Shown: piece by piece, positions 1 through 63,296 of the stretch
How positions within the stretch are numbered: the stretch's first letter is position 1
Layout of the letters: each line of letters begins with the position of its first letter
IMG/VR virus record: IMGVR_UViG_3300001242_000003
Location: 1 to 63,296 of that record
Origin: a virus
Lineage: Duplodnaviria > Caudoviricetes
Length of the DNA stretch: 63,296 nucleotides
Reading direction: 5' to 3' (one strand)
Made by a program: the position numbers and the translations under genes
Notes under the pieces: generated by a model
What the model was told of the DNA's origin: nothing
Seen by the model: the letters and a program-made list of their open reading frames with translations, nothing else
Database searches by the model: none

Positions 1-1179
1 ACAATAGACAGTAGTAAATTAACTACCGCATCCGTCACACCAGATAAAACAGATTTCATCAAAGAAGTTAAAAATTTATTTGACCATACGGATGCAAAAG
101 TACTTAACCACAGAATTTTAGTAGAAACAGGTGGCACAGACGGTACAGTCTATAGCGACACACGTATGACCACAGGTTATATCCCTGTCAGACCAGGAGA
201 TAACTTAATATGTTCATATTTGAGCACCTCCGGGGTAGTAAGTACAGTTGTTTATTATATCGTAGCAGTTTACGACAAGAATCAAAAACGAATAGTTTTT
301 ACGACGGTAACCAGTTCAACCTATATTGTACCTGCGAATGCTGAATATGTGCGTTTCTCCTTTAATACTTCTTATTACGCGAGAAAAGCATATGTTCAAG
401 TGGCTGTCGGAACTGAAATAAGTTTTCCGACAAAATATAAGAAACAAATGGATATATCTCTCTTGGATAAACCATACAAACCTGTTAAGGATACAATAGC
501 TGAGTTAGTGCAAAATAGTTTATTATTGACTGGCACAAGCACAGTTAACATTAAACTTGTCGGTGATAGTATCACTCATGGGGTAGGCGGTACAGGGTTT
601 TTAGAGGACGGTAATTTAATTATCTCTGGTTTTAACCGTAACCCTAATGGTTATTGTTGGGCGAAACTTTTTAAAGAATATATGGAAGCAAAATTTAATT
701 GTTTGGTAACAAATAACGCCTGTCGTGGCACACACTCAGGTTATTTAAGACAATATTGGGATACTCTAGTCAGTCCCACTGATGATATTGTCATATGTAT
801 GTATGGCACTAATGACCGTGGGTCAGGTGCCTACAGTGCATTATTAGAAAATTTACAGCTTTTTCTAGACAGAGTGGATATAGATAATCAAAAAATAATC
901 TTGATGAGTAGTATTCAAGCATCTGTAACAAATGATGCAACTTACACCTTTCATATGGAAGATGTTGACAATGCAATAATGTCAATAGCAGCCGCAAACA
1001 ACGTAGAATATATTTCTTTATTTAAGTTGTTTAGAGATTATATTGATGCGAGAGGTATTAGTTTTGATACACTCTCTGCTGATGGATTACACCCTAACGA
1101 TGCGGGTTATGATATTATGTTTTATCTTATTTTAAATGCTTTGGGACTGGGTAATAAAGTTAGTGGTGCTACTTGGTAA
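1..1179 (+). CDS. 5'-truncated duplicate of SGNH/GDSL hydrolase-domain protein (full copy 61363..62574)
   Basis: GDSIT, GTND and DGLHPN motifs; lies in the terminal repeat. Confidence 0.85.
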   Translation, partial: TIDSSKLTTASVTPDKTDFIKEVKNLFDHTDAKVLNHRILVETGGTDGTVYSDTRMTTGYIPVRPGDNLICSYLSTSGVVSTVVYYIVAVYDKNQKRIVFTTVTSSTYIVPANAEYVRFSFNTSYYARKAYVQVAVGTEISFPTKYKKQMDISLLDKPYKPVKDTIAELVQNSLLLTGTSTVNIKLVGDSITHGVGGTGFLEDGNLIISGFNRNPNGYCWAKLFKEYMEAKFNCLVTNNACRGTHSGYLRQYWDTLVSPTDDIVICMYGTNDRGSGAYSALLENLQLFLDRVDIDNQKIILMSSIQASVTNDATYTFHMEDVDNAIMSIAAANNVEYISLFKLFRDYIDARGISFDTLSADGLHPNDAGYDIMFYLILNALGLGNKVSGATW

Positions 1180-1182
1180 GTT

Positions 1183-1204
1183 AACTAACGAAGGTACGTA
1201 ATGG
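1183..1204. repeat. Putative cassette recombination site AACTAACG-AAGGTA-CGTAATGG
   Basis: Starts 4 nt after the SGNH stop; left arm identical to sites at 1377 and 54107; degenerate right arm. Confidence 0.7.
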
Positions 1205-1216
1205 AGGTGAAGTAAT

Positions 1217-1366
1217 TTGTTTCCATCAATTTATAATCAAAAACAAATAGATAAACTAAAACATGGCAATATTAAATTTAAAATTATTTATAAAGGTACT
1301 AACATAAACGGTGAAAAATTTTATCATATACGTATTGATTCCTTACCGTTTATTGTCATGCATTAG
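1217..1366 (+). CDS. 49-aa hypothetical protein (single-gene cassette)
   Basis: GGAGGTG RBS, TTG start, MFPSIYNQKQIDKLKHG...IVMH*; flanked by two AACTAACG sites; not in ORF track. Confidence 0.6.
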   Translation: MFPSIYNQKQIDKLKHGNIKFKIIYKGTNINGEKFYHIRIDSLPFIVMH

Positions 1367-1376
1367 GCTGTTACCC

Positions 1377-1398
1377 AACTAACGAAGGTGCGTTAGTT
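1377..1398. repeat. Putative cassette recombination site AACTAACG-AAGGTG-CGTTAGTT
   Basis: Perfect 8-bp inverted repeat with 6-bp spacer, 10 nt after a stop codon. Confidence 0.75.
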
Positions 1399-1432
1399 TT
1401 ATAATATAATAAGCGAAAGGATATATAAAATA

Positions 1433-1861
1433 ATGAATAAGCGTGTTTTGTTTAAAACATTTGAATTAGATGGCAGAAAGTGGCGTATTGGGAAATTTAA
1501 TGCGATGGTAGGTTCATATATTGCATATAAACTTATGGCCGAAGTAATGCCGTTAGGAATAGCGCAACAAGCAGGCATACCGGTTCCAGCTGGCGGAAAA
1601 TCAATGAGTAAGGCAGATTTTATAGAATTACAAAAAGATTGTTTATCTTGTTGTTATGAATTTCTTCCGGCTGGTCCAGCTCCAGTTATTAATGAAAACG
1701 GAACTTTTGGAGTTGAAGACTTAGAAAACAATGTAAAAGTTGTTATGGCTTTAACGATTCAAGCTTTGATTTTTAATGTTTCAGATTTTTTTACAGAAAA
1801 CCTCTTGAGTTCACTAGCCGATTCAATGAAGACTTTAATCCCGCCCGTTGCAAAAATATAA
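1433..1861 (+). CDS. Tail assembly chaperone
   Basis: Between the tail tube region and tape measure; slippery T7 run at the DFF codons. Confidence 0.8.
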   Translation: MNKRVLFKTFELDGRKWRIGKFNAMVGSYIAYKLMAEVMPLGIAQQAGIPVPAGGKSMSKADFIELQKDCLSCCYEFLPAGPAPVINENGTFGVEDLENNVKVVMALTIQALIFNVSDFFTENLLSSLADSMKTLIPPVAKI

Positions 1862-2034
1862 ATGAGTTTCTTTATGCTCCGGTAATAGCTGGAGTTTGGA
1901 AGCAAAAAGAGCTTTGGGATGGAACTTACACTTTTAAGGATTTGTTAGATATACACGAAATGCTGGAGGTTAAGTATGAAAATGAACAGCGGGCTTATGA
2001 TGCAGCCGTAGCAAATAAAGGAGGTGGGCAATAA
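1786..2034 (+). other. -1 programmed frameshift site (T TTT TTT, 1786-1792) and frameshifted chaperone extension
   Basis: The -1 frame is open from 1777 to TAA 2032-2034 (...NEFLYAPVIAGVWKQKELWDGTYTFKDLLDIHEML...); the stop overlaps the tape measure ATG. Confidence 0.75.
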
Positions 2035-3416
2035 TGTTAAATGTTATTAAAGAGTATCTTGTAAGTCTCGGGTATAGGGTTGATCAACCGTCTTTTAATT
2101 CAGCCGTTAACTCCGTAACACAATTAAGTAAGACAATAAATAGTTTCGCTAGTGCTTCCATAGGTAGGTTAACTTCAGCAGGATTAGTTTTAACTGGATT
2201 TATGTCCACCTTCGCGGCTGTTTTATATCAACTCACTATTGGTGTAGCCAATGCTGATTTACAGAATGAGCTATTTGCAAGGCGAATGTGGATGGCAAAG
2301 GACGCGGCTGTTTCATATAAAAGTGCGTTAAGTGCTTTAGGAGTTACTTTGCAAGATTTATATTTATCACCGGAGTTAATGCAAAAATTCTTTCAATTAA
2401 GACAACAAGCCACTTCTATGGAAGTTCCAGATAGCTTTAGTGACTCAATGAAGGGTCTTCGAGCAATTACTTTTGAGTTTCAGCGGTTTAAACTTGAGGC
2501 TACTTATGCCGTACAGTGGGTTGGATATTATTTAACAAAATATTTATCTGGACCACTTTTTGGTGTAAAAGGCGGGCTAAAAGGAATAAATGATTTAATA
2601 ACTTCTGAAATGCCTAAATGGACTAACAAAGTGGCTCAGTTTATAGCTAATTTTGTTCATTTAGGTAACACAGCTTATACAGCTGGCAAAGAAATTAAGG
2701 AAGTCTGGAATAGTTTAGGCGATTCAACAAAGCAGGTTATTGGTTTAACAGCAAGCTTTTTCGCTTTGTTAAAGCTTGGTCCTATCGGAATGATGGTTGC
2801 TGGGCTAACTGCTCTTTTGTTACTTTTAGATGATTACACAACTTTTCAAAATAACGGTAAGAGCGCTTTTCCTGATATGTGGAAATGGGTAGAGGACTTT
2901 AAGAAATCGGTAAAGGATGACGGAACTTTAAGAGAATTTAAGAAAAGTTTTGATGAATTAGCTGAAAGTATTCTTGGTGTGTGGATAAATTTTTGGAAAT
3001 TGATGGATTCGCTTGTTGAAGGAGATAGCAAGAAAAAGCTTATAATTGGAATGATTAATGCTATTACTGAATCATTTAAAATTTTAAGTTTTACGCTTGA
3101 TAATATAGCTAAATCATTAAAGCTTATTAGAGATTACTGGAATGGTGATGAAAATGCAGTTAAAGAAGGTAAAAAGGATATAATTGATGGGATACTTAAA
3201 AAACCTTCATGGCTTGATAAATTTGCTGCAACTTTTTTAGCACCGTTATCTACGGGATATTATCCAATATCAACAAAGCAAATGAGCAGGGAAACAAATA
3301 TGGTAGTTAACTCAAATAATTATATTTATGGAGCTTCGAATCCTCAATCGGTTGCTTTAGTAGTTAATCGTACTTACGAAAAAGCTACTAGACAATTGCA
3401 AGGGGTGATAATTTAA
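2034..3416 (+). CDS. Tape measure protein (short)
   Basis: Follows the chaperone; N-terminal IKEYLVSLGY; helical Ala/Gly/Leu-rich with hydrophobic segments. Confidence 0.75.
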   Translation: MLNVIKEYLVSLGYRVDQPSFNSAVNSVTQLSKTINSFASASIGRLTSAGLVLTGFMSTFAAVLYQLTIGVANADLQNELFARRMWMAKDAAVSYKSALSALGVTLQDLYLSPELMQKFFQLRQQATSMEVPDSFSDSMKGLRAITFEFQRFKLEATYAVQWVGYYLTKYLSGPLFGVKGGLKGINDLITSEMPKWTNKVAQFIANFVHLGNTAYTAGKEIKEVWNSLGDSTKQVIGLTASFFALLKLGPIGMMVAGLTALLLLLDDYTTFQNNGKSAFPDMWKWVEDFKKSVKDDGTLREFKKSFDELAESILGVWINFWKLMDSLVEGDSKKKLIIGMINAITESFKILSFTLDNIAKSLKLIRDYWNGDENAVKEGKKDIIDGILKKPSWLDKFAATFLAPLSTGYYPISTKQMSRETNMVVNSNNYIYGASNPQSVALVVNRTYEKATRQLQGVII

Positions 3417-3982
3417 TGGCCTTGTCACCTGAAACTACTTCCGAGGACGTTGAACAATTAATTTATGTTAAAACTAATATAGGTGGTTATTTCTTTGATG
3501 CAATATTAAGAACGGAGCATACTACCAGTCTTACAATTACTAATCATCCTGTTGAAACAGGGGCAGCCGTATCAGATCATTGTTTTGTAAATCCTTCTGT
3601 TTTAGTTATGGAGGTTGGAATGTCTGATGTATCAAAAAGCATAATTAGTGGTCAATTTTCTGGAGGGTGGTCAAGGTCCGTTACGGCTTATAAAGTTCTT
3701 TTAGAATTGCAAAAAATAAGAATACCAATACAAATAGTAACTCGTATTAATGTTTATAAAAATATGTTAATAGAAATTATTTCAGTTCCGGATGACATTA
3801 AAACATTGCATGGCTTAAAGGCCACTGTAACTTTGCGTGAAATATTTATTGCTACTGTAAAGGCTGTTAAAGTAAGCGCAAGACCACAAGCCACTGATTC
3901 AACACAGAAAGGCGAAGTGCAAGCTATACCAAGCAATGAAAGCTTTTTATATCAACAAGGGTTTGGAGAAGGTTCAAATTGA
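3416..3982 (+). CDS. Baseplate / tail-tube initiator protein
   Basis: EH..ITNHPVETGAAVSDH motif; position after the tape measure. Confidence 0.7.
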   Translation: MALSPETTSEDVEQLIYVKTNIGGYFFDAILRTEHTTSLTITNHPVETGAAVSDHCFVNPSVLVMEVGMSDVSKSIISGQFSGGWSRSVTAYKVLLELQKIRIPIQIVTRINVYKNMLIEIISVPDDIKTLHGLKATVTLREIFIATVKAVKVSARPQATDSTQKGEVQAIPSNESFLYQQGFGEGSN

Positions 3983-4041
3983 TGTATTTTCTTTCTTTAT
4001 GTGGTAATAATACTTGGTATTAAACAAAGGGAGGAAATACC

Positions 4042-4347
4042 ATGTTTTTAAAAATACTTAGCGTTTCAATTGCTTTTGCATTTTGTTGTGTAGCTGGTTG
4101 TGTTGAGCATGGGATTAATCTACAAAATATACCTGAAGGAATGTATAAGGTCGGTAAGGACATACCTGCTGGTGAATATCAAATCATTTCTGACAATAAC
4201 GGTTCTTTTGTGGTGTATAGGAATTCAGGTTCACCGGAAGCAAAAAATATGGTTAATTTCGGTTTCATAGATGGTCAAAAATATGTTAGCGTATTTGAAG
4301 GTCAATACTTACAAATAAAGCGTTCACATGCTTTAAAAGTTGACTAA
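4042..4347 (+). CDS. Putative lipoprotein (moron)
   Basis: Signal peptide with lipobox VAGC; GMYKVGKDIPAGEY motif; strong GGGAGG RBS. Confidence 0.6.
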   Translation: MFLKILSVSIAFAFCCVAGCVEHGINLQNIPEGMYKVGKDIPAGEYQIISDNNGSFVVYRNSGSPEAKNMVNFGFIDGQKYVSVFEGQYLQIKRSHALKVD

Positions 4348-4354
4348 ATAAGTA

Positions 4355-4383
4355 TTTACAAATTCTTTAAAATGTGTTATAAT
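4355..4383 (+). promoter_or_regulatory. SigA-type promoter TTTACA-N17-TATAAT
   Basis: Exact motif and spacing; one of 11 copies. Confidence 0.7.
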
Positions 4384-4449
4384 TAATTCTATTGTTTAAA
4401 AGTTGGCCAACTTTGGTTGGCTTTATTTTTTTGTGAAGGATGTAACGGA

Positions 4450-4764
4450 ATGTATAAAATACCTGTTACGAGTGAACCAGATCAAAGTTTTTCTTGTTCT
4501 ATTCCTATTGGTGGCAAAAATACGCTTTTAAGGTTTAGAATTAGGTATAACGATATAGCGAGATACTGGTGGATGGCTATAAGTGATTCAAAAGGAAATA
4601 TGTTACTTGATTCGATCCCTCTTTTAACCGGAAGCAATATTTTGGGTCAATATCAATATTTGAGTATTGGTAGCGCTTACATCATTAATAACGGAAATTC
4701 GTTACTTTCAGATCCTGATGAATCAACTTTAGGAACAGATTTTTTGCTTATGTGGGGTGATTAA
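4450..4764 (+). CDS. Small baseplate protein
   Basis: ATG at 4450 after GAAGGA; IP...Q.F...YN...W...IPL.TG.N.L pattern typical of this myovirus baseplate. Confidence 0.65.
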   Translation: MYKIPVTSEPDQSFSCSIPIGGKNTLLRFRIRYNDIARYWWMAISDSKGNMLLDSIPLLTGSNILGQYQYLSIGSAYIINNGNSLLSDPDESTLGTDFLLMWGD

Positions 4765-6558
4765 ATGGCTTATGACAGCAACTATATAATTAGCAAACTT
4801 GTTTCCTATGGAGTTTCTTCTAGTGATGCAACCATTTTGGCTGCTGTTGCTTATGCTGAATCAAGCTATCAACCCGGCATTATTGGAGACCAACAATATG
4901 GCGGTAGTGTTGGTTTGTTTCAGATAAATTTGCCAGCTCATTCCAGTAAACTAAAAAAGTGGACAAAAAGCAATGACAGAAATGTTTGGATAAATTGGTT
5001 ATCAAATATCGACAATAATATTTATGCAGCTTCACAGGTGTATTTTTCTCAAGGTCTCGGGGCTTGGACTATGTATCGAAATGGAGAATACAAAAAATAC
5101 CTTGGAAAAAAATTAAGCATATCTTCATCAAATTCCAGTGATATTTCTCAAGCTGATAGTATTAATAGCACTCCACAATTTGTTTCTTTTGTTGAATTGC
5201 AAATAGGCAAGCCATATGTGTGGGGCGCAACTGGTCCTGATAGTTTTGATTGCTCAGGACTTGTTAAATATGTTTGGACACATTTTGGAATTCAAATAGC
5301 TAGAACAACTTATGACCAGTGGCCAGGTTGCCAAGAAGTAGATAAAAATAATATGCAAGTTGGCGATTTAATGTTTTCTAGGTTTGGCGAAGACAATGTT
5401 GGTCCTGGACATGTTGGAATATTTGTTGGCAACAATAAAGTTGTTCAAGCTGCTAACTCAATTAAAGGTGTTATAATAGGAGATGTAAGCTCATTTGGTT
5501 CATTTCGCGGAGCTAGGCACCCTGAAATGTCAGCGTTTTTAGGCAATAGTGGTGGTTCTAATTCAACTAATTTTGCCGGTCCATTTGGTACGATTAAAAT
5601 ACCCCAGACAAACTTTCAGATAGTTGAAAATAGTATTTCAAATGGAGACACCCTTTACGGTAGAAGGTACCGAGTCATTGTAAGTAGTCTTGATGGACAA
5701 ACGGCTTTGGATGTTTCAGGTTTAAGGTGTACTTTTAATTGTGTTAAAAATATAATGGAAGCTAATTATTCAGAAGTTGTTATTTACAATCTGTCTCCAT
5801 CTTCAGAAAATATTATTATTAAAGAAGGATATAGAGTTATTATTGAGGCTGGTTATGAAGGAAATCAATATGGTCTTATTTTTGATGGCAATGTAATTCA
5901 GCCACTTCGGGAAAAAGAAGGAGGAACAACTTATAAATTAAATTTAGTGTCAATGGATTCCGATATGTTTTTAGTAAGTGGGTCAGCTAATTTCTCAATT
6001 ATGCGCGGACAAAATTCTCGTTCACTAATAGAGAACATAGTTAATTCTTCAAGTGTTTCAACTCAGCTTGGAGCTATTTCGCAAAATTTATCTAATTCAG
6101 AGCTTACAAGGGGTAAAGTTGTTTTTGGTAAAGCGAGTGATTATTTACGGCAAATTGCTCAATCTGAATCGGCTGCTTTTTACATGGAAGATGGCAAGGT
6201 AAATATAATTCGTGCGGATGACTACTCAGAAAATGAAGTAATAGAGTTAGATTCTGAATCGGGATTAATTGGAGTTCCGTCACAAAGTGACTTTGGAGCA
6301 ACAATTAAAATGTTATTAAATCCAAGGGTTAAACTTGGTACTATGATTCACGTTAATAACAGCTTAATTAAAAATAAACAGTTTCAACAAGGGCAAGCTT
6401 TTTATGGCCTTGATCAAGATGGTTTATATAGAGTTATTAAAGTTACTTATAAAGGTGATACTCGCGGGGTTGATTGGTATACTGAAGTTGAGACAGTAAC
6501 ACAATCAGGAGCGGATATACCAAATATGCTTGCTAACAAATATTCAAATCCTAATTAA
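4765..6558 (+). CDS. Baseplate hub with N-terminal lysozyme/transglycosylase-like and NlpC/P60 domains
   Basis: AESS...GLFQIN...AWT; GKPYVWGA.GP..FDCSGL...HVGI; C-terminal IIEAGYEG...GLIG.P...GDTRG.DW hub domain. Confidence 0.8.
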   Translation: MAYDSNYIISKLVSYGVSSSDATILAAVAYAESSYQPGIIGDQQYGGSVGLFQINLPAHSSKLKKWTKSNDRNVWINWLSNIDNNIYAASQVYFSQGLGAWTMYRNGEYKKYLGKKLSISSSNSSDISQADSINSTPQFVSFVELQIGKPYVWGATGPDSFDCSGLVKYVWTHFGIQIARTTYDQWPGCQEVDKNNMQVGDLMFSRFGEDNVGPGHVGIFVGNNKVVQAANSIKGVIIGDVSSFGSFRGARHPEMSAFLGNSGGSNSTNFAGPFGTIKIPQTNFQIVENSISNGDTLYGRRYRVIVSSLDGQTALDVSGLRCTFNCVKNIMEANYSEVVIYNLSPSSENIIIKEGYRVIIEAGYEGNQYGLIFDGNVIQPLREKEGGTTYKLNLVSMDSDMFLVSGSANFSIMRGQNSRSLIENIVNSSSVSTQLGAISQNLSNSELTRGKVVFGKASDYLRQIAQSESAAFYMEDGKVNIIRADDYSENEVIELDSESGLIGVPSQSDFGATIKMLLNPRVKLGTMIHVNNSLIKNKQFQQGQAFYGLDQDGLYRVIKVTYKGDTRGVDWYTEVETVTQSGADIPNMLANKYSNPN

Positions 6559-6574
6559 TAAGGGCGTGATTTAG

Positions 6575-7168
6575 ATAAGAACTTTTGGCGAAAGAATAAA
6601 TAGTCAGGAAGAGCTTTTAAAGAGACTAGCTGATAAAATAAAAAATGATACACGTAATGCAATGCCAGGTATTATACAGTCGTTTGACCCTGACGAACAG
6701 ACGGTTTCTGTTCAGCTTGCAATTCGTGAAAGAATAAGAGACGGTGAAGGTAGAATGGAATTTGTTAATTTGCCGCTTTTGTTAGATGTGCCAATTTTAA
6801 TGCCGAGAGCTGGCGGATACATAGTAACTATGCCAGTAAGTAAAGGCGATGAATGCCTTGTTGTTTTTGGCGATATGTGCATTGATGCTTGGTGGTCAAA
6901 TGGCGAGGTGCAAAATCAAATAGAAAAACGTAGGCATGACCTGTCAGATGGATTCGCTATTTTAGGACCATGGAGCCAACCTAATAAAATACAAAATTAT
7001 AGCACTGATTCCGTTCAGTTAAGAACTGAGGATGGAAATACATATATTGAAATAAAACAAAATGAAATAAATATAGTAGCTTCAGTATTAAAAATCAATG
7101 GTAATGATTTTGTGCAACATACGCATTCAGACCCACAAGGTGGCTTTACTGGTCCAGTAATAATCTAG
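6575..7168 (+). CDS. Baseplate spike (Gp138-like)
   Basis: MPGIIQSFD...GDECLVVFGD.CID.WW...RRHDLSD...HTH; frame open upstream to ATA 6575 (track start 6662). Confidence 0.8.
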   Translation: MRTFGERINSQEELLKRLADKIKNDTRNAMPGIIQSFDPDEQTVSVQLAIRERIRDGEGRMEFVNLPLLLDVPILMPRAGGYIVTMPVSKGDECLVVFGDMCIDAWWSNGEVQNQIEKRRHDLSDGFAILGPWSQPNKIQNYSTDSVQLRTEDGNTYIEIKQNEINIVASVLKINGNDFVQHTHSDPQGGFTGPVII

Positions 7169-7181
7169 GTGGTGATAATAA

Positions 7182-7544
7182 ATGATCTATAGGGAGCTTG
7201 ATTTAAACGGCGATTATACCTTTGGAAAAAATATGCAGAATTTTATTAGCGGAGCAGCTGCGGTAGCTCAAGCTATTAAAACTAATTTACTTCTATTAAA
7301 AGAAGAATGGTGGGAAGACACTGAAGAAGGGCTTCCTTTATTTCAGAATATAATTGGGCAGAAATTTTTTGCTGACGGGAATATACAATCAGCAGATTTA
7401 ATTATTAAAGATCGTATCGCAAATACGCAGGGGGTTTTAACTATTATTGGTTATAATAGTATGTATGACAATCGTAAACTCTCAATTTCTTGTACAGTTA
7501 TAACTATTTTTGGTGAATCTGCTTCTGTGGAGGTGAGTTTTTAA
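7182..7544 (+). CDS. Baseplate wedge / sheath initiator (gp25-like)
   Basis: YRELDLNGDYTFG...AVAQAIKT.L.L...EWW.D...G.P. Confidence 0.7.
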   Translation: MIYRELDLNGDYTFGKNMQNFISGAAAVAQAIKTNLLLLKEEWWEDTEEGLPLFQNIIGQKFFADGNIQSADLIIKDRIANTQGVLTIIGYNSMYDNRKLSISCTVITIFGESASVEVSF

Positions 7545-8728
7545 TGGCTTATTTTAGGCCTTATATCGATGAAACAGGCCTTCATATTCCTTCTTATTCA
7601 GATATTCGTGACGATTTAATTCAACAAGCAAAAAGTATTTATGGCCAAGATATATATTTGGGGGCTGATAGTCAAGATTATCAGCTTATTTCCGTAATAA
7701 GTATAAAAAGTTATGACACTATGCTCGCGCTTCAAGAAATATTTAACAGCAGGGGCCCTGGAACAGCTATTGGCTCTGCTTTGGATGGCATAGTTAAGAT
7801 AAATGGAATTTCAAGGGGAGTAGAAACTTTTTCTACGGCAATAGTAACCTTAACTGGAACGGCTGGTACTTTAATTTCAAATGGTATTGTTCAAGACAAT
7901 AGCGGATATAAGTGGAGCGTTCCTGAAGCTGTAATAGGACAAGATGGCACTATTTCGGTAATGGTAACTTGTCAACAAGCAGGGCCTATTTCAGTTATTC
8001 CAGGAGATATAACTAAAATAGTTACCCCTACTTATGGGTGGGCAACGGTATTGAATACGAGTTATGCTACTATTGGTAAATATAAAGAATCTGATTCAGA
8101 GCTAAGAGCTAGACAAGAGATTAGTACCGCTCAGGCAAGCAGAACGCTTTTAGAGGGGCTAAAAGGTTCACTGGCTAGTATATCCAGTGTTACTAGATCA
8201 GAAGTCTATGAAAATGACACAAGTGTTATAAATGCCAACGGACTACCGCCTCATAGCATAACTGCTGTTATTGAAGGCGGTTTGGATTATGATATAGCTC
8301 AGGCTATCTTCTTAAAGAAAGGTCCTGGGTGTTATACTAATGGGAGTGTTATTGTAGTTATAACTGATTTTTATGAACAACAAACGAATATAAGATTTTA
8401 TCGTCCAGTATATGTTGATGTTGACGTAACTGTTGATATTAAGCAATTGCCAGGATATAATTCTCAAACTACTTTGGATATACAGACGGCAATAAATGAT
8501 CTCTTAAATAGTGTTGGAATGGGCATAAAAAGTATTCCAATATCAAGCTTTTGGGGTTCAGTTTTATCAGTAATGACAAATTTAGCACAACCTACGTTCT
8601 CGGTATTATCTATTGTTGCAGCTAGGCATGGCCAGTCTCAAAGTACACAAGATATAAAGACATATTCGGTCGATGAAGCAATTAGGGGAAATATTTCATA
8701 TATTATAATTAATGCTAGTGAGGTGTAA
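7544..8728 (+). CDS. Baseplate J-like protein
   Basis: ESDSELRARQ, VYENDT...GLPPHSI.AVIEGG motifs. Confidence 0.85.
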   Translation: MAYFRPYIDETGLHIPSYSDIRDDLIQQAKSIYGQDIYLGADSQDYQLISVISIKSYDTMLALQEIFNSRGPGTAIGSALDGIVKINGISRGVETFSTAIVTLTGTAGTLISNGIVQDNSGYKWSVPEAVIGQDGTISVMVTCQQAGPISVIPGDITKIVTPTYGWATVLNTSYATIGKYKESDSELRARQEISTAQASRTLLEGLKGSLASISSVTRSEVYENDTSVINANGLPPHSITAVIEGGLDYDIAQAIFLKKGPGCYTNGSVIVVITDFYEQQTNIRFYRPVYVDVDVTVDIKQLPGYNSQTTLDIQTAINDLLNSVGMGIKSIPISSFWGSVLSVMTNLAQPTFSVLSIVAARHGQSQSTQDIKTYSVDEAIRGNISYIIINASEV

Positions 8729-8733
8729 TAATA

Positions 8734-9147
8734 GTGGCTGATATACATGTGTATAAAGGTGAAGTAACTAGCGGTGGAGTTGATGGAATTCTAGTATCTG
8801 AAGGAGGAGCTAATACTTCGCCAATTATTGTAGGGCCATTAAACGGAAATAATAATGAAGTTTCAGAAAGTTTGAAGTTAAGTATTCGCTGTGATCCGGA
8901 TTTTTTAACCATAGGAGAAACTTTAATTTCAATACTTGGTTTAACTGCTTCTAAGTGGGCTCTTGCTTTGGATAATGAAGGAGTTCCAGGCATTTTTAAA
9001 GAATATGGTGAAACTTTGGTTATACCAGGGATAATAACTGATGTAAACACTATTTTTTGGACTAAAGCTAAAAGCGATACATTTGATATTAAGCCAGATG
9101 ATTCATACGTGAGTTTTAATGTGCAAGCAGAAGTTAGAAAGGTGTGA
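8734..9147 (+). CDS. Hypothetical tail/baseplate protein
   Basis: ORF with GAGGTG RBS within the baseplate operon. Confidence 0.5.
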   Translation: MADIHVYKGEVTSGGVDGILVSEGGANTSPIIVGPLNGNNNEVSESLKLSIRCDPDFLTIGETLISILGLTASKWALALDNEGVPGIFKEYGETLVIPGIITDVNTIFWTKAKSDTFDIKPDDSYVSFNVQAEVRKV

Positions 9148-9153
9148 TCCTAA

Positions 9154-10881
9154 ATGGCAGATTTACATTATTATGTTAGTGTAACAAATGGAAACGATAC
9201 AAATGATGGTCTTACCGTAGCAACTGCTTGGAAAACATTAACTAAAGCAGCTATAACTGTACCGTCACCAATTGATGGTTTTAATAATTACGTGCATTTT
9301 GCACCAGGAGTATATAGGGAAAAGTTTATTCCTGCAAACAGCGGAGCAAGTGCAACATCTAAGATTATTTTTAAAGGTGATCCTAGATGTGTGCATTTTG
9401 TCAGTGAAATACAAGGCAAATGTAGGATTACTGGGACAGATGCACAGGAAATGCCAACTGCTGGAGCGGTATTAGACTGGATTGATAGAACGAACGTAGA
9501 ATTGTGTAATTGTCAAGTAGATGGTAGCCAAACTATTGGTTCTACTTCTACTTATGCTATTGCTAACATTTCAATTTGCAGAAATGTACTAGTAATTTCA
9601 GTGGGCGGTTTTAACAATTGCACTTGTTATGAGTGCAAAGCATTATGCTCTTATAAGGGTTTTTTTACCTGTGTAGCACATAATTGTGTAGTTATTAGTG
9701 GATCTTATGGTTTTGATGGTGGTTCACTATATGGCTGTATAAGCATTGGTAGCCCAGTTAATTTCCTTAGTTGTACAACGTATAATTGCTTGGCTATTAG
9801 TGGCTCTAATGCGTTTTATAATTGCGCAGCATATAATTGTATGATTGTTGGCAGTTCAGTTGCAGCACCAGGTGGTACAATGCATAACTGCAATATTATT
9901 AATTGTGATAGTCCAACTACTGGTGGCAGTAGTACAACAGGATGCAAATCAGCATATACTAGAGCTTCATTGACGTCAAATGTAACAGCTATGAAGCATA
10001 TAGATGTTGATATATTATTTTCAGCTATAGCTAACTTGTTAAATATTAACCCTAGTAGCTTGAATAGGGGTAATATGACATTAATAGTTTCTTCTCTTTC
10101 TATGTCAAATACTATTAATTTAACGGTAGAAAGAGATTTGATATTTACTCCTTCGCAAATAGGAGCTTGCTTAGGAGCTAGTATTTTAGTTGCATCAAAG
10201 ACAATAAGTGGGAATGTAACCGTAGCATTACAAAAATATATAGTAGATACCTGGACAACGCAAAAATCAAAAACACTTCCAGTTTCGTTACTAGACCTTA
10301 CGTCATATACATTTTTTGAATGGGATACAACAGCAGACATTGGTGACAATAATTTAACAACAGATGCAAATACTTGGAGAATAGCAATAACTGCTGATAT
10401 AGAAGCTAGTGCTACAACGCTTTATGGTGTTAATGCTACGACTCCAGGATGTATGGCAAATATCATACCTTCTTGGGGAAATTATGATGCTCTTGGCCAA
10501 CCCATTAAAACTTCAACAATAATTGGAGCCTACGATATTGCAATGGTAACACTGGATCAAACTCTTTATCATACAGATGCACCTTCGGTTAAAATTAATG
10601 GTTCTGGCGTTAAAACACTTAAATTGCCTGTCAAGAAAAATGTTCCAGTAACGGTTAGTTATTGGGTTAGGCATGACGGGGCGATTGCTGGCATGGAACC
10701 GATGTTGGTTTTAAGTGGCAACGATATTGAAGAAGTAGTCGATACTCATAGTGTAGGTGCTAATACTTGGGAACAATTATCAGTTAATATTACTCCTCCT
10801 GTTGATGATATATTGAATGTATCATTAATTGCTAGAGATTCAAGTAAAAATGCGTGGTTTAGCGATCCTACAGTAGTTTAA
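9154..10881 (+). CDS. Putative tail spike / receptor-binding protein with Cys-rich beta-helix repeats
   Basis: YYVS..NGND.NDG.T...AWKT start; repeated NC/xC beta-helix-like units; C-terminal carbohydrate-binding-like domain. Confidence 0.55.
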   Translation: MADLHYYVSVTNGNDTNDGLTVATAWKTLTKAAITVPSPIDGFNNYVHFAPGVYREKFIPANSGASATSKIIFKGDPRCVHFVSEIQGKCRITGTDAQEMPTAGAVLDWIDRTNVELCNCQVDGSQTIGSTSTYAIANISICRNVLVISVGGFNNCTCYECKALCSYKGFFTCVAHNCVVISGSYGFDGGSLYGCISIGSPVNFLSCTTYNCLAISGSNAFYNCAAYNCMIVGSSVAAPGGTMHNCNIINCDSPTTGGSSTTGCKSAYTRASLTSNVTAMKHIDVDILFSAIANLLNINPSSLNRGNMTLIVSSLSMSNTINLTVERDLIFTPSQIGACLGASILVASKTISGNVTVALQKYIVDTWTTQKSKTLPVSLLDLTSYTFFEWDTTADIGDNNLTTDANTWRIAITADIEASATTLYGVNATTPGCMANIIPSWGNYDALGQPIKTSTIIGAYDIAMVTLDQTLYHTDAPSVKINGSGVKTLKLPVKKNVPVTVSYWVRHDGAIAGMEPMLVLSGNDIEEVVDTHSVGANTWEQLSVNITPPVDDILNVSLIARDSSKNAWFSDPTVV

Positions 10882-10894
10882 GGGAGATTATAAT

Positions 10895-11899
10895 ATGACA
10901 ATTATAAATTTAACCTCCCCTTTTATTGCTAATTATTTACTAATTAATGGGGAATATAATCATCCTTCTTATTCAATCTCACCTTTAGAAGGTGTTTTGT
11001 TCAAGGAAAATGCTAATATATTTTCTAATGTAAATAAATCATTATTAGATTATAATACTTCTTTTATTTATCTTACAGAAGATTTATCACCAGTTAATTA
11101 TTATTCTGCTACGGCAATTCAAGATTTACCAGGAAATGAGCATTTGGTAAACTTTGGTCCTTTGATTGCGGATCGCTTATATTTAATGTCGGCAATTCTG
11201 GAAAATGTTATTGTAGATGGTTTAAGGGTAGTTTCGTCTATAGAATCAGTAAGCGTTGATACTCTTAGAATTATTTCATCAGTACAAAGTATTATGGTTG
11301 ATACGCTTCGGGAAGTTTTAATTAGTGAAGACCGAAATATTGATTACGTTAACCTAATAACCTCAGAACATGCTGGCAGAGTGAAATTTATTTCTTGGTT
11401 AAAATTATTGCTTGAAAAAATGGATGGTACTGTTCAGCTATTAGAAATATTTAATTCATATTTTGACATTGAAACAGCTTCCGGCGTGATGCTTGATGTG
11501 TTAGGAGATATTGTTGGAGTTAAGAGGCTTATGAATTTTGAGCCATCAAACAATTTATCGCCGATTCTAAGCGATGAAAATTTTAGGTTATTGATAAAGG
11601 CTAAGATAGCAAAAAATCAATGGGACGGAACAATACAAAAAATTTACGAATTATGGTCCAGCCTTTTTAAAACCAAAACTCTTATTTTAAATGATAATCA
11701 GGACATGTCAGTATATGTTTTGGTCTTTGGCTTTATTGCTGGCATACAGCAAGATTTAGTAGCTAATGGCTATATTGTACCAAAACCGCAAGGAGTTAAA
11801 TTTTATTATGCTTTTCTGCAAGGTCCCGTTTTTTCGTATGGAATGGATAATGAGATATTTAAAGGATATAGCGAAGGAAGCTGGATTGATTTTGTTTAA
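10895..11899 (+). CDS. Baseplate wedge protein (DUF2612-like C-terminus)
   Basis: FDIETASG.MLD.LG.IVG..R; L.D..FR.LIKAKI.KN.WDGT; DNQDMS; PKPQGV. Confidence 0.75.
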   Translation: MTIINLTSPFIANYLLINGEYNHPSYSISPLEGVLFKENANIFSNVNKSLLDYNTSFIYLTEDLSPVNYYSATAIQDLPGNEHLVNFGPLIADRLYLMSAILENVIVDGLRVVSSIESVSVDTLRIISSVQSIMVDTLREVLISEDRNIDYVNLITSEHAGRVKFISWLKLLLEKMDGTVQLLEIFNSYFDIETASGVMLDVLGDIVGVKRLMNFEPSNNLSPILSDENFRLLIKAKIAKNQWDGTIQKIYELWSSLFKTKTLILNDNQDMSVYVLVFGFIAGIQQDLVANGYIVPKPQGVKFYYAFLQGPVFSYGMDNEIFKGYSEGSWIDFV

Positions 11900-11905
11900 A
11901 AAGAG

Positions 11906-12445
11906 GTGATACGTTTGTTTGGAAGTTCAAATTTTCTAGTTTTTAATGAAAGTTTATTAAATGTTCAGGATGATCCAACTTATACAGCTGATACTACGAG
12001 AATTAGTGGGCTTAATAACGGAATAGCTTCAACAGTTCTTCATAATAAGCTTTTTCGACAAGTGTCGATCATGGCTGCGGCGCTTGGAGAGCTTATTTCA
12101 ACACAAGGAAGAATTGCAAGTGACGCCAATCTTAATTTATTGTCTCAGGAGTTGCAAAAATCTATAGTTACCACTGGGGCTGACAATAAAGCAACTAAAA
12201 ACATTAATTCAATTTTGATTGATGTTGATACGAGGACAGTAACTATAAATAGATCCGGCGGAGAAATAAATGGAATTACAATTAAAGATCCAACTGATAA
12301 TTCAGTTGTTGAGGAAATTGTAATAAACAGGACTTCAGGATTACTTTCATCTATCCAGAAGACAGTAGGTAGCAAAGTAATAGCTTATACTGTTGTTAGA
12401 GATGGCGGCGGTTTAATTTCTGGTATAACGAAAAATGTTACATAG
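11906..12445 (+). CDS. Tail fibre-associated protein
   Basis: G.AS...NK.FRQ.S.MAAA anchor motif following the DUF2612-like gene. Confidence 0.55.
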   Translation: MIRLFGSSNFLVFNESLLNVQDDPTYTADTTRISGLNNGIASTVLHNKLFRQVSIMAAALGELISTQGRIASDANLNLLSQELQKSIVTTGADNKATKNINSILIDVDTRTVTINRSGGEINGITIKDPTDNSVVEEIVINRTSGLLSSIQKTVGSKVIAYTVVRDGGGLISGITKNVT

Positions 12446-12450
12446 GAGTA

Positions 12451-13017
12451 GTGGTAATGATGAGTACGGAAAATTTAGCTTTAATCGTTGATATTTTAGA
12501 TAAGATTGGTAGCGGTGCTGATTTAGCAGGATTAAGTACATTGTTTTCAAAGTTGGCACAGGTAAAAGATTATATTGATCAAATAGGAACAACAATAGGG
12601 CCAGCAAGCCCATCTTCCGGCGGAACTGATACTCTGTTTAAATATTTGAAAATGATTGATAATAAATTGCTATTTGGCGGGCAGATTAATGTTATGCAAA
12701 TTGAGCGGTCTACCTTGCCAGTGGCAACTTTAACAACAATATTTTCAGTTGCTGGTTCAGGCATTTTAGAATCGGTTTTTATTGAGCATTTTGGTTCGGT
12801 AATATATCCAAATATTTCATTTAGAATAATGGTTGACGGGGTTCAAGTTTTCAATACTCAAGGAAATATTGCGGCAAGTCAAATTCTTGGCTCTTCACCA
12901 AATACTCCTTTGCAAACAAATTTAAGATTTACTTCAAGTTTTGAAATAATTGGCTTAAATAATGATGTTGATGCTCATGATGTAGTTCCTTGGATAGTTT
13001 GGAGAACAGAAATATAA
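12451..13017 (+). CDS. Hypothetical tail protein
   Basis: End of the tail operon. Confidence 0.5.
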   Translation: MVMMSTENLALIVDILDKIGSGADLAGLSTLFSKLAQVKDYIDQIGTTIGPASPSSGGTDTLFKYLKMIDNKLLFGGQINVMQIERSTLPVATLTTIFSVAGSGILESVFIEHFGSVIYPNISFRIMVDGVQVFNTQGNIAASQILGSSPNTPLQTNLRFTSSFEIIGLNNDVDAHDVVPWIVWRTEI

Positions 13018-13060
13018 AAAAATGTTTGGTTGTTATTCGGTTACCGGAGGTGGAGGGGAT

Positions 13061-13279
13061 TTGGAAGCTAAAGTTTTGGAGATGGCAGCAAGCCAAGGTT
13101 TTTTCGCTGTACTTTTTGTTGGGCTTTTATTTTATGTGCTTCGAGAAAACTCAAAACGTGAAGCGCAGTATCAAAAAACAATTAATACATTAGCGCAAAA
13201 ATTAGATATTGCTGATGATATTAAAAAGGACGTATCAGAAATTAAAGTTCATGTTGAAAGACGAGGAAGGGGCGAATAG
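13061..13279 (+). CDS. BhlA/UviB-family holin-like protein
   Basis: A.SQGFFAVLFV.LL.YVL.EN.KRE..YQ..I..L; TTG start after GGAGG. Confidence 0.85.
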   Translation: MEAKVLEMAASQGFFAVLFVGLLFYVLRENSKREAQYQKTINTLAQKLDIADDIKKDVSEIKVHVERRGRGE

Positions 13280-13873
13280 ATGTTTAGGCTTATAGAGGAT
13301 CCCGGGCATGGAGGATTAGATGTTGGAGCTATAGGCGTAAATCCAAGTGGCGGGTTTTTATATGAGAAGAGTTTAAACTGGCAATTAGCTGTTGAAGTGT
13401 ATAACAAGCTTGTTGGTTATCCAATAGAAGTTGTTATTATTCAGCCAAGTTGTGATAATTCTAAAAGCACAGGCAAAGACGAACTTTATAAACCGGTAGC
13501 AATTGCTAATAGAATGCATAAACAAAAGCCAATTGATTTATTTCTTAGTCTACACACAAACGGCGGAAAAGGAACTGGAACTGAGATTTTTTGTGGTAAA
13601 AATGCTTCGCCTGCGTCATTAAAGCGCAGAGATATTCTTCATGACAATATAGCTCCCTACATGAAGTCATGGGGTTTTTGCGATAGAGGAGAAAAGGAAG
13701 CTGGGTTTTATGTCCTTACTTATACTAAGATGCCAGCTGTATTGATAGAAACTTTGTTTATTGATAATGCTAGGGACGCCAAAGCTCTTGTTAATCAGGA
13801 CTTTATGGCTGGTTTAGCAAGCTGTATAGCTGCTTCCATATGCAAAATGGCTGGAGTTAAATGGAAAGGATAA
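13280..13873 (+). CDS. N-acetylmuramoyl-L-alanine amidase (Amidase_3) endolysin
   Basis: DPGHGG, EK..N, SLHTN, PAVLIE..FIDN. Confidence 0.9.
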   Translation: MFRLIEDPGHGGLDVGAIGVNPSGGFLYEKSLNWQLAVEVYNKLVGYPIEVVIIQPSCDNSKSTGKDELYKPVAIANRMHKQKPIDLFLSLHTNGGKGTGTEIFCGKNASPASLKRRDILHDNIAPYMKSWGFCDRGEKEAGFYVLTYTKMPAVLIETLFIDNARDAKALVNQDFMAGLASCIAASICKMAGVKWKG

Positions 13874-13886
13874 AGGAGGAATTTTT

Positions 13887-14060
13887 ATGAACAAGTTAAA
13901 ATCTCGCAAATTTTGGATGGCTATTATAACTGCTATTGTAGCAGTAGCTAATAAAGGATTAGACCTAAACATTCCTGGCGAAGCGATTATTACAGCAGCC
14001 GGTGTTGTTACAGCTTATATTTTTGGTGAAGCTTATGTTGATGGGAAACAAAAACAATAA
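13887..14060 (+). CDS. Small holin
   Basis: MNKLKSRKFWMAII...AYIFGEAYVD, two TM segments; GGAGG RBS; not in ORF track. Confidence 0.8.
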   Translation: MNKLKSRKFWMAIITAIVAVANKGLDLNIPGEAIITAAGVVTAYIFGEAYVDGKQKQ

Positions 14061-14067
14061 CAAAAAA

Positions 14068-14101
14068 AAGCACAAGTTGAGTTAAAACTTTTCTTGTGCT
14101 T
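14068..14101. terminator. Hairpin terminator after the lysis module
   Basis: AAGCACAAG...CTTGTGCTT with A-run before and T-rich tract after. Confidence 0.55.
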
Positions 14102-14170
14102 TAATTATTTTGTTGGTATATTACCGTTTACTTTGTAATACATTTTAGTAATACAAGGGAGGTCGGTAAG

Positions 14171-14365
14171 ATGCAACAATACGCTAGGCCAATAAATTTA
14201 AGGTTAACCGAAAGGCAGTTTAAAGAATGTTTAGAAAACGGCGGGGTGTCAACTTATGTTAGATGGCTGATTGACCAAAGCATAGCGACCAAATACTCGT
14301 CAGTTTGTAGTAGTAAAAGAATAATAAAGGCTGTGGATGAAAGAAGGTTAGAGTGTGGCTATTAA
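14171..14365 (+). CDS. Small ribbon-helix-helix-like protein
   Basis: INLRLTE...VSTYVRWLIDQ; GGGAGG RBS. Confidence 0.5.
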   Translation: MQQYARPINLRLTERQFKECLENGGVSTYVRWLIDQSIATKYSSVCSSKRIIKAVDERRLECGY

Positions 14366-14439
14366 ATGTGTTGTTAACACATTTTATTCACACAGATTCT
14401 TATTTATTCCTATTTTAGTCTTTAGAGAGGAGAATATTT

Positions 14440-14790
14440 ATGGGAATTAAAAATAAGCTTAGTAAAGTTGGTTGTTTAATTGCTAACCACCTAGAAAGTA
14501 ATAAAAAACTTTACCTAGGTATTGGTTATTCAGTAGTTGTTGCTACTTTGTTTGATCCTAGCATGTGTTTTGCAGGAATTGAAGATGGTGGTAGAAGAAT
14601 ACACTCAAAAATAGTTTCAGTTGGTAAGTGGGTTATAATTATTAAGGGTAGTATTGATACAATTCAAGCTGTGTTAAATGGCGACTTCCCAGCAGCTAAG
14701 AAATTATTTTTTAGTTATTTATTATGCTTTGCTATAATGTTAGGTTTACCATGGGGAATGGATGAAATTGAGGGGGTATTCAAACAGTGA
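14440..14790 (+). CDS. VirB2/TrbC pilin-like membrane protein
   Basis: Leader ending P..CFA, then two hydrophobic helices separated by GD..AKK. Confidence 0.5.
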   Translation: MGIKNKLSKVGCLIANHLESNKKLYLGIGYSVVVATLFDPSMCFAGIEDGGRRIHSKIVSVGKWVIIIKGSIDTIQAVLNGDFPAAKKLFFSYLLCFAIMLGLPWGMDEIEGVFKQ

Positions 14791-14996
14791 AAGAAGCGTT
14801 TAAGGAAGCTATTATTGAGTTGCTTTTACAAGCGTTTAGTGCTGTTACTCATTGGTTGGTAAGTGTCAGTTATAGCGCAGCTTTAATAGGCGGAGCCATT
14901 TCGGTGTTGTTGTATGTTGCTGGCTGGCCTAAAGGAATGCGTTGCGTGGGTATTTTAGTGGTTGTTCATGTAGTATTTAGAACAGTTTTTAGTTAG
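14787..14996 (+). CDS. Small membrane protein
   Basis: Two to three hydrophobic helices; coupled to neighbours. Confidence 0.55.
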   Translation: MKEAFKEAIIELLLQAFSAVTHWLVSVSYSAALIGGAISVLLYVAGWPKGMRCVGILVVVHVVFRTVFS

Positions 14997-14998
14997 GA

Positions 14999-17359
14999 GT
15001 GAATAGAGTGAAGTCAATTAAATTTAGTGATGTTGTTAAGGTAGTGTATCCTGAATATGTGTATTTTAAATTAACGCCTGACAATTCAGCAAGAAATAAT
15101 TCTACTTACAAAATAGCTAAAACGATTAGTTCATTGTATAAAAATATTTTGCATAATGTTAAACGGGAGCAAGCAAAGGTTATTAAATTAACTGGCATTA
15201 AAAAGGATTTTTTATTTGGTACGAAATATTCAATTATGTTAAATCATAAAACTTCTTATTATATATATATTGAAAAACAAAAAATTGAGTTTTATTTTAT
15301 AGTGCCTAGATATTGTTTAAGCGTTATGTCGGAAAAGCTTAATGATGTTTGGCCAAATATTACTATTAGTGAGGTAAAAGAAGTTCCTGCATTTAGTGAA
15401 AAAGCTACCAAGCACCAACTCTTTTATAATAAAGAGGACGGCTTGAGCTTATCAGTTGACCGTAGGGCAAATGAATTGCTGGAAAGTAATCTTAATATAG
15501 TAGATGTTTTACATGATGGTGATAAAGTTGGTATATTTTATAACTTTATGCCGATATCGCAGTTTGGTTGGAAAGCTCAGTATAGGTCGACATTAGAAAA
15601 AGTCTCTAAGAGCTTGCCTGTTGAGCGTAATAAGTTAGGGCTAAGTTACTTGCTCAAGTCAGCTTTTGCGCTTGTTTATGGGCTTCTGAATAGCCTTGGT
15701 GAAGCTTTTGCTGGTGCTACTCCGCACATGTTGACTAAAGGAAATGAATTATTGTTTTTAGAAACCTTAAAGCAATTTAATGATAGCAAGAAAGTTTCAG
15801 ATGCAACAATTAAGAAAGGAAATGATATAGTTTTAAATACTCAAATATTAGTGCTAAGTGAAAGTTCCGATGAGGTTAGACAATTAAACAATGCAAAAAG
15901 CTTAGCACAAAGTTTTGATGCAGTAACTGAAGATAACAGCTTGATTTATAAGCAAACTTATAAAGATTTTAAGCCATTAAGTTTTTCACTAGGAACCGAA
16001 ATAAATAAAGTAAGTTCAGTTGAATGCTCAAGCTTTATAGCTTTGCCTGGTAAGGAATTGTTAGAAAAGTATTCATGTATAAATAAAATAAAAACGCAGG
16101 AAACACAGGTACCGGAAGAGCTTCAACATGGTGTTATGTGTTTAGGAGTTAATACGTTTAAAGGCAACAAACAATTAGCTTATTTAAGTACAGATTTTGA
16201 TTACCAGATGTTAAGTTTAGTCTTAATTGGGCCTAACCGGGCAGGTAAATCAAAGTTTTTGGCTAATATAGCTAAGAATGCTATTGATGAAGGAGAATGT
16301 GTAATACTGCCGGACTTTATAGGAAGTTGCCAGCTTAGTTCAGAGATAGCTAGTTGTATTGACAAAAGTAAAGTCCTTGAAGTGTATTGTGATAACTGGG
16401 ATACTTTACAAGGGCTTGGTTTTAATGAAGTTCCGCATAGTAATAATCCGTTCGTGCAATATAAAAATGCTAAGGAACAAACTGCCTTATTAATGACCTT
16501 AGTGGATAGTATAAACTCAGATGATGCTAATTTCACAGCTAGAATGGGACGGTACTTTGAAGCTGCAAGTTTAGCAGTATTTTTATCAAATGGCAGTATA
16601 AAAGATGTATTCGCAGTATTAATGAATAACAATGTTAGACGTGAATTTATAAATAAAATACCAAGCTCCCAAAAGGAAAATATGAAGGAGTATATCGAAT
16701 ACCTTTTAGAACTAAATCATATCGAAAAAGGTGTAATAGTAGGTACTAAAATACATTTGATCACTGGAGCAGTTGATAGGCTGCAAAAACTTAAAGTGAA
16801 TGCTTACTTAGAGTTAATGCTTAAAAAGGGTACAAAAGGCAATATTAATTTAGTCAAGGAAATGCAAAAGAATCAGCTTATTGTGATTAAAATGCCACAG
16901 AGAATGTTTCTAACTGATAATGAAAAAGATGTATATGTAACATATTGGTTAACGAAATTGTGGCTTGCCTTACAAATACGTGAGGAGCAGGTAGGGAATA
17001 GAAACAAATTGATTAAGGTAAACATGATAATTGATGAACTTTATCAAGTAAACAACGCTGAAAAGTTTCTTACTAAGAAACTAAGCCAGCTTCCTAAATT
17101 TAACCTAAAACCTATAATAAGTTGCCATTACTTAAATCAAATTAGATTCATTAGAGAAGAATTAAGAAGCGCAAACGCCAGTTATATGCTGATTGCGGGG
17201 TGCGATAAAAAGAACTTTAGTGAACTACAAAGTGAGCTTTACCCGTATACAGAGAATGATTTGTTAAGTTTGCCACGTTACCACAGCTTAAATCTAATTA
17301 AGTGTAATGACGGATATGGAAAATTTATAACGCATTTGCCAAAGCCACTTTCAAAATAA
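14999..17359 (+). CDS. VirB4/VirD4/HerA-like P-loop ATPase
   Basis: Walker A GPNRAGKS, Walker B MIIDE, SCHYLNQ motif. Confidence 0.65.
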   Translation: MNRVKSIKFSDVVKVVYPEYVYFKLTPDNSARNNSTYKIAKTISSLYKNILHNVKREQAKVIKLTGIKKDFLFGTKYSIMLNHKTSYYIYIEKQKIEFYFIVPRYCLSVMSEKLNDVWPNITISEVKEVPAFSEKATKHQLFYNKEDGLSLSVDRRANELLESNLNIVDVLHDGDKVGIFYNFMPISQFGWKAQYRSTLEKVSKSLPVERNKLGLSYLLKSAFALVYGLLNSLGEAFAGATPHMLTKGNELLFLETLKQFNDSKKVSDATIKKGNDIVLNTQILVLSESSDEVRQLNNAKSLAQSFDAVTEDNSLIYKQTYKDFKPLSFSLGTEINKVSSVECSSFIALPGKELLEKYSCINKIKTQETQVPEELQHGVMCLGVNTFKGNKQLAYLSTDFDYQMLSLVLIGPNRAGKSKFLANIAKNAIDEGECVILPDFIGSCQLSSEIASCIDKSKVLEVYCDNWDTLQGLGFNEVPHSNNPFVQYKNAKEQTALLMTLVDSINSDDANFTARMGRYFEAASLAVFLSNGSIKDVFAVLMNNNVRREFINKIPSSQKENMKEYIEYLLELNHIEKGVIVGTKIHLITGAVDRLQKLKVNAYLELMLKKGTKGNINLVKEMQKNQLIVIKMPQRMFLTDNEKDVYVTYWLTKLWLALQIREEQVGNRNKLIKVNMIIDELYQVNNAEKFLTKKLSQLPKFNLKPIISCHYLNQIRFIREELRSANASYMLIAGCDKKNFSELQSELYPYTENDLLSLPRYHSLNLIKCNDGYGKFITHLPKPLSK

Positions 17360-17437
17360 GTGGCATATTTTTTTGAAAGTGGTTTATATTTTATACTAGA
17401 TAGCTTTAAATATGACTCACTTATTTTAAATTTGCTA

Positions 17438-17466
17438 TTTACAAACAAATTATTTTATGTTATAAT
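17438..17466 (+). promoter_or_regulatory. SigA-type promoter TTTACA-N17-TATAAT
   Basis: Heads the replication operon. Confidence 0.75.
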
Positions 17467-17535
17467 TGTTATTAGCTTATTTAATATGTTTTTAATAATA
17501 GTAAACAAGAAATAGTAACAAGGAGGTACAATATT

Positions 17536-17925
17536 ATGAAAAGTGAAACTTTTGAAAGTGAATTAGCTTTGGAAGTAGAAGTAAAGCAAGAGGAGTGGGA
17601 AAAGATTACTTATATAGAAGTTAAATCAATACCTATTCCGGAAGCTACAAAAACCATACCTAAAGACAAAAGTTTTTATATTGATGAAAAAGCTAAAGTT
17701 GGCGTTATCATAGCTTTTAAAGTAAATGATGTAAAGGTTATCAGCGGAAAAATTGAAGAAATACATCAAGATTCTTTTGTTGTTGCAACTAAAAATGATG
17801 TGAGATTTACAGTAGCCAAAAGTAATGTGCTTTGGGTTAAAACTACAGACAGGTGGCCAAGAGGCATATACCTGGCGTTTAAAGGAGTTGTTGGTCCAGA
17901 TGAAAATAGAAGACCTAGTGCTTAA
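17536..17925 (+). CDS. Hypothetical protein
   Basis: AGGAGG RBS; first gene of the replication operon. Confidence 0.7.
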   Translation: MKSETFESELALEVEVKQEEWEKITYIEVKSIPIPEATKTIPKDKSFYIDEKAKVGVIIAFKVNDVKVISGKIEEIHQDSFVVATKNDVRFTVAKSNVLWVKTTDRWPRGIYLAFKGVVGPDENRRPSA

Positions 17926-18373
17926 GGCACACGAAGCCAAGTTAGCCATAGAAAAATATTCCAGTGAATTAGCGTCTTTGAAGCAATATATTCAAAAATA
18001 TTTTGATAAGTCAACTTCAGGTTTTGTTAGTGTTGATAACATTATTGCTTCAAAGCGCGAGCGTGTTGATATTACTTATTTTCCTGAAAAGCTTCGGGAA
18101 AGTTTGAGTAAAAAGATATTCAACAAAGTTACAAATAAGAAGTATTACATTAAGGATTTGGAAGGGCTAGTTGAGCTGTTAAAAGAGGCTGGTGTAAGTC
18201 CTTCCGAATTTAAAAAGCTTATTGACGTTGAAATAACTGTAAATAAGGAAGCAATGAAGCAAGCTTATGAAGTCGGCGACATTAGTAAAGAAGATCTTGC
18301 TGGTTGCTATTCAGCTAAAATAATTAAATATGTACAGCTTAATGAAGGAAAAGAAAAAGGTGGTACCGATTGA
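17900..18373 (+). CDS. Hypothetical protein
   Basis: ATG 17900 after AAGGAG (track start 17825). Confidence 0.65.
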   Translation: MKIEDLVLKAHEAKLAIEKYSSELASLKQYIQKYFDKSTSGFVSVDNIIASKRERVDITYFPEKLRESLSKKIFNKVTNKKYYIKDLEGLVELLKEAGVSPSEFKKLIDVEITVNKEAMKQAYEVGDISKEDLAGCYSAKIIKYVQLNEGKEKGGTD

Positions 18374-19313
18374 AGAATTCAAGCCTGGCGGAAGAGAATT
18401 AGCTAAGGTATTGCATTACTTTGGATTATTGGAAGGGGACAATGAATTTAAAATAATTTGTCCGTTTCATGAAGATATTAATCCGAGTATGTTAATAAAT
18501 CTGAATTCTGGTACTTTTTATTGTTTTGGTTGTGGTTTAAGCGGAGACGCTTATAATTTTATTAGGCACTTATTTCCCAAGCTTGATGGCCTTAAATGTT
18601 TAAAGGTTTATTTTAGAATCCTAAAAAGCAATAAAGTCAAAAAGCTTAATTTTGTTCGCAAGAAAATGTACAAGCCTAAGTCTTCAGAAAAGCAAGCACT
18701 TATAGAAGCTGAAGACTTTTATTATGGTCTTAAAACTATTAACTGGTTAAAAGATCAAAGCTTGGAAAAACAATACATGCGCCAAAGAGGGTTTTTGCCT
18801 TCAGCATTAAATTTGTGCAAGGCAAAACTTACATATAAAGATAACTATCCATTAGTATTCCCGATGTTTGATATGGAAGTATTCAAAGGCTGGGTTTGTA
18901 GAACAACTACAAAAAGAATTGAACAACAAAGAAAATACCTTTACAATACAGGTTTTAGCCGCGCTAATACTTTAGTTGGGAAATATAATTCTGGAACAGT
19001 GGTATTAGTGGAAGGCTACATGGATTGGCTCAAATTTAAACAGTTTGGGGTAACTAATGTAGCTGCAATACTTGGTTGGAAGGTTACTGAACAGCAAATA
19101 ACAAAGTTAAAAACACTTGGCGTTGAAACAGTTGTTTCAGCGTTAGATAATGATTTTTGTGGTGATAAAGGCACAGCTTATCTTAAAAACTTTTTTAATG
19201 TAGTAAGATTTAAGTTTCCTCAAAATATAAAAGATCCTGGAGAGTTAACTAGGGCGCAGTTTAAGCAAGCAAAAGAGGAAACACAAAAATTAGTCAGGAG
19301 GATAAATAATTGA
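18330..19313 (+). CDS. DNA primase (CHC2 zinc finger + TOPRIM)
   Basis: CPFHED...CFGC; VEGYMD; LDNDFCG; KDPGE. Confidence 0.9.
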   Translation: MYSLMKEKKKVVPIEEFKPGGRELAKVLHYFGLLEGDNEFKIICPFHEDINPSMLINLNSGTFYCFGCGLSGDAYNFIRHLFPKLDGLKCLKVYFRILKSNKVKKLNFVRKKMYKPKSSEKQALIEAEDFYYGLKTINWLKDQSLEKQYMRQRGFLPSALNLCKAKLTYKDNYPLVFPMFDMEVFKGWVCRTTTKRIEQQRKYLYNTGFSRANTLVGKYNSGTVVLVEGYMDWLKFKQFGVTNVAAILGWKVTEQQITKLKTLGVETVVSALDNDFCGDKGTAYLKNFFNVVRFKFPQNIKDPGELTRAQFKQAKEETQKLVRRINN

Positions 19314-20197
19314 GTAGTTTAATAGATAACATCAAGGATCAGATTAAAAGATCTGGCGCTAATAAAGGCAAATTTTTATATTTTAAGCCTGGTGTGAAGG
19401 TAAGGATTAGGTTCCTTCAAGACCTGGATGACGGCATGAAAGTAAAATTTCATGATAGTTTTACGCTTGGTGTAAATGTACCATGCCAAGAAGTATTTGG
19501 CCGTGATTGTGATAAGTGCGAAATGGAAGGTTTAAGGCACCGGGACCAATATATTTGGTCAGTTTTTGACCATGACGCAAAAGAAACAAGATTTTTAATG
19601 GGAGCAGCAAATAATGCTTCACCCGTGCCAGCGCTTGTAGGAATGTATGAAGCTTATGGAACTTTGACTGATAGGGATTATGTTATAACCAAAATAGGTC
19701 AAGGTACTGCAACAACTTATCAAGTAGTACCAATGGATAAGGTTAAGTTCCGTAATGAAAAAGCTAAGCCATATAGCGAGAAAAAGACGTTGGAATTGCT
19801 TGATAAAGCTTTTCCGGATGAAGATAGAGATGATGAAGATGACAAACCAGCTAAAGGGAATAAAAAGCCAAGTAAATCAAATAAAAATAAAGAAACTGCT
19901 GATTATGATGATATGTCAGCTAAAGAATTGTATAGCCTTTGCCAGGAGCGTGATATTGCTTGTAAGCCAAGGAAAAGTGAAGATTATTATATTGAATTGC
20001 TTGAAGAATGGGACGAAGAGCAGAAAGAAGCGGATAGCGATGGTAAGGTAGATTATGAAGAGCTGTCTGCTAAAGAGTTGTACAAGCTTTGCCAAGAGCG
20101 AGATATTGAATGCAAGCCCAGAAAAAGTGAAGATTATTATATTGAGATTTTGGAGGAAGATGATGCTGAAAATGGCGGAGACAAGGATGATTGGTAA
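19310..20197 (+). CDS. Single-stranded DNA-binding protein with two tandem HeH/Rho-N-like repeats
   Basis: IRFL...HD...PC...C..C; DRDY.I.K.G.G..T.Y; duplicated YDDMSAKELY.LCQERDI.CKPRKSEDYYIE; acidic DDW tail. Confidence 0.7.
   Translation: MSSLIDNIKDQIKRSGANKGKFLYFKPGVKVRIRFLQDLDDGMKVKFHDSFTLGVNVPCQEVFGRDCDKCEMEGLRHRDQYIWSVFDHDAKETRFLMGAANNASPVPALVGMYEAYGTLTDRDYVITKIGQGTATTYQVVPMDKVKFRNEKAKPYSEKKTLELLDKAFPDEDRDDEDDKPAKGNKKPSKSNKNKETADYDDMSAKELYSLCQERDIACKPRKSEDYYIELLEEWDEEQKEADSDGKVDYEELSAKELYKLCQERDIECKPRKSEDYYIEILEEDDAENGGDKDDW
19901..20158 (+). repeat. Intragenic duplication (~108 bp x2: 19901-20008 and 20051-20158)
   Basis: Near-identical 36-aa units in the SSB. Confidence 0.85.
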
Positions 20198-20540
20198 AAA
20201 AAATGGATTAACTAATATTTTTAATCAGCAAGCTGCATTTCAAAAGCTTATAACTTCAATTGATTTGCCTAGCGATAATGTCGTTTGGTCATCGTATCAT
20301 ATTTTAGGACTTCAGGAAGAAATTGGCGAAGTGCTTAAAGCAGATAAACGCTGGAAAACTCATAGAAATGCAGCATATGATCCTGAAAACAAATTAGATG
20401 AAATAGTTGATTGTTTTATAACGCTTGTTAATATAGCTTTGTTTTCCGGGTTTGGTTCGCAAGAAATTTATAGTGCTATTGAAAATAAAATTAAAGAGAA
20501 TGTCGAAAGGTTGGATGATAGTGATGGAGAACAACAATAG
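20187..20540 (+). CDS. All-alpha NTP pyrophosphatase (MazG/dUTPase-2 like; putative dCTPase)
   Basis: EEIGEVL...WK.H...DEIVDCF motifs. Confidence 0.75.
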   Translation: MIGKKNGLTNIFNQQAAFQKLITSIDLPSDNVVWSSYHILGLQEEIGEVLKADKRWKTHRNAAYDPENKLDEIVDCFITLVNIALFSGFGSQEIYSAIENKIKENVERLDDSDGEQQ

Positions 20541-22305
20541 CGAAAAGTTTTATCTTGGTATTAGCTTAGGGTTTAATTCTTCGGCTTGCGTTATGTCAAA
20601 TAAACGTGGTTTGATAGCAGCTGTTTCACAAGAAAGGTTATGTGGAATTAAGAATACGAAAGAGTTCCCGGTTGATGCGATAATTGAATGCATCAAATTG
20701 GCTAAAGCTCCTTTTAGTTATAAATTTGATGTTGGTATAAGCCATTACCAGCATATAACAGCGGAAAATATTTACAAGTATCTGCCGGAAAAATATAAAG
20801 ATTATATGGGAACTTTTCATAATGTTTGTTTATTCGGCCTTGATTATGTTGAAGATTGCCTAAAAGCCTTGGCTTGCGTTTTAGTAAATTCAATAGTCAG
20901 GGTTGAACATCATACAGCTCATGCTTATGCAGCTTTAGTCATGCATGGCAAAGATGCAAATATGTCGGATGATAGAAATATATTTGTTACTTGTGATGGT
21001 TTTGGTGACGGAACCAGCGGAAGGATAGTGCTTGGCTCCGGTGAGGTGCTTGCTAGTTTAAGGCTAGTTGATAGCGTCGGATTGTTTTATCAGTTTGTAA
21101 CTGGAGCTTTGGGTTATAAAGAACATCAACATGAAGGTAAAATAACTGGCTTGGCTGCGTTTGGTAAGCCAATTTATGTAGAGAAGTTAGTCGAAGTATA
21201 TAGCCAAATGTTATCAGTCGATTTAAGTAAAGAGCAAAGCTCAGAGGTAAAAGCGAGTAATATTGAAAACTTTAATTTATTTTTACGCTTAAAAGATAGC
21301 ACTTATAAGCTAGTTAATTGCTTGCTTGGTAGCGGAGCATTGCCGGAGGATATTGCTGCTTCGGTTCAATTCTTTACTGAAATGGTAATAATTAATTGGC
21401 TTAATAGCACTATTGAAAAATACACTAAAAAAACTATTAATTTCCCTTTGTTTAATGTGTATTTTTCAGGCGGGCTTTTTGCAAATGTAAAACTTAATCA
21501 AAAGATTCATGCTTTACCTTGGGTTGAAAATATTTATGTATGTCCAGCAATGGGTGATGAAGGAACTTGTATTGGTGCAGCTTTTCACGCTATGAAAGAA
21601 AAAATAGGTATGGAAGTTATAGAAGCTAATAGCTTTCTAAAGCATCAGGTTAGCCCGTATCTGGGAACAAAGCATGAATATAGTGCAGAGCAAGTAATAT
21701 TGGAATTGGCTAATTTAAGAGCTTCTGAAAGTGTTTGTGTACATGAGCTTGAAGATGCACAACTTATTAATTGCATTGCTAAACATCTTACGAATAAGAA
21801 AATAGTTTGTTTATTCCGTGGCAGAATGGAATTTGGTCCAAGAGCGTTAGGTAATCGGTCAATACTTTATCATTGCACGGACCGAACAGTTAATATGTGG
21901 CTAAATGAACAACTTGGTAGAACTGAATTTATGCCGTTTGCTCCGATATGCAAAATGGAAAATGCTGGGGCTTTATTTGACAAAATTGGCGCTGAGCAAA
22001 CAGCGGAATATATGACAATAACATTTAATTGCTCAGATGAATTCAAAAATAACTATCCAGCAGCCTGTCATATAGATGGAACTGCCAGACCGCAGTTAGT
22101 AACGAAAGAAGCTAATAGATTTATGTGGAACTTATTGGACAAGTATGAGTCAATTTCATGTCAGAAAGTCCTAATTAATACTAGCTTTAATTTGCATAAT
22201 TTTCCTATCATTGAAAGCCCTGAGGATGCAATTCAAAGTTGGTTTGATTCAAATACTGATGTATTAGTAATAAATAATGTAGTCATAGAGAGGATGGTAA
22301 AGTAA
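20515..22305 (+). CDS. O-carbamoyltransferase (CmcH/NodU/TobZ family)
   Basis: EHHTAHA, DGFGD, EGKITGLA, GGLFANVKLN, EFGPRALGNRS, PFAP, HIDGTARPQ, NTSFN. Confidence 0.92.
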   Translation: MIVMENNNSEKFYLGISLGFNSSACVMSNKRGLIAAVSQERLCGIKNTKEFPVDAIIECIKLAKAPFSYKFDVGISHYQHITAENIYKYLPEKYKDYMGTFHNVCLFGLDYVEDCLKALACVLVNSIVRVEHHTAHAYAALVMHGKDANMSDDRNIFVTCDGFGDGTSGRIVLGSGEVLASLRLVDSVGLFYQFVTGALGYKEHQHEGKITGLAAFGKPIYVEKLVEVYSQMLSVDLSKEQSSEVKASNIENFNLFLRLKDSTYKLVNCLLGSGALPEDIAASVQFFTEMVIINWLNSTIEKYTKKTINFPLFNVYFSGGLFANVKLNQKIHALPWVENIYVCPAMGDEGTCIGAAFHAMKEKIGMEVIEANSFLKHQVSPYLGTKHEYSAEQVILELANLRASESVCVHELEDAQLINCIAKHLTNKKIVCLFRGRMEFGPRALGNRSILYHCTDRTVNMWLNEQLGRTEFMPFAPICKMENAGALFDKIGAEQTAEYMTITFNCSDEFKNNYPAACHIDGTARPQLVTKEANRFMWNLLDKYESISCQKVLINTSFNLHNFPIIESPEDAIQSWFDSNTDVLVINNVVIERMVK

Positions 22306-23820
22306 ATGCCGTATTTAAAAGTTAATTCAGTAACAGAAGCTTTTAGCTCGGTTGTTGCACTTTTGGAAGCAGAAGGTTTTGAAACTGCCCCTAGAGGAAT
22401 GAAAATAAAAGAAGTGCTTAATTGTTGTATTGAAGTAACTAATCCCCGGGATAGAATTGTACAAAATCCTGAAAGGCAAATGAATTTTTCTTACGCTGTT
22501 GGCGAATTGCTTTGGTATTTAAGCGGGCGCAATGATGTAGGTACTATGGAGTATTATTCAAAGAAAATGGCTAATTTTTCAGACGATGGTAAAACATTAA
22601 ATTCAGCTTATGGCCATAGAATTTTTGGTAATAATGCTAAGATTGGCTTTAACCAATGGGAACATGTAAAGCAACAGCTTATTGCCGATCCGGATTCACG
22701 GCAAGCAATAATTCATTTGCATACTCCAAATAACCAGAAAACAAAAGATGAAGTTTGCACGTTAAGCTTGCAATTTTTGCTCAGGCATGGTAAACTAAAT
22801 CTTATTGTTAATATGCGCTCAAATGATATTGTGCTTGGCTTTACGTACGATGCTTTTGCGTTTACTATGTTGCAGGAAATTATGGCAATTGAACTTGGCG
22901 TTGAATTAGGAAGCTACTTCCATAATGCTGGAAGTATGCACATGTATGAGCGTGATTTTAATACTTATAGTAAAATAACTTATAAAGTTAATTCAATGCC
23001 GATGTTGCCGCTGAACATGGTTTTAACGGATTTTGATCGCTTAATTGATTATGAAGCTTTTTGCAGGGATTTTAATAATAGTTTTAAAGAAGTAATTGAT
23101 TATACCACCTCAATGTTAGTTGCAAGTAAAAATAGTAATGAAAGAATATTTATGATTTCTTTAGCTATTTGGACAGTTATACGGCGCGGATATAGTTTCG
23201 CTTGTACTAAATATGTTAATAATTTTATTAATATAAGCCGCAGAATTGATGAGCGCTTTGCAGATATTCTTGCAGCAGGAAATAGTGTTTTTACTAAGAA
23301 CGATTTTAAAGTAATAATTGAAGGTGTAGATGCTAGTGGTAAAACATCTTTAGCGAACGCTTTAGCGCTTAATATTAATGGCTTAGCTTTATCAATACAG
23401 CATTATGACGCACCAACTAAAAACTTTGCTTTTTATTCAGCGTATAAAAGCGCCTTACAAAGTAAAGTTAGCACTATATTTGATAGGTTCTTTTTCTCAG
23501 AAATTGCCTATTCAAAAGCTATAGGCAAAGAATGCAGAATTAACGAAGTTAGGCAAAACTTGCTCTTAGGTATTATTTCAATATCTGGTTTTGTATGCGT
23601 TTTCTTTGTGTTTAATGACTTAGAGCTTGATTTGGTAATAAGCCGAATGGATGCTAAAGATTATGATAAATATGTTAAATCAGGGCTTATTTACAAAATT
23701 AATAGTGCTTACAAAGATCTTTGTGAAAGGGCTGAAAGGCATGGTTGCAAGGTGATAAAAGTAACTAAAGCTAATTATGATGTTGAACAAGTTATTGAGC
23801 AAATTAAAGGAGCTTTATAA
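22306..23820 (+). CDS. Thymidylate-synthase-family dCMP hydroxymethylase fused to dNMP kinase
   Basis: DSRQA, CT, MRSND...GFTYD (Asp at the base-specificity position), S.H.Y; C-terminal IIEGVDASGKT...FDRFFFSE. Confidence 0.8.
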   Translation: MPYLKVNSVTEAFSSVVALLEAEGFETAPRGMKIKEVLNCCIEVTNPRDRIVQNPERQMNFSYAVGELLWYLSGRNDVGTMEYYSKKMANFSDDGKTLNSAYGHRIFGNNAKIGFNQWEHVKQQLIADPDSRQAIIHLHTPNNQKTKDEVCTLSLQFLLRHGKLNLIVNMRSNDIVLGFTYDAFAFTMLQEIMAIELGVELGSYFHNAGSMHMYERDFNTYSKITYKVNSMPMLPLNMVLTDFDRLIDYEAFCRDFNNSFKEVIDYTTSMLVASKNSNERIFMISLAIWTVIRRGYSFACTKYVNNFINISRRIDERFADILAAGNSVFTKNDFKVIIEGVDASGKTSLANALALNINGLALSIQHYDAPTKNFAFYSAYKSALQSKVSTIFDRFFFSEIAYSKAIGKECRINEVRQNLLLGIISISGFVCVFFVFNDLELDLVISRMDAKDYDKYVKSGLIYKINSAYKDLCERAERHGCKVIKVTKANYDVEQVIEQIKGAL

Positions 23821-23822
23821 TT

Positions 23823-26510
23823 ATGTGGTTTGAACTGCATAAGCACACACATTTTAGTTTATTTGATGGATTTGGTCTTATAGGTGATGTTGTAAAGCGG
23901 GCTGTTGAATTGGACATGCCCGCTTTGGCGGTAACAGACCATGGAAATACCTGCGGATTAGCTAAACTATATTTCACTTGTAAAGACAAAGGTATTAAGC
24001 CAATACTCGGTGTAGAAGTTTATTTTCAGCCTAAGTTCAATAAAGAAAATAAAACTAATCATCTATGCTTATTTGCTAAGAATCAGCAAGGTTATTCTAA
24101 TATAATGAGGATAATAACTGAAGCAAATGAGGAAAATTTTTATTATAAAGGTATAGTAACCTTTGAGCTGTTAGAAAAGTATAATGAAGGTGTGATATGT
24201 TCTTCAGGTTGTTTAGCTGGCTTTATACCGCAAGCAATTTTAAATAATAATAAAGAGCTTGCGGTAAAAGCTATCAAGAAATTTAAAAGAATATTTGGTG
24301 AAGATTTTTACTTTGAAATAATGCCTATACCAGTTGATAAAGTAGGAACACAAGAGAAAGTTAATAAAATCATGTATAAACTTGGTGAAAGGTATAATAT
24401 TGGTTGTATACCAACGACTGATTCGCATTATACTAGAGCGGAGGATTTTCCATCGTATAAGGTGATGCATAAAATAGCTGGCACTAAGTATGATATAGAG
24501 CAAACATACAAAGACCGGTATATGCACAGTGAAGCCGAGATAAAGGAACGGCTTCATAACGAAGGATTTACTAAAAGTCAAGTAAGAAATATGCTCAATA
24601 ACATGGAAGAAATTTATAACAAAATAAACATTGAGCTTGACTTTTCAGAATCAATTCCAGTGCTTGGCAGTGGTGATTCGTATGAGCAACTTAAAGAGCG
24701 TTGCAAAGAAGCTCTTAAAAAGTATTTGAAAAAGCGCGGTTTAATGCATAAAAAACGTACATATTTAGACAGGTTGAGAACTGAACTAGAAGTTATTGAA
24801 TCGCACCACTTATCAGACTATTTTTTAATAGTAGCTGATTATGTAGATGAAGCTAAAAGACGTGATATATATGTTGGTCCTGGTAGGGGCTCAGTATGTG
24901 CTTCACTTATAGCTGATTTACTTGGTATAACAGATGTTGATCCAGTTGAAATCGGAAATGACTTTGCTAGATTTTTGCGCTTGGACAAAAAGAAAATGCC
25001 GGACATTGACTTGGATTTTGAATATGGCAAGCGTGATGAAATAACTGAATATTTGTTACAAAAGAATAAAGGAAACTCAGCGCAAGTTATTACTTTTGGA
25101 TTAAATCGTACTAAAAATCTTTGTAATGATTTGATAAAGGTGTTTGAAGTTTACGAAGATGATGCAGTTATTTTTCGTAAATATATTTCTAAGCATGTAG
25201 ATGATAATCGTCTTGTAAAAATGATGGACATTGATTATGAGGCGATACTTAAAGAGCCTGGAATGGCGCAAATAAATAAAAAGTATGACAATATAGTAAT
25301 CCATTTTTGTAAGCTGTATGGACAAATAAAGTATTATGGAACACATGCTGCTGGTGTAGTTATTACCAATGGACCAATTAAGAACTATATTTCCTTGGTA
25401 AAATACAAAGGTAAGTTGGCAACATGTTACGACAAGTTTGATTGTGAAGATCTTGGATTCTTAAAATTTGATATTCTCGGTTTAAAGACGCTAAATATTC
25501 TGCATGATATCGAGGAGCTTACGGGAGAACGATATGATTATAGGACAGCACCAGAAAGAACTAAAACTGCTATTTATGAAGGTTTTAGAACTGGTAAAAC
25601 TTCAGGTGTATTTCAATTAGGAAGCGGAACGGCTAAAGATATTTTAACCTCAATAGGCACGGATAATTTGCAGGATTTAATTGCAGCTATATCATTAAAT
25701 CGTCCAGGGCCTTTATCATTAACAATGCATGAAAAGTATGCAGAGAATAAATTAAATCCGCCTAAAGATTCCGCTTGGTATGAATATACGGCAGACACAA
25801 ATGGCACTTTAATTTACCAAGAACACGTTATGCAAATATGTAAAGGCCTTGCCGGATTGGACTATAATACGGCTGATAAAATATTCAAATGGCGCATGAC
25901 GGAAGAAGAAAGAAACAAAGTTTGTAATTTATTTGTAGAAGGAGCACACAAAGTTAGTGGAGTTGATAAGCAAGAAGCTCATGATTTATTCTATAGCATG
26001 TCAAGCTATTTGTTTAATAAAGGTCATGCTTCCGGCTATGCAGTAATTTCTGAATGGCATATGTACCACAAACTTTTTCATCCAACTGAATTTTGGTATG
26101 CCAGCATGAAGTATGAAATTGATGAGAAGAAGAAGTTTGAATTTCAGGCTGAAGCCGCTGCTGATGGTGTATTATTTTTCTTACCTCATGTAAATTATAC
26201 AGCTGATTATTCAATCCGCAAAGTTGAAGGCGAAAGTGTAGTTCAGCAAGGTTTGACTTCAATCAAAAACGTAGGTCAAAAAGCTGCTGAAACTATTGAA
26301 TATGAGCGCAGGCTTAATGGTTTTTATAAAAGCTATGATGACTTCTTGGATAGAGTTCCAAAGCGCCAAGTAAATTCAAGAGTAGTTGAATGTTTGCTCG
26401 AACAAGGTGCATTGGAATTTAACAAGAAAACTTATTTAAAGCGTACTATTAAATACAATTCTGTGCTATATATGAAAGGCCTTAGAGTTAAGAATAATTG
26501 TACTATATAG
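23823..26510 (+). CDS. dnaE: DNA polymerase III alpha subunit (family C)
   Basis: PHP HxHT..S..DG, TDHG, GPGRGS, PDIDLD, HAAGVVI, KFDILGL, FNKGHA. Confidence 0.95.
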   Translation: MWFELHKHTHFSLFDGFGLIGDVVKRAVELDMPALAVTDHGNTCGLAKLYFTCKDKGIKPILGVEVYFQPKFNKENKTNHLCLFAKNQQGYSNIMRIITEANEENFYYKGIVTFELLEKYNEGVICSSGCLAGFIPQAILNNNKELAVKAIKKFKRIFGEDFYFEIMPIPVDKVGTQEKVNKIMYKLGERYNIGCIPTTDSHYTRAEDFPSYKVMHKIAGTKYDIEQTYKDRYMHSEAEIKERLHNEGFTKSQVRNMLNNMEEIYNKINIELDFSESIPVLGSGDSYEQLKERCKEALKKYLKKRGLMHKKRTYLDRLRTELEVIESHHLSDYFLIVADYVDEAKRRDIYVGPGRGSVCASLIADLLGITDVDPVEIGNDFARFLRLDKKKMPDIDLDFEYGKRDEITEYLLQKNKGNSAQVITFGLNRTKNLCNDLIKVFEVYEDDAVIFRKYISKHVDDNRLVKMMDIDYEAILKEPGMAQINKKYDNIVIHFCKLYGQIKYYGTHAAGVVITNGPIKNYISLVKYKGKLATCYDKFDCEDLGFLKFDILGLKTLNILHDIEELTGERYDYRTAPERTKTAIYEGFRTGKTSGVFQLGSGTAKDILTSIGTDNLQDLIAAISLNRPGPLSLTMHEKYAENKLNPPKDSAWYEYTADTNGTLIYQEHVMQICKGLAGLDYNTADKIFKWRMTEEERNKVCNLFVEGAHKVSGVDKQEAHDLFYSMSSYLFNKGHASGYAVISEWHMYHKLFHPTEFWYASMKYEIDEKKKFEFQAEAAADGVLFFLPHVNYTADYSIRKVEGESVVQQGLTSIKNVGQKAAETIEYERRLNGFYKSYDDFLDRVPKRQVNSRVVECLLEQGALEFNKKTYLKRTIKYNSVLYMKGLRVKNNCTI

Positions 26511-26526
26511 TGGAAGGAGCTTTAAA

Positions 26527-26691
26527 ATGTCAATGGTAATATTACCTTGTGGTTTACAAGGCCAAGATTTAAGTTGTTTTAAAAACTGTCAACTTGGTAA
26601 AGCAGGCAATGCCAAAAAGATAGAAATGTGTTATGACTTATTAAAAGGCTCAAAGAAGGCTAATAGTAAGCGCAAGGCCAAAACTACATAA
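26527..26691 (+). CDS. Small hypothetical protein (54 aa)
   Basis: AAGGAG RBS; four Cys; not in ORF track. Confidence 0.45.
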   Translation: MSMVILPCGLQGQDLSCFKNCQLGKAGNAKKIEMCYDLLKGSKKANSKRKAKTT

Positions 26692-26781
26692 AATATAAAT
26701 TGCTATTGGCTATAGGCTTCCTAGACATTCACAAAGCTACTTTGTATGGCAAATATATTTGCATTAAATCGCAAATTGCTA

Positions 26782-26810
26782 TTTACAAAGTAGCTTTTTT
26801 ATTATATAAT
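26782..26810 (+). promoter_or_regulatory. SigA-type promoter TTTACA-N17-TATAAT
   Basis: Exact motif. Confidence 0.75.
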
Positions 26811-26851
26811 AGCTTTAATAACAAAATAGTTCTCAAGAGGAGGAATTAATA

Positions 26852-27013
26852 ATGAATAGGCCTTTAGAAGTTATTTTAGACGAATTAAGTAGATTTGGGA
26901 CAGAATATACTTATAGTGAAGCACAGTTAGTTATTGAGTTTTTAATGAGCGTTGAACAACCATTTGAAGTAAATTTTACGTTTGATGGTAAAATAATTAT
27001 AGCCACAAAATAG
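26852..27013 (+). CDS. Small hypothetical protein (53 aa)
   Basis: GAGGAGG RBS, MNRPLEVILDELSRFG...; not in ORF track. Confidence 0.65.
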   Translation: MNRPLEVILDELSRFGTEYTYSEAQLVIEFLMSVEQPFEVNFTFDGKIIIATK

Positions 27014-27034
27014 CACTCAGAGGAGGAATATATT

Positions 27035-27268
27035 ATGGAATTAAAGTGCGGTAGAAAAACATACATTTTAACTGAGAAAGATTTGATAATGTTTAATGGA
27101 GCTTGTTATCAGCTTGTAACTAGAGTTGAGCCAATAGACCATTATGACGTTAGCCCAATAGTTGCTAGAAACAGAGCAGAAAAGTTAATAAGAGAAGGAA
27201 AATTAGTTTTATCACATAAAGGTATTAAGCGTAATGTAAAGGTAGAATTTTATAAGATTGCTAGATAG
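27035..27268 (+). CDS. Hypothetical protein
   Basis: GAGGAGG RBS. Confidence 0.7.
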   Translation: MELKCGRKTYILTEKDLIMFNGACYQLVTRVEPIDHYDVSPIVARNRAEKLIREGKLVLSHKGIKRNVKVEFYKIAR

Positions 27269-27272
27269 ACCG

Positions 27273-27291
27273 CCCTCTTCGGAGGGTTTTA
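27273..27291 (+). terminator. Rho-independent terminator
   Basis: CCCTC-TTCG-GAGGG followed by TTTT. Confidence 0.75.
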
Positions 27292-27315
27292 TATTTTAGA
27301 AAGGGTGTACAAGCG

Positions 27316-28254
27316 TTGGCAAAAACTAATAAAGAAAAAATAATGCAGCTATGTAAGCAGATTGACCAAAAGGAAGGTGCAGGAAGTATATTTAGCCTAG
27401 GCTCTAAAAATTCAGTGTTAAAGATTCCTCGTTGGTCAACTGGCATTGAGGATCTAGATCACATACTGGGTGGCGGAATGCCTGAAGGTAGAATAATTGA
27501 GATATTTGGCCCAGAATCAAGCGGGAAAACTAGCTTAGGTTACCATTTGTCCAGTCTACATGAGCTTTGCTTAAATATACCGATTGAAGGAACTTTTGAT
27601 GCTAATAGAGCTAAGCAGTTTGGTAATAGACCTAAACAAATGCTTGTATATAGAGCAAAATATGGTGAAGCAGCACTTAATAGGGCTATGAAGTTTGCTG
27701 AATCAGGTATTCCATTAATCGTCATTGACAGCGTTCCGGCATTAAAGCCTAAGGAAGATATCGAAAAGCTCAAGAAAAATATCAACAATGATAAAGAGGA
27801 AAATGATCGTATGGGCGGAGTTGCCCGTTTGCTTCATAGGTACGTGCCGATGCTCGAAGAAGTTGTTGAATTTTCCGGCACTACAATTATTTTTATTAAT
27901 CAGGTGCGGGATAAAATGGATGCAATGTTATTTGGTGAAAAAACAGATACACCAGGTGGTAGGGCCTTAAAATTTTATAGTAGTATTAGATTACAAGTAG
28001 CTAGAAAAAGCTGGATTGAAATACCAAATAAAGATCCAAGAAATTCCGCTGTTAATGAAAAAGTTGGTATGATTATGAAAGTTAAAGTAATTAAAAGCAA
28101 AGTTTGTAATCCAATGGGTGAAGCTGAATTGCCAATGTTCTTCAAGCATAATTTTGTTAGCTTTGATGATATTTCAGTGCTTAGAAAACAGCTTATGGCT
28201 GATAGCAGGAAAAAGCGTGGCAATAGTGAGGAGGATGAAGATGGTGAGGAATAG
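27316..28254 (+). CDS. recA: RecA-family recombinase
   Basis: GGMPEGRIIEIFGPESSGKT, VIDSV, FINQVR, TPGGRALKFYSSIR. Confidence 0.92.
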   Translation: MAKTNKEKIMQLCKQIDQKEGAGSIFSLGSKNSVLKIPRWSTGIEDLDHILGGGMPEGRIIEIFGPESSGKTSLGYHLSSLHELCLNIPIEGTFDANRAKQFGNRPKQMLVYRAKYGEAALNRAMKFAESGIPLIVIDSVPALKPKEDIEKLKKNINNDKEENDRMGGVARLLHRYVPMLEEVVEFSGTTIIFINQVRDKMDAMLFGEKTDTPGGRALKFYSSIRLQVARKSWIEIPNKDPRNSAVNEKVGMIMKVKVIKSKVCNPMGEAELPMFFKHNFVSFDDISVLRKQLMADSRKKRGNSEEDEDGEE

Positions 28255-28654
28255 ACCTAGTAAGGATGCTTATTATTTTGGCATAGCGGAAGCAGTAAGT
28301 AAGCGTAGTACATGCCTCAGGCGCCAATATGGCGCAGTTATTATCAAAGATGATGAAGTAATAGCGACAGGATATAATGGCTCTCCTAGAGGTTCTGAGA
28401 ACTGTTGTGACAGTGGTATATGCTATAGAATAGATAACGACATTCCTCGTGGTACGCAATATGAAAAATGTCAAAGCGTTCATGCAGAACAAAACGCTAT
28501 TATATCAGCAAGGCGCTCAGATATGAAGGGTGGCATATTATATTTATATTGTTTTGATGTCATACTTGGTAAAGCAATGCGACCAGAACCATGTTTAATT
28601 TGCCAGCGTTTAATTAAAAATGCAGGATTAGAGGTTAAGCTATGTCAATGTTAA
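28241..28654 (+). CDS. dCMP deaminase
   Basis: RSTCLRR..GAVI...TGYNG...HAEQNA...PCLIC. Confidence 0.9.
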   Translation: MVRNRPSKDAYYFGIAEAVSKRSTCLRRQYGAVIIKDDEVIATGYNGSPRGSENCCDSGICYRIDNDIPRGTQYEKCQSVHAEQNAIISARRSDMKGGILYLYCFDVILGKAMRPEPCLICQRLIKNAGLEVKLCQC

Positions 28655-29463
28655 GGGATGCTATTAAAAACGAAGTTAAAATAACAGCAAGCACTAAAAC
28701 TAACTTCGGTGAGCAGCTTGTTATCGAGCAAACTTTAAACAAGTTGTTTTATTTACCAGCTAAACCAAAGGAAGAACTATTAATGATAAAGTCTCAGTAT
28801 GAGCAAAAGAAAGGCGATAGGTATGGTTTGCATGCCAGTTCAATTATTGCTTCAGAAAAAGATTTTTGTTGTCGTGAGCAAGTTCTTAGCTTGTTTTATA
28901 AGCAAGTGCAGGGTGAAAACATCTCAGTTGGTTTAAAACGTATATTTGAAGAAGGAAACTTTGTTGGTGAAAAGTGGCAAAGATTATTTATACGCGGTGA
29001 ACTAGGTAATTATCTTGACATGGATAGAAGTTGTTTTCTGGACAAATATGATCTTAGCTATACACCTGACGCCATTATTACCATTGCTAAGAAAAAATAT
29101 GTAGTTGAAATAAAATCAATGAATACTTTTCAGTTCAAAAAAGCTACTACTCATCCATCAGGAATGAAGCAACTTAGATTTTACATGTTACTCACTAAGA
29201 TTCATAAAGGCTTTGTACTTGTTGAAGACAAAAATGACCAGAACTTTAAGATATTCACAGCCGAGCATAAAATGGCTGATGTTGCAGAATATATAGAGCG
29301 TTTAAAATTAATTCAAGAACATAAACAGAGCTTAATAAAGAACAAGAAAATGGTAAAAGGTATTTGTAGTGATAAAGATTGTAAACGTGCTTTAAAATGC
29401 AATATGCGTCCAGCTTGTTTTGGTTTACCTGGTGGAAGGGTAAAATTAGTTAAGAGCAATTAA
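28642..29463 (+). CDS. Cas4-like PD-(D/E)XK exonuclease
   Basis: TPDAII...VEIKS...QL.FY with N- and C-terminal Cys. Confidence 0.7.
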   Translation: MSMLRDAIKNEVKITASTKTNFGEQLVIEQTLNKLFYLPAKPKEELLMIKSQYEQKKGDRYGLHASSIIASEKDFCCREQVLSLFYKQVQGENISVGLKRIFEEGNFVGEKWQRLFIRGELGNYLDMDRSCFLDKYDLSYTPDAIITIAKKKYVVEIKSMNTFQFKKATTHPSGMKQLRFYMLLTKIHKGFVLVEDKNDQNFKIFTAEHKMADVAEYIERLKLIQEHKQSLIKNKKMVKGICSDKDCKRALKCNMRPACFGLPGGRVKLVKSN

Positions 29464-29526
29464 GAATACTTTTGAGCCTCTAGGTATATAATATTGCATA
29501 GTCTTATAATTAAGGGAGGTTATGCA

Positions 29527-29739
29527 ATGTCAATACCTAAAGGCAAACTAAAGCGTAAAGCTGTATTCTTCACAGCAGCTGACGAAGATATACTTAAATT
29601 AGCCAATAGTAAACCTAACTTTAGCGATTGGGTTAAAGCTAAGTTACGTGATGAAATGTTTGTTGATATGTTGTTAATAGAGCAGGAACAACCAATAGAA
29701 CAGCAAAAACAAAAAATAGTTTGGAATTTTCCGCATTAA
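29527..29739 (+). CDS. Small RHH-like DNA-binding protein
   Basis: AVFF...DEDIL...NFSDWVKAKLR; AGGGAGG RBS. Confidence 0.5.
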   Translation: MSIPKGKLKRKAVFFTAADEDILKLANSKPNFSDWVKAKLRDEMFVDMLLIEQEQPIEQQKQKIVWNFPH

Positions 29740-29742
29740 GTA

Positions 29743-29771
29743 TTTACAATTAGTTTTATATGTGTTATTAT
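29743..29771 (+). promoter_or_regulatory. SigA-type promoter TTTACA-N17-TATTAT
   Basis: Motif copy. Confidence 0.65.
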
Positions 29772-29819
29772 ATTCTCAGGTCAGGGAACCTGATACTTTA
29801 GCACCTCAGGGAGGAAATT

Positions 29820-30137
29820 ATGATGGGTAAATGTTGTTTATGTGGTAAAAGTTTTGAGTTAACTGATGATAACATGTGTTATTGCCCAGAATGCATCGAT
29901 AAACTGGAAGCAGCTCAGTTTTACGATAAAGATAAAAACTTCATTAATTTAACTAAGGGTGACATGGTAACATTGTCAAAGCAAGGCATAGCCAAATATC
30001 CAGATTTTAAAGATGTTCCGCTATTTGTCTCAAGTATTGATATTGATGGAATAATTCATGCTACTGATTTACTTGGCGTTCATTTATATTTTATTATTAA
30101 AGATGTTAATCCATACTTTGAAGGCCAAGAAGTTTAG
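29820..30137 (+). CDS. Hypothetical protein with N-terminal Zn ribbon
   Basis: CCLC...CPEC; GGGAGG RBS. Confidence 0.65.
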   Translation: MMGKCCLCGKSFELTDDNMCYCPECIDKLEAAQFYDKDKNFINLTKGDMVTLSKQGIAKYPDFKDVPLFVSSIDIDGIIHATDLLGVHLYFIIKDVNPYFEGQEV

Positions 30138-30275
30138 TCAACTATATCGGTTAGTGGTTATCCGTTAAAACCACATCGGAGGGTATACATGATTATTAAA
30201 ATAATATTTATAGTAACAGTAATATTAGCTATACTTAACTTAATATTGTACAATATAAAAAGGTAGTGTGTTTTT

Positions 30276-30961
30276 ATGCGTTTATGGCATGAAAAATTAA
30301 TTCCAATATTACCAAGTGCCCAACTTAACGGACAACATCAAGAATGTTGCGCTTTAAGGGGCAATGGGTGGGGTAAAAAACATAGCACTGTTAATTATGT
30401 GTTTAATCACAGTCCATTGGTGTCGCTGCTTTTTATTATGTTCGGTTTTTCTCTGGCCCGGAAGGGTGCACTGTTTAGCTTGGCGTTGTATGTGGTGGTG
30501 CAGGTATTGGGCGCATCATTAAAATAGGGAGGGGTTATCGTGAGTAGAAATATTGACGATGCTATAAGCTGTCTAAAAGGATTAAGGCCTAAGTCTGGCG
30601 CGGACAAAAAGAAAATACAAAAGAAAATAAAAGAATTGCAGTCACTTAAAAAATAAAAACCGCCGAAGGTAATGAAAGAAAGGTTTAACAGGGGTTATAA
30701 AGTAGATGAGCGGTGGCTAAATGAATGTTACAGGGGTAAAGTATGTATAAGCCATATGAATCACTCACAATTATTGCTAATTGGTGTTATGAAGAGCATA
30801 ATAATGATTACCTTATGGAATGTATTTATAACTTGCTTGCTAAGCTTATACGCCAACTTGACAAGCCTCAGCTATATGCATTCTTAAATAACTTAGTCAG
30901 TATAGGCTTAGATAAGTCAATAGTAAAAGCAATTTATATTAAAGTTAAGGAGGCTAAATAG
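30276..30961 (+). pseudogene. Disrupted TIGR02328-family (pyrimidine-dimer glycosylase-like) gene
   Basis: MRLWH...GQH.ECCALRGNGWGKKH..V.YVF.HSP, then a ~250 bp foreign insert, then RGY.V...W....YRGK.C, then a 2-bp frameshift to Y.EHN..YL.EC..NL. Confidence 0.75.
30540..30656 (+). CDS. 38-aa basic peptide inside the insert
   Basis: GGGAGGGG RBS, GTG start, MSRNIDDAISCLKGLRPKSG...LKK*. Confidence 0.5.
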   Translation: MSRNIDDAISCLKGLRPKSGADKKKIQKKIKELQSLKK

Positions 30962-31203
30962 TGTCAGCAGTTATCATTAAATGCTACTCAATGAAGTTCC
31001 CGCAAATGAAATTAACAGTTGAAGAAGTAAGCTTAATGTCAGGGTTATCAAGCGCCAGCGTAAGACAATATATACGCAAAGGCATACTTAAAGCAAACAA
31101 GATTGGTAGCTTAAGAACTTCTCCATATTTGGTAAATTTCAAAGATGTTATTACCTTCATGAAAGTTCTTAGGTTTAAAAAGAAACACGGATTAGCCCGC
31201 TAA
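30961..31203 (+). CDS. Excisionase/MerR-like HTH protein
   Basis: LTVEEVS...GLS..SVRQYIRKG.LKA.KIG. Confidence 0.75.
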   Translation: MSAVIIKCYSMKFPQMKLTVEEVSLMSGLSSASVRQYIRKGILKANKIGSLRTSPYLVNFKDVITFMKVLRFKKKHGLAR

Positions 31204-31226
31204 CAAGCGGGTTTATTTATTTTTTT
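31196..31226 (+). terminator. Rho-independent terminator
   Basis: CCCGCT-AACA-AGCGGG plus T tract. Confidence 0.7.
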
Positions 31227-31239
31227 AGGAGGTTTTAGT

Positions 31240-31392
31240 ATGCCAGATAGAAGTTGTCATGGGTGGAAGCTTAAAGATAATTATGAGCCAAAGCCAATGG
31301 AAAAAGTTATCGCTAAATGTTGTGGTGTCTGCAAATATTATTGCCCTGTGTATTGTTGCAAACATCCTTTATATAAGCCATGCAAAGACTAA
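31240..31392 (+). CDS. Small Cys-rich protein (50 aa)
   Basis: AGGAGG RBS; CCGVCKYYC. Confidence 0.5.
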   Translation: MPDRSCHGWKLKDNYEPKPMEKVIAKCCGVCKYYCPVYCCKHPLYKPCKD

Positions 31393-32231
31393 CTACTATT
31401 ATCAATATAAACTTAACTAAGCAGCCGTATGACGTTTATATAGGCCGTGGAAGCTTGTTTGGTAATCCGTTTTATATAGGAGTCCATGGCAATCGTAAAG
31501 AAGTAATAGAGTTATACAAACAATACATACTAAATAGCCCTGAACTACTCAAAGCTGCTAAAGCACTAAAAGGAAAAGTATTAGGCTGCCATTGTAAACC
31601 TGCTCCCTGCCATGGTGATATACTTGTAAATATAGCGAATGGAGTTTTAAAAGTGTATAATAAATTAATTATTGGCATTGATCAAAGTTACACCCGTACC
31701 GGCATTGCTATAGCTGCTGATGGTAAGCTATTAAAGGTTAGTAGCTTAGCCTTCAAAGGCCTTCATAGCCCCACAGAGAAGCGTAAACATCTAACTAATG
31801 TACTAACCCGTATACTTGACCTTAACGCTCACAAGGCTTCTGAGTGCTATGTCATATGCGAGCGTATAAGAACTTTTTCACACAACAACAATGATAATAG
31901 TCAAAATCAAATGTTTATTAGCACTAATTATATTAAGTCAGCTGGCGCTTTAGTAGCTACTATTGTAGATGTTGCTAATAGTTATGGTGTTAAAGTTTAT
32001 AGCGCAGACACAAGAAGTTGGAAAGCTCAAATTGTTGGTACAAGTAAAGCCAGTCAGTCCGGTAACAAAAAACTTGCTACTATTAAGCATGTTATAAATT
32101 TAGGTTTTAGCTCCAGTGTTACCTCAGTTAACAGAAATGGTAAAACTGTTTATGACGATGATGCCTGCGACGCTGCTTGTATTGCTCTATATGGCTTCCA
32201 CAAGAACCAGAAGTTGAAAATAGAGAAGTAA
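31380..32231 (+). CDS. DUF4326 domain fused to RuvC-like nuclease
   Basis: DVYIGR.S.FGNPF...LGC.C.P.PCHGD; then IIGIDQS...ICE...DD.CDA. Confidence 0.75.
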   Translation: MQRLTTIININLTKQPYDVYIGRGSLFGNPFYIGVHGNRKEVIELYKQYILNSPELLKAAKALKGKVLGCHCKPAPCHGDILVNIANGVLKVYNKLIIGIDQSYTRTGIAIAADGKLLKVSSLAFKGLHSPTEKRKHLTNVLTRILDLNAHKASECYVICERIRTFSHNNNDNSQNQMFISTNYIKSAGALVATIVDVANSYGVKVYSADTRSWKAQIVGTSKASQSGNKKLATIKHVINLGFSSSVTSVNRNGKTVYDDDACDAACIALYGFHKNQKLKIEK

Positions 32232-32541
32232 GTTTTTATACCAAGCGTAAAATCAGAAATTGTTCTAATTTGAACCACAAGCGCTTTAAACCATTACCAC
32301 TTATATGTAAGAAGCAAAATAGCTAAATTGTTTTAATGGTAATAATTCTGAATCGGATTCCGAGAAATCAAGAAATATAAATTTGAACTCACTTGCTGGA
32401 ACATTGTAGACAGAGTTCTTGAGCGGATAAAAACAAGCAAAAGCAAAACTTCCAGAAAAACGTGTTAAACCCCTTATAGATCTTATATTTATATAATATA
32501 TAAATAAGTTTTGCTTGGTATAAAATATTTACTAAAAGCTA

Positions 32542-32570
32542 TTTACAAACTTATTTGTTTAGTGTATAAT
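32542..32570 (+). promoter_or_regulatory. SigA-type promoter TTTACA-N17-TATAAT
   Basis: Exact motif. Confidence 0.75.
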
Positions 32571-32617
32571 AGGAATTGTTAAACAAATTAACTTAGTAGC
32601 CGAGAGGAGCAAATAAA

Positions 32618-33403
32618 ATGGCAGAATATAAAAAGCAACACTTTAACAGTTTGGGTGAGTTTTATAACTATATAAGCATAACTAAAGAAAATAGTGTATT
32701 TGAAGGTAAAACTCTTACTTCGCTTGATACTTCAGAATGGTCTAAAGGGTTTACACTTACTAATAGTTTTGAGACAGCAGTTGAATTAATGCGGAATGGT
32801 TGGTCAGAAATGGCTAAAGATATTGAAGGTAAATTGCAAGCTAAAATTAAAAATATAAGCAATAAATCAACTCAGCGCTCTGTTTATGATGTAGTAGGTG
32901 GCAATTGTTCTGTGCCAAGATATTTACAGGGTGTACCAACTAACATGATAAACAAAAAAAGAGTAGTGCAAAAGCAAAAAGTTGTTACGCTAAATAAGTT
33001 CATCAACTATAGTGCTAGTGCAAGCACAGAACAAATAGTTGATGAAAGTGTAAAAGCATTGATAATAGTAAGGGAAATTGAAGCAGCAGGAATCAGAGTA
33101 AACTTAAATATAGTTCTTGAAGCGCAAAGTGGCAATGAAATAGCTTCACTTTCGATAAGAATTAAAAATGCTTCTGAAAGGCTTAATGTATCGAAAGTAG
33201 CTTTTCCATTAGTGCATCCTTCGATGCTGAGAAGGTTATCATTTAGGTGGATGGAAGTTTCATCAGTGATAACAGAAAAAGGTTTTATAGGTGGATATGG
33301 TTCACCGCTAAATGAAAGGAAATCAAAAGAGTATATGAACAAAAATGAAATTATGTTACCAAGTTTTATAAGAAGCGTTGAAGAGGTTGTAGCTAGTATT
33401 TAA
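32618..33403 (+). CDS. vWA-like partner of MoxR AAA ATPase
   Basis: DVVG...VP.YL.G.P.NM...HPSMLRR.. pattern; adjacent to the AAA gene. Confidence 0.55.
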   Translation: MAEYKKQHFNSLGEFYNYISITKENSVFEGKTLTSLDTSEWSKGFTLTNSFETAVELMRNGWSEMAKDIEGKLQAKIKNISNKSTQRSVYDVVGGNCSVPRYLQGVPTNMINKKRVVQKQKVVTLNKFINYSASASTEQIVDESVKALIIVREIEAAGIRVNLNIVLEAQSGNEIASLSIRIKNASERLNVSKVAFPLVHPSMLRRLSFRWMEVSSVITEKGFIGGYGSPLNERKSKEYMNKNEIMLPSFIRSVEEVVASI

Positions 33404-33441
33404 AAGTTTTTAAATTATTTTTAAAACTTTGCAAAAGGGGG

Positions 33442-33470
33442 TTTACAACCTCCTATTTTTGCTGTATAAT
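33442..33470 (+). promoter_or_regulatory. SigA-type promoter TTTACA-N17-TATAAT
   Basis: Exact motif. Confidence 0.7.
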
Positions 33471-33540
33471 TATAAATGTCAGCAGGGAATAATACATAGC
33501 AAGTAAAAATTAGTGCTAGAGAATAGAGGAGGAGCAAAAA

Positions 33541-34641
33541 ATGAGAAAAGTAACAGTAATGAGCACTGAAAGTAAAGTTTTAAGCATAGCGAAGAGTTTT
33601 AAATTTGAAGGCTGTGTAATGGTAACCCCGAAAGCTAGTCCGGATAAGCTTGTAAAACGCAACTACTACTTGGATAAAGTTTCTGGAAAACAATATTGCT
33701 ACTTTTCAGGCGATATCTACAGCTTCAAACTAAACACAGGAAGTAGCTTGGAAGCTTACGACATTGAGTATGAAGGCAGATATAGCGGAGATGCTGGAAG
33801 TTGGAGCAAAGGAAAAGCTGAAACACCGAAAAAAGTTCCGGCAGTTGTTGTAGAAGTTCCAAAAGCACATAAGGTTGTAGTTGAAACTGAAGGTGTTAAA
33901 CATGCTAAATATCAGCAAATACTAACCTGTGTAAGCGTAGATATTCCAGTTTACCTTTACGGCCCAGCAGGAAGCGGTAAAAACCACACTTTGCAACAAA
34001 TAGCTGAAAGCTTAGGGTTAGACTTCTACTTCACAAATTCAGTGCAACAAGAATATAAAATCACAGGCTTCGTTGATGCGGGTGGTAAATATCATGAAAC
34101 AGAATTCTACAAAGCATTTGTTAACGGAGGATTATTCTTCCTAGACGAAATGGATGCAAGTATCCCGGAAGTTTTGGTCTTGTTAAATGCAGCTTTGGCA
34201 AACAAATACTTTGAGTTTCCAAATGGCAAAGTGAATGCTCACAAAGACTTCAGAGTAGTAGCAGCTGGAAACACTGTAGGCAATGGTGCAGATGAACAAT
34301 ATACAGGGCGTCTGCAATTGGACCAAGCAACATTAGACAGATTCGTATTGATAGAATTTGACTACGACGAAAACATTGAGCTTGCACTTGCTAAGGGCAA
34401 CACTGAATTGGTTGAATTTGTTAGAGGACTTCGTAAACAAGCTTCAGAAAAAGGAATACGGGCTACATTCTCATATCGCTGTATAATCACAGTAACAAAG
34501 TTGGAAGGCAAAATGGAACTTAAGGAAATAATAGCGATCGGAATAATGAAGGGTTTTGATAAAGACACTGTAAACACCTTCGAAACTGACAGAACTAACA
34601 AATATAGCCAAGCATTATTTGCACTAAAAAAAGGAGCCTAA
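33541..34641 (+). CDS. MoxR/CbbQ-type AAA+ ATPase
   Basis: GPAGSGK, FLDEMD, HKDFRVVAAGNT, LDQATLDRF. Confidence 0.85.
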   Translation: MRKVTVMSTESKVLSIAKSFKFEGCVMVTPKASPDKLVKRNYYLDKVSGKQYCYFSGDIYSFKLNTGSSLEAYDIEYEGRYSGDAGSWSKGKAETPKKVPAVVVEVPKAHKVVVETEGVKHAKYQQILTCVSVDIPVYLYGPAGSGKNHTLQQIAESLGLDFYFTNSVQQEYKITGFVDAGGKYHETEFYKAFVNGGLFFLDEMDASIPEVLVLLNAALANKYFEFPNGKVNAHKDFRVVAAGNTVGNGADEQYTGRLQLDQATLDRFVLIEFDYDENIELALAKGNTELVEFVRGLRKQASEKGIRATFSYRCIITVTKLEGKMELKEIIAIGIMKGFDKDTVNTFETDRTNKYSQALFALKKGA

Positions 34642-34652
34642 GGGCTCCTTTT
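34631..34652 (+). terminator. Rho-independent terminator
   Basis: AAGGAGCC-TAAG-GGCTCCTT TT. Confidence 0.75.
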
Positions 34653-34742
34653 ACCTTTGCATAAGTAGCCTTGTAAAGCTCCTGAAGGCTCAAGGCCAAG
34701 CGTTAAACATTAAGCAAATGGTTCTTATAGGAGGTTGTTAAA

Positions 34743-34910
34743 GTGGATAAAATAAGCCAGGAAGCAAATTCGCTTGCTTACAAAATTCCGTATAAATTAC
34801 TAAGGGAAATAATATATCAGTTAGGAGCAGGAAGCGCTACGGAAAGAGCAAACTTGGCTAGTGATCTTGAAAAGCTAGTTTCCGACGCTATAATTTCTGA
34901 TGCTAAGTAG
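34743..34910 (+). CDS. Small hypothetical protein (55 aa)
   Basis: AGGAGG RBS, GTG start; not in ORF track. Confidence 0.5.
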   Translation: MDKISQEANSLAYKIPYKLLREIIYQLGAGSATERANLASDLEKLVSDAIISDAK

Positions 34911-34997
34911 CGTAATATTTGATTTGCTCGTGATAATAGTTTTCCTTGTGTTAACAATGTTAGCTGAAAAAGAATAAAACTATTTTAGTCAAGGCTA

Positions 34998-35026
34998 TTT
35001 ACAAACTTCCATGGATTTGTTATAAT
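34998..35026 (+). promoter_or_regulatory. SigA-type promoter TTTACA-N17-TATAAT
   Basis: Exact motif. Confidence 0.75.
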
Positions 35027-35049
35027 TAACTTAGTTAAAAAAATAGTTC

Positions 35050-35568
35050 TTGAGAGGAGAATGTACAATGGGCAATATAGCTGGGTTATTATTGGTAGAT
35101 GGTAAACTACAGCTTGGAACGCATAATCATAATACTGAAGAGGAAGCGCAAAAACACCTAGAAAGACATTATGAAATGAATAAACAAAATTATGCTAACC
35201 GAAATCTTTTTGGTAAACCTGAAATTTTTGTAGGTAATGAGGCTAAAAATAAAATGTGGGAAAGAGAGTATAATAAATTATCTGACGATTATAAATGGCT
35301 TATGGGTGTAATAGTTGGTGATGAAATGATAGAGCTTGATTTATATCAACGTAAGCCAGTACAGAAAATAATGGATATAGTGATTTACAGATTGTTTAAA
35401 GAGGGGTTCGGAAAAACTTGTACAAGGTGTGGCGGTACCGGAGAATATAGCTTCAATCGTATGGATGGTACTAGATGCTTTAAATGCCATGGTAACAAAT
35501 TTATAGTGCCTAAATTAACTAAAAAGCTTAAAAAGCAAATAGCAGAGCATTTTAACCAGATGATTTAA
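35050..35568 (+). CDS. Hypothetical protein with DnaJ-like Zn finger
   Basis: CTRCGGTG...CFKCHG. Confidence 0.65.
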   Translation: MRGECTMGNIAGLLLVDGKLQLGTHNHNTEEEAQKHLERHYEMNKQNYANRNLFGKPEIFVGNEAKNKMWEREYNKLSDDYKWLMGVIVGDEMIELDLYQRKPVQKIMDIVIYRLFKEGFGKTCTRCGGTGEYSFNRMDGTRCFKCHGNKFIVPKLTKKLKKQIAEHFNQMI

Positions 35569-35590
35569 CCCTCAAGTGAGGGTTTTATTT
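35567..35590 (+). terminator. Rho-independent terminator
   Basis: AACCCTCA-AG-TGAGGGTT TTATTT. Confidence 0.65.
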
Positions 35591-35611
35591 ATTTGTAAAT
35601 GAGGTTAAACA

Positions 35612-35929
35612 ATGAAGTTTAATAATTCATATTGGACGCCTAAAACTAAAATACAGCTATTGCAGCGCTGGGTGTTAATTCACAGTATAATTTATTATCG
35701 CTTAAATACTTCCGTTATTTCAGATGCTATGTATGATAATAACTGCAAGCAACTTGTTAGAGCTATAGAAAAGCAGCCGGAAGCTTTTAAGCAAACAAAA
35801 TACTATTATGTATTTAAAGGGTTTACGGGTGAAACTGGTTTTGATTTATATAGTAAGCTAAAGCAGCCCGATAAATCCAAGTTACAACAACAGGCTGAAT
35901 ATTTGGTGTATAAGTTTGGAGGGCGTTAA
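35612..35929 (+). CDS. Stand-alone NAD-dependent DNA ligase domain Ia-like protein
   Basis: HSIIYY...S.ISDA.YD motif without an adenylation domain. Confidence 0.65.
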   Translation: MKFNNSYWTPKTKIQLLQRWVLIHSIIYYRLNTSVISDAMYDNNCKQLVRAIEKQPEAFKQTKYYYVFKGFTGETGFDLYSKLKQPDKSKLQQQAEYLVYKFGGR

Positions 35930-35931
35930 TA

Positions 35932-36402
35932 GTGGCTAAAAGACCAATGAAATTTTACTTTAAGAACGAAAGAGAAGTTATGTTGGATTTAGGTTTAAAG
36001 CCCGCAAAAGGCTCTGGTAGTGGGTGGATAGAAAAAGAAGATGGTGAAAATGATTATGTTTTAGCTCAATTAAAAAGCACTGATGCTAACAGCATAAGAA
36101 TAAGAATGCTGGATATTGAAAAACTTGAAGCTCATGCTAATACAAGCCACAAAATACCAGTATTTATAGTTCAATTCTTAAAATCAGGTGATTTATTTTT
36201 TATGGCTAGGCCGTTAGACTTACCAGCTTTAGCTAAATATATTGAAACAGGTAAATGTAAAGCAGTTAGTTCCATAGAAATTGAGGACAAGCCAGTTAAT
36301 AAACCGACTAAGGTAATAAGTTCCGGCAGTAAAAATAGGAGCAAATTTTGGAATGAAAAAGCTGAGCAGCGGGAGAAGGTGAAGCAAAAGTGGCGGAAGT
36401 AA
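35932..36402 (+). CDS. PD-(D/E)XK nuclease / resolvase-like protein
   Basis: E.EV...GSGSG...KEDG....L.QLKST. Confidence 0.55.
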   Translation: MAKRPMKFYFKNEREVMLDLGLKPAKGSGSGWIEKEDGENDYVLAQLKSTDANSIRIRMLDIEKLEAHANTSHKIPVFIVQFLKSGDLFFMARPLDLPALAKYIETGKCKAVSSIEIEDKPVNKPTKVISSGSKNRSKFWNEKAEQREKVKQKWRK

Positions 36403-36761
36403 GAAAAGTAGATATTAAAACAGTTTGCAAGTATAATGGCCATAGTATTAAAGCAAATGAGGCAGTTGATCTCTCATTGAAGTTCGGATATGATCAACTT
36501 GTAAACTACATACAATTGGTTCAGCTGTTGAATGAAAATATTAATATTATTTCAAAAATAGGCGATAGCAAGCCTATAAAGCTTGGAATATATACGCTGA
36601 AAGAAGTTAAGATTGATAATGACGGTGAAGCGGTTATAAAGTTTAATAGTACACTTAGCTATGTAGAAGCTGACAATTTAAACAAGTTAGCTGGTGAGAT
36701 GCTTAAAGTGCGCTTTAAGGCTGACGTAGAAATAGAAAATGATGGAGAGGATGAAGATTGA
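36390..36761 (+). CDS. Hypothetical protein
   Basis: Coupled ORF. Confidence 0.65.
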   Translation: MAEVRKVDIKTVCKYNGHSIKANEAVDLSLKFGYDQLVNYIQLVQLLNENINIISKIGDSKPIKLGIYTLKEVKIDNDGEAVIKFNSTLSYVEADNLNKLAGEMLKVRFKADVEIENDGEDED

Positions 36762-37588
36762 GCAAAGCTGATAATATGTTCATTAAAATGTGCAGGGATA
36801 TTCTTTCAAATGGAATTAGCTCAGAAGGTGAACAGGTAAGGCCAAAATGGGAGGATGGAACTTCAGCTCATACTATTAAAAAGTTTTGTGTTGTTAACAG
36901 GTATGACTTATCAAATGAATTTCCTATACTTACTTTAAGGCCTACTAATTTAGAAGCTGCAATTGACGAACTGCTTTGGATATGGCAGAAGAAATCAAAT
37001 AATATTAAGAATCTTGGCAGTAGTATTTGGGATAGTTGGGCTAATGAAGATGGCTCGATAGGAAAAGCGTATGGATATCAGTTGGGTATTAAGCATGAAT
37101 ACCCAGAAGGATTATTTGACCAAGTTGACAGAGTATTGTATGATTTAAAGCATAATTCCTATAGTAGAAGGATTATAGTGAATATGTACAACCACAATGA
37201 CCTACATGAAATGAACTTATATCCTTGTGCATATAGTATGACATTTAATGTTACCGGTAAGAAACTTAATGCGATACTAAATCAGCGATCACAAGATGTT
37301 TTAGTTGCAAATAACTGGAATGTATCCCAGTACGCTATATTAATTCATATGTTCGCACAAGTAAGCGATCTTGAAGTTGGCGAATTTGTTCATGTTATTG
37401 CCGATGCTCATATTTATGATAGGCATGTTCCGCTTGTGAAAGAGCTTATTCAGAGAACTTCATTTCCAGCTCCGAGACTAAAAATAAATGTAAGTGTAAA
37501 AGATTTTTATCAATTTAAAGTAGATGATTTTATGCTTAAAGATTATAAGCACGGAATGCAGATTAAAAATATTTCAGTAGCTATTTAA
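36758..37588 (+). CDS. thyA: Thymidylate synthase (canonical)
   Basis: SRRI, L.PC, QRSQD...NWN (Asn at the specificity site), DAHIY. Confidence 0.93.
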   Translation: MSKADNMFIKMCRDILSNGISSEGEQVRPKWEDGTSAHTIKKFCVVNRYDLSNEFPILTLRPTNLEAAIDELLWIWQKKSNNIKNLGSSIWDSWANEDGSIGKAYGYQLGIKHEYPEGLFDQVDRVLYDLKHNSYSRRIIVNMYNHNDLHEMNLYPCAYSMTFNVTGKKLNAILNQRSQDVLVANNWNVSQYAILIHMFAQVSDLEVGEFVHVIADAHIYDRHVPLVKELIQRTSFPAPRLKINVSVKDFYQFKVDDFMLKDYKHGMQIKNISVAI

Positions 37589-37620
37589 TATTAAGCATAT
37601 TATAGGAAGGTGAATAACAA

Positions 37621-37878
37621 ATGCGATTAAATGTTTATCAGCTTAGAGAAAAAGGCAAAGAATTCTGCCAAACGGAAGGTTCCGAACATTATAAAAGTAG
37701 CGGAGTTGAGCCAATTGATCTAATGGTTTCAAAAGGCGCCATTGAAGGATTTTGTGTTGGCAATATTATTAAGTACGCAGCTAGGTTCAACAAAACAAGA
37801 AATCTAGAAGATATTAAAAAGATCAGTGATTATGCTCATATACTTGCTGGGGTTGAGCTTGCAAAACAAGAGGAATAA
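37621..37878 (+). CDS. DUF3310 / T7 gp1.7-like nucleotide kinase-family protein
   Basis: HY...VEPID...FC.GNIIKY..R...EDI.K. Confidence 0.75.
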   Translation: MRLNVYQLREKGKEFCQTEGSEHYKSSGVEPIDLMVSKGAIEGFCVGNIIKYAARFNKTRNLEDIKKISDYAHILAGVELAKQEE

Positions 37879-38087
37879 GAGGAACGAGAGCTTAAGCGCC
37901 TTGAATTAATTAAAGCTTATGAATGTAACAAATTGCTACAAACTGTTGAAAAACAATAGCGCTTGATATAAGCTAACCTAGAGCTGTATAATGGCATTGT
38001 AAAAGGCTAATAGCTTTTTTAAATTGCGGTAAAAATAGCTCAAATTAAACTTTATTCAAATTTAGTTAAAAATATTACTAAAAAGTA

Positions 38088-38116
38088 TTTACAAAGTTAG
38101 TTCTATTTAGTATAAT
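38088..38116 (+). promoter_or_regulatory. SigA-type promoter TTTACA-N17-TATAAT
   Basis: Exact motif. Confidence 0.75.
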
Positions 38117-38219
38117 AGTATTCAAGTAAATAAACCAACCGGAAAGCACCCTGCAAAAAGTATTTGGGGTAATGAGCGGATAAGGTTTAAAAATACAAAT
38201 TTAAAAGGAGGCCATAAAC

Positions 38220-38807
38220 ATGGCAATTAATTGGAAGCCCGGCGAGGCAGTAGAAGCAATTAAAAACGGAGATGGCGCAGCCATAAGTGACATTGGTAAA
38301 AGGTTCCCTAATTTTACAGTAGCAGCAGCTATGGCGCTGGCAGGTAGCCCGGATGGATTTTTAAGAATTCTTGAAGCACTTCCGGAAAGGGTTACTGTAA
38401 GAGTTATTGAAAGCGTTATGAAGGGTGATGCCACTGATGAAGACGGCGATAGCGATGGCGGCGAAGAAAAAGTTAAGGACAAGCCTGCAAAAGAGCCTAA
38501 ATTGACCAAAGCTGGTTTAATGAAAAAGACGCCTAAAGAACTTGTGACCCTGGCGAAAGCTGCTGAAATTGAAATCATGTCCACTAAAAAGTTTAAAGCT
38601 ATGGACGATGATGAAAAGAAAGAAACCCTTGTAGCTGCAATTCTTAAGGCTCAGGCTGCTGCTTCAGAGGTTGACGAAGACGAAAAGCCGGCTAAGAAAG
38701 ACAAGCCCAAGCAAAAAGAAGATGATGGTTGGGGCGATGATGAAGAAGATGAAAAGCCTGCCAAGAAAGACAAAAAAGCCAAGGACGATGACGACTGGGA
38801 CATATAA
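38220..38807 (+). CDS. Charged protein with HeH-like motif and acidic tail
   Basis: AAGGAGG RBS; LMKKTPKELVTLAK; repeated EDEKPAKKDK; ends DDDDWDI. Confidence 0.75.
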   Translation: MAINWKPGEAVEAIKNGDGAAISDIGKRFPNFTVAAAMALAGSPDGFLRILEALPERVTVRVIESVMKGDATDEDGDSDGGEEKVKDKPAKEPKLTKAGLMKKTPKELVTLAKAAEIEIMSTKKFKAMDDDEKKETLVAAILKAQAAASEVDEDEKPAKKDKPKQKEDDGWGDDEEDEKPAKKDKKAKDDDDWDI

Positions 38808-38826
38808 GTTCCCTCGTTAAAACATA

Positions 38827-38865
38827 AACAAAGCAAGCCTGACTTATTTAAGGGCTTGCTTTGTT
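38827..38865 (+). terminator. Hairpin terminator
   Basis: AACAAAGCAAGCC...GGCTTGCTTTGTT. Confidence 0.6.
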
Positions 38866-38886
38866 GTAAAAGTAAGGAGTGAAGCA

Positions 38887-39255
38887 ATGGCAAAGATGAC
38901 GTTAGAAAAGCTGTTAGTATTAGATTTAAGAGTTGAAGGCAATGAAGAGCTTCTTAAAACCGGTTTATCCAAGCTGAAATGGCTTGAAAGATTTGAAGCT
39001 GACGAAATAACGATAGATGTTTTAGAAAAGCTATACAGTAAGCTAATTAAAAAATACCCAGCACATATCGGGTATATACAAGATGCTGGTGATAATAGTT
39101 GGGTATTTATGATTAAGCATAAGGAAACACATACATGGATAAATACAGTGTATGGAATAACATTATTTGAAGGAATGGCTAAAACAATTTTAACCTTTTA
39201 TGGTTATTTTATAAAAGAAAATCCCTTCCATGATACTAAAAGGGGGAACAAATAG
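38887..39255 (+). CDS. Hypothetical protein
   Basis: AAGGAG RBS. Confidence 0.7.
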   Translation: MAKMTLEKLLVLDLRVEGNEELLKTGLSKLKWLERFEADEITIDVLEKLYSKLIKKYPAHIGYIQDAGDNSWVFMIKHKETHTWINTVYGITLFEGMAKTILTFYGYFIKENPFHDTKRGNK

Positions 39256-39704
39256 TGGCTAAAGTAAGAGCGTATACAGACGGTGCTTGCAGTGGAAACC
39301 CAGGACCAGGAGGTTGGGCTGCATTGTTACTCTTTAATGAGAATGAAAAACAAGAAATATCCGGTTATAGCGAGGATACAACGAATAATCACATGGAGCT
39401 TAAAGCAGTTATAGAAGCAATCAAATTAGCTGTTTCACTTGGCTATAAAGATGTAGACATTTATTCAGATGCTGCTTATGTTGTAAATCCTTTTAAAAAC
39501 CAGTGGTATAAAAGATGGGAGCTTAACAGCTGGAAAACAGCTAAAGGCTCAGATGTTAAAAATAAGGACCTTTGGATTAAGTTTAGCAAGTTAGTTAGAA
39601 AATATAGAGGAATAAATTTAATCAAGATTAAAGGCCATAGTGGCCATGAGCATAATGATCGGGTGGACATGTTGGCTAAGAAAGAGATTGAAAGGATGCG
39701 TTGA
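39255..39704 (+). CDS. rnhA: Ribonuclease HI
   Basis: YTDGACSGNPGPGGW, TTNN.MEL, YSD, VKNKDLW, KGHSG...N...D.LA. Confidence 0.95.
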   Translation: MAKVRAYTDGACSGNPGPGGWAALLLFNENEKQEISGYSEDTTNNHMELKAVIEAIKLAVSLGYKDVDIYSDAAYVVNPFKNQWYKRWELNSWKTAKGSDVKNKDLWIKFSKLVRKYRGINLIKIKGHSGHEHNDRVDMLAKKEIERMR

Positions 39705-39790
39705 ATTGACTATTACTAATTACTGGGGAATTTTTTGCATAGTAATAATTTTGCTAATGGTAGTTGGTGGATTAAGTTGCGGAGCGTTAT

Positions 39791-40213
39791 TTGATAAAGA
39801 ATAACGCTTTGGTACCTAGGAGGCTATGCTGGGTGATAAATATTACAGAGAAGTTTTTTGAAGTTGAATTTAAAGACGAAAGCAGTAAACAAGCATATTT
39901 ACAAGCTTGTAAATGGCTTGCTACTAATATGGTTAGTAAAGTTGAAGTCGGTATTTTATACAAAATAGTTAAAAAAATAGACGCTGACTTACCAACTTTC
40001 AAGGTTGAGCTATATTGTTCACTTGAATTATCAAAGTTAAAGAAAGAATTTTGTACTAGATGTAAGGAGTTTCATAAATCTTTTTACATTAATCAAGAAT
40101 ATAATTGTAATGCTTGTAAGCTTAAGGCTTTTCTTGTTGGAAGTAGCCAAAAGTTAGGCATTAAAAGGAGCTACAATAAAGAGAGGCTGAGCTACTTGCT
40201 TGATGGTGAATAA
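39791..40213 (+). CDS. Hypothetical Zn-binding protein
   Basis: CTRC...CNAC. Confidence 0.6.
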   Translation: MIKNNALVPRRLCWVINITEKFFEVEFKDESSKQAYLQACKWLATNMVSKVEVGILYKIVKKIDADLPTFKVELYCSLELSKLKKEFCTRCKEFHKSFYINQEYNCNACKLKAFLVGSSQKLGIKRSYNKERLSYLLDGE

Positions 40214-40257
40214 AGCTTTAGGCATAGTATCAGCCTTTTAAATAAGGAGAAAATGCT

Positions 40258-40914
40258 ATGCCAAAAGTGTTTAGAAAGATATTTACAGAGGAAACCGAAG
40301 AAGAGCTGATGGCAATGACACGCGACGAAGTAACTGATCAGCTTACTGATAAACAAAGGTTGTTTTGCGAAGCGTTTGTAAAAAATTATAATATTCGTAT
40401 TGCTGCAATAAAAGCAGGCTATAATAAAAATACACCTCACGTTATTGGCTGGAAGTTACGTCAGAATCCTGACATCAATCGATACATAGCTTGGTTAAAA
40501 TTATTGGTTGCAAACAAGTTTTTCATTGGTGCAACAGACATAATAGACCAATATGTAAGAATAGCGTTCGCTGATATTACTGACTTTGCTAAAATTGAAA
40601 AAGGAAAGTTAAGAATTATTGACGGAAGCGAAATTGATGGACAGCTTGTAAGTGAAATAAAGTCAGGTAAGGACGGCGTAACGATAAAATTGGTTGACAA
40701 ACTTAAAGCATTAGAAAAGCTCGAACATTATTTTGATGTTATGCCAAAGGACTGGCGCCAGAAAATAGAGGAAAGAAAAGTTGAGATTATGCAGCAGCGT
40801 CTGGAACTTGATAAAGTTAGAGCTGGACAAGGAGAAGAAGAGCTCGCTGATGATGGATTTATTGAAGCATTAAAAAGTTCAGCACAACAAGTGTGGGAAG
40901 ATGAAGTAAAATAA
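40258..40914 (+). CDS. Terminase small subunit
   Basis: LTDKQRLFC...N...AAIKAGY...IAFADI.D...KLKALE.L. Confidence 0.85.
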   Translation: MPKVFRKIFTEETEEELMAMTRDEVTDQLTDKQRLFCEAFVKNYNIRIAAIKAGYNKNTPHVIGWKLRQNPDINRYIAWLKLLVANKFFIGATDIIDQYVRIAFADITDFAKIEKGKLRIIDGSEIDGQLVSEIKSGKDGVTIKLVDKLKALEKLEHYFDVMPKDWRQKIEERKVEIMQQRLELDKVRAGQGEEELADDGFIEALKSSAQQVWEDEVK

Positions 40915-40931
40915 TAAAGCGGGTGATATAA

Positions 40932-41150
40932 TTGCCAAGGTTAACAGCTACCGGCATAATTAAACAAGCAATTAAGGAAGCTAGTTCAATTAATCCTGGT
41001 ATTATAAGTCTGCAGATTGAGGAAATAATGTGGGAGGAATTGAGTAAAACTCATGCCTATGTAAACAATAGCTTAGTGTTTACCAGATTAGCACGTCTTG
41101 GATTTAATAAGTTTTCAGATGTAAAGAAAATGGTCAAGAGGCTAGTTTAA
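40932..41150 (+). CDS. Hypothetical protein
   Basis: GGGTGA RBS; stop overlaps the next ATG. Confidence 0.5.
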   Translation: MPRLTATGIIKQAIKEASSINPGIISLQIEEIMWEELSKTHAYVNNSLVFTRLARLGFNKFSDVKKMVKRLV

Positions 41151-41680
41151 TGCAAAAGTATAATATTATTTATGCTGACCCACCGTGGGAATATAAAGAC
41201 AAAGCGCTTGCGGGAAACCGTGGCGCAGGTTGCAAATATAAAACAATGAAGATTAAGGACATTCAGGCTTTACCAGTACAAAATATGGCTGCTAGTAATT
41301 GTGTTTTGTTCATCTGGGTTACGTGGCCACATTTGCAAAACGGAATTAATACGCTTGAAGCTTGGGGTTTTGTCTGGGTAAAGAAAAACAAAAAGACTGA
41401 TTCATTATTTTGGGGTATGGGAAATTGGACTAGAAGTAATTCTGAGTTTTGTCTTATTGGGGTACGTGGCAAGCCAAAAAGAATTTCGTCTTCAGTTCAT
41501 TCAGTAGTTGTTGAACCGATAGGTAAGCACAGTGAAAAGCCAAATGAAGTTAGGCAGCGTATTGTAAAACTCATTGGTAATAAGCCGCGTATAGAATTGT
41601 TTGCCCGTGAAAAGTTTAAAGGTTGGCATGTATGGGGAAACGAAGTTGAATCAAGCATTGATATAGAAGATTATGAATAG
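41150..41680 (+). CDS. MT-A70 family N6-adenine DNA methyltransferase
   Basis: IYADPPW, LF.W.T.P, G.WTR.N.E, HS.KP, RIELFAR, W..WGNE. Confidence 0.9.
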   Translation: MQKYNIIYADPPWEYKDKALAGNRGAGCKYKTMKIKDIQALPVQNMAASNCVLFIWVTWPHLQNGINTLEAWGFVWVKKNKKTDSLFWGMGNWTRSNSEFCLIGVRGKPKRISSSVHSVVVEPIGKHSEKPNEVRQRIVKLIGNKPRIELFAREKFKGWHVWGNEVESSIDIEDYE

Positions 41681-42193
41681 CCTTATAAATGTCTAGGATG
41701 GCCATACTCAAACGTAAATCTTATCAACAAGATAAGTTAAGTTAAATATAATACAGGCTAATACAAGGCCTTTGAAAGGCGGTGTTAATTATGCGAACGC
41801 GTTTAGCTACTATTAATTTGTAAAATACCAATTTGCCGCGGCGATTAACGCCATTAATATTATCTTGAAAACAAGGAGGAAAGCGTTTGCCACAAAACCT
41901 AAAGTGGACTGCCGGCTTATTAAATCAATGCAGTATTTGCCTAGCTGAGGGGCATAAACTCAGCATTTAATGTTATATAGTTAAGCTTGGCTTAATTGCT
42001 TGTGCCAGCATTTTATCTATTTATTAGTGTAATCCATAATCCTCCATAATTTATTTGTTTATCGTTGCTAACACAACGATATTCTTTTGAGCTAAAGGCA
42101 GTTAAAATCTGCCTTAGTTCTCCAGCAATTAATGTACATAATTTAGAGTAAATAATCCGAACCGATCGGAGTGGATAAAGGAGAGAATAAATA

Positions 42194-42595
42194 ATGCTTG
42201 AATGTCCACATTGCGGTAATACCGAAGTTGATAGATTTAGAGCCATTTCAAAGACAGTTTATGGTCTTGACGAAGTAGGCAAGCAGGATAAACGCAATAT
42301 AGTTTCAGAATGCTTAAAACTTAGATGTACAGCATGTAGAAGAACAGCAGCTAATTGGAGCTATACAAAAGGCCAATGGCTAGTGTTTAAGAAAGGTAGT
42401 ACGGATAAGAAAAAGCGCATTAATCCTGGTGTAAGAAAAGTAAACTCATGTTCAGGTTGTTTAGGAAATGCTGATGGCGGAAATTGCACTAGAACAGTAT
42501 TTCCTGTAAGTGACTGTATTGAAAAAGGTTATTTGCTTCATAGCAATAAAGTTTATAGCATCTTCCAGCGCTTGTCCTTCTCTGCATGTCCATAA
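42194..42595 (+). CDS. Cys-rich hypothetical protein (C-terminus probably scrambled by an inversion)
   Basis: AAGGAG RBS; CPHC, CTAC, CSGC. Confidence 0.55.
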   Translation: MLECPHCGNTEVDRFRAISKTVYGLDEVGKQDKRNIVSECLKLRCTACRRTAANWSYTKGQWLVFKKGSTDKKKRINPGVRKVNSCSGCLGNADGGNCTRTVFPVSDCIEKGYLLHSNKVYSIFQRLSFSACP

Positions 42596-42872
42596 TATAA
42601 ACACTGTGCTTGGATTCTTTTTAAGCTGCGCTTGCATTTTCTTTACCGTTGATTCTATCAAAGTTCCTTTGCTAATATCTGGCCATATGCTGGAGACATA
42701 CATCGTAGATAGCAGGAAAATAGGCGCCAGAGAATACTGGGACGATAGAGCTGTATTAGTAAAAGAAGAAGTATCCGGTTTTAAATTTATTACTAAGTCA
42801 ATTCTTGATCCGCTATTTTATGTATCAGTTGGATTGTTGTTACAATATTTGTTTAGCAGAGTAGGGTGGTAA
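42461..42872. pseudogene. HAD-like phage phosphatase split by an internal inversion
   Basis: Minus strand WPDI...FILWTCREG..LE.A.NF; plus strand DSRKIGAREYWDDRA. Confidence 0.6.
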
Positions 42873-42873
42873 T

Positions 42874-43362
42874 ATGCGAATAGCTAATATAATCCAGTTA
42901 AGTGTAGTTGATGGGCCTGATATAAGGCTTCCTATATTTTTTCAAGGGTGCCAGCATAATTGCAAGGGTTGCCATAATCCTGATACACATAAAGTAGATG
43001 GTGGTTACGAAATAGATGTAAAATCATTAGCTAATATAGTTCTAATGTATTTAGATAATAACCCGCTAATAAAAGGTGTAACTTATACGGGTGGAGAGCC
43101 TTTATTGCAAGCGTATAATCTAGAAACATTAACTGATTTAATAAAAGAAGCAAAACCGGAAATCAACTTTATGCTATATACTGGTTTTATGCTTAAAGAT
43201 GCTTATGTGATTTACTATAGCTTAGTCAGCAAAATGGATTATGTAGTTGATGGAAGATATGTTGAAGAGCTTCGTGATATTAGCCTTAAATTTAGAGGAA
43301 GTTCTAACCAACGAATATATCAAAATGTTTTTGGCACGTTCGTAGATATAACGAATGCATAG
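42874..43362 (+). CDS. nrdG: Anaerobic ribonucleotide reductase activating enzyme (radical SAM)
   Basis: VDGP.IR..IFFQGCQHNCKGCHNP, GGEP, YTG, VDG.Y, FRGSSNQR. Confidence 0.9.
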   Translation: MRIANIIQLSVVDGPDIRLPIFFQGCQHNCKGCHNPDTHKVDGGYEIDVKSLANIVLMYLDNNPLIKGVTYTGGEPLLQAYNLETLTDLIKEAKPEINFMLYTGFMLKDAYVIYYSLVSKMDYVVDGRYVEELRDISLKFRGSSNQRIYQNVFGTFVDITNA

Positions 43363-43834
43363 TATTGCAAAGGAGTGTCGGAAAATGCTTAAATCAATTT
43401 TAAAATGTATTGGAATCGGTAAAAATAAAGAAGTGTTACCACCTAGTTATTTTCTGCCTAGTGAAATGCCTAATAGTGCAATTTTAATTGCACATAGAAA
43501 ATATTTATACAAAGGTTATGTTTACAAGTTTTATTTTAGGGCATTACCAGATGAAGGATTTAATAAATTCTTTGGGCAAGGAGATGGGCGTAACGCTTAT
43601 TTAAGAGAAGAAAAATATCAAGCAAGCGTCGGAGATTTAATGCTTTTTGCGAGAAGCAACTTGTTAAACAGAAAATGTCCTTTGTGTTTTATTGAAAACA
43701 GCATTGTTTTTGACGGTTATGATTTAATGTGCCAAAGATATTATTGTATTAATAAAAAATGCGACGCTGAGTTTGAGAGAAACGGCAGAGGAATATTTTT
43801 GATAAAACCAAGTAGGCTTTATAAACAAAAGTAG
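43355..43834 (+). CDS. Hypothetical protein with C-terminal Zn ribbon
   Basis: CPLC...C....C. Confidence 0.5.
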   Translation: MHSIAKECRKMLKSILKCIGIGKNKEVLPPSYFLPSEMPNSAILIAHRKYLYKGYVYKFYFRALPDEGFNKFFGQGDGRNAYLREEKYQASVGDLMLFARSNLLNRKCPLCFIENSIVFDGYDLMCQRYYCINKKCDAEFERNGRGIFLIKPSRLYKQK

Positions 43835-43951
43835 TGTTAATATATGAATGTGTAAATGTAAAGTAATAACTACTTTTTCTGGTGTGTTACCAGAAGCGTA
43901 GAAGTATAATAAAGGGGTTAATAAAGCTTTTATAGTGCTGGAGGTAACTGA

Positions 43952-44194
43952 GTGAAAATTAAAGCATTTTTAGTTAAGTTGTCCAGAATAATTTTTAAGA
44001 GTAAGCAAAAGGTTCCTTTTAAGTGTTGCGATAATTGTATTAAAAGGAGCAAATTTATTGATAATGGTGTTAGTTTAATTAGTAAAGAAGGAGCCGCTGG
44101 TAGCAATAAAAGGCTTTGTAAAGAGTATTCGCAATTAGTTGCTTTTGAGTGCCAGCAAGCTAATTATAAGTATTGGAAAGGAAGTGCTGAATAG
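43952..44194 (+). CDS. Hypothetical Cys-containing protein
   Basis: GGAGG RBS. Confidence 0.55.
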   Translation: MKIKAFLVKLSRIIFKSKQKVPFKCCDNCIKRSKFIDNGVSLISKEGAAGSNKRLCKEYSQLVAFECQQANYKYWKGSAE

Positions 44195-44412
44195 TGTTAG
44201 AACAAACTAAAGCTTTATGCAATAAAGAAATAATTGAACAGTTTGCTAATAAGAAGTACAATGAAGGTGTAGTAGCTGAAAGGGAAAGGATAGCTAAGAA
44301 ACTAGCTGAAGATGAAAAAATGTGTTGTGAAGCGTTAGATACCAGTCGTTGTTCCGTAAGTAATTGCTTTGAATGCTGGATGAAATATTTAAACGGAAGC
44401 ACTCTGAACTAA
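44194..44412 (+). CDS. Hypothetical protein
   Basis: C..C..CW..YL motif. Confidence 0.5.
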   Translation: MLEQTKALCNKEIIEQFANKKYNEGVVAERERIAKKLAEDEKMCCEALDTSRCSVSNCFECWMKYLNGSTLN

Positions 44413-44579
44413 ATATAGCAGTCAAAGAGTTAATACTTGAAACGGTTACGCTAAATCTTGAATCAGTAAAACAAGCTCGCAGTATAGCAGCTAAAGGCGC
44501 TGAGGTTAGCGCTGAATATTTAAGAATATTAACTAACAATACTGATACATTAGCAGGATTAATATTAACAAAACAATAG
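44373..44579 (+). CDS. Hypothetical protein
   Basis: Ends just before a terminator. Confidence 0.4.
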   Translation: MLDEIFKRKHSELNIAVKELILETVTLNLESVKQARSIAAKGAEVSAEYLRILTNNTDTLAGLILTKQ

Positions 44580-44600
44580 CCCGCCATAGTGCGGGTTTTA
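44580..44600 (+). terminator. Rho-independent terminator
   Basis: CCCGC-CATAGT-GCGGG TTTT. Confidence 0.7.
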
Positions 44601-44722
44601 TTTGTTTATAGCTTTACGATAGCCCTATAAGTTTATATAAGGCTCATACTAAAGAGCTATTAGCCAAAACGTGTTGAACTAAGTACATTTATAAAATAGC
44701 ATTATATTTAATCATAATGCTA

Positions 44723-44751
44723 TTTACAAACTCTTATATATATAGTATAAT
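44723..44751 (+). promoter_or_regulatory. SigA-type promoter TTTACA-N17-TATAAT
   Basis: Exact motif. Confidence 0.75.
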
Positions 44752-44851
44752 AGGTATTAGTTAGTAAATACATAATAGTGTTAGCGATTGGCTTTATATT
44801 AACTAAAGTTTTATTTTATTTAACAATAGGCAGAAGAAAAGGAGGTTAAAG

Positions 44852-45385
44852 ATGCAAAATGTTATTATTAGTCCTAAATGGTTTTTTGATCCCAATGGTC
44901 CTCATGGTATTGCACATACAAAACGCGTAATGATACTAGCTGAAACCATAGCTATAATGTACGGTTGCAATAAGCCAGAAATACAGATACTTAGAAAAGC
45001 AGCAGCTTACCATGATATTGGTAGGGAAAATAATGAAGTAGATGAAAAGCATGGATTTAAGAGCGTAAATAAGGCAATAAAGTTAAAGCTTTTAAACCCA
45101 CATGATTCAGAAATTGATGATATAGCAACTGTTTTAATTCATGAACATTCTTTATCAGATTTAGAAAATTTGCCTGATTCTATTACTGTGAAGTTACTTA
45201 ATATTTTCAAAGATGCAGATGCTTTGGATAGAGTAAGGTTTGGTGATAAAGATTGCGGCCTTAACACTAAATATTTAAGAATGGGGCATGCTAAGCAACT
45301 AATTGGATTTGCTAAGATGTTGTTAGTGCAAATGCCTGAAGTAGTGAAGTCAACAGCATTAGAATATTTGTTTAGTAAAAAGTAG
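44852..45385 (+). CDS. HD-domain phosphohydrolase
   Basis: HG..H..RV, YHDIGR, HG, EH, DADALDR. Confidence 0.85.
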   Translation: MQNVIISPKWFFDPNGPHGIAHTKRVMILAETIAIMYGCNKPEIQILRKAAAYHDIGRENNEVDEKHGFKSVNKAIKLKLLNPHDSEIDDIATVLIHEHSLSDLENLPDSITVKLLNIFKDADALDRVRFGDKDCGLNTKYLRMGHAKQLIGFAKMLLVQMPEVVKSTALEYLFSKK

Positions 45386-45414
45386 TTTACATTTTATTCT
45401 TTTAGTGTTATTAT
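45386..45414 (+). promoter_or_regulatory. SigA-type promoter TTTACA-N17-TATTAT
   Basis: Motif copy. Confidence 0.6.
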
Positions 45415-45436
45415 AGTTCTTGGAAGGGAGGTGTAA

Positions 45437-45607
45437 ATTATTCAGTGGTATAAGCATTTACCTAGTGGCAAATTAGTAATTGTTTTAAATAACGATGTTA
45501 CTAAAGCCACTAGAAGTGCAAACCACCGGAACATTGTTGTAGATGCAATGGGTAATAAGTATTTAGTAGAAGTGAAAGATTTAGTATTAATAGAGGAGGA
45601 TAAATAA
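45437..45607 (+). CDS. Small hypothetical protein with ATT start
   Basis: GGGAGGTG RBS, in-frame TAA directly upstream, stop overlaps the next ATG. Confidence 0.5.
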   Translation: MIQWYKHLPSGKLVIVLNNDVTKATRSANHRNIVVDAMGNKYLVEVKDLVLIEEDK

Positions 45608-45972
45608 TGCCTAAGATATTAGCAATAAAAACAGATGGCACTATTGAAGCTGTTGAATCGGGTGCAGCAAGTACTGAACAGTTTTACAAGTCCTTGAATA
45701 GTGGAGTCCAAGGTTGGATTGAAGTTGTAAGACCAATAACAAGGATACTTGAACAGAATCACGTAATGGTAGTTAATGAAGAAGGGCATTGTAAAAACCT
45801 TACGATTAATCAGATTGGTACAATAATTTATGGTTATGCGCCAATAGTTGGCAATGCAGTTATTTGTAAAGAAGCAATGACTGATGAAGGAATAGACTTA
45901 GTACCATTTGAGGATGCAGAAGTTGAAGCAATAATTAACAGGTTAAAACTTAAATTAGCAACAAACTTTTAG
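45607..45972 (+). CDS. DUF3846-like protein
   Basis: V.GWIE.V...MVVNEEG...L.IN.......Y....IVGN. Confidence 0.7.
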   Translation: MPKILAIKTDGTIEAVESGAASTEQFYKSLNSGVQGWIEVVRPITRILEQNHVMVVNEEGHCKNLTINQIGTIIYGYAPIVGNAVICKEAMTDEGIDLVPFEDAEVEAIINRLKLKLATNF

Positions 45973-45995
45973 GCTCCCGTTAGGGAGCTTTTACT
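45973..45995 (+). terminator. Rho-independent terminator
   Basis: GCTCCC-GTTA-GGGAGC TTTTT. Confidence 0.7.
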
Positions 45996-46005
45996 ATTTT
46001 GTGAG

Positions 46006-47310
46006 GTGTGTTTTATGTCTGTAGAAGTTGTAAAGAATATAGTTAGAGCTGTACTTTTCTTTGTTGCTTTTTCTCTGAAACAAAAGAAAATATTAACTTG
46101 GTGGACAGATGAAAGTCCTTATAAAGATTATAATGGTATTATAGCAGATGGAGCCATAAGAGCTGGTAAAACAGTTCCTATGGCTCTTTCATTTGTATTC
46201 TGGGCTATGGATACATTTAATGGCCAGAACTTTGCTATGTGTGGTAAAAGTATAGGAGCATTTAACAGAAACGTCTGGGCATGGCTAAAGCCAGTACTTA
46301 AGATACGAGGTTATAAGATTAAGGAAGTAAGAACAGGACCTGACAGACGGGTTGATATAAGCTTTAAAGGGCATACAAATCACTTTTATATATTCGGCGG
46401 GCAACACGAAAGCAGCCAAGATTTAATACAAGGTATAACGCTGGCTGGCATATATTTTGATGAAGTTGCGCTTATGCCTGAAAGCTTTGTTAATCAAGGT
46501 ACTGGACGTTGCAGCGTTGAAGGTGCTAAAAGTTGGTTTAACTGTAATCCGGATGCGCCGTTGCATTGGTTTAAAGTAAATTGGTTAGAAAAAGCAAAAG
46601 AGAAAAAGCTCTTGCATTTACATTTCACGATGGATGATAATCCTAGTCTTAGTGAGAATGTTAAAAATAAATATAAATCAATGTATTTTGGAGTATTCTT
46701 TAAGCGTTTTATTCTTGGTTTATGGGTTATAGCCGAAGGCGCTATTTATGATATGTGGTCAGACGAAGAAAATTTGTTTAACGATGAGACTGCTCCGCTT
46801 GGTTTAAAACAAATAGCCAGGCGCTCAATAGCAATAGATTATGGTACTACAAATCCAATGGTATTTCTTGATATTTGGGATGATGGTAAAACGTGCTGGC
46901 AAATAAACGAATACTATTATGACAGCAAGGAAAAAGGCATACAGAAAACAGATTCGCAGTATGCTGATGATCTTGTAGAATTTATCGGTGATGACATGCC
47001 AGATGATATTATTCTTGATCCTTCCGCTGCAAGTTTTAAAGCTGAGCTTAGACAGCGAGGATTTAGGGTTAAGGATGCTGATAATGAAGTTAGAGATGGT
47101 ATCAGTATAGTATCAACTATGTTGGGGCTTAGGCTTTATAAAGTGCATGAAAGGTGTATGATGACACGCTCAGAAGTAACTTCTTATACTTGGGATGATA
47201 AAGCTCGTGAGCGTGGTGAAGAAAAGCCGCTTAAAATAAAAGATCATACCATGGATGCAAAGCGTTATTTTTGTAAAACTAAGATAAAAGCATGGAGGCT
47301 AATAGCTTGA
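46006..47310 (+). CDS. Terminase large subunit (PBSX family)
   Basis: DGAIRAGKT, YFDEV, NCNP, IDYGT.NP, DPSA, DH.MDA.RY. Confidence 0.95.
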   Translation: MCFMSVEVVKNIVRAVLFFVAFSLKQKKILTWWTDESPYKDYNGIIADGAIRAGKTVPMALSFVFWAMDTFNGQNFAMCGKSIGAFNRNVWAWLKPVLKIRGYKIKEVRTGPDRRVDISFKGHTNHFYIFGGQHESSQDLIQGITLAGIYFDEVALMPESFVNQGTGRCSVEGAKSWFNCNPDAPLHWFKVNWLEKAKEKKLLHLHFTMDDNPSLSENVKNKYKSMYFGVFFKRFILGLWVIAEGAIYDMWSDEENLFNDETAPLGLKQIARRSIAIDYGTTNPMVFLDIWDDGKTCWQINEYYYDSKEKGIQKTDSQYADDLVEFIGDDMPDDIILDPSAASFKAELRQRGFRVKDADNEVRDGISIVSTMLGLRLYKVHERCMMTRSEVTSYTWDDKARERGEEKPLKIKDHTMDAKRYFCKTKIKAWRLIA

Positions 47311-47441
47311 TTGAATATGATGTATTTTAAAATGCGATAAAATATATAAAAGGAAAAAGTTTAACAACTGCTAGAATCTTAGTAGGACCTAAACTTCCAA
47401 GAAAAGTGTGCTGTTAAGTAGCAGCTTAAGGTGGTATAAAT

Positions 47442-49031
47442 ATGAGTAAAAAGAGTAATGCGAAAAGAGCAATACAAATGAAACAAATGCAAAGCGTTCC
47501 GCAGCAACCAGCACATTTGATGCTTGATGCTTTTCAAAATGTTCTTGCAAGAATGGGAACAGGAACGCCAAGCATGATGGAATCAACACAATATCCAATG
47601 ACACGTTTAACAAAAGACTATAATTTGATGAATAGTTTGTACCGTAGCCATTGGATTGTTCGCCGAATTATTGATGTAATACCCGAAGATATGTGCAAGA
47701 ATTGGTATAAAATATCAAGCCAATTAAGGCCGGAGTTCCTTGAAAAAATTAGAGTAGTTGAAAGAAAAACAAGCGTTAAAAGGCGTATACTTGAGGCGTT
47801 AAAGTGGGGAAGGCTTTATGGAGGCGCCGCTACTATTGTAATGATTGAAGGTCATGAAAATATACTTGACCAACCTTTAGAGCTTGATATGGTGCTTCCA
47901 GGCAGTTTTAAAGGGCTATTAGTAGTTGATAGATGGTCAGGTATAAGTCCGGGAACTGATTTAGTTACGGACATTAATGACCCTGATTTTGGTTTGCCTG
48001 CAACATATCAAATAACAAACAACGCTTCCCATAATGTAATAATTGTGCATCATAGTCGTGTGTTGAGATTTATCGGTCGTGACTTGCCGTTTTGGGAAAA
48101 GCAAGCAGAAGTATATTGGGGTGCTTCAGAGGTTGAGCATATATTTGATGAACTAAAGAAGCGTGATAACACTTCATGGAATATAGCAAATCTTGTATTT
48201 AGAGCTAATCTAAATGTATTACAAATGGAAGGTATGGATCAAGTATTAACTGTTGGTAACGACAAAATGCGTCAGGATTTGTATAACACAGTGCAGGCTC
48301 AAAACTGGCTTATGAATAATTTTAGTATGTATATACTTGGTCGGAATGATAAGTTTGATACTAAGCAGTATACTTTTAGTGGCTTATCAGACATATATGA
48401 GAATTTTATGTCCGATATTTCCGGTGCTGCTGAAATACCAATGACTAAACTGTTTGGTAGATCTCCAGCAGGCATGAATGCAACTGGCGAAAGTGATTTA
48501 CAAAACTACTATGAAGTAATTGAAGAACGACAAGAGTCTTATTTGAGGCCGGTGCTTGATAAATTGCTTCCTGTTATATTTGTTTCGGAATTAGGAGCTA
48601 TACCAGACGATTTTGACTATAAGTTCAATCCTATTCGCAGAGTATCAAATGAGGAAAGAGCTGAATTAACATCTAAAATGGCAGGTTCAGTCATTGAAGT
48701 ATTTAACGCAGGGCTTATTAGCCAAAAAATAGCTATGCAAGAGCTTCGTCAAATGGAGGAAATAACTGGAATGTGGTCAAATATTACTGATGAAGATATT
48801 GCAAATGCTGACGCAAGTATACAGCAACCTATGGGTGAATCAGGTGTTCCCGGAATGGGTGAAGGAATGGAAGGTTTATTTAACAATATAAGCGTTAAAA
48901 ATAAACAATCAGAAAATAATATTGATGAATCGTTGCAACAAATACAATATCAGCAACATAAAAATAAAGTGCTGGTTGATGATGCTTTAAACAAAATGGC
49001 GTTTGACTCAATGCCAAAAAACTTTGCTTGA
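47442..49031 (+). CDS. Portal protein (DUF1073-like)
   Basis: W.RLYGG, HHSRV..F, IP.TKLFG.SP.GMNATGESD..NYY. Confidence 0.9.
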   Translation: MSKKSNAKRAIQMKQMQSVPQQPAHLMLDAFQNVLARMGTGTPSMMESTQYPMTRLTKDYNLMNSLYRSHWIVRRIIDVIPEDMCKNWYKISSQLRPEFLEKIRVVERKTSVKRRILEALKWGRLYGGAATIVMIEGHENILDQPLELDMVLPGSFKGLLVVDRWSGISPGTDLVTDINDPDFGLPATYQITNNASHNVIIVHHSRVLRFIGRDLPFWEKQAEVYWGASEVEHIFDELKKRDNTSWNIANLVFRANLNVLQMEGMDQVLTVGNDKMRQDLYNTVQAQNWLMNNFSMYILGRNDKFDTKQYTFSGLSDIYENFMSDISGAAEIPMTKLFGRSPAGMNATGESDLQNYYEVIEERQESYLRPVLDKLLPVIFVSELGAIPDDFDYKFNPIRRVSNEERAELTSKMAGSVIEVFNAGLISQKIAMQELRQMEEITGMWSNITDEDIANADASIQQPMGESGVPGMGEGMEGLFNNISVKNKQSENNIDESLQQIQYQQHKNKVLVDDALNKMAFDSMPKNFA

Positions 49032-49134
49032 GAAAATAGAGGCTCTTGAATATGACAATAAAAGTTTAGTTTTTGATGCGTAGTGGTAAAGTTTTAAAAT
49101 GATTAAATTTAAACAAAATTTAATCAAATAGCTA

Positions 49135-49163
49135 TTTACAAATCTACTTTTATATGTTATAAT
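49135..49163 (+). promoter_or_regulatory. SigA-type promoter TTTACA-N17-TATAAT
   Basis: Exact motif. Confidence 0.75.
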
Positions 49164-49184
49164 AATATTTATACCTTAAAAGAG

Positions 49185-50762
49185 GTGATTCAAATAGATA
49201 AGAAACAAATACTTATTCCGCTTGTTAATGTGTTGACAGGTTTAGTTACAGTTATAGAGCAGGAAAATAAGAAAACTTTAACACATGACGGGGGAGAAGG
49301 AAGCGGTAATCATGGCCATAAAGGCAGACCAGGGAAAATTGGCGGAAGTGGTGAAGGTGGAGGAAGTTCTGAGACTGGACCAAAAACGAAAGCTGAATAT
49401 GTTGAAGCGCTTCTTGGTCATGAAAAAGCAGGATACCCTGAATCAAAAAGAGCTATATTAGGGGAGCGCAGTTTATCACATTTAGAGAATTCCTATAAAG
49501 AAATGATAGTAAAATACGGTCCTAGTAAGAAAGAAGTAAAAAGCGAAAGTGAAAAAGGTAGTAAATTTCCTAGCACTGTTAAGAAGCTTTGGGATTATAA
49601 AACTATAGCTGGTTTACGCAGTCTTGCCAGTGAATATGTAAAAGGCGATCCTAAGCAGTATTCAAGACCAGGTTTAGCTATTCATATAGCTTTAAAAGCT
49701 AGAGCTAATGGAGAAACAGACCATCTTTATAAAGGTTTAAAGGAAGCTTATCCTGAAGCGCCAAAGTCGTATGAAGAAGTGGAGAAGATGCATCCGTTAG
49801 CTTTATCATATAGATGTAAGCTTGCTGCTATTGAAGGCTGGGATAAGCTTACTGAAAGGCATTTAAAAGCAAAGCTTGCAAAGGCATATGGGTATTATAA
49901 ACCTGATTCAGCTACTGTTAAATCGGTAAAATCAGTTGCTGAGAAAACTAAGGAACAACCGGTGCCAGAAAACAATAGGCAGATTGTTCGTGGTCAAGAT
50001 AGCTTCATGAAGCGTTATGTTCCGCCAGCTAAAACAGTTAATGAATATGAAGAAGCTGTAGAAGGTTCGCTTGAATTTCATGCAAATAAAAATAAAATGT
50101 CAGTAGAAGAATACAAAAAAGCAGTAAGTGAGAAGATTCAAAGTATGATTGACAATTGTGATTTAAAAATGCGAATTAGACCAAGTGTTTTGCATGATTT
50201 CATCTTACACAATGGTGGCAGAATGAAGAATCAGTTTGAAACAGGAACTTCTGGTGGTTGTTTAAGTAGCTCAGCAAGAAGCAGATGTGAAAAATCTTAT
50301 TGGGATATTCACCATGAAGCTGACGGAGCTTCAAGACCAATTTATGGATATATGTATAGTGATGAAGCATTTGATAGTCGTGGGCCAGGTTATGTTGATC
50401 ATTATGGCGGGTTGTCAATAACTTTTAAGTCTGAGGTAAAACAAAGAGCTACAGTGACGTGTGGTGATACTTTAAATAAACACCGTGGTGAATATAATAC
50501 CAGCTTTTTAGCTAAACCGGTTACTAATGTTGATTATTCAATATTATCAAGAGATGTTTTAAGTTCACTTTCAGGTGATCCACTTAAAGCAGGCAACCTA
50601 TCTGAAATAAGAGGAGAATATTTTGAAGCTCAGATATTTGGTCCTACTACTGTCCATGATATTGCTCATGTCTCCTTTGCTGGGACTGAGCCAGAAAAAA
50701 GAATTACGGATGTTTTAGATAAACTAGGTATTCCTTGGCATAAAGGCAAAGAAAAAGAATAG
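49185..50762 (+). CDS. Head-locus protein with GGxGSGNxGHxGRPG motif and C-terminal DUF3626-like domain
   Basis: DGGEGSGNHGHKGRPGKIGGS; NQFETGTSGG...RPIYG...YG...RAT.T.GD...YFEAQIFG. Confidence 0.65.
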   Translation: MIQIDKKQILIPLVNVLTGLVTVIEQENKKTLTHDGGEGSGNHGHKGRPGKIGGSGEGGGSSETGPKTKAEYVEALLGHEKAGYPESKRAILGERSLSHLENSYKEMIVKYGPSKKEVKSESEKGSKFPSTVKKLWDYKTIAGLRSLASEYVKGDPKQYSRPGLAIHIALKARANGETDHLYKGLKEAYPEAPKSYEEVEKMHPLALSYRCKLAAIEGWDKLTERHLKAKLAKAYGYYKPDSATVKSVKSVAEKTKEQPVPENNRQIVRGQDSFMKRYVPPAKTVNEYEEAVEGSLEFHANKNKMSVEEYKKAVSEKIQSMIDNCDLKMRIRPSVLHDFILHNGGRMKNQFETGTSGGCLSSSARSRCEKSYWDIHHEADGASRPIYGYMYSDEAFDSRGPGYVDHYGGLSITFKSEVKQRATVTCGDTLNKHRGEYNTSFLAKPVTNVDYSILSRDVLSSLSGDPLKAGNLSEIRGEYFEAQIFGPTTVHDIAHVSFAGTEPEKRITDVLDKLGIPWHKGKEKE

Positions 50763-50774
50763 GAGGTGATATAA

Positions 50775-51029
50775 ATGTTGGAAGGCAAAGTAGTAGCAAC
50801 ACAAGGAACCGGAACCTTTTTAATTGACGTAGGAAAAGGAAAAGCTGTTATTTTTGAGTTTGACAAGAAAACAGTTTCAACTCCATACAACATTGACTCA
50901 ATTGTTGCCCGTGGCTATTGGGATGAATATGATGAAGAAAAAGAAGGACCAATTGATGTTTCGGCGTTAATAAAAGGCGCTAAAGAAATAGATTGGGAAG
51001 GTAAAGAAACAGGGCAGATTGCCGGGTGA
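50775..51029 (+). CDS. Small acidic protein (possible immunity/partner)
   Basis: AGGAGG RBS directly after the DUF3626-like gene. Confidence 0.65.
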   Translation: MLEGKVVATQGTGTFLIDVGKGKAVIFEFDKKTVSTPYNIDSIVARGYWDEYDEEKEGPIDVSALIKGAKEIDWEGKETGQIAG

Positions 51030-51034
51030 TATAA

Positions 51035-51865
51035 ATGCCAAAAAATCCATGGGAGCCTAAGGAAAGGCTTGAACATGGTTATTTTAAATCGCTAAACGAA
51101 ATGTTTAAATATTTGTTCGAGCTTATAAAAAATGAAGTTAATCCATTTATTATTGCCAAGACGTTAAAGTTTGCAATGAATAATCCGGTAATAAAAAGAT
51201 TTGCGTATCAAAAAGCTTCCAAAATGGTAACGCTTTTGTCAGTTGAGAACGCTAAATCATGGCGTCAGGCAGCAGCTAAAGGAAGTAAAGGCAATATTAT
51301 TTACAAAGCGTTAATGCAAGAGCTTAGAGGTCCTATTGGCGGTGAAGTGTATGCTCAAGTAATGCGCAACGCTGGTATAATAACAACTCTTCCGATAGAA
51401 ATATCAGAAAGCGTAACAGAATACATAGCTCGGGAGAGCTTCAAAGGTAAAAGAGCTTTAGAGATCGCAGAAGAAATAAAAACAATGTTTCCGGATAAAA
51501 CAACAGCTAGAGCTAAATTAATTGCTAGAACTGAAGTAAGCAAAACTTCAACAGCGTTAACAAGAGCTAGAGCTGAAAGTATTAATCTTCCTTGGTATGA
51601 ATGGCGTACAAGCGAAGACCAACGTGTAAGGTCAAGTCATAAGCATATGGATAAGGTTCTAATACGTTGGAAAGATGCACCAAGACCGGAAAAGTTAATT
51701 GGAATGCATAATCCACCAGCGCCTTATCATGCCGGAGAGATATATAATTGTAGGTGTTATCCTGCTCCAGTAGTTTATGCTGAATATGTAAAATGGCCTC
51801 ACAAAGTGTTTTATGGTGGGGCTATTGTTATGATGACTAAGAAGCAGTTTGAGCAAATAATGTAA
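51035..51865 (+). CDS. MuF / SPP1 gp7 family minor head protein
   Basis: A.LIARTE, Y.W.T..D.RVR.SH, G...NCRC. Confidence 0.9.
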   Translation: MPKNPWEPKERLEHGYFKSLNEMFKYLFELIKNEVNPFIIAKTLKFAMNNPVIKRFAYQKASKMVTLLSVENAKSWRQAAAKGSKGNIIYKALMQELRGPIGGEVYAQVMRNAGIITTLPIEISESVTEYIARESFKGKRALEIAEEIKTMFPDKTTARAKLIARTEVSKTSTALTRARAESINLPWYEWRTSEDQRVRSSHKHMDKVLIRWKDAPRPEKLIGMHNPPAPYHAGEIYNCRCYPAPVVYAEYVKWPHKVFYGGAIVMMTKKQFEQIM

Positions 51866-51874
51866 AAAAAGAAG

Positions 51875-53404
51875 GTGGTTAAAATACCTAATCCTGGAAT
51901 TAAAAATTTACCGCCGAGCACGGGAAGGATAATACAAGAAGATGGTGATGTTGTAAATTTTGCTGATGTGCTTTACAATTCAGAAGGCAAGCAATTGTTT
52001 TCCAATGACAATCCAGCAGTAGTTGAAGTGCAAAGTAAATTTAATGGTGGAATTGCAACAGGTGGTAGTAACACAACCATCATTGACGATGCTAAGAGCT
52101 TTGAAATTAATATGTTTTCTGGCAATGTAGTAAAAGTAATTGTTGCTGATATTGAATATTACCGTACCGTTTTGAGTAACACAGAAACAACTTTAACAAT
52201 TTCTAGCTTGCCCGGTTCTGCTGCAAGTGCCATTTTGGGAACAGCAGGAACCGCTGAAGTTACTGTAATTTGTGCAAATAAAGGTATTGGTGGTAACGAA
52301 TATACAGCTGAAATTATAGAAGCTCCTGGTACTGATGATAATTTAAGTGCTTCATTAATTGGACTTGTTTTAACTATTTATTTGGGTAAAACAGGAGGAG
52401 TTTTAGACAATACTAAAAATACTGCTACCGCTGTAGCTGCTGTAATTGACCAAATACCCGAGTTTTTTGCAACAATGACAGGCTCAGGAGGGGTAATTGA
52501 GGTTACTGTTGAGCCAGTATCATTTAATGGCGGTATAGCAATTGTTTCTGTATCCGTTGGTTGTGATTATCAAATCAATACTGATTTATCGGTATTAGCT
52601 ACCTCTGAAAGGCAAGATACTCAAACTTCAGCATTAAATGACATACTTGAGCAACTTGAGATGGGCAATGCGCCTAACATATTAAGAAATACGGGTAAGA
52701 TGCCTCCTATAGGCACTGTATTAGGCGCCGGTGGGACATATGAGTCAGACGTTATTGACCGTCCAAATCAAAACATACCGGTTGGACAGACTAGAATATG
52801 GGTGTATGCAGATCAATCTGGGGTTTTAAATTTACGTGAATCTCATAATGGAATAAATTGGACAACAACAAATACTTTGGCTGTTTCTGCCGGAATAACT
52901 AACATTATGAATTGGTTTAAAATGACGCGCAGATATGCGAAAGTAGAGTATGTCAATGGTGGTGTAGCACAAACAGAATTTATTTTGTTGCAATATTTCC
53001 TTGGCGTAGGAGTTACGCTCATAAAAGCCGATGACGGTGATATAGTTTCCATAGGATTAAGAGCTGATGCACCAGTCATTAATCCAGCATTGTCAGCGAG
53101 TGAAATAGCCCTTTTAAAGGGTATATTAAGTCAACTTCAGGGTGGCGGTTCTGGAGCTGCGCCTGTGCAACTAACTGGTAGTACAGTGGAAAAAGCATTT
53201 AGTATTACACCAAACGATAACGCAGACCTGACCAATAATACAATAGCCATTTTTGTGGGCAGCGGTGGTAATCTTAAAATAGACACCATAAATGGTGATA
53301 CCATAACCATGACTAATATTGCTGTCGGGGTGTGGCACCCCATTAAAGTGAAAAAGGTTTATGCAATCGGCACAACAGTTACCAGTGTTTTGGGTGCTTA
53401 CTGA
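51875..53404 (+). CDS. Putative virion decoration protein with cassette-derived C-terminus
   Basis: Thr/Gly-rich beta protein; QLTGST junction encoded at ~53168. Confidence 0.6.
   Translation: MVKIPNPGIKNLPPSTGRIIQEDGDVVNFADVLYNSEGKQLFSNDNPAVVEVQSKFNGGIATGGSNTTIIDDAKSFEINMFSGNVVKVIVADIEYYRTVLSNTETTLTISSLPGSAASAILGTAGTAEVTVICANKGIGGNEYTAEIIEAPGTDDNLSASLIGLVLTIYLGKTGGVLDNTKNTATAVAAVIDQIPEFFATMTGSGGVIEVTVEPVSFNGGIAIVSVSVGCDYQINTDLSVLATSERQDTQTSALNDILEQLEMGNAPNILRNTGKMPPIGTVLGAGGTYESDVIDRPNQNIPVGQTRIWVYADQSGVLNLRESHNGINWTTTNTLAVSAGITNIMNWFKMTRRYAKVEYVNGGVAQTEFILLQYFLGVGVTLIKADDGDIVSIGLRADAPVINPALSASEIALLKGILSQLQGGGSGAAPVQLTGSTVEKAFSITPNDNADLTNNTIAIFVGSGGNLKIDTINGDTITMTNIAVGVWHPIKVKKVYAIGTTVTSVLGAY
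53166..53185. repeat. Cassette entry site TGCAACTAACTGGTAGTACA
   Basis: Exact 20-bp match to 61093-61112 in an otherwise unrelated gene. Confidence 0.8.
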
Positions 53405-53955
53405 TGTTAGGTCTTACTATCGACATACCAACCGCTGCAGTACAAAATTTCCATATTATTGATAATTTTAACCGACCAGACAATAGCGTTACTCTTGGTA
53501 ATGCGGAAACGGGGCAACCATGGTCAGGTGCTACTGGATATGGAATTATTGAGAATCAAGCTTACGCGCTAAGTGCTAATAATGGAGCAGTAATCGATTC
53601 GTATTTAGCAAATGCTACATTACAGGCCACTCTAGCAACGAATATCGGGTTAGGTAGATTACTTTTTCGTTATACCTCAACATCTAATTATTTGCAAATA
53701 GTCCCAGTAATCAGTGGCGCATATAAAATATATAAAACCGTAGCAGGTAGTGCAGTAGAGATTGGATCTCATAATACAATGCCTGCAAACGGTGACTTAA
53801 TTAAAGTAGTCTACGTCGACTCATTAATTAAATTGTATATTAATGGAACTCTTAAGTTAACAGTTGCCGAAGAATTTAATAAAAATGCAACTAAAGTCGG
53901 CATAAAGAGTGGTTATACAGCCAATAGATACGATAATTTCCAATTGGAGGGGTAA
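53404..53955 (+). CDS. Lectin/ConA-like beta-sandwich protein (cassette gene)
   Basis: DNFNR.D...LG.AETGQ.W ... YING...KVGI...DNF. Confidence 0.6.
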   Translation: MLGLTIDIPTAAVQNFHIIDNFNRPDNSVTLGNAETGQPWSGATGYGIIENQAYALSANNGAVIDSYLANATLQATLATNIGLGRLLFRYTSTSNYLQIVPVISGAYKIYKTVAGSAVEIGSHNTMPANGDLIKVVYVDSLIKLYINGTLKLTVAEEFNKNATKVGIKSGYTANRYDNFQLEG

Positions 53956-53957
53956 AA

Positions 53958-54104
53958 ATGATAGTTACCGTGGCTAAAATTATGATTATGGATGAGGACG
54001 TTGGGGAAATGGTTATAGTTCCCGACCTGTCGGAATATGGTAATGTTTCGTGGGGAAAAATTTCAGAGACCGAGGAAACAATGACAGTTGAAATCTACGA
54101 ATAA
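53958..54104 (+). CDS. 48-aa hypothetical protein (cassette gene)
   Basis: GGAGGGG RBS; stop abuts the recombination-like site; not in ORF track. Confidence 0.6.
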   Translation: MIVTVAKIMIMDEDVGEMVIVPDLSEYGNVSWGKISETEETMTVEIYE

Positions 54105-54106
54105 CC

Positions 54107-54128
54107 AACTAACGAAGTTGCGTTAGTC
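54107..54128. repeat. Putative cassette recombination site AACTAACG-AAGTTG-CGTTAGTC
   Basis: 7/8 inverted repeat with 6-bp spacer, 2 nt after a stop; 20/22 identical to 1377-1398. Confidence 0.75.
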
Positions 54129-54186
54129 CGTAAGGTAGTTTAATTTATTGTATAAAATCTTGTATAATATTTAATTTTGAAAGAAG

Positions 54187-55488
54187 GTGGTGAATAATGT
54201 GAAGGCGTTTTATGGTTCAAAAATAAGTCCTAACCAAACTAAGACTCCAGAAGGATTTTTAATTTGTCATAATGTTCCTATAACTAGAGTTGGTTGGCTA
54301 GAGTATTTAGGCCAAGAGCTTGGCTTAAAAGACGCTTATGATCAAATTGTTAAAGTTTATAGGAGTTATGAAGAAGTTTTTAATCCAGCAACAATGGCTT
54401 CATTTGAGAGTAAGTCTGTCACTGATGGTCATCCCTCAAGTGATGTAAGAGCAGACAATTATAGTAGTTATGAAAAGGGGCAAGTTACAAATGTAAGGCA
54501 AGGTCAAGGAAATGAATCAGATTTATTATTAGCTGATTTAGTCATAAAAGACCCGTTGCTTATATCAGAAATTGATCATAATGGCAAGCGTGAAGTCTCT
54601 TGTGGTTATGATTGCAATTATATTCCAATTCCAGGCGAAGAAGGTAAGTATAGCCAAGTCCAAATAAGAGGTAATCATGTTGCAGTTGTTCCTTCCGGAA
54701 GAGCCGGCAACAGGGTTTCAATAAAGGATGAAAGTCCAAAAATAAAAAGGTATGAAAGGAGAAAGAAAATGCCTATTAATAAAAAAGGTATATTCGGAAG
54801 AATGTTATCAGCGTTTGCAAGGGATGCTGAACCTGAGGAATTAGCTGAGGCTGCAAAAATGGGGCCTACAGAAGATGGCATCGGAATTGATCCAAATGTT
54901 CAAGTTGTACCAGCTAAGCCAGTAGTTGATGAACCATCGCAACAAAATATTAGTATTTCAGAGCTTGTTAAACAAGTGCAAGCGTTAACCGCAGTCGTAG
55001 GTCAGCTTTTGCAGGCTGAAAAATCTGAACCGAATCACAGTCCTGATGACCTTGAAAGCTTAATTTCAGAGCTTGAGGCGCCAAATGGCCAACGTGACAA
55101 TGCTGGTGAAGAATCAGTAACTATTTCTCCGGAACAAATGACTGATGCTGAACCAATTTCTTCGCCTTGTGATAGGCCTAATAATCCTATTCCGGGAGCT
55201 GATAGAAATGTTGTTTTAAATGCTATTAAGGCTATAAAGCCAATTATTGCTGCTATTCCCGATGCCGGTGAAAGAAAGAAAGCGTCTGATGCTCTTGCTA
55301 AAACTTTCAGGGATCAAATTGTTCAATCTCCTGTAAAGTTTGGTAACTTAAATGGCTATGAAGCTATTCAAAGCGCTATTTCAGCCAATGCTAGACAAAC
55401 AAAAGACAGCAATAAGCCTGACCCTGCTGAAGAAGGAAGAAATTGGGCTAAAAAATATAATCCTCATTGCAAAGAAGGAGGCAAATAA
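54187..55488 (+). CDS. DUF2213 prohead protease / scaffold
   Basis: TPEGFLIC.NVPI.R.G, VT.GHP, EVSCGY, NHVAVV..GRAG. Confidence 0.88.
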   Translation: MVNNVKAFYGSKISPNQTKTPEGFLICHNVPITRVGWLEYLGQELGLKDAYDQIVKVYRSYEEVFNPATMASFESKSVTDGHPSSDVRADNYSSYEKGQVTNVRQGQGNESDLLLADLVIKDPLLISEIDHNGKREVSCGYDCNYIPIPGEEGKYSQVQIRGNHVAVVPSGRAGNRVSIKDESPKIKRYERRKKMPINKKGIFGRMLSAFARDAEPEELAEAAKMGPTEDGIGIDPNVQVVPAKPVVDEPSQQNISISELVKQVQALTAVVGQLLQAEKSEPNHSPDDLESLISELEAPNGQRDNAGEESVTISPEQMTDAEPISSPCDRPNNPIPGADRNVVLNAIKAIKPIIAAIPDAGERKKASDALAKTFRDQIVQSPVKFGNLNGYEAIQSAISANARQTKDSNKPDPAEEGRNWAKKYNPHCKEGGK

Positions 55489-55489
55489 T

Positions 55490-56002
55490 ATGCCAGGTCA
55501 AGCAATTGGAACAAGTATGCTTTATGGATATCCGGGTTCTTTTGCTCGGAATGGTGATTGTGTTATAAGAAACAGAATTGTTAAAACAACTGCTCCTGCT
55601 TTTGGTGACCCAGTTGTTTTAAACACTGATGGTACTGTTACAAAATTTGGTGCAGCTGGTACAGCAGCTACTTTTGATGGTGTTGCTGTTCGTGAAGTAA
55701 TGCAAAATGCAGCTTATTTGCCTGCTATTGGAACTTATGCAGTTGGCCAGCCGTGTGATGTTATTCAGCGTGGTTCTGTTTCGGTTATTTGTAATGTTGG
55801 CACTCCTACTGCTGGTGGGGCTGTATACATAAGAGTTACAGCAAATGCAGGTATTCCGGCTGGAGTTGTTGGCGGATTTGAATTCCGTTCTGATACTGAT
55901 GACGACAAGTGTCTTTTAATTACAAATGCCAAATGGACGAATGGTTTAATTGATGCTAATAAAGTGGCTGAATTAACCATACTTAGTCGGCTTAATCCCT
56001 AA
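55490..56002 (+). CDS. Head decoration / cement protein
   Basis: MPG.AIG..M..G.PG...RGSVSV.C..G.P..GG.VYIR; ATG 55490 after GGAGG. Confidence 0.75.
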   Translation: MPGQAIGTSMLYGYPGSFARNGDCVIRNRIVKTTAPAFGDPVVLNTDGTVTKFGAAGTAATFDGVAVREVMQNAAYLPAIGTYAVGQPCDVIQRGSVSVICNVGTPTAGGAVYIRVTANAGIPAGVVGGFEFRSDTDDDKCLLITNAKWTNGLIDANKVAELTILSRLNP

Positions 56003-56026
56003 AATAAATTAAGGAGGTAAAATACG

Positions 56027-57055
56027 TTGAGTGTAAAAACTTATCCAATTAAGGATATAAGAACAATTGACAGCTTGGTAGCAAGCCAAGGCGGATTCTC
56101 AATGATGACTACAGACGCAGCTACGGCTGGCGGCATGGCGTTTTTAATTGGTGAACTTGAAAAGCGTGATCCTAAAGTGCGTGAGCCATTGACTTCAGTT
56201 ACGTGGGCTCGTGATATTGTTGCCAAAACTGGTGGCGGATGGGTAGAATTTACTTCTACTATGAATGTAAGTTATGCTACTGCCGGACCAAATGATCATG
56301 GTATTATTGGTGGTGAAACTACTAATATTCCGGTAATGCAGGCTGATATTGGCAAAGATATTTACAAAGTTTTCACCTGGGGTAATATTCTCAAAATACC
56401 ATTTGTTGATCAGGCAAAACTGCAAAATATTGGCCGCAGTCTTGACGATATACTCGATAAAGGTATTCGTCTAAACTATAATAAAACTGTTGACCAAAGC
56501 GTTTATAAAGGATTTACATCCGCTGGTACTACTGGAATTATAAATGATCCTAATGTTGTAGCGACAAGCGTTGCAAATGGTGCAGCCGGTACCAGTGCTT
56601 GGAACACAAAAACTCCGGATGAAATTTTGAATGATATTAATCAGTTAATGATTGCAGGTTGGGCTGCTGCTGAGTATGATTTATCAGGTATGCCTAACCA
56701 TATCTTAATTCCTCCTGCTCAGTACGCTTATATTGTTGGTACTAAAGTTTCAGCAGCTGGTAACGTATCAATCCTGGAGTTCTTGTTGAATAATAATATC
56801 GGTAAAAACCAGGGCGTTGATTTAGTAATTGCTCCGTCAAGATGGTGTATTGGAGCTGGAACAGGTAATACAGACAGAATGCTTGCTTATGTAAATGATG
56901 AAGACAAACTTTATTTTGACCTTACTGTTCCGTGCGCTCGGATTATGACTCAGCCTTCAGTTACTGACATGGCGTATCTTACTGCTTATGCAGCACAAAT
57001 TGGTGTTGTTAAGTTTCTTTATTTGCAGCCGCCCCGTTATGGTGACGGAATCTAA
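56027..57055 (+). CDS. Major capsid protein (DUF2184 family)
   Basis: FL..ELEK.DP...EPL...TW.RDI; W..KTPDEIL.DIN; PNHILIPP. Confidence 0.92.
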   Translation: MSVKTYPIKDIRTIDSLVASQGGFSMMTTDAATAGGMAFLIGELEKRDPKVREPLTSVTWARDIVAKTGGGWVEFTSTMNVSYATAGPNDHGIIGGETTNIPVMQADIGKDIYKVFTWGNILKIPFVDQAKLQNIGRSLDDILDKGIRLNYNKTVDQSVYKGFTSAGTTGIINDPNVVATSVANGAAGTSAWNTKTPDEILNDINQLMIAGWAAAEYDLSGMPNHILIPPAQYAYIVGTKVSAAGNVSILEFLLNNNIGKNQGVDLVIAPSRWCIGAGTGNTDRMLAYVNDEDKLYFDLTVPCARIMTQPSVTDMAYLTAYAAQIGVVKFLYLQPPRYGDGI

Positions 57056-57068
57056 TTAAATAAACGAT

Positions 57069-57088
57069 GGGCAGGCGTTTACCTGCCC
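57069..57088 (+). terminator. Hairpin after the capsid gene
   Basis: GGGCAGG-CGTTTA-CCTGCCC; lacks a strong T-tract. Confidence 0.5.
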
Positions 57089-57121
57089 GCTACATATTAA
57101 ATAATTTGGGAGGTTTTATTT

Positions 57122-57445
57122 ATGGTAAGAGTATTCTCAAAAAGAACTTTTGAATTTACAAGACGTGAGGAAAAAGATGGCCTAATGGCTGCTGTAGAAG
57201 TTGCAAGAACTGGTACGCTTGATTTTTTTGATTTGCCTGATTGGGCTGTATCAGACCCGTTATTTAAGTGGGCGCAACAAGATGGAGACATCGAAGTTAT
57301 TTTTAACAAAGCTGATGAAAAGGAAGCTGAATTGAATGCAACTATTCAGCCGGCGCAAGCTGTTAATACTGCAAATGCAACACAGCAAAATAAGAACAAT
57401 AATGGCGCTAATTATAATAAAAACACAAGTTATGGTAAAAAATAA
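57122..57445 (+). CDS. Hypothetical head-associated protein
   Basis: PDW...DP.F..A..DG.I motif following the MCP. Confidence 0.65.
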   Translation: MVRVFSKRTFEFTRREEKDGLMAAVEVARTGTLDFFDLPDWAVSDPLFKWAQQDGDIEVIFNKADEKEAELNATIQPAQAVNTANATQQNKNNNGANYNKNTSYGKK

Positions 57446-57466
57446 TCGGTAAGGCAGGTGTTATAA

Positions 57467-57991
57467 ATGCCTTTTCCTGAAAATATAATTCCTGATACGT
57501 ATCCAACAAGTGTATCAAGTGAATTTACTATTGTTTCCAATGCTTCAAATTTACGTTTTGGTGATAATCCTGCATATACGATTGACGATTTTGTTGCGAT
57601 GTTTACACAATTTGGTCCTGATGCAAATGAGAATTATATTGTTTCTCAAACAATGCTACAACTGTATATAAACCTTGCAAGCGCCAGTATTCAAGAATCA
57701 AGGTTTCATGAGTATTGGCAGCTTTGTATGGGTTTATTTGTAGCACATTTTGCAACGCTTATTCTTGAAGGAATAAAGCAACCGGGAGGAACTTCCGCAA
57801 GCATTATTGAACTTGGCAAAGCTAAAGGTTTGCGTACTTCGAAGTCTGTTGGTCCGATAAGCACAAGTGTTGATTATAGTGCTATTGTTCAAGATTTAGA
57901 TGGTTGGGCTTCTTGGAAACTTACAACTTTCGGTCAGCAATTAGCAACAATATCAAAGCTAGTTGGTAAGGGTGGAATGATGGTATGGTAA
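57467..57991 (+). CDS. Head-tail adaptor (DUF4054-like)
   Basis: LFVAH..., SKSVG..S...D, W..T.FGQ. Confidence 0.8.
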   Translation: MPFPENIIPDTYPTSVSSEFTIVSNASNLRFGDNPAYTIDDFVAMFTQFGPDANENYIVSQTMLQLYINLASASIQESRFHEYWQLCMGLFVAHFATLILEGIKQPGGTSASIIELGKAKGLRTSKSVGPISTSVDYSAIVQDLDGWASWKLTTFGQQLATISKLVGKGGMMVW

Positions 57992-58476
57992 GCGTTACTG
58001 TTACTTCGCCTATTAATAATGTTGAAAAAATGCGTAAGATGGCAGAAAAATTATCTAAGTTGAATGTGTTAGTTGGCATTCCGCAAGAAAAGTCAAGTAG
58101 GCCAAAAGGAAAAATAACAAATGCTGAATTAGCTTATATTCATACACATGGTTCGCCAATTAATCACATTCCGGCAAGGCCAATTATTGAGCCAGCAATA
58201 GAAGATGAAGAGAATAAAGCTATTATTTCTATTGGTTTAAAAGAAGCAGCAAAAGCCGCACTTAACGGTGATGAGCAGACAACAATGTTGGAGTTAAATA
58301 AAGCAGGAATGTCTGCTCAAAATGCTGTTCGTGATTGGTTTACTAATTTTAAAAACAATTGGGCGCCAAATTCTCCGTTAACAATCAGGAGAAAGGGCAG
58401 CGATAGGCCATTAATTGATACTGCTGAATTAAGAAAATCAATAACATATGTAATAAGAAAGAAGGGTCAAAGATGA
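57985..58476 (+). CDS. Neck / tail completion protein
   Basis: VGIP...NA.LA.IH..G...IPARP...PN.P.TI..KGSD.PLIDT. Confidence 0.75.
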   Translation: MVSVTVTSPINNVEKMRKMAEKLSKLNVLVGIPQEKSSRPKGKITNAELAYIHTHGSPINHIPARPIIEPAIEDEENKAIISIGLKEAAKAALNGDEQTTMLELNKAGMSAQNAVRDWFTNFKNNWAPNSPLTIRRKGSDRPLIDTAELRKSITYVIRKKGQR

Positions 58477-58823
58477 TTGATGTTAGTGAAATTATTTATG
58501 ATCCTGACTTTTGCCAGAATTTTATTGCTAAAAGAAAATCAGGCAAATGGGTAGACGGAAGGTATATTGAAGAGTTAACAGAAATTAATTTAACTGGAAT
58601 TATTGTGCCAGCTAGTTCACATGAATTAAAGCAAATACCAGAAGGCGATAGAGTTACAGGCATGATGGCATTTTATGCTGTAAATGAAATTTATACTACA
58701 AATGAAACTGGAACTTCAGATATAATTGTTTGGAAATCAAAAAGTTATAGAATAATGAATGTAACCCCTTATTCCGATTATGGATACTTTTTAGCTTTAG
58801 GCGTTTATATGGAGAGTGTGTAA
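58473..58823 (+). CDS. Head closure protein
   Basis: L..IPEG.R...DII.W....YR motif; position. Confidence 0.7.
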   Translation: MIDVSEIIYDPDFCQNFIAKRKSGKWVDGRYIEELTEINLTGIIVPASSHELKQIPEGDRVTGMMAFYAVNEIYTTNETGTSDIIVWKSKSYRIMNVTPYSDYGYFLALGVYMESV

Positions 58824-58826
58824 ACC

Positions 58827-59360
58827 ATGGCTGATATTATTCTTACTTTAAAGCAAATAGAAAATATTTTTCAAAGTCTTACTTGCAGCTTGACTGGTCT
58901 CAATAATGATTCAGGGGTAAGACTGTCATGGCCAACTAAAGGTTCGCCAGGATGGAGTGTGAACGAAGATGTTGTTTTTATTCAGGTTGTGTTTGGTTCA
59001 GATTCGTATACACAACAAAGAGAAACAGAATATCAGGATGATATAGCTAATGATGTTAAGAAGGTTATTGCATCTTATACCAGAGTTCACAATATAAAGT
59101 GGACTATTTACGGTCCTAATAGTTATGAACATGGCGAATCAATTAAGAATGGAATTTATTTGCCAACTACAAGAGGTATTTTGAGACATAATAATTTAAG
59201 TTTGATTCTTAATGTTGGTGATGTTAAAAGGTTTCCTGAATTGTTTAACGGACAATGGTGGGAAAGGGTTGATTTTGAGGCTAGTTTTAACGAAAAAGTG
59301 GTACGATATTCAACTATACCATATTTAGTTGGTGTAAATATACAAGTTAAAAAGGGGTGA
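58827..59360 (+). CDS. Neck / tail terminator protein
   Basis: YGPNS...PE..NGQWW.R.D. Confidence 0.7.
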   Translation: MADIILTLKQIENIFQSLTCSLTGLNNDSGVRLSWPTKGSPGWSVNEDVVFIQVVFGSDSYTQQRETEYQDDIANDVKKVIASYTRVHNIKWTIYGPNSYEHGESIKNGIYLPTTRGILRHNNLSLILNVGDVKRFPELFNGQWWERVDFEASFNEKVVRYSTIPYLVGVNIQVKKG

Positions 59361-59366
59361 TATAAA

Positions 59367-60476
59367 TTGGCAACTTTGCCTTTAAGTGATATTGTTAATG
59401 TATCTGTGGTAGTATCCCCGATAGCAGCAACCAGGTCTAATTTTAATTTAGGGCTTATTATTGGTACTAGCACTGTAATTAGTGCTAGTGATAGAATAAA
59501 GCTTTATACAAAAGTTGATGATATGGTTATTGATGGATTTACAATTAATAGCTCGGAGTATAAAGCAGCAACTCTTTATTTTTCTCAGGTTCCTAAGCCA
59601 CAGAAGGTTGCTATAGGTCGTTGGGATACAACTGGAGCTGAAACAGCCGTACAAGCTGTAACGCTTTGTAGAGCTAAAAATACAGATTGGTATTCATGTA
59701 TGATATGCGGGGCTGTTAAAGCTGATATTATAGCTGTTTCAGAGTATATTGAGGCGGCATTGCCAAGTAGCACTTATTTTTATACTACTTCGGATGCCGA
59801 TGTAATACCAAAAACTGCTGGAAATATTATGGCAACTTTAAAAGCAAGTAACTACATGCGAACTATCGGTCAATATAGCACTTATGCAGATGCGGTTGCT
59901 TCGATTATGGGGTATGCAATGGGGGCAAATAGTTCTACAGCTAATAGCTCATATACGCTGGCGTATAAAAAAGAAGTAGGAGTAACGTCAGAAGTTTTAT
60001 CGTTAACTGATCTTACTGCTATAAAAAGCCAAAATGGGAATGCTTATGTTAATCGTGGTAATACATACGATATCTTTGAGCAAGGTATTATGGCCAATGG
60101 CCAACATTTTGATGAGGTCCTTGGCCTTGATATGCTTACTAATAGCATTCAAATGGCAGTTATGGATCTTTTGGTTGGTGTTAGGAAAGTTCCGCAAACT
60201 GAAGGCGGAGTAACTTTACTTATAAATGCTATTACGGGTCCGTGTAACGATTCTAAAAATAAAGGATTTATTGCTCCTGGTATTTGGAAAGCTGCTCCTG
60301 TCTTGACTTTGGAAACAGGAGACACATTATCACAAGGCTATTTAATTTTGTCTGAAACAATTGATAGTCAAAGCGAAGCTGATAGGTCAGCTAGAATTGC
60401 CCCGCCAATCTATGTTTGTGTTAAATTGGCTGGCGCCATTGAATTTGTTTTAATTGAAGTCTTAGTAAACAGATAA
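59367..60476 (+). CDS. Tail sheath protein (DUF3383)
   Basis: LPLSDIVNV.V, EYKAA..YF.Q.P.P, KVPQT..G, R..R.APPI...KLAGAI. Confidence 0.88.
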   Translation: MATLPLSDIVNVSVVVSPIAATRSNFNLGLIIGTSTVISASDRIKLYTKVDDMVIDGFTINSSEYKAATLYFSQVPKPQKVAIGRWDTTGAETAVQAVTLCRAKNTDWYSCMICGAVKADIIAVSEYIEAALPSSTYFYTTSDADVIPKTAGNIMATLKASNYMRTIGQYSTYADAVASIMGYAMGANSSTANSSYTLAYKKEVGVTSEVLSLTDLTAIKSQNGNAYVNRGNTYDIFEQGIMANGQHFDEVLGLDMLTNSIQMAVMDLLVGVRKVPQTEGGVTLLINAITGPCNDSKNKGFIAPGIWKAAPVLTLETGDTLSQGYLILSETIDSQSEADRSARIAPPIYVCVKLAGAIEFVLIEVLVNR

Positions 60477-60491
60477 GGAGGTGTATGTTAA

Positions 60492-60926
60492 ATGCCTTAT
60501 AGTGTATATAGTTTTGCAGATGTGTCCATGACTATTTCCCATCCTTCGGTTGGCCAATATATTTCTGAAAGTGGCGAAGGTCTTGGTTCAATAGCAGTAA
60601 GTAGGGCAACAGATAATACTGTGCATGATTTATCAGCTGACGGAGCTGTTATGGTAAGCAAAATAAAAGGTAGAAACGGAACAATAGCTATAACCATACA
60701 GCAAATATCAAACTTAAATAAGTGGTTGTTAAAATGGTTTAACTATCTTGAAACGGCTGCTACTGACCAATGGGCTGATACTAAAGTAGTGATTCGGTCT
60801 CCAGTTATGCAAGATTTAATTACCGCACTTGGAGTATCGCCTCAAAAACCAGCTGAAAAACCATACCAAGCGCAAGGTCAAAATATATCCTGGGCCTTGA
60901 TGGCTGCTGATATTCAACAAGACTAG
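60492..60926 (+). CDS. Tail tube protein
   Basis: YSF.DV...G.G.I...ADG.VM.S...G.NG.I.I..QQ.S. Confidence 0.85.
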   Translation: MPYSVYSFADVSMTISHPSVGQYISESGEGLGSIAVSRATDNTVHDLSADGAVMVSKIKGRNGTIAITIQQISNLNKWLLKWFNYLETAATDQWADTKVVIRSPVMQDLITALGVSPQKPAEKPYQAQGQNISWALMAADIQQD

Positions 60927-60941
60927 GAGGTGGTATAATAA

Positions 60942-61349
60942 ATGACTATAGCTGGTGAAACTGTAAATGTGCAGTTTTTAAACAAAGGTTCTATAATAAG
61001 TGAGCAAAATCCTCTTCCTGTGCGGAATTGTTTTCAAACTCCAGGAGGGCTTTGGGTTTATCAGAAATATGCTGATACCGGGGAGGTGCTTATGCAACTA
61101 ACTGGTAGTACACTTCAGGAAGAAAAAACGCAGGCAAATGCTGTTACAGGTGTAGTAACATTTTCTGCAAATATTTCAACTATTGAAATTTTAAATACAG
61201 ATACAGTTAATACAGGTGTTTTTACTGTTAACGGAATACCTATTACAGTACCTCCTACTGGTATATGGAAAGATGGAGTTGGTGGAACCCCAGGTGCAAC
61301 AGTCACCGTTGCTGGTTCAACCGCTTACATCTTACATAGATTTTCGTAG
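60942..61349 (+). CDS. Hypothetical virion protein with cassette-derived C-terminus
   Basis: Contains the QLTGST junction at ~61095. Confidence 0.6.
   Translation: MTIAGETVNVQFLNKGSIISEQNPLPVRNCFQTPGGLWVYQKYADTGEVLMQLTGSTLQEEKTQANAVTGVVTFSANISTIEILNTDTVNTGVFTVNGIPITVPPTGIWKDGVGGTPGATVTVAGSTAYILHRFS
61093..61112. repeat. Cassette entry site TGCAACTAACTGGTAGTACA
   Basis: Exact 20-bp match to 53166-53185. Confidence 0.8.
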
Positions 61350-61362
61350 GAGGTGGTAGATA

Positions 61363-62574
61363 ATGGGATATAAGCAAATAGGAATAGCAACCAAAACAAT
61401 AGACAGTAGTAAATTAACTACCGCATCCGTCACACCAGATAAAACAGATTTCATCAAAGAAGTTAAAAATTTATTTGACCATACGGATGCAAAAGTACTT
61501 AACCACAGAATTTTAGTAGAAACAGGTGGCACAGACGGTACAGTCTATAGCGACACACGTATGACCACAGGTTATATCCCTGTCAGACCAGGAGATAACT
61601 TAATATGTTCATATTTGAGCACCTCCGGGGTAGTAAGTACAGTTGTTTATTATATCGTAGCAGTTTACGACAAGAATCAAAAACGAATAGTTTTTACGAC
61701 GGTAACCAGTTCAACCTATATTGTACCTGCGAATGCTGAATATGTGCGTTTCTCCTTTAATACTTCTTATTACGCGAGAAAAGCATATGTTCAAGTGGCT
61801 GTCGGAACTGAAATAAGTTTTCCGACAAAATATAAGAAACAAATGGATATATCTCTCTTGGATAAACCATACAAACCTGTTAAGGATACAATAGCTGAGT
61901 TAGTGCAAAATAGTTTATTATTGACTGGCACAAGCACAGTTAACATTAAACTTGTCGGTGATAGTATCACTCATGGGGTAGGCGGTACAGGGTTTTTAGA
62001 GGACGGTAATTTAATTATCTCTGGTTTTAACCGTAACCCTAATGGTTATTGTTGGGCGAAACTTTTTAAAGAATATATGGAAGCAAAATTTAATTGTTTG
62101 GTAACAAATAACGCCTGTCGTGGCACACACTCAGGTTATTTAAGACAATATTGGGATACTCTAGTCAGTCCCACTGATGATATTGTCATATGTATGTATG
62201 GCACTAATGACCGTGGGTCAGGTGCCTACAGTGCATTATTAGAAAATTTACAGCTTTTTCTAGACAGAGTGGATATAGATAATCAAAAAATAATCTTGAT
62301 GAGTAGTATTCAAGCATCTGTAACAAATGATGCAACTTACACCTTTCATATGGAAGATGTTGACAATGCAATAATGTCAATAGCAGCCGCAAACAACGTA
62401 GAATATATTTCTTTATTTAAGTTGTTTAGAGATTATATTGATGCGAGAGGTATTAGTTTTGATACACTCTCTGCTGATGGATTACACCCTAACGATGCGG
62501 GTTATGATATTATGTTTTATCTTATTTTAAATGCTTTGGGACTGGGTAATAAAGTTAGTGGTGCTACTTGGTAA
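61363..62574 (+). CDS. SGNH/GDSL hydrolase-domain protein (cassette gene)
   Basis: GDSITHG, G (RG), GTND, DGLHPN. Confidence 0.88.
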   Translation: MGYKQIGIATKTIDSSKLTTASVTPDKTDFIKEVKNLFDHTDAKVLNHRILVETGGTDGTVYSDTRMTTGYIPVRPGDNLICSYLSTSGVVSTVVYYIVAVYDKNQKRIVFTTVTSSTYIVPANAEYVRFSFNTSYYARKAYVQVAVGTEISFPTKYKKQMDISLLDKPYKPVKDTIAELVQNSLLLTGTSTVNIKLVGDSITHGVGGTGFLEDGNLIISGFNRNPNGYCWAKLFKEYMEAKFNCLVTNNACRGTHSGYLRQYWDTLVSPTDDIVICMYGTNDRGSGAYSALLENLQLFLDRVDIDNQKIILMSSIQASVTNDATYTFHMEDVDNAIMSIAAANNVEYISLFKLFRDYIDARGISFDTLSADGLHPNDAGYDIMFYLILNALGLGNKVSGATW

Positions 62575-62611
62575 GTTAACTAACGAAGGTACGTAATGGA
62601 GGTGAAGTAAT

Positions 62612-62761
62612 TTGTTTCCATCAATTTATAATCAAAAACAAATAGATAAACTAAAACATGGCAATATTAAATTTAAAATTATTTATAAAGGTACTAACAT
62701 AAACGGTGAAAAATTTTATCATATACGTATTGATTCCTTACCGTTTATTGTCATGCATTAG
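62612..62761 (+). CDS. Duplicate of the 49-aa cassette ORF
   Basis: Copy of 1217..1366. Confidence 0.55.
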   Translation: MFPSIYNQKQIDKLKHGNIKFKIIYKGTNINGEKFYHIRIDSLPFIVMH

Positions 62762-62827
62762 GCTGTTACCCAACTAACGAAGGTGCGTTAGTTTTATAAT
62801 ATAATAAGCGAAAGGATATATAAAATA

Positions 62828-63256
62828 ATGAATAAGCGTGTTTTGTTTAAAACATTTGAATTAGATGGCAGAAAGTGGCGTATTGGGAAATTTAATGCGA
62901 TGGTAGGTTCATATATTGCATATAAACTTATGGCCGAAGTAATGCCGTTAGGAATAGCGCAACAAGCAGGCATACCGGTTCCAGCTGGCGGAAAATCAAT
63001 GAGTAAGGCAGATTTTATAGAATTACAAAAAGATTGTTTATCTTGTTGTTATGAATTTCTTCCGGCTGGTCCAGCTCCAGTTATTAATGAAAACGGAACT
63101 TTTGGAGTTGAAGACTTAGAAAACAATGTAAAAGTTGTTATGGCTTTAACGATTCAAGCTTTGATTTTTAATGTTTCAGATTTTTTTACAGAAAACCTCT
63201 TGAGTTCACTAGCCGATTCAATGAAGACTTTAATCCCGCCCGTTGCAAAAATATAA
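62828..63256 (+). CDS. Tail assembly chaperone (duplicate copy)
   Basis: Identical translation to 1433..1861. Confidence 0.8.
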   Translation: MNKRVLFKTFELDGRKWRIGKFNAMVGSYIAYKLMAEVMPLGIAQQAGIPVPAGGKSMSKADFIELQKDCLSCCYEFLPAGPAPVINENGTFGVEDLENNVKVVMALTIQALIFNVSDFFTENLLSSLADSMKTLIPPVAKI

Positions 63257-63296
63257 ATGAGTTTCTTTATGCTCCGGTAATAGCTGGAGTTTGGAA

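Follow-up and report, generated by a model that had tools for sequence, protein, structure and literature searches.

Related systems

In phage T4, the deoxycytidine pool is rerouted by the dCTPase gp56, the dCMP hydroxymethylase gp42, the dNMP kinase gp1, cd, td and the alpha- and beta-glucosyltransferases; the sugar-route genes act on DNA. A gene set built around a carbamoyltransferase (CT) has been known since 2021, when Yang et al. (eLife 2021) described the co-occurrence of CT, thymidylate synthase (TS) homologues, PRA-PH and dCMP deaminase genes (PMC8670742). In the sections of that report drawn on here, the characterised CT is active on 5hmdC in single-stranded DNA and on 5hmdCTP, not on 5hmdUTP, and its differential residues lie at TobZ positions W408, G421 and R423 (PMC8670742). 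Xanthomonas phage Xp15, Acinetobacter phage HHU4 and the Bacteroides phages BF486P2 and relatives encode a CT that adjoins a P-loop or PRA-PH gene, along with a TS homologue carrying D143, T147 and D177 (E. coli numbering); HHU4 and Xp15 also have a dCMP deaminase match or annotation. No report on the DNA chemistry of these phages was found in the literature searched on this modification.

The window analysed here is a stretch of 63,296 nucleotides from an uncultured phage, known from sequence alone, whose source genome consists of contigs from short-read groundwater metagenomes. It probably encodes a variant of this scheme, in which the phage would follow T4 in rerouting its deoxycytidine pool but attach carbamoyl rather than glucose, giving 5-carbamoyloxymethylcytosine DNA. 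Step by step the logic is that of T4, although the decorating enzyme is a carbamoyltransferase rather than a glucosyltransferase, and the pyrophosphatase (MazG-like) and kinase (dTMP-kinase-like) are of their own families, to which gp56 and gp1 presumably do not belong. With the route of Yang et al., the window shares the Pfam architecture of its CT, the predicted chemistry, an Asp177 TS homologue, a MazG/PRA-PH-type pyrophosphatase and a dCMP deaminase (PMC8670742). It differs in the fusion of the hydroxymethylase with a kinase, which joins two steps of the known gene set in one protein, and in the setting of the module, a putative DnaE-type replication operon. The Xp15, HHU4 and BF486P2 phages lack this fusion; they also have CTs of another clade and other polymerases.

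Locus layout and gene order

Four tightly packed genes fill positions 20187-26510 in the open reading frame listing (Table 1). The MazG-like and CT genes overlap by 17 nt, the CT and fusion genes abut (0-nt gap) and 2 nt separate the fusion from DnaE, and an SSB-like gene upstream (19310-20197) overlaps the MazG-like gene by 11 nt. The contiguity and tight coupling described in an earlier note on this DNA are thus borne out, as are the gene identities, by Pfam for all but the kinase. Five other IMG/VR contigs (protein identity 30-68%) have their genes in the order MazG, CT, fusion, DnaE, which is therefore not a chance juxtaposition. The same note called the group an operon. A promoter and terminator scan found 67 elements against 65.6 expected from shuffles, with no enrichment, and gene spacing is therefore the whole of the case for a single operon.

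Table 1. Features of the module and of related nucleotide-metabolism genes in the window
Feature	Position	Strand	Length or extent	Basis
MazG-like NTP pyrophosphatase	20187-20540	+	117 aa	
NodU/CmcH/TobZ-family O-carbamoyltransferase (CT)	20524-22305	+	593 aa	
TS-like / dTMP-kinase-like fusion	22306-23820	+	504 aa	
Putative dCMP hydroxymethylase core of fusion	22306-23010	+	residues 1-235	residues, MilA match, tree
Helical region of fusion	23011-23292	+	about residues 236-329	AF2 helices 240-325; common to MilA-type hydroxymethylases
dTMP-kinase-like P-loop NMP kinase domain of fusion	23293-23820	+	about residues 330-504	PHROG, TIGR, PDB, motifs
DnaE-type DNA polymerase III alpha, phage replicase	23823-26510	+	895 aa	
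dCMP deaminase	28235-28654	+	139 aa	Pfam dCMP_cyt_deam_1 9e-16; PHROG 174 5.5e-39
Canonical ThyA, second TS-fold gene	36758-37588	+	276 aa	Pfam Thymidylat_synt 2.5e-87

A probable hydroxymethylase domain fused to a kinase-like domain

The fusion matches Pfam Thymidylat_synt (PF00303) at 2.7e-27 over residues 56-243, and its N-terminal domain carries every published signature of the T4-type dCMP hydroxymethylases. The translation contains NMRSNDIVLGFTYDAF, the final D of which aligns with E. coli ThyA Asn177 and T4 gp42 Asp179. This residue, D182, is invariant in 35 fusions, and Asp at this position is associated with a dCMP substrate in the cited parts of two reports (PMC8670742; PMC13326640). 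The ThyA fold retains its catalytic Cys (C151; E. coli C146, T4 C148) and Glu (E67; E. coli E58, T4 E60). Three residues before the Cys is D148 (E. coli L143, T4 Asp145). An Asp or Glu there is the hydroxymethylase rule given in PMC13326640, and the T4 D145N substitution is recorded as abolishing 5hm-dCMP formation (PMC6400193). The Ser-x-Tyr water site of T4 (S94, Y96) is present as S100 and Y102 (E. coli Y94), and the deoxyribose-type pair Ser167 and Arg126', which PMC5175136 connects with a deoxyribose substrate, as S172 and R132. The remaining correspondences with E. coli are T152 (H147), D174 (D169), H212 (H207) and Y214 (Y209). All catalytic and specificity residues of gp42 are thus found in the domain.

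The domain is closer in sequence to MilA, the CMP 5-hydroxymethylase of mildiomycin biosynthesis (PDB 5b6d, 5jnh) and its best PDB match (6e-41), than to gp42 (2e-13). MilA is also its best fold match, and the likeness includes the C-terminal helical region: the AF2 model of the fusion (pLDDT 93.5) aligns with MilA over 319-335 columns in Foldseek, with a target TM of 0.82-0.85. MilA differs in lacking the kinase domain and in having Ala176 and Lys133, which favour a ribonucleotide; in their place the window enzyme has the Ser and Arg of deoxy-specific enzymes. In a tree of 26 TS-fold proteins, the domain forms a clade with T4 gp42 and SPO1 gp29 (support 100/98), and E. coli ThyA, the window's ThyA and the Xp12 dCMP methylase all fall outside it. 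The diagnostic residues and the tree position uphold the earlier reading of Asp for Asn as the mark of a dCMP hydroxymethylase, and the formation of 5hm-dCMP from dCMP and methylene-tetrahydrofolate is a well-supported prediction.

Other assignments fit this domain poorly. Where thymidylate synthases have Asn (position 177) and a hydrophobic residue (position 143), the fusion has Asp at both. A 5-hydroxy-dCMP synthase of the RB69 gp48 type would have Asn at D169, whereas D174 is retained; Asp at this position marks an enzyme as other than such a synthase in the text of PMC13326640 cited. Xp12-type dCMP methyltransferase, a comparison that involves one characterised methylase, has N143 and P147 against D143 and T147 in the fusion, and the branch supported at 100/98 lies between them.

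The C-terminal domain is dTMP-kinase-like, a superfamily member and not an equivalog. It matches PHROG 761 'thymidylate kinase' (7.5e-12), TIGR00041 (2.5e-8; 33.9 bits, under the 83.25 cut-off) and the PDB thymidylate kinase 3ld9 (2e-4), with Pfam Thymidylate_kin below threshold. The P-loop and DR(F/Y)xxSxxAY motifs of dTMP kinase are present, and G340, G345 and K346 of the P-loop together with D393-R394, S398, E399 and Y402 are invariant or nearly so in 35 fusions. The kinase half of the fusion named in the earlier note is supported, as an NMP-kinase-like domain, by these matches and motifs, which suggest that it may convert 5hm-dCMP to 5hm-dCDP. A homologous kinase is a separate gene in eight other contigs and lies directly upstream of the hydroxymethylase in five of them. 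The fusion itself is widespread across metagenomes, and no description of it was found in the literature searched.

The carbamoyltransferase and its clade

CT consists of Carbam_trans_N (Kae1-like; Pfam 5e-26) and Carbam_trans_C (YrdC-like; 1.5e-53) domains. Its motif residues H129, H130, H133 and D158 are invariant among 20 sequences, and we take them to be equivalent to the TobZ metal ligands. The best matches among PDB sequences are 7xb6, GdmN and NovN (about 1e-44), with TobZ at 7e-23. By score, CT matches cellular natural-product enzymes (about 1e-44) better than its Xp15 counterpart (2e-25), and its identity to the Xp15, HHU4 and BF486P2 CTs is 25-29%.

The neighbourhood expected of a 5hmC carbamoyltransferase, comprising an Asp177 TS homologue, a PRA-PH/MazG-type gene and a dCMP deaminase, is present in the window. 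Among 24 IMG/VR loci gathered with a CT profile, 14 have a TS-like gene, and D143, C146, T147 and D177 occur in every one of these (14/14). The window-type CT clade is virus-only and comprises 17 loci, including all 14; the other three have 0.1-2.6 kb of DNA downstream of CT. At none of 80 cellular CT loci was a TS, kinase, MazG or deaminase gene found within 6 kb. A branch of the CT tree with SH-aLRT support of 99% can have the TS-linked viral CTs as one of its sides, and the viral group L022-L027, which has no TS nearby, nests among cellular CTs. In related phages with the same backbone, the place of CT is taken by sugar or other transfer genes.

It had been stated beforehand that phage CTs are known to carbamoylate 5hmC. 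This stands for one enzyme in vitro, which, judged by eye only, appears to belong to an Xp15/BF486P2-type sister clade and not to that of the window. The gene linkage and this one characterised relative suggest that the window's CT may be a 5-hydroxymethylcytosine O-carbamoyltransferase.

Nucleotide supply and replication genes

The match of the MazG-like protein to Pfam PF08761 (dUTPase_2/all-alpha NTPase) is marginal (3.4e-5; 24.6 bits against a cut-off of 22.9), and that to PHROG 173 'NTP pyrophosphohydrolase' reaches 3.6e-8. The EExxE and ExxD metal motifs and the four-helix fold of the MazG-like all-alpha NTP pyrophosphohydrolases are present, and E45/E48 and E72/D75 are invariant in six orthologues. 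The best Foldseek matches of its AF2 model (pLDDT 73.8) are YpjD, the mouse and human dCTPase DCTPP1, iMazG and the S-2L MazG-like protein; these are weak (TM 0.5-0.6, E 0.04-0.1), but nearly all top matches belong to the all-alpha NTP pyrophosphohydrolase superfamily. The protein is a candidate dCTPase, which would supply dCMP and keep dCTP from DNA.

In the nucleotide-supply scheme, the dCMP deaminase has the step from dCMP to dUMP. No other gene of the module is as well conserved: orthologues with 57-64% identity lie immediately after CT in seven other contigs. The window's ThyA has the L143, C146 and N177 of a canonical thymidylate synthase and groups with E. coli ThyA (99/98) in the 26-protein tree. 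An NrdG-like gene in the genome hints at an anaerobic host.

DnaE contains Pfam PHP, DNA_pol3_alpha, finger and HHH_6 domains, and orthologues with 41-64% identity lie downstream of the module in six related contigs. The same module also occurs in phages with other polymerases annotated, or without DnaE in the DNA examined. DnaE is simply the replicase of this phage lineage, and its position reflects synteny, not a pathway requirement.

A proposed pathway and its alternatives

The central claim of the earlier note, a gene set for carbamoylated 5hmC, finds support in the diagnostic residues, the tree, the CT clade and the published co-occurrence network. In the pathway proposed, the MazG-like pyrophosphatase would hydrolyse dCTP to dCMP, which the N-terminal domain of the fusion would convert, with methylene-tetrahydrofolate, to 5-hydroxymethyl-dCMP; in this step, which is well grounded in sequence, D182 (E. 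coli Asn177) would select cytosine, and D148, three residues ahead of the catalytic Cys, would activate water. The fold and motifs of the fused dTMP-kinase-like domain suggest that it phosphorylates 5hm-dCMP, after which a host NDP kinase would produce 5hm-dCTP for incorporation by the phage DnaE. Finally, CT may transfer a carbamoyl group to the 5-hydroxymethyl oxygen at the expense of carbamoyl phosphate and ATP, giving 5-carbamoyloxymethylcytosine. The same dCMP pool would yield dTMP via the dCMP deaminase and the canonical ThyA encoded elsewhere in the genome.

As to the stage at which CT acts, we lean slightly towards newly made DNA rather than the nucleotide. A fully pre-replicative version of the same pathway, with the steps ordered as in the earlier note, in which CT acts on 5hm-dCMP or 5hm-dCTP and DnaE incorporates 5-carbamoyloxymethyl-dCTP, is a possibility of some weight, if a minority one. 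With 5hmdCTP the characterised CT reached about 60% conversion, and the authors of that study themselves bring up such a route; the same enzyme, however, turned over a single-stranded DNA oligonucleotide almost completely (PMC8670742). The CT gene is flanked by those for the pyrophosphatase, which it overlaps, and the hydroxymethylase-kinase, which it abuts, but in related phages its slot holds sugar-route genes of a kind that acts on DNA in T4. Most hypermodified pyrimidines are formed on DNA, where a group is transferred to an existing hydroxyl, according to the portion of PMC13326640 cited. It is somewhat more doubtful that the fusion and CT form a nucleotide-level assembly line handing 5-carbamoyloxymethyl-dCTP to DnaE, with the window's CT clade specialised for free nucleotides. 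If they do, the hypermodified base would be complete before replication, unlike most hypermodified pyrimidines (PMC13326640).

Readings in which the end product is not carbamoylated 5hmC are less probable. It is unlikely that 5hmC DNA is made while CT serves auxiliary metabolism and carbamoylates something other than nucleic acid, the role assumed for cyanophage carbamoyltransferases. Cyanophages do make up the majority of the 148 phage records matching CT, the L022-L027 group nests among cellular enzymes, and the best PDB matches are natural-product CTs; yet the gene overlaps or abuts nucleotide-metabolism genes within a replication module, and its linkage to an Asp177 hydroxymethylase holds at all 14 assessable loci of its clade and at none of the 80 cellular ones. 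More improbable still is action of the deaminase on 5hm-dCMP, which would turn the modified pool partly or wholly into 5-hydroxymethyl-dUMP and place the modification on the thymine side. In the cited parts of a preprint (bioRxiv 10.1101/2024.12.05.627091), 5hmdU was formed in vivo by deaminases of cytosine-modified viral contigs, one of which has a preference for 5mC and 5hmC; the conservation of the deaminase within the module would also fit. However, the genome has its own canonical ThyA, which completes the usual path to dTMP from dCMP by way of dUMP; moreover, 5hmdUTP is not used by the characterised CT (PMC8670742). There is only a very slight chance that the TS-like domain makes thymidylate, 5hm-dUMP, 5-methyl-dCMP or 5-hydroxy-dCMP instead. 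Each of these activities is found within this one fold, and SPO1-type dUMP hydroxymethylases are among the closest cultured-phage matches, but SPO1 gp29 shares with ThyA the Asn at 177 where the fusion has Asp. Position 143 is likewise Asp in the fusion (Leu in ThyA, Asn in Xp12), position 169 is Asp and not Asn, and the tree sets the domain apart from ThyA and Xp12; an anaerobic host, as the NrdG-like gene hints, would be ill-suited to an O2-dependent hydroxylase.

Under the preferred reading, carbamoylation of 5hmC in phage DNA, resistance of the modified DNA to restriction enzymes and to other cytosine-reading nucleases is to be expected. The gene set most likely swaps cytosine for carbamoylated 5-hydroxymethylcytosine, and the phage may in this way escape the nucleases of its host.

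Genome and gene cluster

The proposal of an earlier note that this genome encodes cytosine hypermodification is supported by the residues of a predicted hydroxymethylase, the linkage of that enzyme to a NodU/CmcH/TobZ-family O-carbamoyltransferase (CT), and the accompanying gene set. The 63,296-bp sequence is a complete virus record with direct terminal repeats; its G+C content is about 35%, and almost every gene lies on the plus strand. Sixteen public runs (16, spanning 9 studies) contain nearly the same sequence; by label they are metagenomes of groundwater or soil, four of them may be where this DNA came from, and all are available as contigs only, in which base-calling effects of a modified base do not show. 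Megablast against 50,697 phage records found no near-identical GenBank phage.

Features of the genome, with coordinates and principal matches
Feature	Position	Length	Match
Baseplate, tail and lysis genes	1-14 kb		
Replication and nucleotide-metabolism block	15-40 kb		
P-loop protein heading the replication block	14999-17359	786 aa	PHROG 5156 (unknown function), 4.6e-85, sole match; Pfam none
SSB-like protein	19310-20197		PHROG 1607, 1.7e-11
All-alpha NTP pyrophosphatase (dUTPase_2), MazG-like	20187-20540	117 aa	Pfam, 24.6 bits against a cut-off of 22.9
Two-domain carbamoyltransferase (CT)	20524-22305	593 aa	Pfam, 5e-26 and 1.5e-53
Fusion: thymidylate-synthase (TS) domain, then thymidylate-kinase match	22306-23820	504 aa	Pfam, 2.7e-27 (TS domain); kinase match weak
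DnaE with PHP, core, finger and HhH domains	23823-26510	895 aa	Pfam
dCMP deaminase	28235-28654		
DUF4326 domain fused to RuvC-like Holliday-junction resolvase domain	31380-32231		DUF4326, 1.6e-23; PHROG 159, 1.8e-11
Second TS-fold gene, canonical ThyA (L143, N177)	36758-37588		Pfam, 2.5e-87
Terminase, portal and head genes	40-55 kb		
MT-A70-family methyltransferase	41150-41680		5.6e-29
NrdG-like radical-SAM activase	42874-43362		PHROG 626, 7e-40
HD-domain phosphohydrolase	44852-45385		1e-9

The pyrophosphatase, CT, fusion and DnaE genes had been described as contiguous and tightly coupled; their positions agree with the ORFs. The first two genes overlap by 17 nt, the second and third abut (0 nt between them), and 2 nt separate the third from the fourth. 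Five further IMG/VR contigs share this gene order, with proteins 30-68% identical to those of the window; the arrangement is therefore conserved synteny and not chance. A scan for consensus promoters and terminators returned no more sites than in shuffled sequence, so no claim is made about transcripts. DnaE is the replicase of this phage lineage. The CT and hydroxymethylase module is also present in phages with no DnaE found in the available sequence, or with other annotated polymerases, and the adjacency of DnaE thus says nothing specific.

Several genes beyond the cluster bear on other aspects of the phage. The acidic C-terminal part of the SSB-like protein has two tandem copies of a motif some 45 residues long (…AKELY.LCQERDI.CKPRKSEDYYIE.LEE…). 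The MT-A70 gene, belonging to a family of N6-adenine methyltransferases, would constitute a second, adenine-directed DNA modification, and the HD-domain phosphohydrolase could be a further nucleotide-pool enzyme. The radical-SAM gene was considered as a QueE of deazaguanine modification and rejected, being NrdG-like instead; it hints at an anaerobic host.

The predicted hydroxymethylase domain

The TS-like domain of the fusion was aligned with E. coli ThyA, T4 gp42, SPO1 gp29, Xp12 dCMP methylase, the second TS of the window and the TS homologues of related loci. It keeps E58, Y94, R126, C146, R166, S167, D169, H207 and Y209 (E. coli numbering, used for residues in this section) and departs from E. 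coli ThyA at L143D, H147T and N177D. The Asp previously read as a mark of dCMP hydroxymethylases is indeed seen at the ThyA Asn177 position when the domain is aligned with T4 gp42 and ThyA; Asp at this site is reported to switch the substrate to dCMP (PMC8670742; PMC13326640). Enzymes that form a hydroxymethyl product are marked by an acidic residue at 143: its T4 counterpart, Asp145, serves to activate the water, and the D145N mutant no longer forms 5hm-dCMP (PMC6400193). The reference enzymes obey these rules (SPO1 gp29, D143/N177; Xp12, N143/D177; E. coli ThyA, L143/N177). The Ser-x-Tyr water site of the T4 enzyme (PMC6400193) likewise has its counterpart in the TS-like domain.

Other members of the superfamily were considered and rejected. 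The recently found 5-hydroxy-dCMP synthases are marked by Asn at 169 (PMC13326640), where the window's domain retains Asp. Deoxyribose-specific enzymes combine Ser167 with Arg126 (PMC5175136), and the window enzyme has this pair, in contrast to MilA, which has Ala and Lys. In a maximum-likelihood tree of 26 proteins, in which several branches are long according to the tool's own warning, the domain falls within a 100/98-supported clade that holds both characterised hydroxymethylases; ThyA and Xp12 lie outside it.

MilA is the best solved relative of the domain (6e-41 by sequence), and an AF2 model (pLDDT 93.5, pTM 0.91) aligns to it across 319-335 columns at a target TM of 0.82-0.85. Given this span, the helical region at fusion residues 240-325 is part of a MilA-type hydroxymethylase and no mere linker. 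We conclude that the TS-like domain is a predicted 5hm-dCMP synthase, the best-supported step of the pathway.

The fused kinase-like domain

Residues ~330-504 of the fusion match PHROG 761 'thymidylate kinase' (7.5e-12), TIGR00041 (2.5e-8, well under its cut-off) and a solved thymidylate kinase (2e-4); in the alignment to the last of these, both the P-loop and the nucleotide-monophosphate motif DRFxxSxxAY correspond. Across 35 aligned fusions, there is no variation at kinase residues G340, G345, K346, R394, S398, E399 and Y402 and almost none at D393, and the hydroxymethylase residues D148, C151, T152, D174 and D182 (fusion numbering) are equally conserved.

The fusion is common. Among the listed matches to it, 85 of 119 non-self proteins are 461-551 aa long; of these 85, the alignment covers 79% or more of the query in 83, and 24 have a precomputed PF02223 match. 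Eight other contigs encode the homologous kinase as a gene of its own, which in five of them lies directly upstream of the hydroxymethylase, and this occurrence of the kinase in both split and fused form argues for a shared pathway. A full-text literature search returned no paper describing a hydroxymethylase-kinase fusion, although one may still exist.

The carbamoyltransferase and its assigned function

The window's CT is a full-length family member with thousands of metagenomic relatives, the closest of them 51% identical. A CT profile recovered 24 IMG/VR loci; a TS-like gene is present in the available sequence of 14, and every one of these 14 genes has D143, C146, T147 and D177. The remaining ten are L014, L018 and L019, with 0.1-2.6 kb of sequence downstream of the CT, and L022-L028, a distinct CT group of which L022-L027 (six in the tree) nest among cellular enzymes. 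In none of 80 loci of the closest cellular CTs (27-39% identity) is there a TS, kinase, MazG or deaminase match within 6 kb.

In a quick tree of 57 enzymes, with 30 of the 80 cellular loci included, the window-type viral CTs form a clade of 18 rows (93% SH-aLRT), and the Xp15/HHU4/BF486P2 CTs of cultured phages sit on a long branch. Both viral clades can be placed together on the same side of a branch supported at 99%, a result that would fit a single origin of the TS-linked viral CTs and falls short of proof. Identity between the window's CT and those of the Xp15/BF486P2 type is only 25-29%; the Xp15, HHU4 and BF486P2 modules have parts like those of the window's module. Two TS-like genes adjoin the CT of Bacteroides phage BF486P2, and in one of them (gene 00027; L003 8513-9274) Leu aligns at the catalytic Glu58, with D143, C146 and D177 kept.

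Yang et al. (2021) expressed a single CT, from a sewage contig. It requires carbamoyl phosphate and ATP, converts 5hmdC in ssDNA almost completely and 5hmdCTP by ~60%, leaves 5mdCTP and 5hmdUTP unconverted, and also accepts RNA (PMC8670742). In that defining paper, 5-carbamoyloxymethylcytosine appears only as the in vitro product of this one metagenomic enzyme, and literature searches on this modification (nucleoside 5cmdC) yielded no phage whose virion DNA had been shown to contain it. The paper also reports that CT, TS, PRA-PH and dCMP-deaminase domains co-occur only in contigs enriched in modified cytosine (PMC8670742), a picture that the window fits.

The earlier note's statement that phage CTs carbamoylate 5hmC thus holds for one enzyme in vitro, and a comparison of its printed sequence, made only by eye, suggests that this enzyme belongs to the Xp15/BF486P2 type. 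Two of its short motifs had no match in 36 loci and 120 proteins; after an Xp15-CT-seeded search was added, one motif had a sole match among 360 proteins, P0352, which is a different protein. Because the tested enzyme appears to be of the other type, transfer of function to the window's clade rests on gene linkage. The putative acceptor of the window's CT is 5hmC, which it would carbamoylate either as a nucleotide or in newly made DNA.

Nucleotide-pool enzymes

The pyrophosphatase is assigned to the MazG-like superfamily because of a Pfam score just over the cut-off, a PHROG 173 match, EExxE and ExxD motifs conserved in six orthologues, and the structural matches of a moderate AF2 model (pLDDT 73.8), nearly all the best of which are superfamily members, including the mammalian dCTPase DCTPP1, at weak E values (0.04-0.1). 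A sequence-only PDB search gave chance-level matches only. By T4 precedent and the published co-occurrence, the protein would destroy dCTP.

The second TS is a canonical ThyA and gives the phage a dTMP supply of its own; a search of the window for DHFR found none. Together with the dCMP deaminase, this ThyA would complete a T4-like scheme. A minor alternative is that the deaminase acts on 5hmC nucleotides, as some deaminases of modified-cytosine contigs are reported to prefer 5mC or 5hmC nucleotides (2024 preprint, bioRxiv 10.1101/2024.12.05.627091).

An exchangeable slot in relatives

Two relatives with a backbone of primase, SSB, MazG, hydroxymethylase, DnaE and RecA have other genes at the CT position. 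In L141, an IMG/VR contig, region 1863-9658 has primase, SSB-like and MazG-like genes, a D143/T147/D177 hydroxymethylase, DnaE and RecA. Its slot encodes a UDP-galactopyranose mutase (GLF, 1e-25) together with a P-loop kinase, a radical-SAM protein and a 374-aa protein of unknown function, and the phage probably decorates 5hmC with a galactofuranosyl-type group. A regular expression had flagged its hydroxymethylase as having Asn at 143, which would have made it a natural control lacking a CT; the ORF in fact reads KDIPCT there, as in an ordinary enzyme of this type.

Among cultured phages, Agathobaculum phage AB434P2 is the closest relative as judged by DnaE (44.6% identity). Region L033 1314-8307 of this phage encodes an Asp177 hydroxymethylase; its flanking genes resemble a cytidylyltransferase and, weakly, a choline kinase, or are unknown (two genes, of 328 and 361 aa), and there is no carbamoyltransferase. 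The product in this isolated gut phage may be another 5hmC derivative, one not yet described. Whatever enzymes decorate the hydroxymethyl group thus occupy the slot, and the exchange of its contents among relatives supports the role assigned to the CT. With sugar-route or cytidylyl-transfer genes in the same place, the lineage forms a natural series of exchangeable 5hmC decorations.

Significance

The system is of a kind described in 2021, and nothing in it contradicts the known scheme. The window offers a complete genome of 63 kb, with terminal repeats, in which every step of the predicted pathway is represented, a CT from a clade that differs from the one apparently tested, and one protein that unites predicted hydroxymethylation and phosphorylation. 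The fusion and the CT are thus a compact two-gene set for asking whether the window's clade makes 5cmdC, and at which stage.

Follow-up and report, generated by a model that had tools for sequence, protein, structure and literature searches.

Two short DNA signals appear to mark add-on virion genes traded within a groundwater phage community

Phage host range and surface properties change mostly through swapped distal domains of virion proteins, and the formation of the joints is usually ascribed to "illegitimate recombination plus selection". The window (the whole 63,296-nucleotide stretch of viral DNA analysed here) raises the question of how such joints arise in a case where they carry two defined and conserved DNA elements, found in about fifty contexts, one of which is tied to a specific recombinase gene. 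The comparisons below describe a groundwater phage community that appears to trade add-on virion genes marked by these two short signals.

Paired boundary elements at two virion-gene loci

Accessory modules adjoin core genes at two places in the window, between the MuF and DUF2213 protease genes (locus 1) and between the tail tube and tail chaperone genes (locus 2), and the genes of this region all lie on one strand. The relevant features are:

27316..28254, + strand: RecA homologue (PF00154, E 8e-51), the sole recombination enzyme recognised in the genome
51875..53404, + strand: 509-aa mosaic accessory virion-associated protein, without a counterpart in relative L005
53166..53185, + strand: 5' boundary element 1, the in-frame 20-mer TGCAACTAACTGGTAGTACA coding QLTGST, with conserved core AACTAACTGGTAG
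53404..53955, + strand: 183-aa cargo ORF with weak homologues within other cassettes (L250, L052, L135, L039)
53958..54104, + strand: 48-aa terminal cargo ORF
54100..54135, + strand: 3' boundary element 1 with its outer-arm positions, palindromic site AACTAACG-AAGTTG-CGTTAGTC at 54107-54128; an orphan, the downstream recombinase gene being absent
60942..61349, + strand: 135-aa accessory protein, N-terminal ~50 aa and then a C-terminal ~80-aa beta-sandwich domain
61093..61112, + strand: 5' boundary element 2, 20-mer identical to element 1, in frame as QLTGST
61363..62574, + strand: 403-aa cargo protein; residues 198-383 form an SGNH/GDSL esterase domain
62578..62599 (= 1183-1204), + strand: half site, left arm plus spacer AACTAACGAAGGT, right arm non-matching
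62612..62761, + strand: 49-aa ORF between half site and full site, resembling a single-ORF cassette
62765..62800, + strand: 3' boundary element 2, palindromic site AACTAACG-AAGGTG-CGTTAGTT at 62772-62793 (= 1377-1398), directly preceding the tail chaperone gene

Given that bases 1-1901 are identical to 61396-63296 and that this repeat begins within the esterase gene, it is probably an assembly overlap, leaving the genome with two palindromes and one half site.

The 20-mer of the 5' element has two exact matches in the window (53166 and 61093) versus 0.01 expected, and both are read in frame, as VQLTGST in the 509-aa ORF and MQLTGST in the 135-aa ORF. An earlier note on this DNA had described it as shared by two otherwise unrelated genes, and BLASTP of the two C-terminal parts bore this out, with the alignment limited to 10 residues around QLTGST; residues 435-508 of the 509-aa protein match the 86-aa family phrog_12296. 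The AACTAAC core that the same note had taken as the common mark was unremarkable by itself (22 copies versus 12.6 expected). Among relatives, 33 of 40 testable contexts have an in-frame [QK]LTG[SR] 540-2244 nt upstream of a palindrome and on its strand. The LTG[SR] motifs upstream of sites use the codons CTA-ACT-GGT in 34/37 cases versus 0/3 elsewhere in the same loci, CTA being a rare codon that accounts for 7% of leucine codons in this genome. Four more records of whole or partial genomes (G008, G010, G016, G018) have the 13-mer once or twice, with five of its six occurrences upstream of a site, and no opposite-strand 14-mer occurred in the palindrome-bearing loci tabulated. Unrelated genes with a chance 14-mer are colinear on both sides of it. 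At base, and against the reading in the earlier note, the in-frame motif is a protein motif. [Q/K]LTG[S/R] forms the opening strand of an ~80-aa domain, and distant relatives (L006, with AAATTAATAGGCAGC, L279 and L273) have it in a degenerate form with synonymous changes. Nucleotide alignments between relatives end at this motif. The 5' motif has CAACTAAC in common with the left arm of the palindrome; it is without a second arm, and its "spacer" is unlike that of the palindrome.

For the 3' element, the pattern ACTAACG-N6-CGTTAGT occurs twice in the window (54108; 62773 = 1378) versus 0.10 expected. These are two of three palindromes reported previously; the third, at 62578, has AACTAACGAAGGT in common with the other two, but its right arm is mismatched and it does not fold. 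The window sites start 2, 3 and 10 nt past the stops of ORFs 53958-54104, 61363-62574 and 62612-62761, in agreement with the 2-10 nt reported before. Across IMG/VR and metagenome contigs the palindrome was recovered in 51 distinct contexts. It is always found on the coding strand, where it overlaps a stop codon or follows one by 2-12 nt. The small ORFs preceding it are unrelated to each other, and the 48-aa ORF of locus 1 has no homologue among those at other palindromes. Its full consensus is TTAnCnAACTAACG-AAGGTG-CGTTAGTTnGnTAA, ~34-36 bp in length and lox/dif-like in architecture. The inner arms are invariant over the 51 contexts (7 nt were fixed by the search pattern, 8 nt are kept in most copies) and the outer arms follow the consensus at spaced positions, giving arms of 14-15 bp around a 6 bp spacer. 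The two ~11-bp inverted arms and 6-8 bp central region of an Xer/dif-type site are thus present, in keeping with the tyrosine-recombinase architecture proposed earlier. Symmetric variants preserve the palindrome in L239 (ACTATCG/CGATAGT) and L261 (GCTAACG/CGTTAGC), and uncompensated ones occur in L118, L135, L264 and L276. Sites may also be repeated: L317 has two full sites 407 nt apart flanking a 71-aa ORF, and half sites made of left arm plus spacer, broken at the spacer/right-arm boundary, lie upstream of the full site in the window (-194) and in L041 (-85).

Flanks and cargo reassort among relatives

The earlier note's description of cargo blocks between core genes was confirmed by L005, where MuF is joined directly to DUF2213 and the tube directly to the chaperone, both blocks being absent; L006, L007 and L008 carry other content at these two loci. 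As the earlier note had suggested checking, relatives lose homology to one another exactly at the in-frame motif and at the palindrome, and the cargo that lies between these two points differs. Comparison of 43 sites with two flanks (903 pairs) gave 1 pair sharing both flanks, 12 sharing the upstream flank only and 32 the downstream flank only. In the cassette table, equal flanks enclose unlike interiors (L035/L039, L016/L064) and one interior occurs in five flank contexts. The same mixing is seen within proteins, where the segment KFTAANPASV precedes three different domains and one domain is found behind four different N-termini. Other junctions in this region lie at ordinary conserved sequence, such as the duplicated DUF2213 leader of L007, and contigs in other runs diverge at 53749, within a cargo gene. 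Searches for an excision product, an empty in-frame acceptor (...QLTKVR*) and a circle junction, the empty-site products that the earlier note had anticipated, found none.

Recombinase genes near the palindrome and competing explanations

The window gave no match to tyrosine (PF00589), serine or Y1 site-specific recombinases and no recombinase remnant was found in it; the earlier statement that the phage has no recombinase holds for these classes but not for the RecA homologue. New here is a gene for a Xer-like tyrosine recombinase near the palindrome. In 9 of 37 testable contexts (those with enough downstream sequence) a same-strand gene of this kind, coding ~280 aa, begins in the first 1 kb downstream, and it is absent within 1 kb in the remaining 28; PF00589 matches occur in 13 of 30 related records. 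The enzymes have the catalytic R, K, HxxR, H and Y residues, their best models are XerC, XerA and XerD and their best solved structures 4a8e and 1a0p, with scores below every equivalog cut-off (XerC 207.8 bits, cut-off 335; XerA 207.0, cut-off 220). L008 retains a 35-aa C-terminal recombinase remnant exactly at the expected site position. Starting from the protein, a family-type palindrome lies no more than 700 nt upstream of 12 among 74 recombinase homologues and is absent there for the other 62, so that part of the link could reflect the shared ancestry of one phage community. In addition, since the same recombinase family adjoins a repressor in distant, temperate-looking loci, the palindrome could be an attP relic.

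The palindrome most likely serves as the core recombination site for the Xer-like enzyme encoded directly downstream in relatives. We give an even chance to a model of exchangeable modules in which an in-frame linker forms the 5' end and an orphan tyrosine-recombinase site, served by this enzyme, the 3' end. In this model, a module would begin inside a gene at the linker AACTAACTGGTAG, as the first strand of a swappable C-terminal domain, and would end at the palindrome TTAnCnAACTAACG-AAGGTG-CGTTAGTTnGnTAA. Recombination of site with site, between co-infecting genomes or through excised circles, would reassort both sides, with stacking of small site-bounded cassettes as a further outcome. The window phage would have lost its recombinase and kept two orphan sites and one half site, and present activity would therefore need enzyme supplied in trans by a co-infecting relative. 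The nucleotide-identical 5' linker may act as a short-homology crossover point for phage RecA, or else as a partial site because CAACTAAC is common to it and the left arm. The anatomy, the pairing of the two elements, the reassorted flanks and the nearby recombinase genes are observed directly; we infer both the action of the recombinase on the palindrome and the manner of 5' junction formation, as no excision product was seen. A bolder version, which we consider doubtful, is a community-level system in which a small Xer-like enzyme, encoded by some of the genomes only, would act on the 34-36 bp palindrome and on the QLTGS partial site to swap C-terminal domains of virion proteins in frame along with enzyme or lectin cargo, with most genomes, the window included, holding orphan sites and borrowing the enzyme during co-infection; if true, it would combine shufflon and integron logic in a hybrid distributed over virulent-type phages.

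By contrast, recombination could have been homologous or microhomology-driven throughout, with phage RecA and selection for intact domains, the 5' element being a protein linker, the 3' element a regulatory or attP-relic hairpin, and both merely short conserved sequences in which no site-specific enzyme is involved. We regard this as possible, if on the unlikely side. The window encodes RecA and no site-specific recombinase, further junctions fall in ordinary conserved sequence, at the protein level the motif begins a domain and it degenerates with distance, excision products were searched for and none seen, and PeSL motifs of T4-type phages offer a precedent (PMC2839356). However, in most pairs the palindrome is kept as an island between flanks that are unrelated on both sides, its arms keep a spaced consensus over 14-15 bp with symmetric variants, an Xer-like gene adjoins it in 9/37 contexts, and half sites end at the spacer/right-arm boundary. 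The common core of 13-22 nt is also a short shared sequence for RecA-type exchange. The coding-strand position of the hairpin close behind stop codons, and the C to T variants in L006 and L120 that keep a G-U pair, would suit an RNA-level role, as a 3' stabiliser, processing site or factor-dependent terminator ending accessory transcripts, whose conservation would reflect a phage RNA-binding factor and recombination at the hairpin a by-product. The stem does fold (-9.4 to -10.4 kcal/mol for 46 nt), but it beats shuffles only by a modest margin (z -1.4 to -1.9); at 54100-54186 and 62765-62827 a consensus scan listed neither a terminator nor a promoter on the + strand, most copies are without a T run, Rfam gives no match to the site, the outer arms are kept to consensus rather than by pairing, and the adjacency of the recombinase is left unexplained. 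We consider this reading improbable.

Still less probable, in our judgement, is the integron-like scheme of the earlier note, with an attI-like in-frame site, attC-like palindromes, and a tyrosine recombinase of the host that moves cassettes one at a time. The direct core CAACTAAC stands at both cassette ends and its inverse only at the 3' site, two-cassette arrays exist in the window and in L317, and AACTAAC/GTTAGTT resembles the integron core consensus RYYYAAC/GTTRRRY at 6/7 positions each. Clusters of attC can occur in phages without an integrase (PMC9892861). Against this, relatives encode no integron integrase (TIGR02249 scores of 102.8 and 77.7 bits, from the C-terminal ~60-70 aa only, versus a cut-off of 265), the simple ~22-36 bp palindrome is too short for attC, the recombinase is downstream and co-oriented rather than divergent, and cassettes carry up to three ORFs and start within a gene. 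The bacterial palindrome arrays sought beside a recombinase were likewise absent: a scan of one genome per species returned 9 stretches, none with a recombinase, the entry motif or loops common in phages. One of these stretches, L230, carries GAGGTG, the loop of phage locus L090. The likely recombinase for the palindrome is phage-borne in relatives, and the proposal of a host enzyme acting in trans was not upheld.

How the joints form can be tested directly, given a 36-bp site and a 280-aa enzyme. Should the enzyme act on these sites, the result would be a natural in-frame domain-exchange device and a compact new recombinase/site pair; if it is inactive on them, they are still an unusually clean case of conserved linkers guiding module exchange in uncultured phages.

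Likeness to known systems

In the R64 shufflon (Rci) and the invertible tail-fibre segments of Mu/P1 and phiCh1, an in-frame site likewise joins constant N-terminal and variable C-terminal parts of a surface protein, and Rci sites, too, have one conserved arm only. Alternative segments there are inverted within one genome, whereas the alternatives here are spread over different genomes. An invertible segment was rejected given the single strand of the window-region genes and the lack of an opposite-strand 14-mer in the tabulated loci. P1 Cre/loxP likewise has a small, simple tyrosine recombinase encoded beside its site in a phage; the 34-bp site, a recombination hotspot, has 13-14 bp inverted arms and an asymmetric spacer. 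P1 relies on a single site and a single enzyme for cyclisation and dimer resolution, whereas here several sites per genome, often orphan, stand at accessory-module ends.

Integron attC is a structured site of 57-141 bp with two nested imperfect repeat pairs (R''-L''...L'-R'), extrahelical bases and variable sequence. By contrast, the site here is a ~34-bp palindrome with a single perfect 7-8 bp arm pair and a 6-nt spacer, invariant over 51 contexts, and attC identity was rejected. Integron cassettes, including phage attC clusters that lack an integrase (PMC9892861), also place cargo before a stop-adjacent palindromic site, form small tandem cassettes and leave orphan sites. Their recombinase is likewise an Xer-related tyrosine enzyme, whereas here the IntI-specific domain is absent, the recombinase is downstream and co-oriented, and the first cassette, of 2-3 ORFs, is fused in frame to a resident gene.

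PeSL cassettes of T4-type phages (PMC2839356, PMC4122927) likewise have short conserved intergenic stem-loops flanking non-essential genes in hyperplastic regions of virulent phages. There they mark insertion, deletion and replacement events and serve as promoter-terminator units exchanged via homologous recombination (PMC2839356, PMC4122927). The stem-loop here is non-canonical as a terminator, has a tyrosine recombinase gene associated with it and forms a pair with an in-frame coding linker; a PeSL, with a strong sigma-70 promoter and a terminating stem-loop, was set aside after the consensus scan of both window sites.

Finally, Xer/dif and the dif modules of Acinetobacter plasmids share short palindromic sites with a 6-bp spacer that bound discrete accessory modules, and the latter shuffle between replicons by a Xer-like enzyme that need not be aboard, as described (PMC13141974, PMC6449649, PMC7399989). 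The Acinetobacter type, with two full Xer sites in alternating orientation, was rejected as an identity for the present modules. Here phage genomes serve as the replicons, some members encode the recombinase themselves, all sites point the same way on the coding strand, and an in-frame coding motif takes the place of a second full site at the 5' boundary.

Paired elements in two virion-gene loci

All genes of the window lie on the + strand (G+C 35%), and the portion carrying the two loci is organized as listed below.

Features of the virion-gene portion of the window (start position, strand, feature)
47442, +, portal
51035, +, MuF-like head protein
51875, +, 509-aa protein with its C-terminal 74 aa matching phrog_12296, an 86-aa family
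53404, +, 183-aa ORF
53958, +, 48-aa ORF
54107, +, palindrome
54187, +, DUF2213 protease-like gene
downstream of the DUF2213 gene, +, capsid and tail genes
60492, +, KPP10_Orf10-type tube protein
60942, +, 135-aa protein
61363, +, SGNH esterase
62578, +, half site
62612, +, 49-aa ORF
62772, +, palindrome
62828, +, tail assembly chaperone

The 20-mer TGCAACTAACTGGTAGTACA is present as exact copies at 53166 and 61093 (0.01 expected) and keeps the reading frame in both genes, giving VQLTGST and MQLTGST, respectively. BLASTP alignment of the two C-terminal parts is limited to this stretch, confirming the identical in-frame 20-mer in two otherwise unrelated genes reported by the earlier note. The three palindromes of that note are reduced to two: ACTAACG-N6-CGTTAGT was found at 54108 and 62773 (0.10 expected), and at 62578 only the left arm and spacer agree with them, this site not folding. 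Nor does the bare 7-mer AACTAAC, taken by the note as a shared core, stand out as a signal (22 observed vs 12.6 expected). Bases 1-1901 are identical to the last 1901 (61396-63296). The starting point of this exact repeat, 33 nt inside the esterase gene, points to an assembly overlap in a circular or permuted genome and away from physical terminal repeats; the sites at 1183 and 1377 would therefore be the same copies as those at 62578 and 62772.

Thirty further window proteins were scanned for function, and among them were DNA polymerase III alpha, primase, RNase H, carbamoyltransferase, terminase subunits, two thymidylate-synthase-like proteins and a RecA homologue (27316-28254). Six-frame searches of the window for tyrosine recombinases, serine recombinases and Y1 transposases were negative, and the proposed lack of a phage recombinase holds for these classes but not for RecA. 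The carbamoyltransferase adjoins a 504-aa protein that contains a domain similar to thymidylate synthase and weakly matches thymidylate kinase, and the genome has a second, ordinary thymidylate synthase as well (20452-23820 and 36758-37588); together, the carbamoyltransferase and the two thymidylate-synthase-like proteins raise the possibility that the phage DNA contains a modified pyrimidine. A 525-aa ORF (49185-50762), kept in the related loci L006-L009, lies between portal and MuF, with only a sub-threshold DUF3626 match and a PHROG of unknown function. Rfam gave no match within 51000-63296, a near-identity search with 49000-63296 returned zero GenBank phages, and a protein search with the 509-aa ORF gave a single match, of 69 aa, in one Verrucomicrobia phage.

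Module boundaries across related phages

Six relatives were retrieved via the DUF2213 protein. One of them (L005) has DUF2213 immediately after MuF and chaperone immediately after tube, and other content fills the first locus in L006, L007 and L008 and the second in L006; judged from these sequences, both loci are accessory. In L006, the most distant among L005-L008, the N-terminal parts still have homologues, and homology to the 135-aa protein ends at the motif. Another relative (L004:340-1380) has, at the MuF/DUF2213 accessory hotspot, a 346-aa ORF containing a YVDD motif of reverse-transcriptase type, with an Ala/Gly/Thr-rich protein of 230 aa downstream; this ORF could be a retroelement or diversity-generating element using this locus.

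The in-frame motif, written as [Q/K/E][L/I]TG[S/R/N], was found 540-2244 nt 5' of the palindrome on the same strand in 33 of the 40 contexts with enough upstream sequence. An inversion system was rejected because opposite-strand copies are absent from the palindrome-bearing loci tabulated. Four further whole or partial genomes (G008, G010, G016 and G018) carry the 13-mer one or two times each, with 5/6 occurrences upstream of a palindrome. A codon-blind search at the protein level recovered 37 distinct contexts in which LTG[SR] precedes a palindrome by no more than 3.5 kb. The codons CTA-ACT-GGT are used in 34 of them, compared with 0/3 elsewhere in the same loci; CTA represents 7% of leucine codons in the window genome.

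Ungapped nucleotide alignments showed that homology stops at the motif. The N-terminal sequence KFTAANPASV leads into three unrelated domains at this point, and the domain QLTGSRGSVIAHRTAIT was found behind four different N-termini. By contrast, unrelated genes with a chance 14-mer (e.g. lysozymes), serving as an internal control, were colinear on either side. In a table of 20 cassettes, each running from motif to palindrome, identical flanks enclosed differing interiors in L035/L039 and L016/L064, and one interior occurred in five different flank contexts. The breakpoints that the earlier note expected in related phages are thus present, and the observation is real and reaches across a community of related phages.

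In L006, the motif equivalents are KLMDS, KLIGS and KLMGS with synonymous differences, and the palindrome is degenerate too; distant homologues of the 135-aa protein have QLTGS (CAACTAACGGGGAGT), SVTGS or EVSGS. Because the motif is degenerate in such distant homologues and an Atlas model of the 135-aa protein aligns with small beta-sandwich proteins from residue 53-59 on, the motif is predicted to form the first strand of an autonomous domain of about 80 aa. Its nucleotide identity would then be an extra layer, limited to the community also sharing the palindrome. Long-range RNA pairing of the motif with the right arm of the palindrome was rejected because the motif variants AAATTAAC, AAAATAAC and GAGATAAC are uncompensated, and internal translation initiation at the (G/A)TG preceding QLTGS was rejected because the Shine-Dalgarno sequence is not kept in other contexts.

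Pattern scans of IMG/VR returned 7 and 94 stretches, many of the 94 being chance matches to the 14-base pattern, and a clear family was set apart by its flanks and its spacer (AAGGTG or AAAATG, plus one-off variants). An exact 22-mer scan of metagenome contigs added 37 stretches with 26 new contexts, for a pooled total of 51 distinct contexts. On the coding strand, the palindrome overlaps a stop codon or lies up to about 12 nt past it, and the small ORFs 5' of it are mutually unrelated. Among 903 pairs compared (43 sites with both flanks available), both flanks were common to 1 pair, the upstream flank alone to 12 and the downstream flank alone to 32. The extended consensus reads TTAnCnAACTAACG-AAGGTG-CGTTAGTTnGnTAA. 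Since each outer arm trends to its own consensus at spaced positions and outer pairing is kept in just 26-33 of the 51 copies, the pattern is closer to that of a DNA half site bound by protein than to that of an RNA helix. No intrinsic terminator was called at the palindrome on the + strand, and its folding showed a modest gain over shuffles. L147, considered as an entry/palindrome hybrid, was rejected as a palindrome variant with a stop before it.

A tyrosine recombinase of relatives

PF00589 matches were found in 13 of 30 related records. A recombinase family of about 280 aa, 49-63% identical to the L007 protein, lies 44-390 nt 3' of the palindrome on the same strand, and 9 of the 37 pooled contexts with enough downstream sequence contain a recombinase there. 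The catalytic R, K, HxxR, H and Y are present, the top models are XerC, XerA and XerD (all under cut-off), and the closest solved structures are Xer proteins. Two copies are broken (L064 and L220), and in L008 the palindrome is absent and replaced by a 35-aa tyrosine-recombinase C-terminal remnant (...ATHLL...LLGHARIDTARIYAYL) immediately 5' of DUF2213. The second PF00589 match of G008 was rejected as the site recombinase, being an unrelated 312-aa integrase with the site absent nearby.

A single-protein search for relatives of the recombinase returned only the query's own contigs. Site-blind protein alignment fetched eighty homologues, of which 74 were tabulated; a near-duplicate contig and rows without sequence upstream of the gene account for the six left out. 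A family-type palindrome lies within 700 nt upstream in 12/74, two of these being symmetric variants (ACTATCG/CGATAGT in L239 and GCTAACG/CGTTAGC in L261), and the other 62 have no palindrome upstream. A further locus (L258) has a 9-bp palindrome of different sequence and equal spacing. Because the enzyme adjoins a repressor in temperate-looking loci, its ancestral role may have been integration.

Other elements also recur 5' of these genes. A strong conserved terminator-like hairpin, AAGACCTCT-TATTT(T/C)T(T/G)-AGAGGTCTT, sits about 285-342 nt 5' of the recombinase gene in L011, L016, L064, L263, L286 and L290, and several relatives have a conserved AATTGAATATT box plus terminator-like hairpin between palindrome and recombinase gene. 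A different perfect palindrome, TAGTTATAT-AAGTT-ATATAACTA, recurs 39-197 nt 5' of recombinase homologues (L280, L282, L292, L298 and L311) and may be an operator.

Possible routes of module exchange and known parallels

The best reading, to which we give an even chance, is that these are exchangeable virion-gene modules with a nucleotide-conserved coding linker at the 5' end and an orphan putative Xer-type recombination site at the 3' end. Tandem sites bear on it. In L317, a 71-aa ORF lies between two full palindromes 407 nt apart, 3' of a motif-initiated cassette, and the window has the same layout with the half site replacing the first palindrome. In L041, a half site lies 85 nt 5' of the full site, and the match stops directly past the spacer. 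Such patterns would fit insertion of a site-bearing circle or a crossover inside the site, or they may stem from decay.

The main rival, purely homologous recombination, is in our estimation less likely. Several observations speak against a purely site-specific reading. An in-frame empty acceptor (...QLTKVR* from a long upstream ORF) was found at none of the palindromes, the longest open stretch being 38 codons. This DNA was recovered from 18 sequencing runs labelled groundwater or soil metagenome, all as contigs; in four runs with the same phage at a depth of about 3-5, from which rare excision products could escape, the contigs had zero joints, indels or the empty-site junctions suggested by the earlier note. 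Contigs of other runs leave the window match for unlike sequence at 53749 (inside a cargo gene, in three runs), 49109 and 50908, and phage variants therefore have breakpoints away from both elements. Other junctions nearby lie at ordinary conserved sequence. Behind the recombinase stop of L007 comes a copy of the DUF2213 leader with the first codons, and this copy starts a 559-aa ORF; the leader (TTGAAAGAAGGTGGTGA..GTGAAG) is duplicated (L007:4530-4570 and 6215-6245), its diverged second copy opening the real DUF2213 gene, which places a module junction in a ribosome-binding region. Finally, a bacterial genome scan gave 9 stretches, none with a recombinase or entry motif and none a plausible host site (attB/dif or chromosomal arrays), contrary to the recombinase-linked arrays envisaged earlier; the host is possibly missing from the genomes scanned. 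One of these stretches (L230, Syntrophomonadaceae) has a GAGGTG loop in common with L090.

The integron label that goes with the integron-like reading of the earlier note failed its defining tests; the recombinase of relatives scores far under the integron-integrase cut-off. As an analogy, the comparison that the modules work like an integron is fair; the label itself is not. Going by titles and the starts of abstracts, this arrangement is described in none of the matching open-access papers and preprints on phage tyrosine recombinases, tail fibres, Xer and cassettes, integron-like ones in phage genomes included. The published systems nearest to these modules are PeSL cassettes (PMC2839356), Xer-dependent dif modules and the integron components found in phages (PMC9892861).

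Follow-up and report, generated by a model that had tools for sequence, protein, structure and literature searches.

The 1.9 kb of DNA that lies between the tail tube and tail assembly chaperone genes of this phage is an insertion. We read it, with a probability of about 55%, as an acquired accessory structural module made of exchangeable cassettes, and bounded in two different ways: by a joint inside a reading frame at the 5' end, and by a palindrome at the 3' end that is putatively the core site of an Xer-like recombinase. The cassettes would be exchangeable receptor-enzyme units with conserved recombination boundaries, and in this respect the original prediction, which saw tandem cassettes here, was largely right. 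By 'the window' we mean the whole stretch of DNA analysed, the 63,296 nucleotides of virus record IMGVR_UViG_3300001242_000003 (Caudoviricetes); the phage comes from a groundwater setting.

The tube gene (60492..60926, + strand; Pfam KPP10_Orf10, E 2e-38) forms the left flank of the block and the chaperone gene (62828..63256, +; Pfam Phage_TAC_15, E 8e-8; PHROG 1688) forms the right. In 12 of 12 related loci the tube gene runs directly into the chaperone gene across a gap of 15–70 nt, and everything found between them here—orf135, the SGNH gene, orf49 and the site—is absent. The block is therefore an insertion, as had been supposed from the usual adjacency of the two genes. Its GC content does not set it apart from its surroundings, and blastn of positions 59300–63296 of the window against 50,697 GenBank phage records returned no match.

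The first gene of the block, orf135 (60942..61349, +), is a chimeric, adapter-type gene. Codons 1–51 are lineage-specific, and codons 53–135 encode a conserved beta-sandwich domain; in the alignment of its family, likewise, the N-termini vary and the C-terminal ~85 aa are conserved. Over its first 28 aa the product matches the beginning of a protein of 171 aa that another phage locus encodes (L077; E 1e-5). The AlphaFold model has a pLDDT of ~90 across residues ~55–135 and of <50 across residues 1–53. The protein belongs to no Pfam or PHROG family, a sequence search of the PDB found nothing, and a Foldseek search of that database produced no match at E <= 0.001. Weak cupin/jelly-roll rows appear in the Foldseek output, among them the C-terminal domain of STIV A223 (E 0.022), and are leads only. 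The neighbours in the Atlas are unnamed viral clusters, and XepA and PRD1 P5, which also appear there, are again no more than leads.

The second gene (61363..62574, +) encodes an SGNH/GDSL esterase of tail-fibre type and 403 aa, with an N-terminal domain of ~190 aa followed by Lipase_GDSL_2 (residues 198–383, E 4.5e-20). At 73.3 bits against a cut-off of 32.9 it is a member of that family, PF13472, and the catalytic blocks GDS, GTND and DGLHPN (DxxH(PN)) can be read in its translation. Its homologues form the C-termini of fibres of 561 and 731 aa that are encoded at the usual fibre position. The last gene, orf49 (62612..62761, +), is a TTG ORF of 49 codons that has, as predicted, its own ribosome-binding site, GGAGGTG, 9 nt upstream. 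The proposal that orf49 might turn up elsewhere between the same sites found no support: it has no relative in viral contigs or in the loci fetched for comparison (best E 1.2), and among those of 5.8 billion proteins that are 26–86 aa long its own record alone matched.

The 3' part of orf135 and the esterase gene together form what we call cassette 1 (61096..62590, +), which carries the last 84 codons of the adapter-type protein and the whole of the esterase. It matches a 187-kb, otherwise unrelated phage contig (G001/L046) over 1495 bp at 93.1% identity. The identity begins at AACTAAC (61096) and ends inside the first palindrome, after AACTAACGAAGGT, at the fifth base of the spacer; this end point is the one pointer to a possible strand exchange inside the spacer. 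When window positions 43300–63296 are compared with this contig, a single match of 34 nt is found beyond cassette 1, at the second palindrome, and the contig encodes nothing homologous to the major head protein of the window. That the DNA from the supposed entry site to the first palindrome behaves as one transferable unit is thus borne out.

The palindromic site, AACTAACGAAGGT[A/G]CGT, occurs at 62578 and 62772, 194 bp apart on the same strand, just as the two like-oriented sites had been described. A third copy lies at 54107. Full sites comprise inverted arms of 14 bp around a 6-bp spacer, 34 bp in total. Site 2 (62766..62799, +) is intact: TTACCC-AACTAACG-AAGGTG-CGTTAGTT-TTATAA. Site 1 (62572..62605, +) has the left arm TAAGTT-AACTAACG and the spacer AAGGTA, but its right arm is degenerate and is overlaid by the ribosome-binding site of orf49. 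Of the two palindromes first reported, then, the copy at 62772 is perfect (8+6+8), but the one at 62578 does not fold. The third site (54101..54134, +; spacer AAGTTG) closes a block, 51875–54186, that is missing from relatives. With up to three mismatches allowed, the 18-mer of the site has 5 matches in the window against 0.01 expected (0 of 100 shuffles). Window positions 1–1901 equal 61396–63296 exactly, and the record is assigned to the class with direct terminal repeats, so the copies at 1183 and 1377 (1183..1398, +) are sites 1 and 2 over again, not independent copies. A three-mismatch match at 4686, inside an ORF (4417–4764), was taken as chance.

Sites number one to three per genome. 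The 22-mer of site 2 is identical in 37 of 41 other aligned instances. Around this inner 22-mer, the outer consensus of the 42 aligned instances is TTAnCn...nGnTAA, and that of the arms is TTAnCnAACTAACG - 6 bp - CGTTAGTTnGnTAA, an arm-and-spacer anatomy of the lox/dif type. The 3' boundary as a whole reads TTAnCn-AACTAACG, spacer AAnnTG, CGTTAGTT-nGnTAA, and it coincides with the stop codon that closes the last gene. Between fixed arms the spacer takes several forms; AAGGTG is the commonest, with 8 contexts, AAAATG has 4, and AATAAG, AATGTG, AAATTG and GAGGTG have 1 each. A search in which the spacer was left free gave 29 contexts, ~10 of which look like chance. The 17-mer of the site gave 28 matches in viral contigs, and 12 of these, which fall within long ORFs or show no palindrome, were set aside as chance (L019, L020, L027, L029, L030, L032, L033, L036, L037, L040, L041 and L044).

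The element at 61093 had been taken for a site of the same kind. It is not; it shares with the palindromes the heptamer AACTAAC alone, and that heptamer occurs near chance in the window (22 on both strands, 12.6 +/- 3.2 expected). It is instead a second, separate conserved boundary: an in-frame joint, (A)ACTAACTGGTAG, that codes for (Q/K)LTGS. At the left edge of cassette 1 the joint reads AACTAACTGGTAG (61096..61108, +), coding for (Q)LTGS, and it falls where the C-terminal domain of the adapter starts. The 12-mer ACTAACTGGTAG occurs exactly twice in the window (53170 and 61097; 0.34 expected). The other joint (53169..53181, +) lies inside a fibre-like gene of 509 codons and is part of the same system in the other array; both joints are 0.9–1.5 kb upstream of a palindromic site. 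The pairing recurs: for 26 of 44 sites in a non-redundant set, ACTAACTGGTAG is found 537–1832 nt upstream, and in those phage contigs joint and site bracket a cassette, in that order. The codons for LTG[SR] are identical in 25 of 29 occurrences, though the flanking residues differ. Immediately upstream of the window joint, the proposed GGAGG-N5-ATG (61082..61094, +) is present, in frame, two codons before the joint and directly 5' of CAACTAAC. This ATG may be an internal start, although orf135 has a strong start of its own at 60942. Since the joint has no right arm, and a spacer unlike that of the 3' site, it is unlikely that one recombinase serves both boundaries.

Comparisons among 40 non-redundant loci show homology breaking off at both boundaries. 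The site accounts for 60 of the 354 internal alignment ends, where 5.7 would be expected, and the joint for 38, against an expected 1.9; these counts derive from non-independent pairs of loci, all of them chosen because they contain the site. The cargo inside the shared boundaries differs from phage to phage, and includes SGNH esterases, LamG-like proteins and pieces of fibres. At the position of block 51875–54186, the head-morphogenesis gene is followed in the window by the fibre-like 509-codon gene, p183 and p48; in one other locus (L096) by a LamG-type cassette; in another (L074) by a different cassette, then a recombinase gene, then a protease gene; and in three proviral relatives by nothing inserted at all. 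Of four related loci, three have the protease gene immediately beside the head-morphogenesis gene. The closest relative in backbone that has sites is a 61.9-kb metagenome contig, the one behind L074 and L077.

The original prediction also held that cassettes are acquired one after another. The number of site-bounded units does vary—two loci whose DNA is shared upstream of the joint and downstream of the last site have three sites (L065, at 1913, 2320 and 3112) and one (L083)—but gain or loss of the orf49 unit itself was not seen. Relatives that lack the 194-bp unit alone did not turn up, nor did variants that lack the cassette; contigs from two other studies (X5 and X10) span both sites and retain the unit. 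Cassette-skipping joints and circle junctions were likewise not seen in the Logan contigs of sequencing runs, which are of low depth, drop rare variants and are uninformative where stretches are uncovered. One joint in these contigs (X14), which leads from 62689 to 62500 through intervening foreign letters, seems to come from another organism.

A candidate enzyme is encoded beside the site. In seven variants (L018, L023, L028, L073, L074, L118 and L153; 56–94% amino-acid identity) a gene for an Xer-like protein of 279–283 aa follows the site on the same strand, with its start 90–400 nt downstream. The proteins consist of a SAM-like N-terminal domain and PF00589, and match the NCBIfam models XerA, XerC and XerD best, at 186–203 bits against cut-offs of 220–335. 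By these profiles they are Xer-like, and not members of the XerC, XerD or XerA equivalogs. In species genomes the recombinase has no close relative; the best, an Acholeplasma record, is 33% identical. Counting one pseudogene, the family adjoins the site in all eight of its occurrences, and recombinases that are 94% identical adjoin sites with different spacers. The window, in contrast to these phages, has no match to PF00589 or PF00239 and hence no tyrosine or serine recombinase, so nothing encoded in cis acts on its sites. These sites would be either footprints, or targets of a recombinase that a co-resident phage provides in trans.

These observations suggest the following scheme. Recombination at the boundaries would swap or add cargo, and leave the phage-specific N-terminus of the adapter and its reading frame in place; the cargo, for its part, would act in host recognition. 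The second small unit, orf49, lies between site 1 and the intact site 2. The 3' site is most likely the core site of the small Xer-like tyrosine recombinase encoded just downstream of it in several phages, and exchange at the 5' joint would proceed by short-homology recombination. Very different phages of one gene pool share the two boundaries and have different cargo between them. Against this reading stand the want of a recombinase in the window, the lost right arm of site 1, the failure of any variant without the orf49 unit or the cassette to appear in low-depth contigs, and the manner in which the breakpoint loci were picked. The recombinase gene, too, could be mere cargo that has landed beside a hotspot.

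A fuller version can be put forward only tentatively, and we would sooner bet against it than for it. The exchange system would be a dedicated, phage-owned and integron-like one for virion-borne receptor enzymes, used for host range: the putative Xer-like enzyme of some members would recombine the 34-bp site that closes each cassette, the fixed, in-frame 12-nt joint would splice any cassette to any adapter N-terminus, and heterospecific spacers would prevent self-deletion in genomes with several sites. Virulent myoviruses, temperate phages and a jumbo phage would, as part of this same proposal, share the gene pool.

Alternatively, both elements might be passive linkers, which we think possible, though doubtful. 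On this view the joint would owe its conservation to a protein motif at the edge of a domain, and the palindrome would serve as a 3' RNA stem-loop or, in temperate members, as attP. General or relaxed homologous recombination during co-infection would use both simply as short patches of identity, as has been proposed for PeSLs and for conserved motifs in T-even adhesin genes, with no dedicated recombinase at all. In favour of this, the window encodes a UvsX-like recombinase and resolvases and no site-specific recombinase, and modular shuffling is documented at the PeSLs of T4-type phages (PMC2839356, PMC4122927). The joint is coding, and the residues upstream of it form a loose protein motif, NPxSxQ-LTGS, in which the spelling of the codons varies; the codons of the joint itself, however, are invariant down to a rare Leu codon (CTA, which makes up 11 of the 208 Leu codons counted across five genes of the window), for which a protein motif alone is insufficient. 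The palindrome behaves in some respects as a 3' RNA element would: 41 of 44 sites have one polarity relative to the upstream gene, a same-strand ORF ends at −16 to +22 of the site in 37 of 44, and a true G+C-rich terminator follows many sites at 10–100 nt. In the remaining three sites (L081, L086 and L088) the spacer is reversed relative to the neighbouring genes, which counts against our own reading. The arms, however, are conserved as sequence and not as a fold, since they do not covary. In the extended hairpin 77.1% of cells are paired against 76.8% after shuffling, and 175 of 500 shuffles equal or exceed the observed value. Two sites that mark cassette ends, site 1 and that of L046, cannot fold; their predicted RNA structures are no better than those of shuffles. 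Rfam, searched in evalue mode with 13 site-bearing loci, gave 0 matches. A scan of 53800–63296 found no promoter-like or terminator-like match at the + strand sites (promoter-like matches in the region numbered 44, against 35 +/- 6.6 in shuffles). Nor would passive linkers lead one to expect a single recombinase family beside the site in eight cases out of eight.

It is improbable, in our view, that the palindrome is nothing more than an attP core, belonging to temperate phages with an Xer-like integrase, and that copies without an integrase, the window's three included, are relics with no present role in cassettes. The position of the site just upstream of the integrase gene in seven lineages is what this predicts. 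G001, moreover, keeps a decayed pair—a half site, a variant site and a frameshifted recombinase gene—and the order site, integrase, protease in L074 becomes site, protease in the window. But at least 30 of the 44 sites have no integrase gene within 2 kb, and several of the integrase genes are embedded in late structural operons, flanked by a fibre cassette on one side and by head or connector genes on the other, where a canonical attP-int pair would be out of place. The 21-mer of the site has 0 matches in 185,579 species genomes, which yielded no lysogen, host copy or attB; this tells against the attP explanation and, in some measure, against our own. Nor would attP relics explain why the sites stand at the ends of cassettes in company with a separate 5' joint.

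A true integron-type system, with attC-like sites that fold as single strands, an IntI-type integrase and sequential capture at an entry site, was implied by the original prediction but is unproven, and we consider it very improbable. The arms AACTAAC and GTTAGTT do resemble the core and inverse core of integrons, for which the consensus is RYYYAAC and GTTRRRY, and the sites lie at the 3' ends of ORFs in a single orientation, in arrays of two or three. The site nevertheless fails the anatomy of attC, having one pair of arms in 34 bp that is conserved as sequence; the 5' boundary is an in-frame coding joint and not a core site; the window has neither recombinase nor attI-like entry site; and the linked recombinases score 73–99 bits on the integron-integrase model TIGR02249, for which the cut-off is 265. 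A DGR, a CRISPR-repeat mimic, a cos site, a nut-like antiterminator and an IS200/IS605 hairpin were also considered, and provisionally set aside for want of a partner gene or a fitting geometry.

Phage host range is set by exchange of receptor-binding genes, and how unrelated phages trade such genes cleanly is mostly unexplained. Here, a traded unit can be delimited to the base at either end: its 5' boundary keeps the reading frame intact, and its 3' boundary resembles a recombinase site that, in several phages, adjoins the gene for a candidate enzyme. That many unrelated phages share these signposts suggests that they trade host-recognition genes through one system. Should the enzyme indeed recombine the site, there would be a testable mechanism for host-range exchange across families, and phage engineers would have, from nature, a portable pair of docking sequences with which to swap tail enzymes. 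Even if the linkers are passive, the PeSL idea is carried beyond a single phage lineage to a mixed community, and fibre-type genes in odd places, such as between tube and chaperone genes, are accounted for.

Among known systems, the site resembles those of Cre/loxP of P1, XerS/difSL, XerH/difH and archaeal XerA/dif. These have inverted arms of 11–14 bp around an asymmetric spacer of 6–8 bp, and a small recombinase without an arm-binding domain that is encoded beside the site; they serve in dimer resolution or replicon maintenance, with one site per replicon. Arm-spacer anatomy, a spacer free to vary between fixed arms and, in seven lineages, an adjacent gene for a small candidate recombinase, likewise without such a domain, are found here as well. 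The sites here differ in that they end gene cassettes, form arrays of up to three, and occur also in phages without the enzyme, whose action on them is putative. Integrons offer a second likeness: co-oriented cargo in which each unit ends in a palindromic element and the number of units varies. Their attC sites are 57–141 bp long, with two pairs of boxes, and are conserved as a fold rather than as a sequence. The site here is half the size, no IntI or attI accompanies it, and the first boundary is internal to the reading frame of a gene.

In invertible fibre segments and shufflons (Gin/gix, Cin/cix, Pin, Rci/sfx), inverted crossover sites are flipped by an invertase within one genome, and a crossover in the frame of a fibre gene joins a constant N-terminus to alternative C-termini and a downstream gene, much as the joint would do. 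The boundaries here, in contrast, are direct, the window has no PF00239 invertase, and the alternatives reside in other phages. In the distal fibre and adhesin genes of T-even phages, too, short conserved motifs are said to bound variable segments and to enable swaps of receptor-binding parts, as Tetart and colleagues reportedly found in 1998. Those motifs belong to one gene family in one phage group, whereas the joint here is a fixed-codon 12-mer in many different proteins, and the unit that it opens spans one to three whole downstream genes as far as an intergenic palindrome.

PeSLs are short conserved sequences that flank non-essential ORFs in T4-type phages, and at which insertions, deletions and replacements occur (Arbiol et al. 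2010, PMC2839356; Comeau et al. 2014, PMC4122927). The same kinds of change between relatives are found at the motif here. PeSLs combine composite early promoters with terminator stem-loops, and occur in many copies in the hyperplastic regions of one phage lineage. The present site is neither promoter nor terminator, and does not join a sigma-70 promoter to a terminator; it numbers one to three per genome, is common to unrelated backbones, is paired with an in-frame joint and is linked to an Xer-like gene. Lastly, a fibre and its partner gene that are common to several phage families have been attributed to ancient illegitimate recombination, in an account whose relevant sections name no conserved boundary sequences (Gonzalez-Serrano et al. 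2023, PMC10579305). Those modules, so far as that account goes, resemble ours in being host-recognition genes common to distantly related phages; here, they come with conserved boundaries.

The window is a complete virus record; its first 1901 bases are an exact repeat of its last 1901 (1-1901 = 61396-63296), so the unique genome is 61,395 bp, and the boundary sites at 1183 and 1377 duplicate the pair at 62578 and 62772. The repeat is either a physical terminal repeat or the assembly overlap of a circular map; half of the cassette finding falls within it. Every gene is on the + strand, and PHROG and Pfam matches mark the phage as contractile-tailed and as encoding a DNA polymerase, a primase and nucleotide-metabolism enzymes of its own; neither resource finds an integrase or any other site-specific recombinase in the window. 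Genes in 20452-23820, 28118-28654 and 36758-37588 for a Nol-like carbamoyltransferase, a pair of thymidylate-synthase-like proteins (one with a kinase-like part fused to it) and a dCMP deaminase together suggest that the phage DNA may contain a modified base.

The tail genes run in the order sheath (59367-60476; DUF3383), tube (60492-60926; KPP10_Orf10), orf135 (60942-61349; no family), a 403-codon SGNH/GDSL esterase (61363-62574), the 49-codon TTG ORF orf49 (62612-62761), tail assembly chaperone (62828-63256) and, reached across the terminal repeat, tape measure (2034-3416). The alignment to the sheath gene is interrupted in four relatives by 355-390 bp, placed between window-sheath residues 151 and 152 (L008 510-865; L014 2135-2523; L015 1852-2240; L016 4929-5317), which could reflect an inserted domain or an intervening element.

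The original prediction held that tube and chaperone genes are normally adjacent and that the block between them was inserted, and relatives agree. Among 12 related loci picked via the tube protein (54-67% identity), the chaperone gene lies 15-70 nt past the tube gene in all 12, and relatives of orf135, the esterase and orf49, like the site-like 22-mer, occur in none. Because tube is followed by chaperone in every one, without the block's genes or site, the block is an insertion. Its left end has no site, and for that reason its first entry between tube and chaperone is explained by neither of the boundaries described below.

A search with the esterase leads to a 187-kb viral contig (L046, record G001) that encodes a protein 94% identical to it, and where DNA corresponding to window positions 61096-62590 is 93.1% identical across 1495 bp. 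The aligned identity begins at AACTAAC within orf135 and stops after AACTAACGAAGGT within site 1 (62578), and in G001 the same C-terminal 85 residues of orf135 are joined to another N-terminus. When window positions 43300-63296 are compared with the whole of G001, the sole further match is 34 nt of the second site (62772), and the window's major head protein lacks a homologue in that contig. The limits first proposed for this cassette coincide with the ends of the 1495-bp identity and so are the true ends of one recently transferred unit, 61096-62590. Elsewhere in this jumbo-size contig (L106, G001 11626-15078), oriented positions 956-1995 hold a decayed module: an esterase-like gene, a half site, 63 nt, a variant site with spacer AAAATG, and a recombinase gene split by a frameshift.

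At the 3' ends of the cassettes lies a short palindromic site. The 18-mer CAACTAACGAAGGTRCGT, with up to 3 mismatches allowed, has five matches in the window against 0.01 expected from shuffles: three unique places (54107, 62578 and 62772) and two repeat copies. The two like-oriented palindromes of the original prediction are both present, but only site 2 (62772) is perfect, an 8+6+8 palindrome, AACTAACG-AAGGTG-CGTTAGTT. Site 1 keeps its left arm and spacer, has the ribosome-binding site of orf49 in place of its right arm, and cannot fold; the 54107 copy differs at two bases. Where a gene starts directly 3' of a site, a Shine-Dalgarno sequence stands in for the right arm: TAAGGAG in L045 (2001-2040) and GGAGGTG in the window (62592-62611). 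Exact-pattern scans yielded 39 metagenome loci, 28 viral-contig loci—12 of them chance-like, inside ORFs, and set aside—and no match among 185,579 species genomes. Removal of duplicates left 39 distinct 52-nt contexts plus the window's three. Across these the inner 22 nt are nearly invariant and the flanks form a looser inverted pair, so that the full form is TTAnCn-AACTAACG / 6 / CGTTAGTT-nGnTAA.

Each record has one to three sites. A same-strand ORF ends at -16 to +22 in 37 of the 44 sites in 40 non-redundant loci, and in many cases the left arm's TAA serves as its stop codon. An SGNH/GDSL esterase gene directly precedes the site in the window and in six other loci (L046, L065, L066, L068, L090 and L095); elsewhere LamG-like or fibre-like proteins and then a small ORF do so, LamG being our own reading of sequences for which Pfam gave no match. 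The spacer is reversed relative to neighbouring genes in three of the 44 (L081 72-93, L086 1967-1988 and L088 2000-2021); in L081 both flanks match those of L038/L100, and the 6-bp spacer alone appears flipped. In the 53-kb record G002 (L023/L038), some 210 bp after each of its two sites have 94% identity, and the second copy is cut short by the contig end, which may mark either a cointegrate of two phages or a repeat at which the assembly broke off.

What is the site? It matches no Rfam family, and it fits neither promoter nor terminator consensus; a distinct G+C-rich terminator follows many of the sites. Covariation is absent from the extended stem (77.1% of cells paired versus 76.8% in shuffles) and some sites at cassette ends cannot fold at all, so the arms are conserved as sequence. 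With the arms fixed and the spacer free, cassette-type contexts contain AAGGTG eight times, AAAATG four times, and AATAAG, AATGTG, AAATTG and GAGGTG once each; about ten further contexts were chance-like. The site has 14-bp inverted arms, then, around a 6-bp spacer that is asymmetric and variable. Simple tyrosine-recombinase sites have this anatomy—inverted arms about a short, asymmetric, variable spacer—and by analogy the site resembles one. The window's three sites have three spacers, AAGTTG, AAGGTA and AAGGTG; if exchange needs spacer identity, these differences would shield the 8.5 kb of essential genes between the sites from deletion.

The best candidate for an enzyme that would act on the 3' site is a Xer-like recombinase of 279-283 aa, in which a SAM-like N-terminal domain precedes the PF00589 catalytic domain. 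Among NCBIfam models it comes closest to XerA, XerC and XerD, each time scoring under the cut-off. Located on the same strand as a site and 90-400 nt downstream of it, the gene occurs as seven distinct variants (L018, L023, L028, L073, L074, L118 and L153; 56-94% identity); two that are 94% identical adjoin sites with differing spacers. Every member of the family encountered, the frameshifted G001 copy by its half site and variant site included, adjoins a site; tyrosine recombinases of different kinds, in G002, G003 and G005, lie away from sites. Neither a lysogen nor a host copy of the site turned up in the species genomes, nor did any near relative of the recombinase.

The 5' boundary is different. 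The entry site predicted at 61093 is a real, conserved boundary, but not of the kind described: it has only AACTAAC in common with the palindromes, and that motif alone is near chance (22 on both strands versus 12.6 +/- 3.2 expected). The GGAGG-N5-ATG said to precede it is present, in frame with orf135. In site-bearing loci, 20 of 38 non-site AACTAAC occurrences extend to AACTAACTGGTAG. This joint, found 537-1832 nt ahead of 26 of the 44 sites, is always in frame and codes for (Q/K)LTG(S/R). Of 29 instances of LTG[SR] in long ORFs, 25 are exactly CTA ACT GGT AG(T/A), two are one synonymous base off and two look unrelated; CTA is rare among Leu codons (11 of 208 in five window genes), and the residues to either side of the motif are highly variable. 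The joint 12-mer occurs exactly twice in the window (0.34 expected from shuffles): at 61097 in orf135, 1482 nt before site 1, and at 53170 in a fibre-like gene of 509 codons, with the 54107 site 938 nt further on.

Members of the orf135 family vary at their N-termini; what they share is a conserved C-terminal domain, some 85 residues long, starting at the joint. The AlphaFold model of orf135 has pLDDT near 90 in this domain and below 50 for residues 1-53. Its first 28 residues match the start of a 171-aa L077 protein (E 1e-5), so orf135 is a chimera fused at the joint. Because the joint has no right arm and no matching spacer, short-homology recombination would be the more likely means of exchange.

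Alignments of at least 150 bp among the 40 non-redundant loci have 354 internal ends, of which 60 fall at the site (-12 to +34; 5.7 expected) and 38 at the joint (-8 to +20; 1.9 expected), rough figures given that pairs are non-independent and loci were selected for holding the site. Both types of exchange occur: the same cargo in different backbones, and different cargo in the same backbone. L065 and L083, for example, have DNA in common up to the joint end (89%) and from the last site on (73%). L083 carries a single cassette and a single site; L065 carries a different cassette (532-aa esterase) and sites at 1913, 2320 and 3112 (two left-arm changes in the 3112 copy) that enclose a 71-codon unit and a unit of 126 + 62 codons. 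It follows that small site-bounded units are gained or lost between relatives, as predicted, but no such change was seen for the window's orf49 unit. Four other runs gave contigs that are nearly the same as the window; two of these extend across both sites and include the unit, one covers the joint, and skipping or circular joints were not seen in these low-depth contigs, which are blind to rare forms. orf49 does have a good ribosome-binding site of its own between the two sites, positioned where the right arm of site 1 would be. Relatives of it were absent from viral contigs, fetched loci and the protein database.

A second array (51875-54186) has the same architecture: the fibre-like gene with its joint, p183, p48 and the site at 54107. 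It is also an insertion, because head-morphogenesis and protease genes adjoin in three of four related loci (three proviral relatives); in the fourth, L110, the protease gene is preceded by 1.5 kb of unmatched DNA. At this position L096 has a LamG-type cassette, and L074 another cassette followed by a site, the recombinase gene and the protease gene. Between portal and head-morphogenesis, 49185-51029 holds genes of 525 and 84 codons and has neither site nor joint; L111-L113 have no counterpart, the portal and head-morphogenesis genes being adjacent there.

The esterase carries GDS, GTND and DxxH blocks and a GDSL Pfam match, and its relatives form the C-terminal parts of tail fibres of 561 and 731 aa, encoded where fibre genes usually lie, ahead of the lysis genes. 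SGNH domains that deacetylate surface polysaccharides have been described in phage fibres (for example PMC9569702 and PMC8471582), and the esterase may be a virion-borne, receptor-modifying enzyme docked through orf135.

In most respects the original observation holds, with an entry site that is real but differs in kind from the one proposed, and the cassette reading is supported by related sequences; an integron-like mechanism is not established. Among the papers listed in literature searches, none described such cassettes, which does not prove them unpublished. Compared with integrons, the system lacks two defining features and shares one. The nearest described system is the PeSLs of T4-type phages, small conserved promoter-plus-stem-loop units between which recombination gives rise to insertions, deletions, replacements and mini-circles (PMC2839356, PMC4122927). 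The cassette system is like the PeSLs in logic, but differs in anatomy, copy number, range and link to an enzyme.
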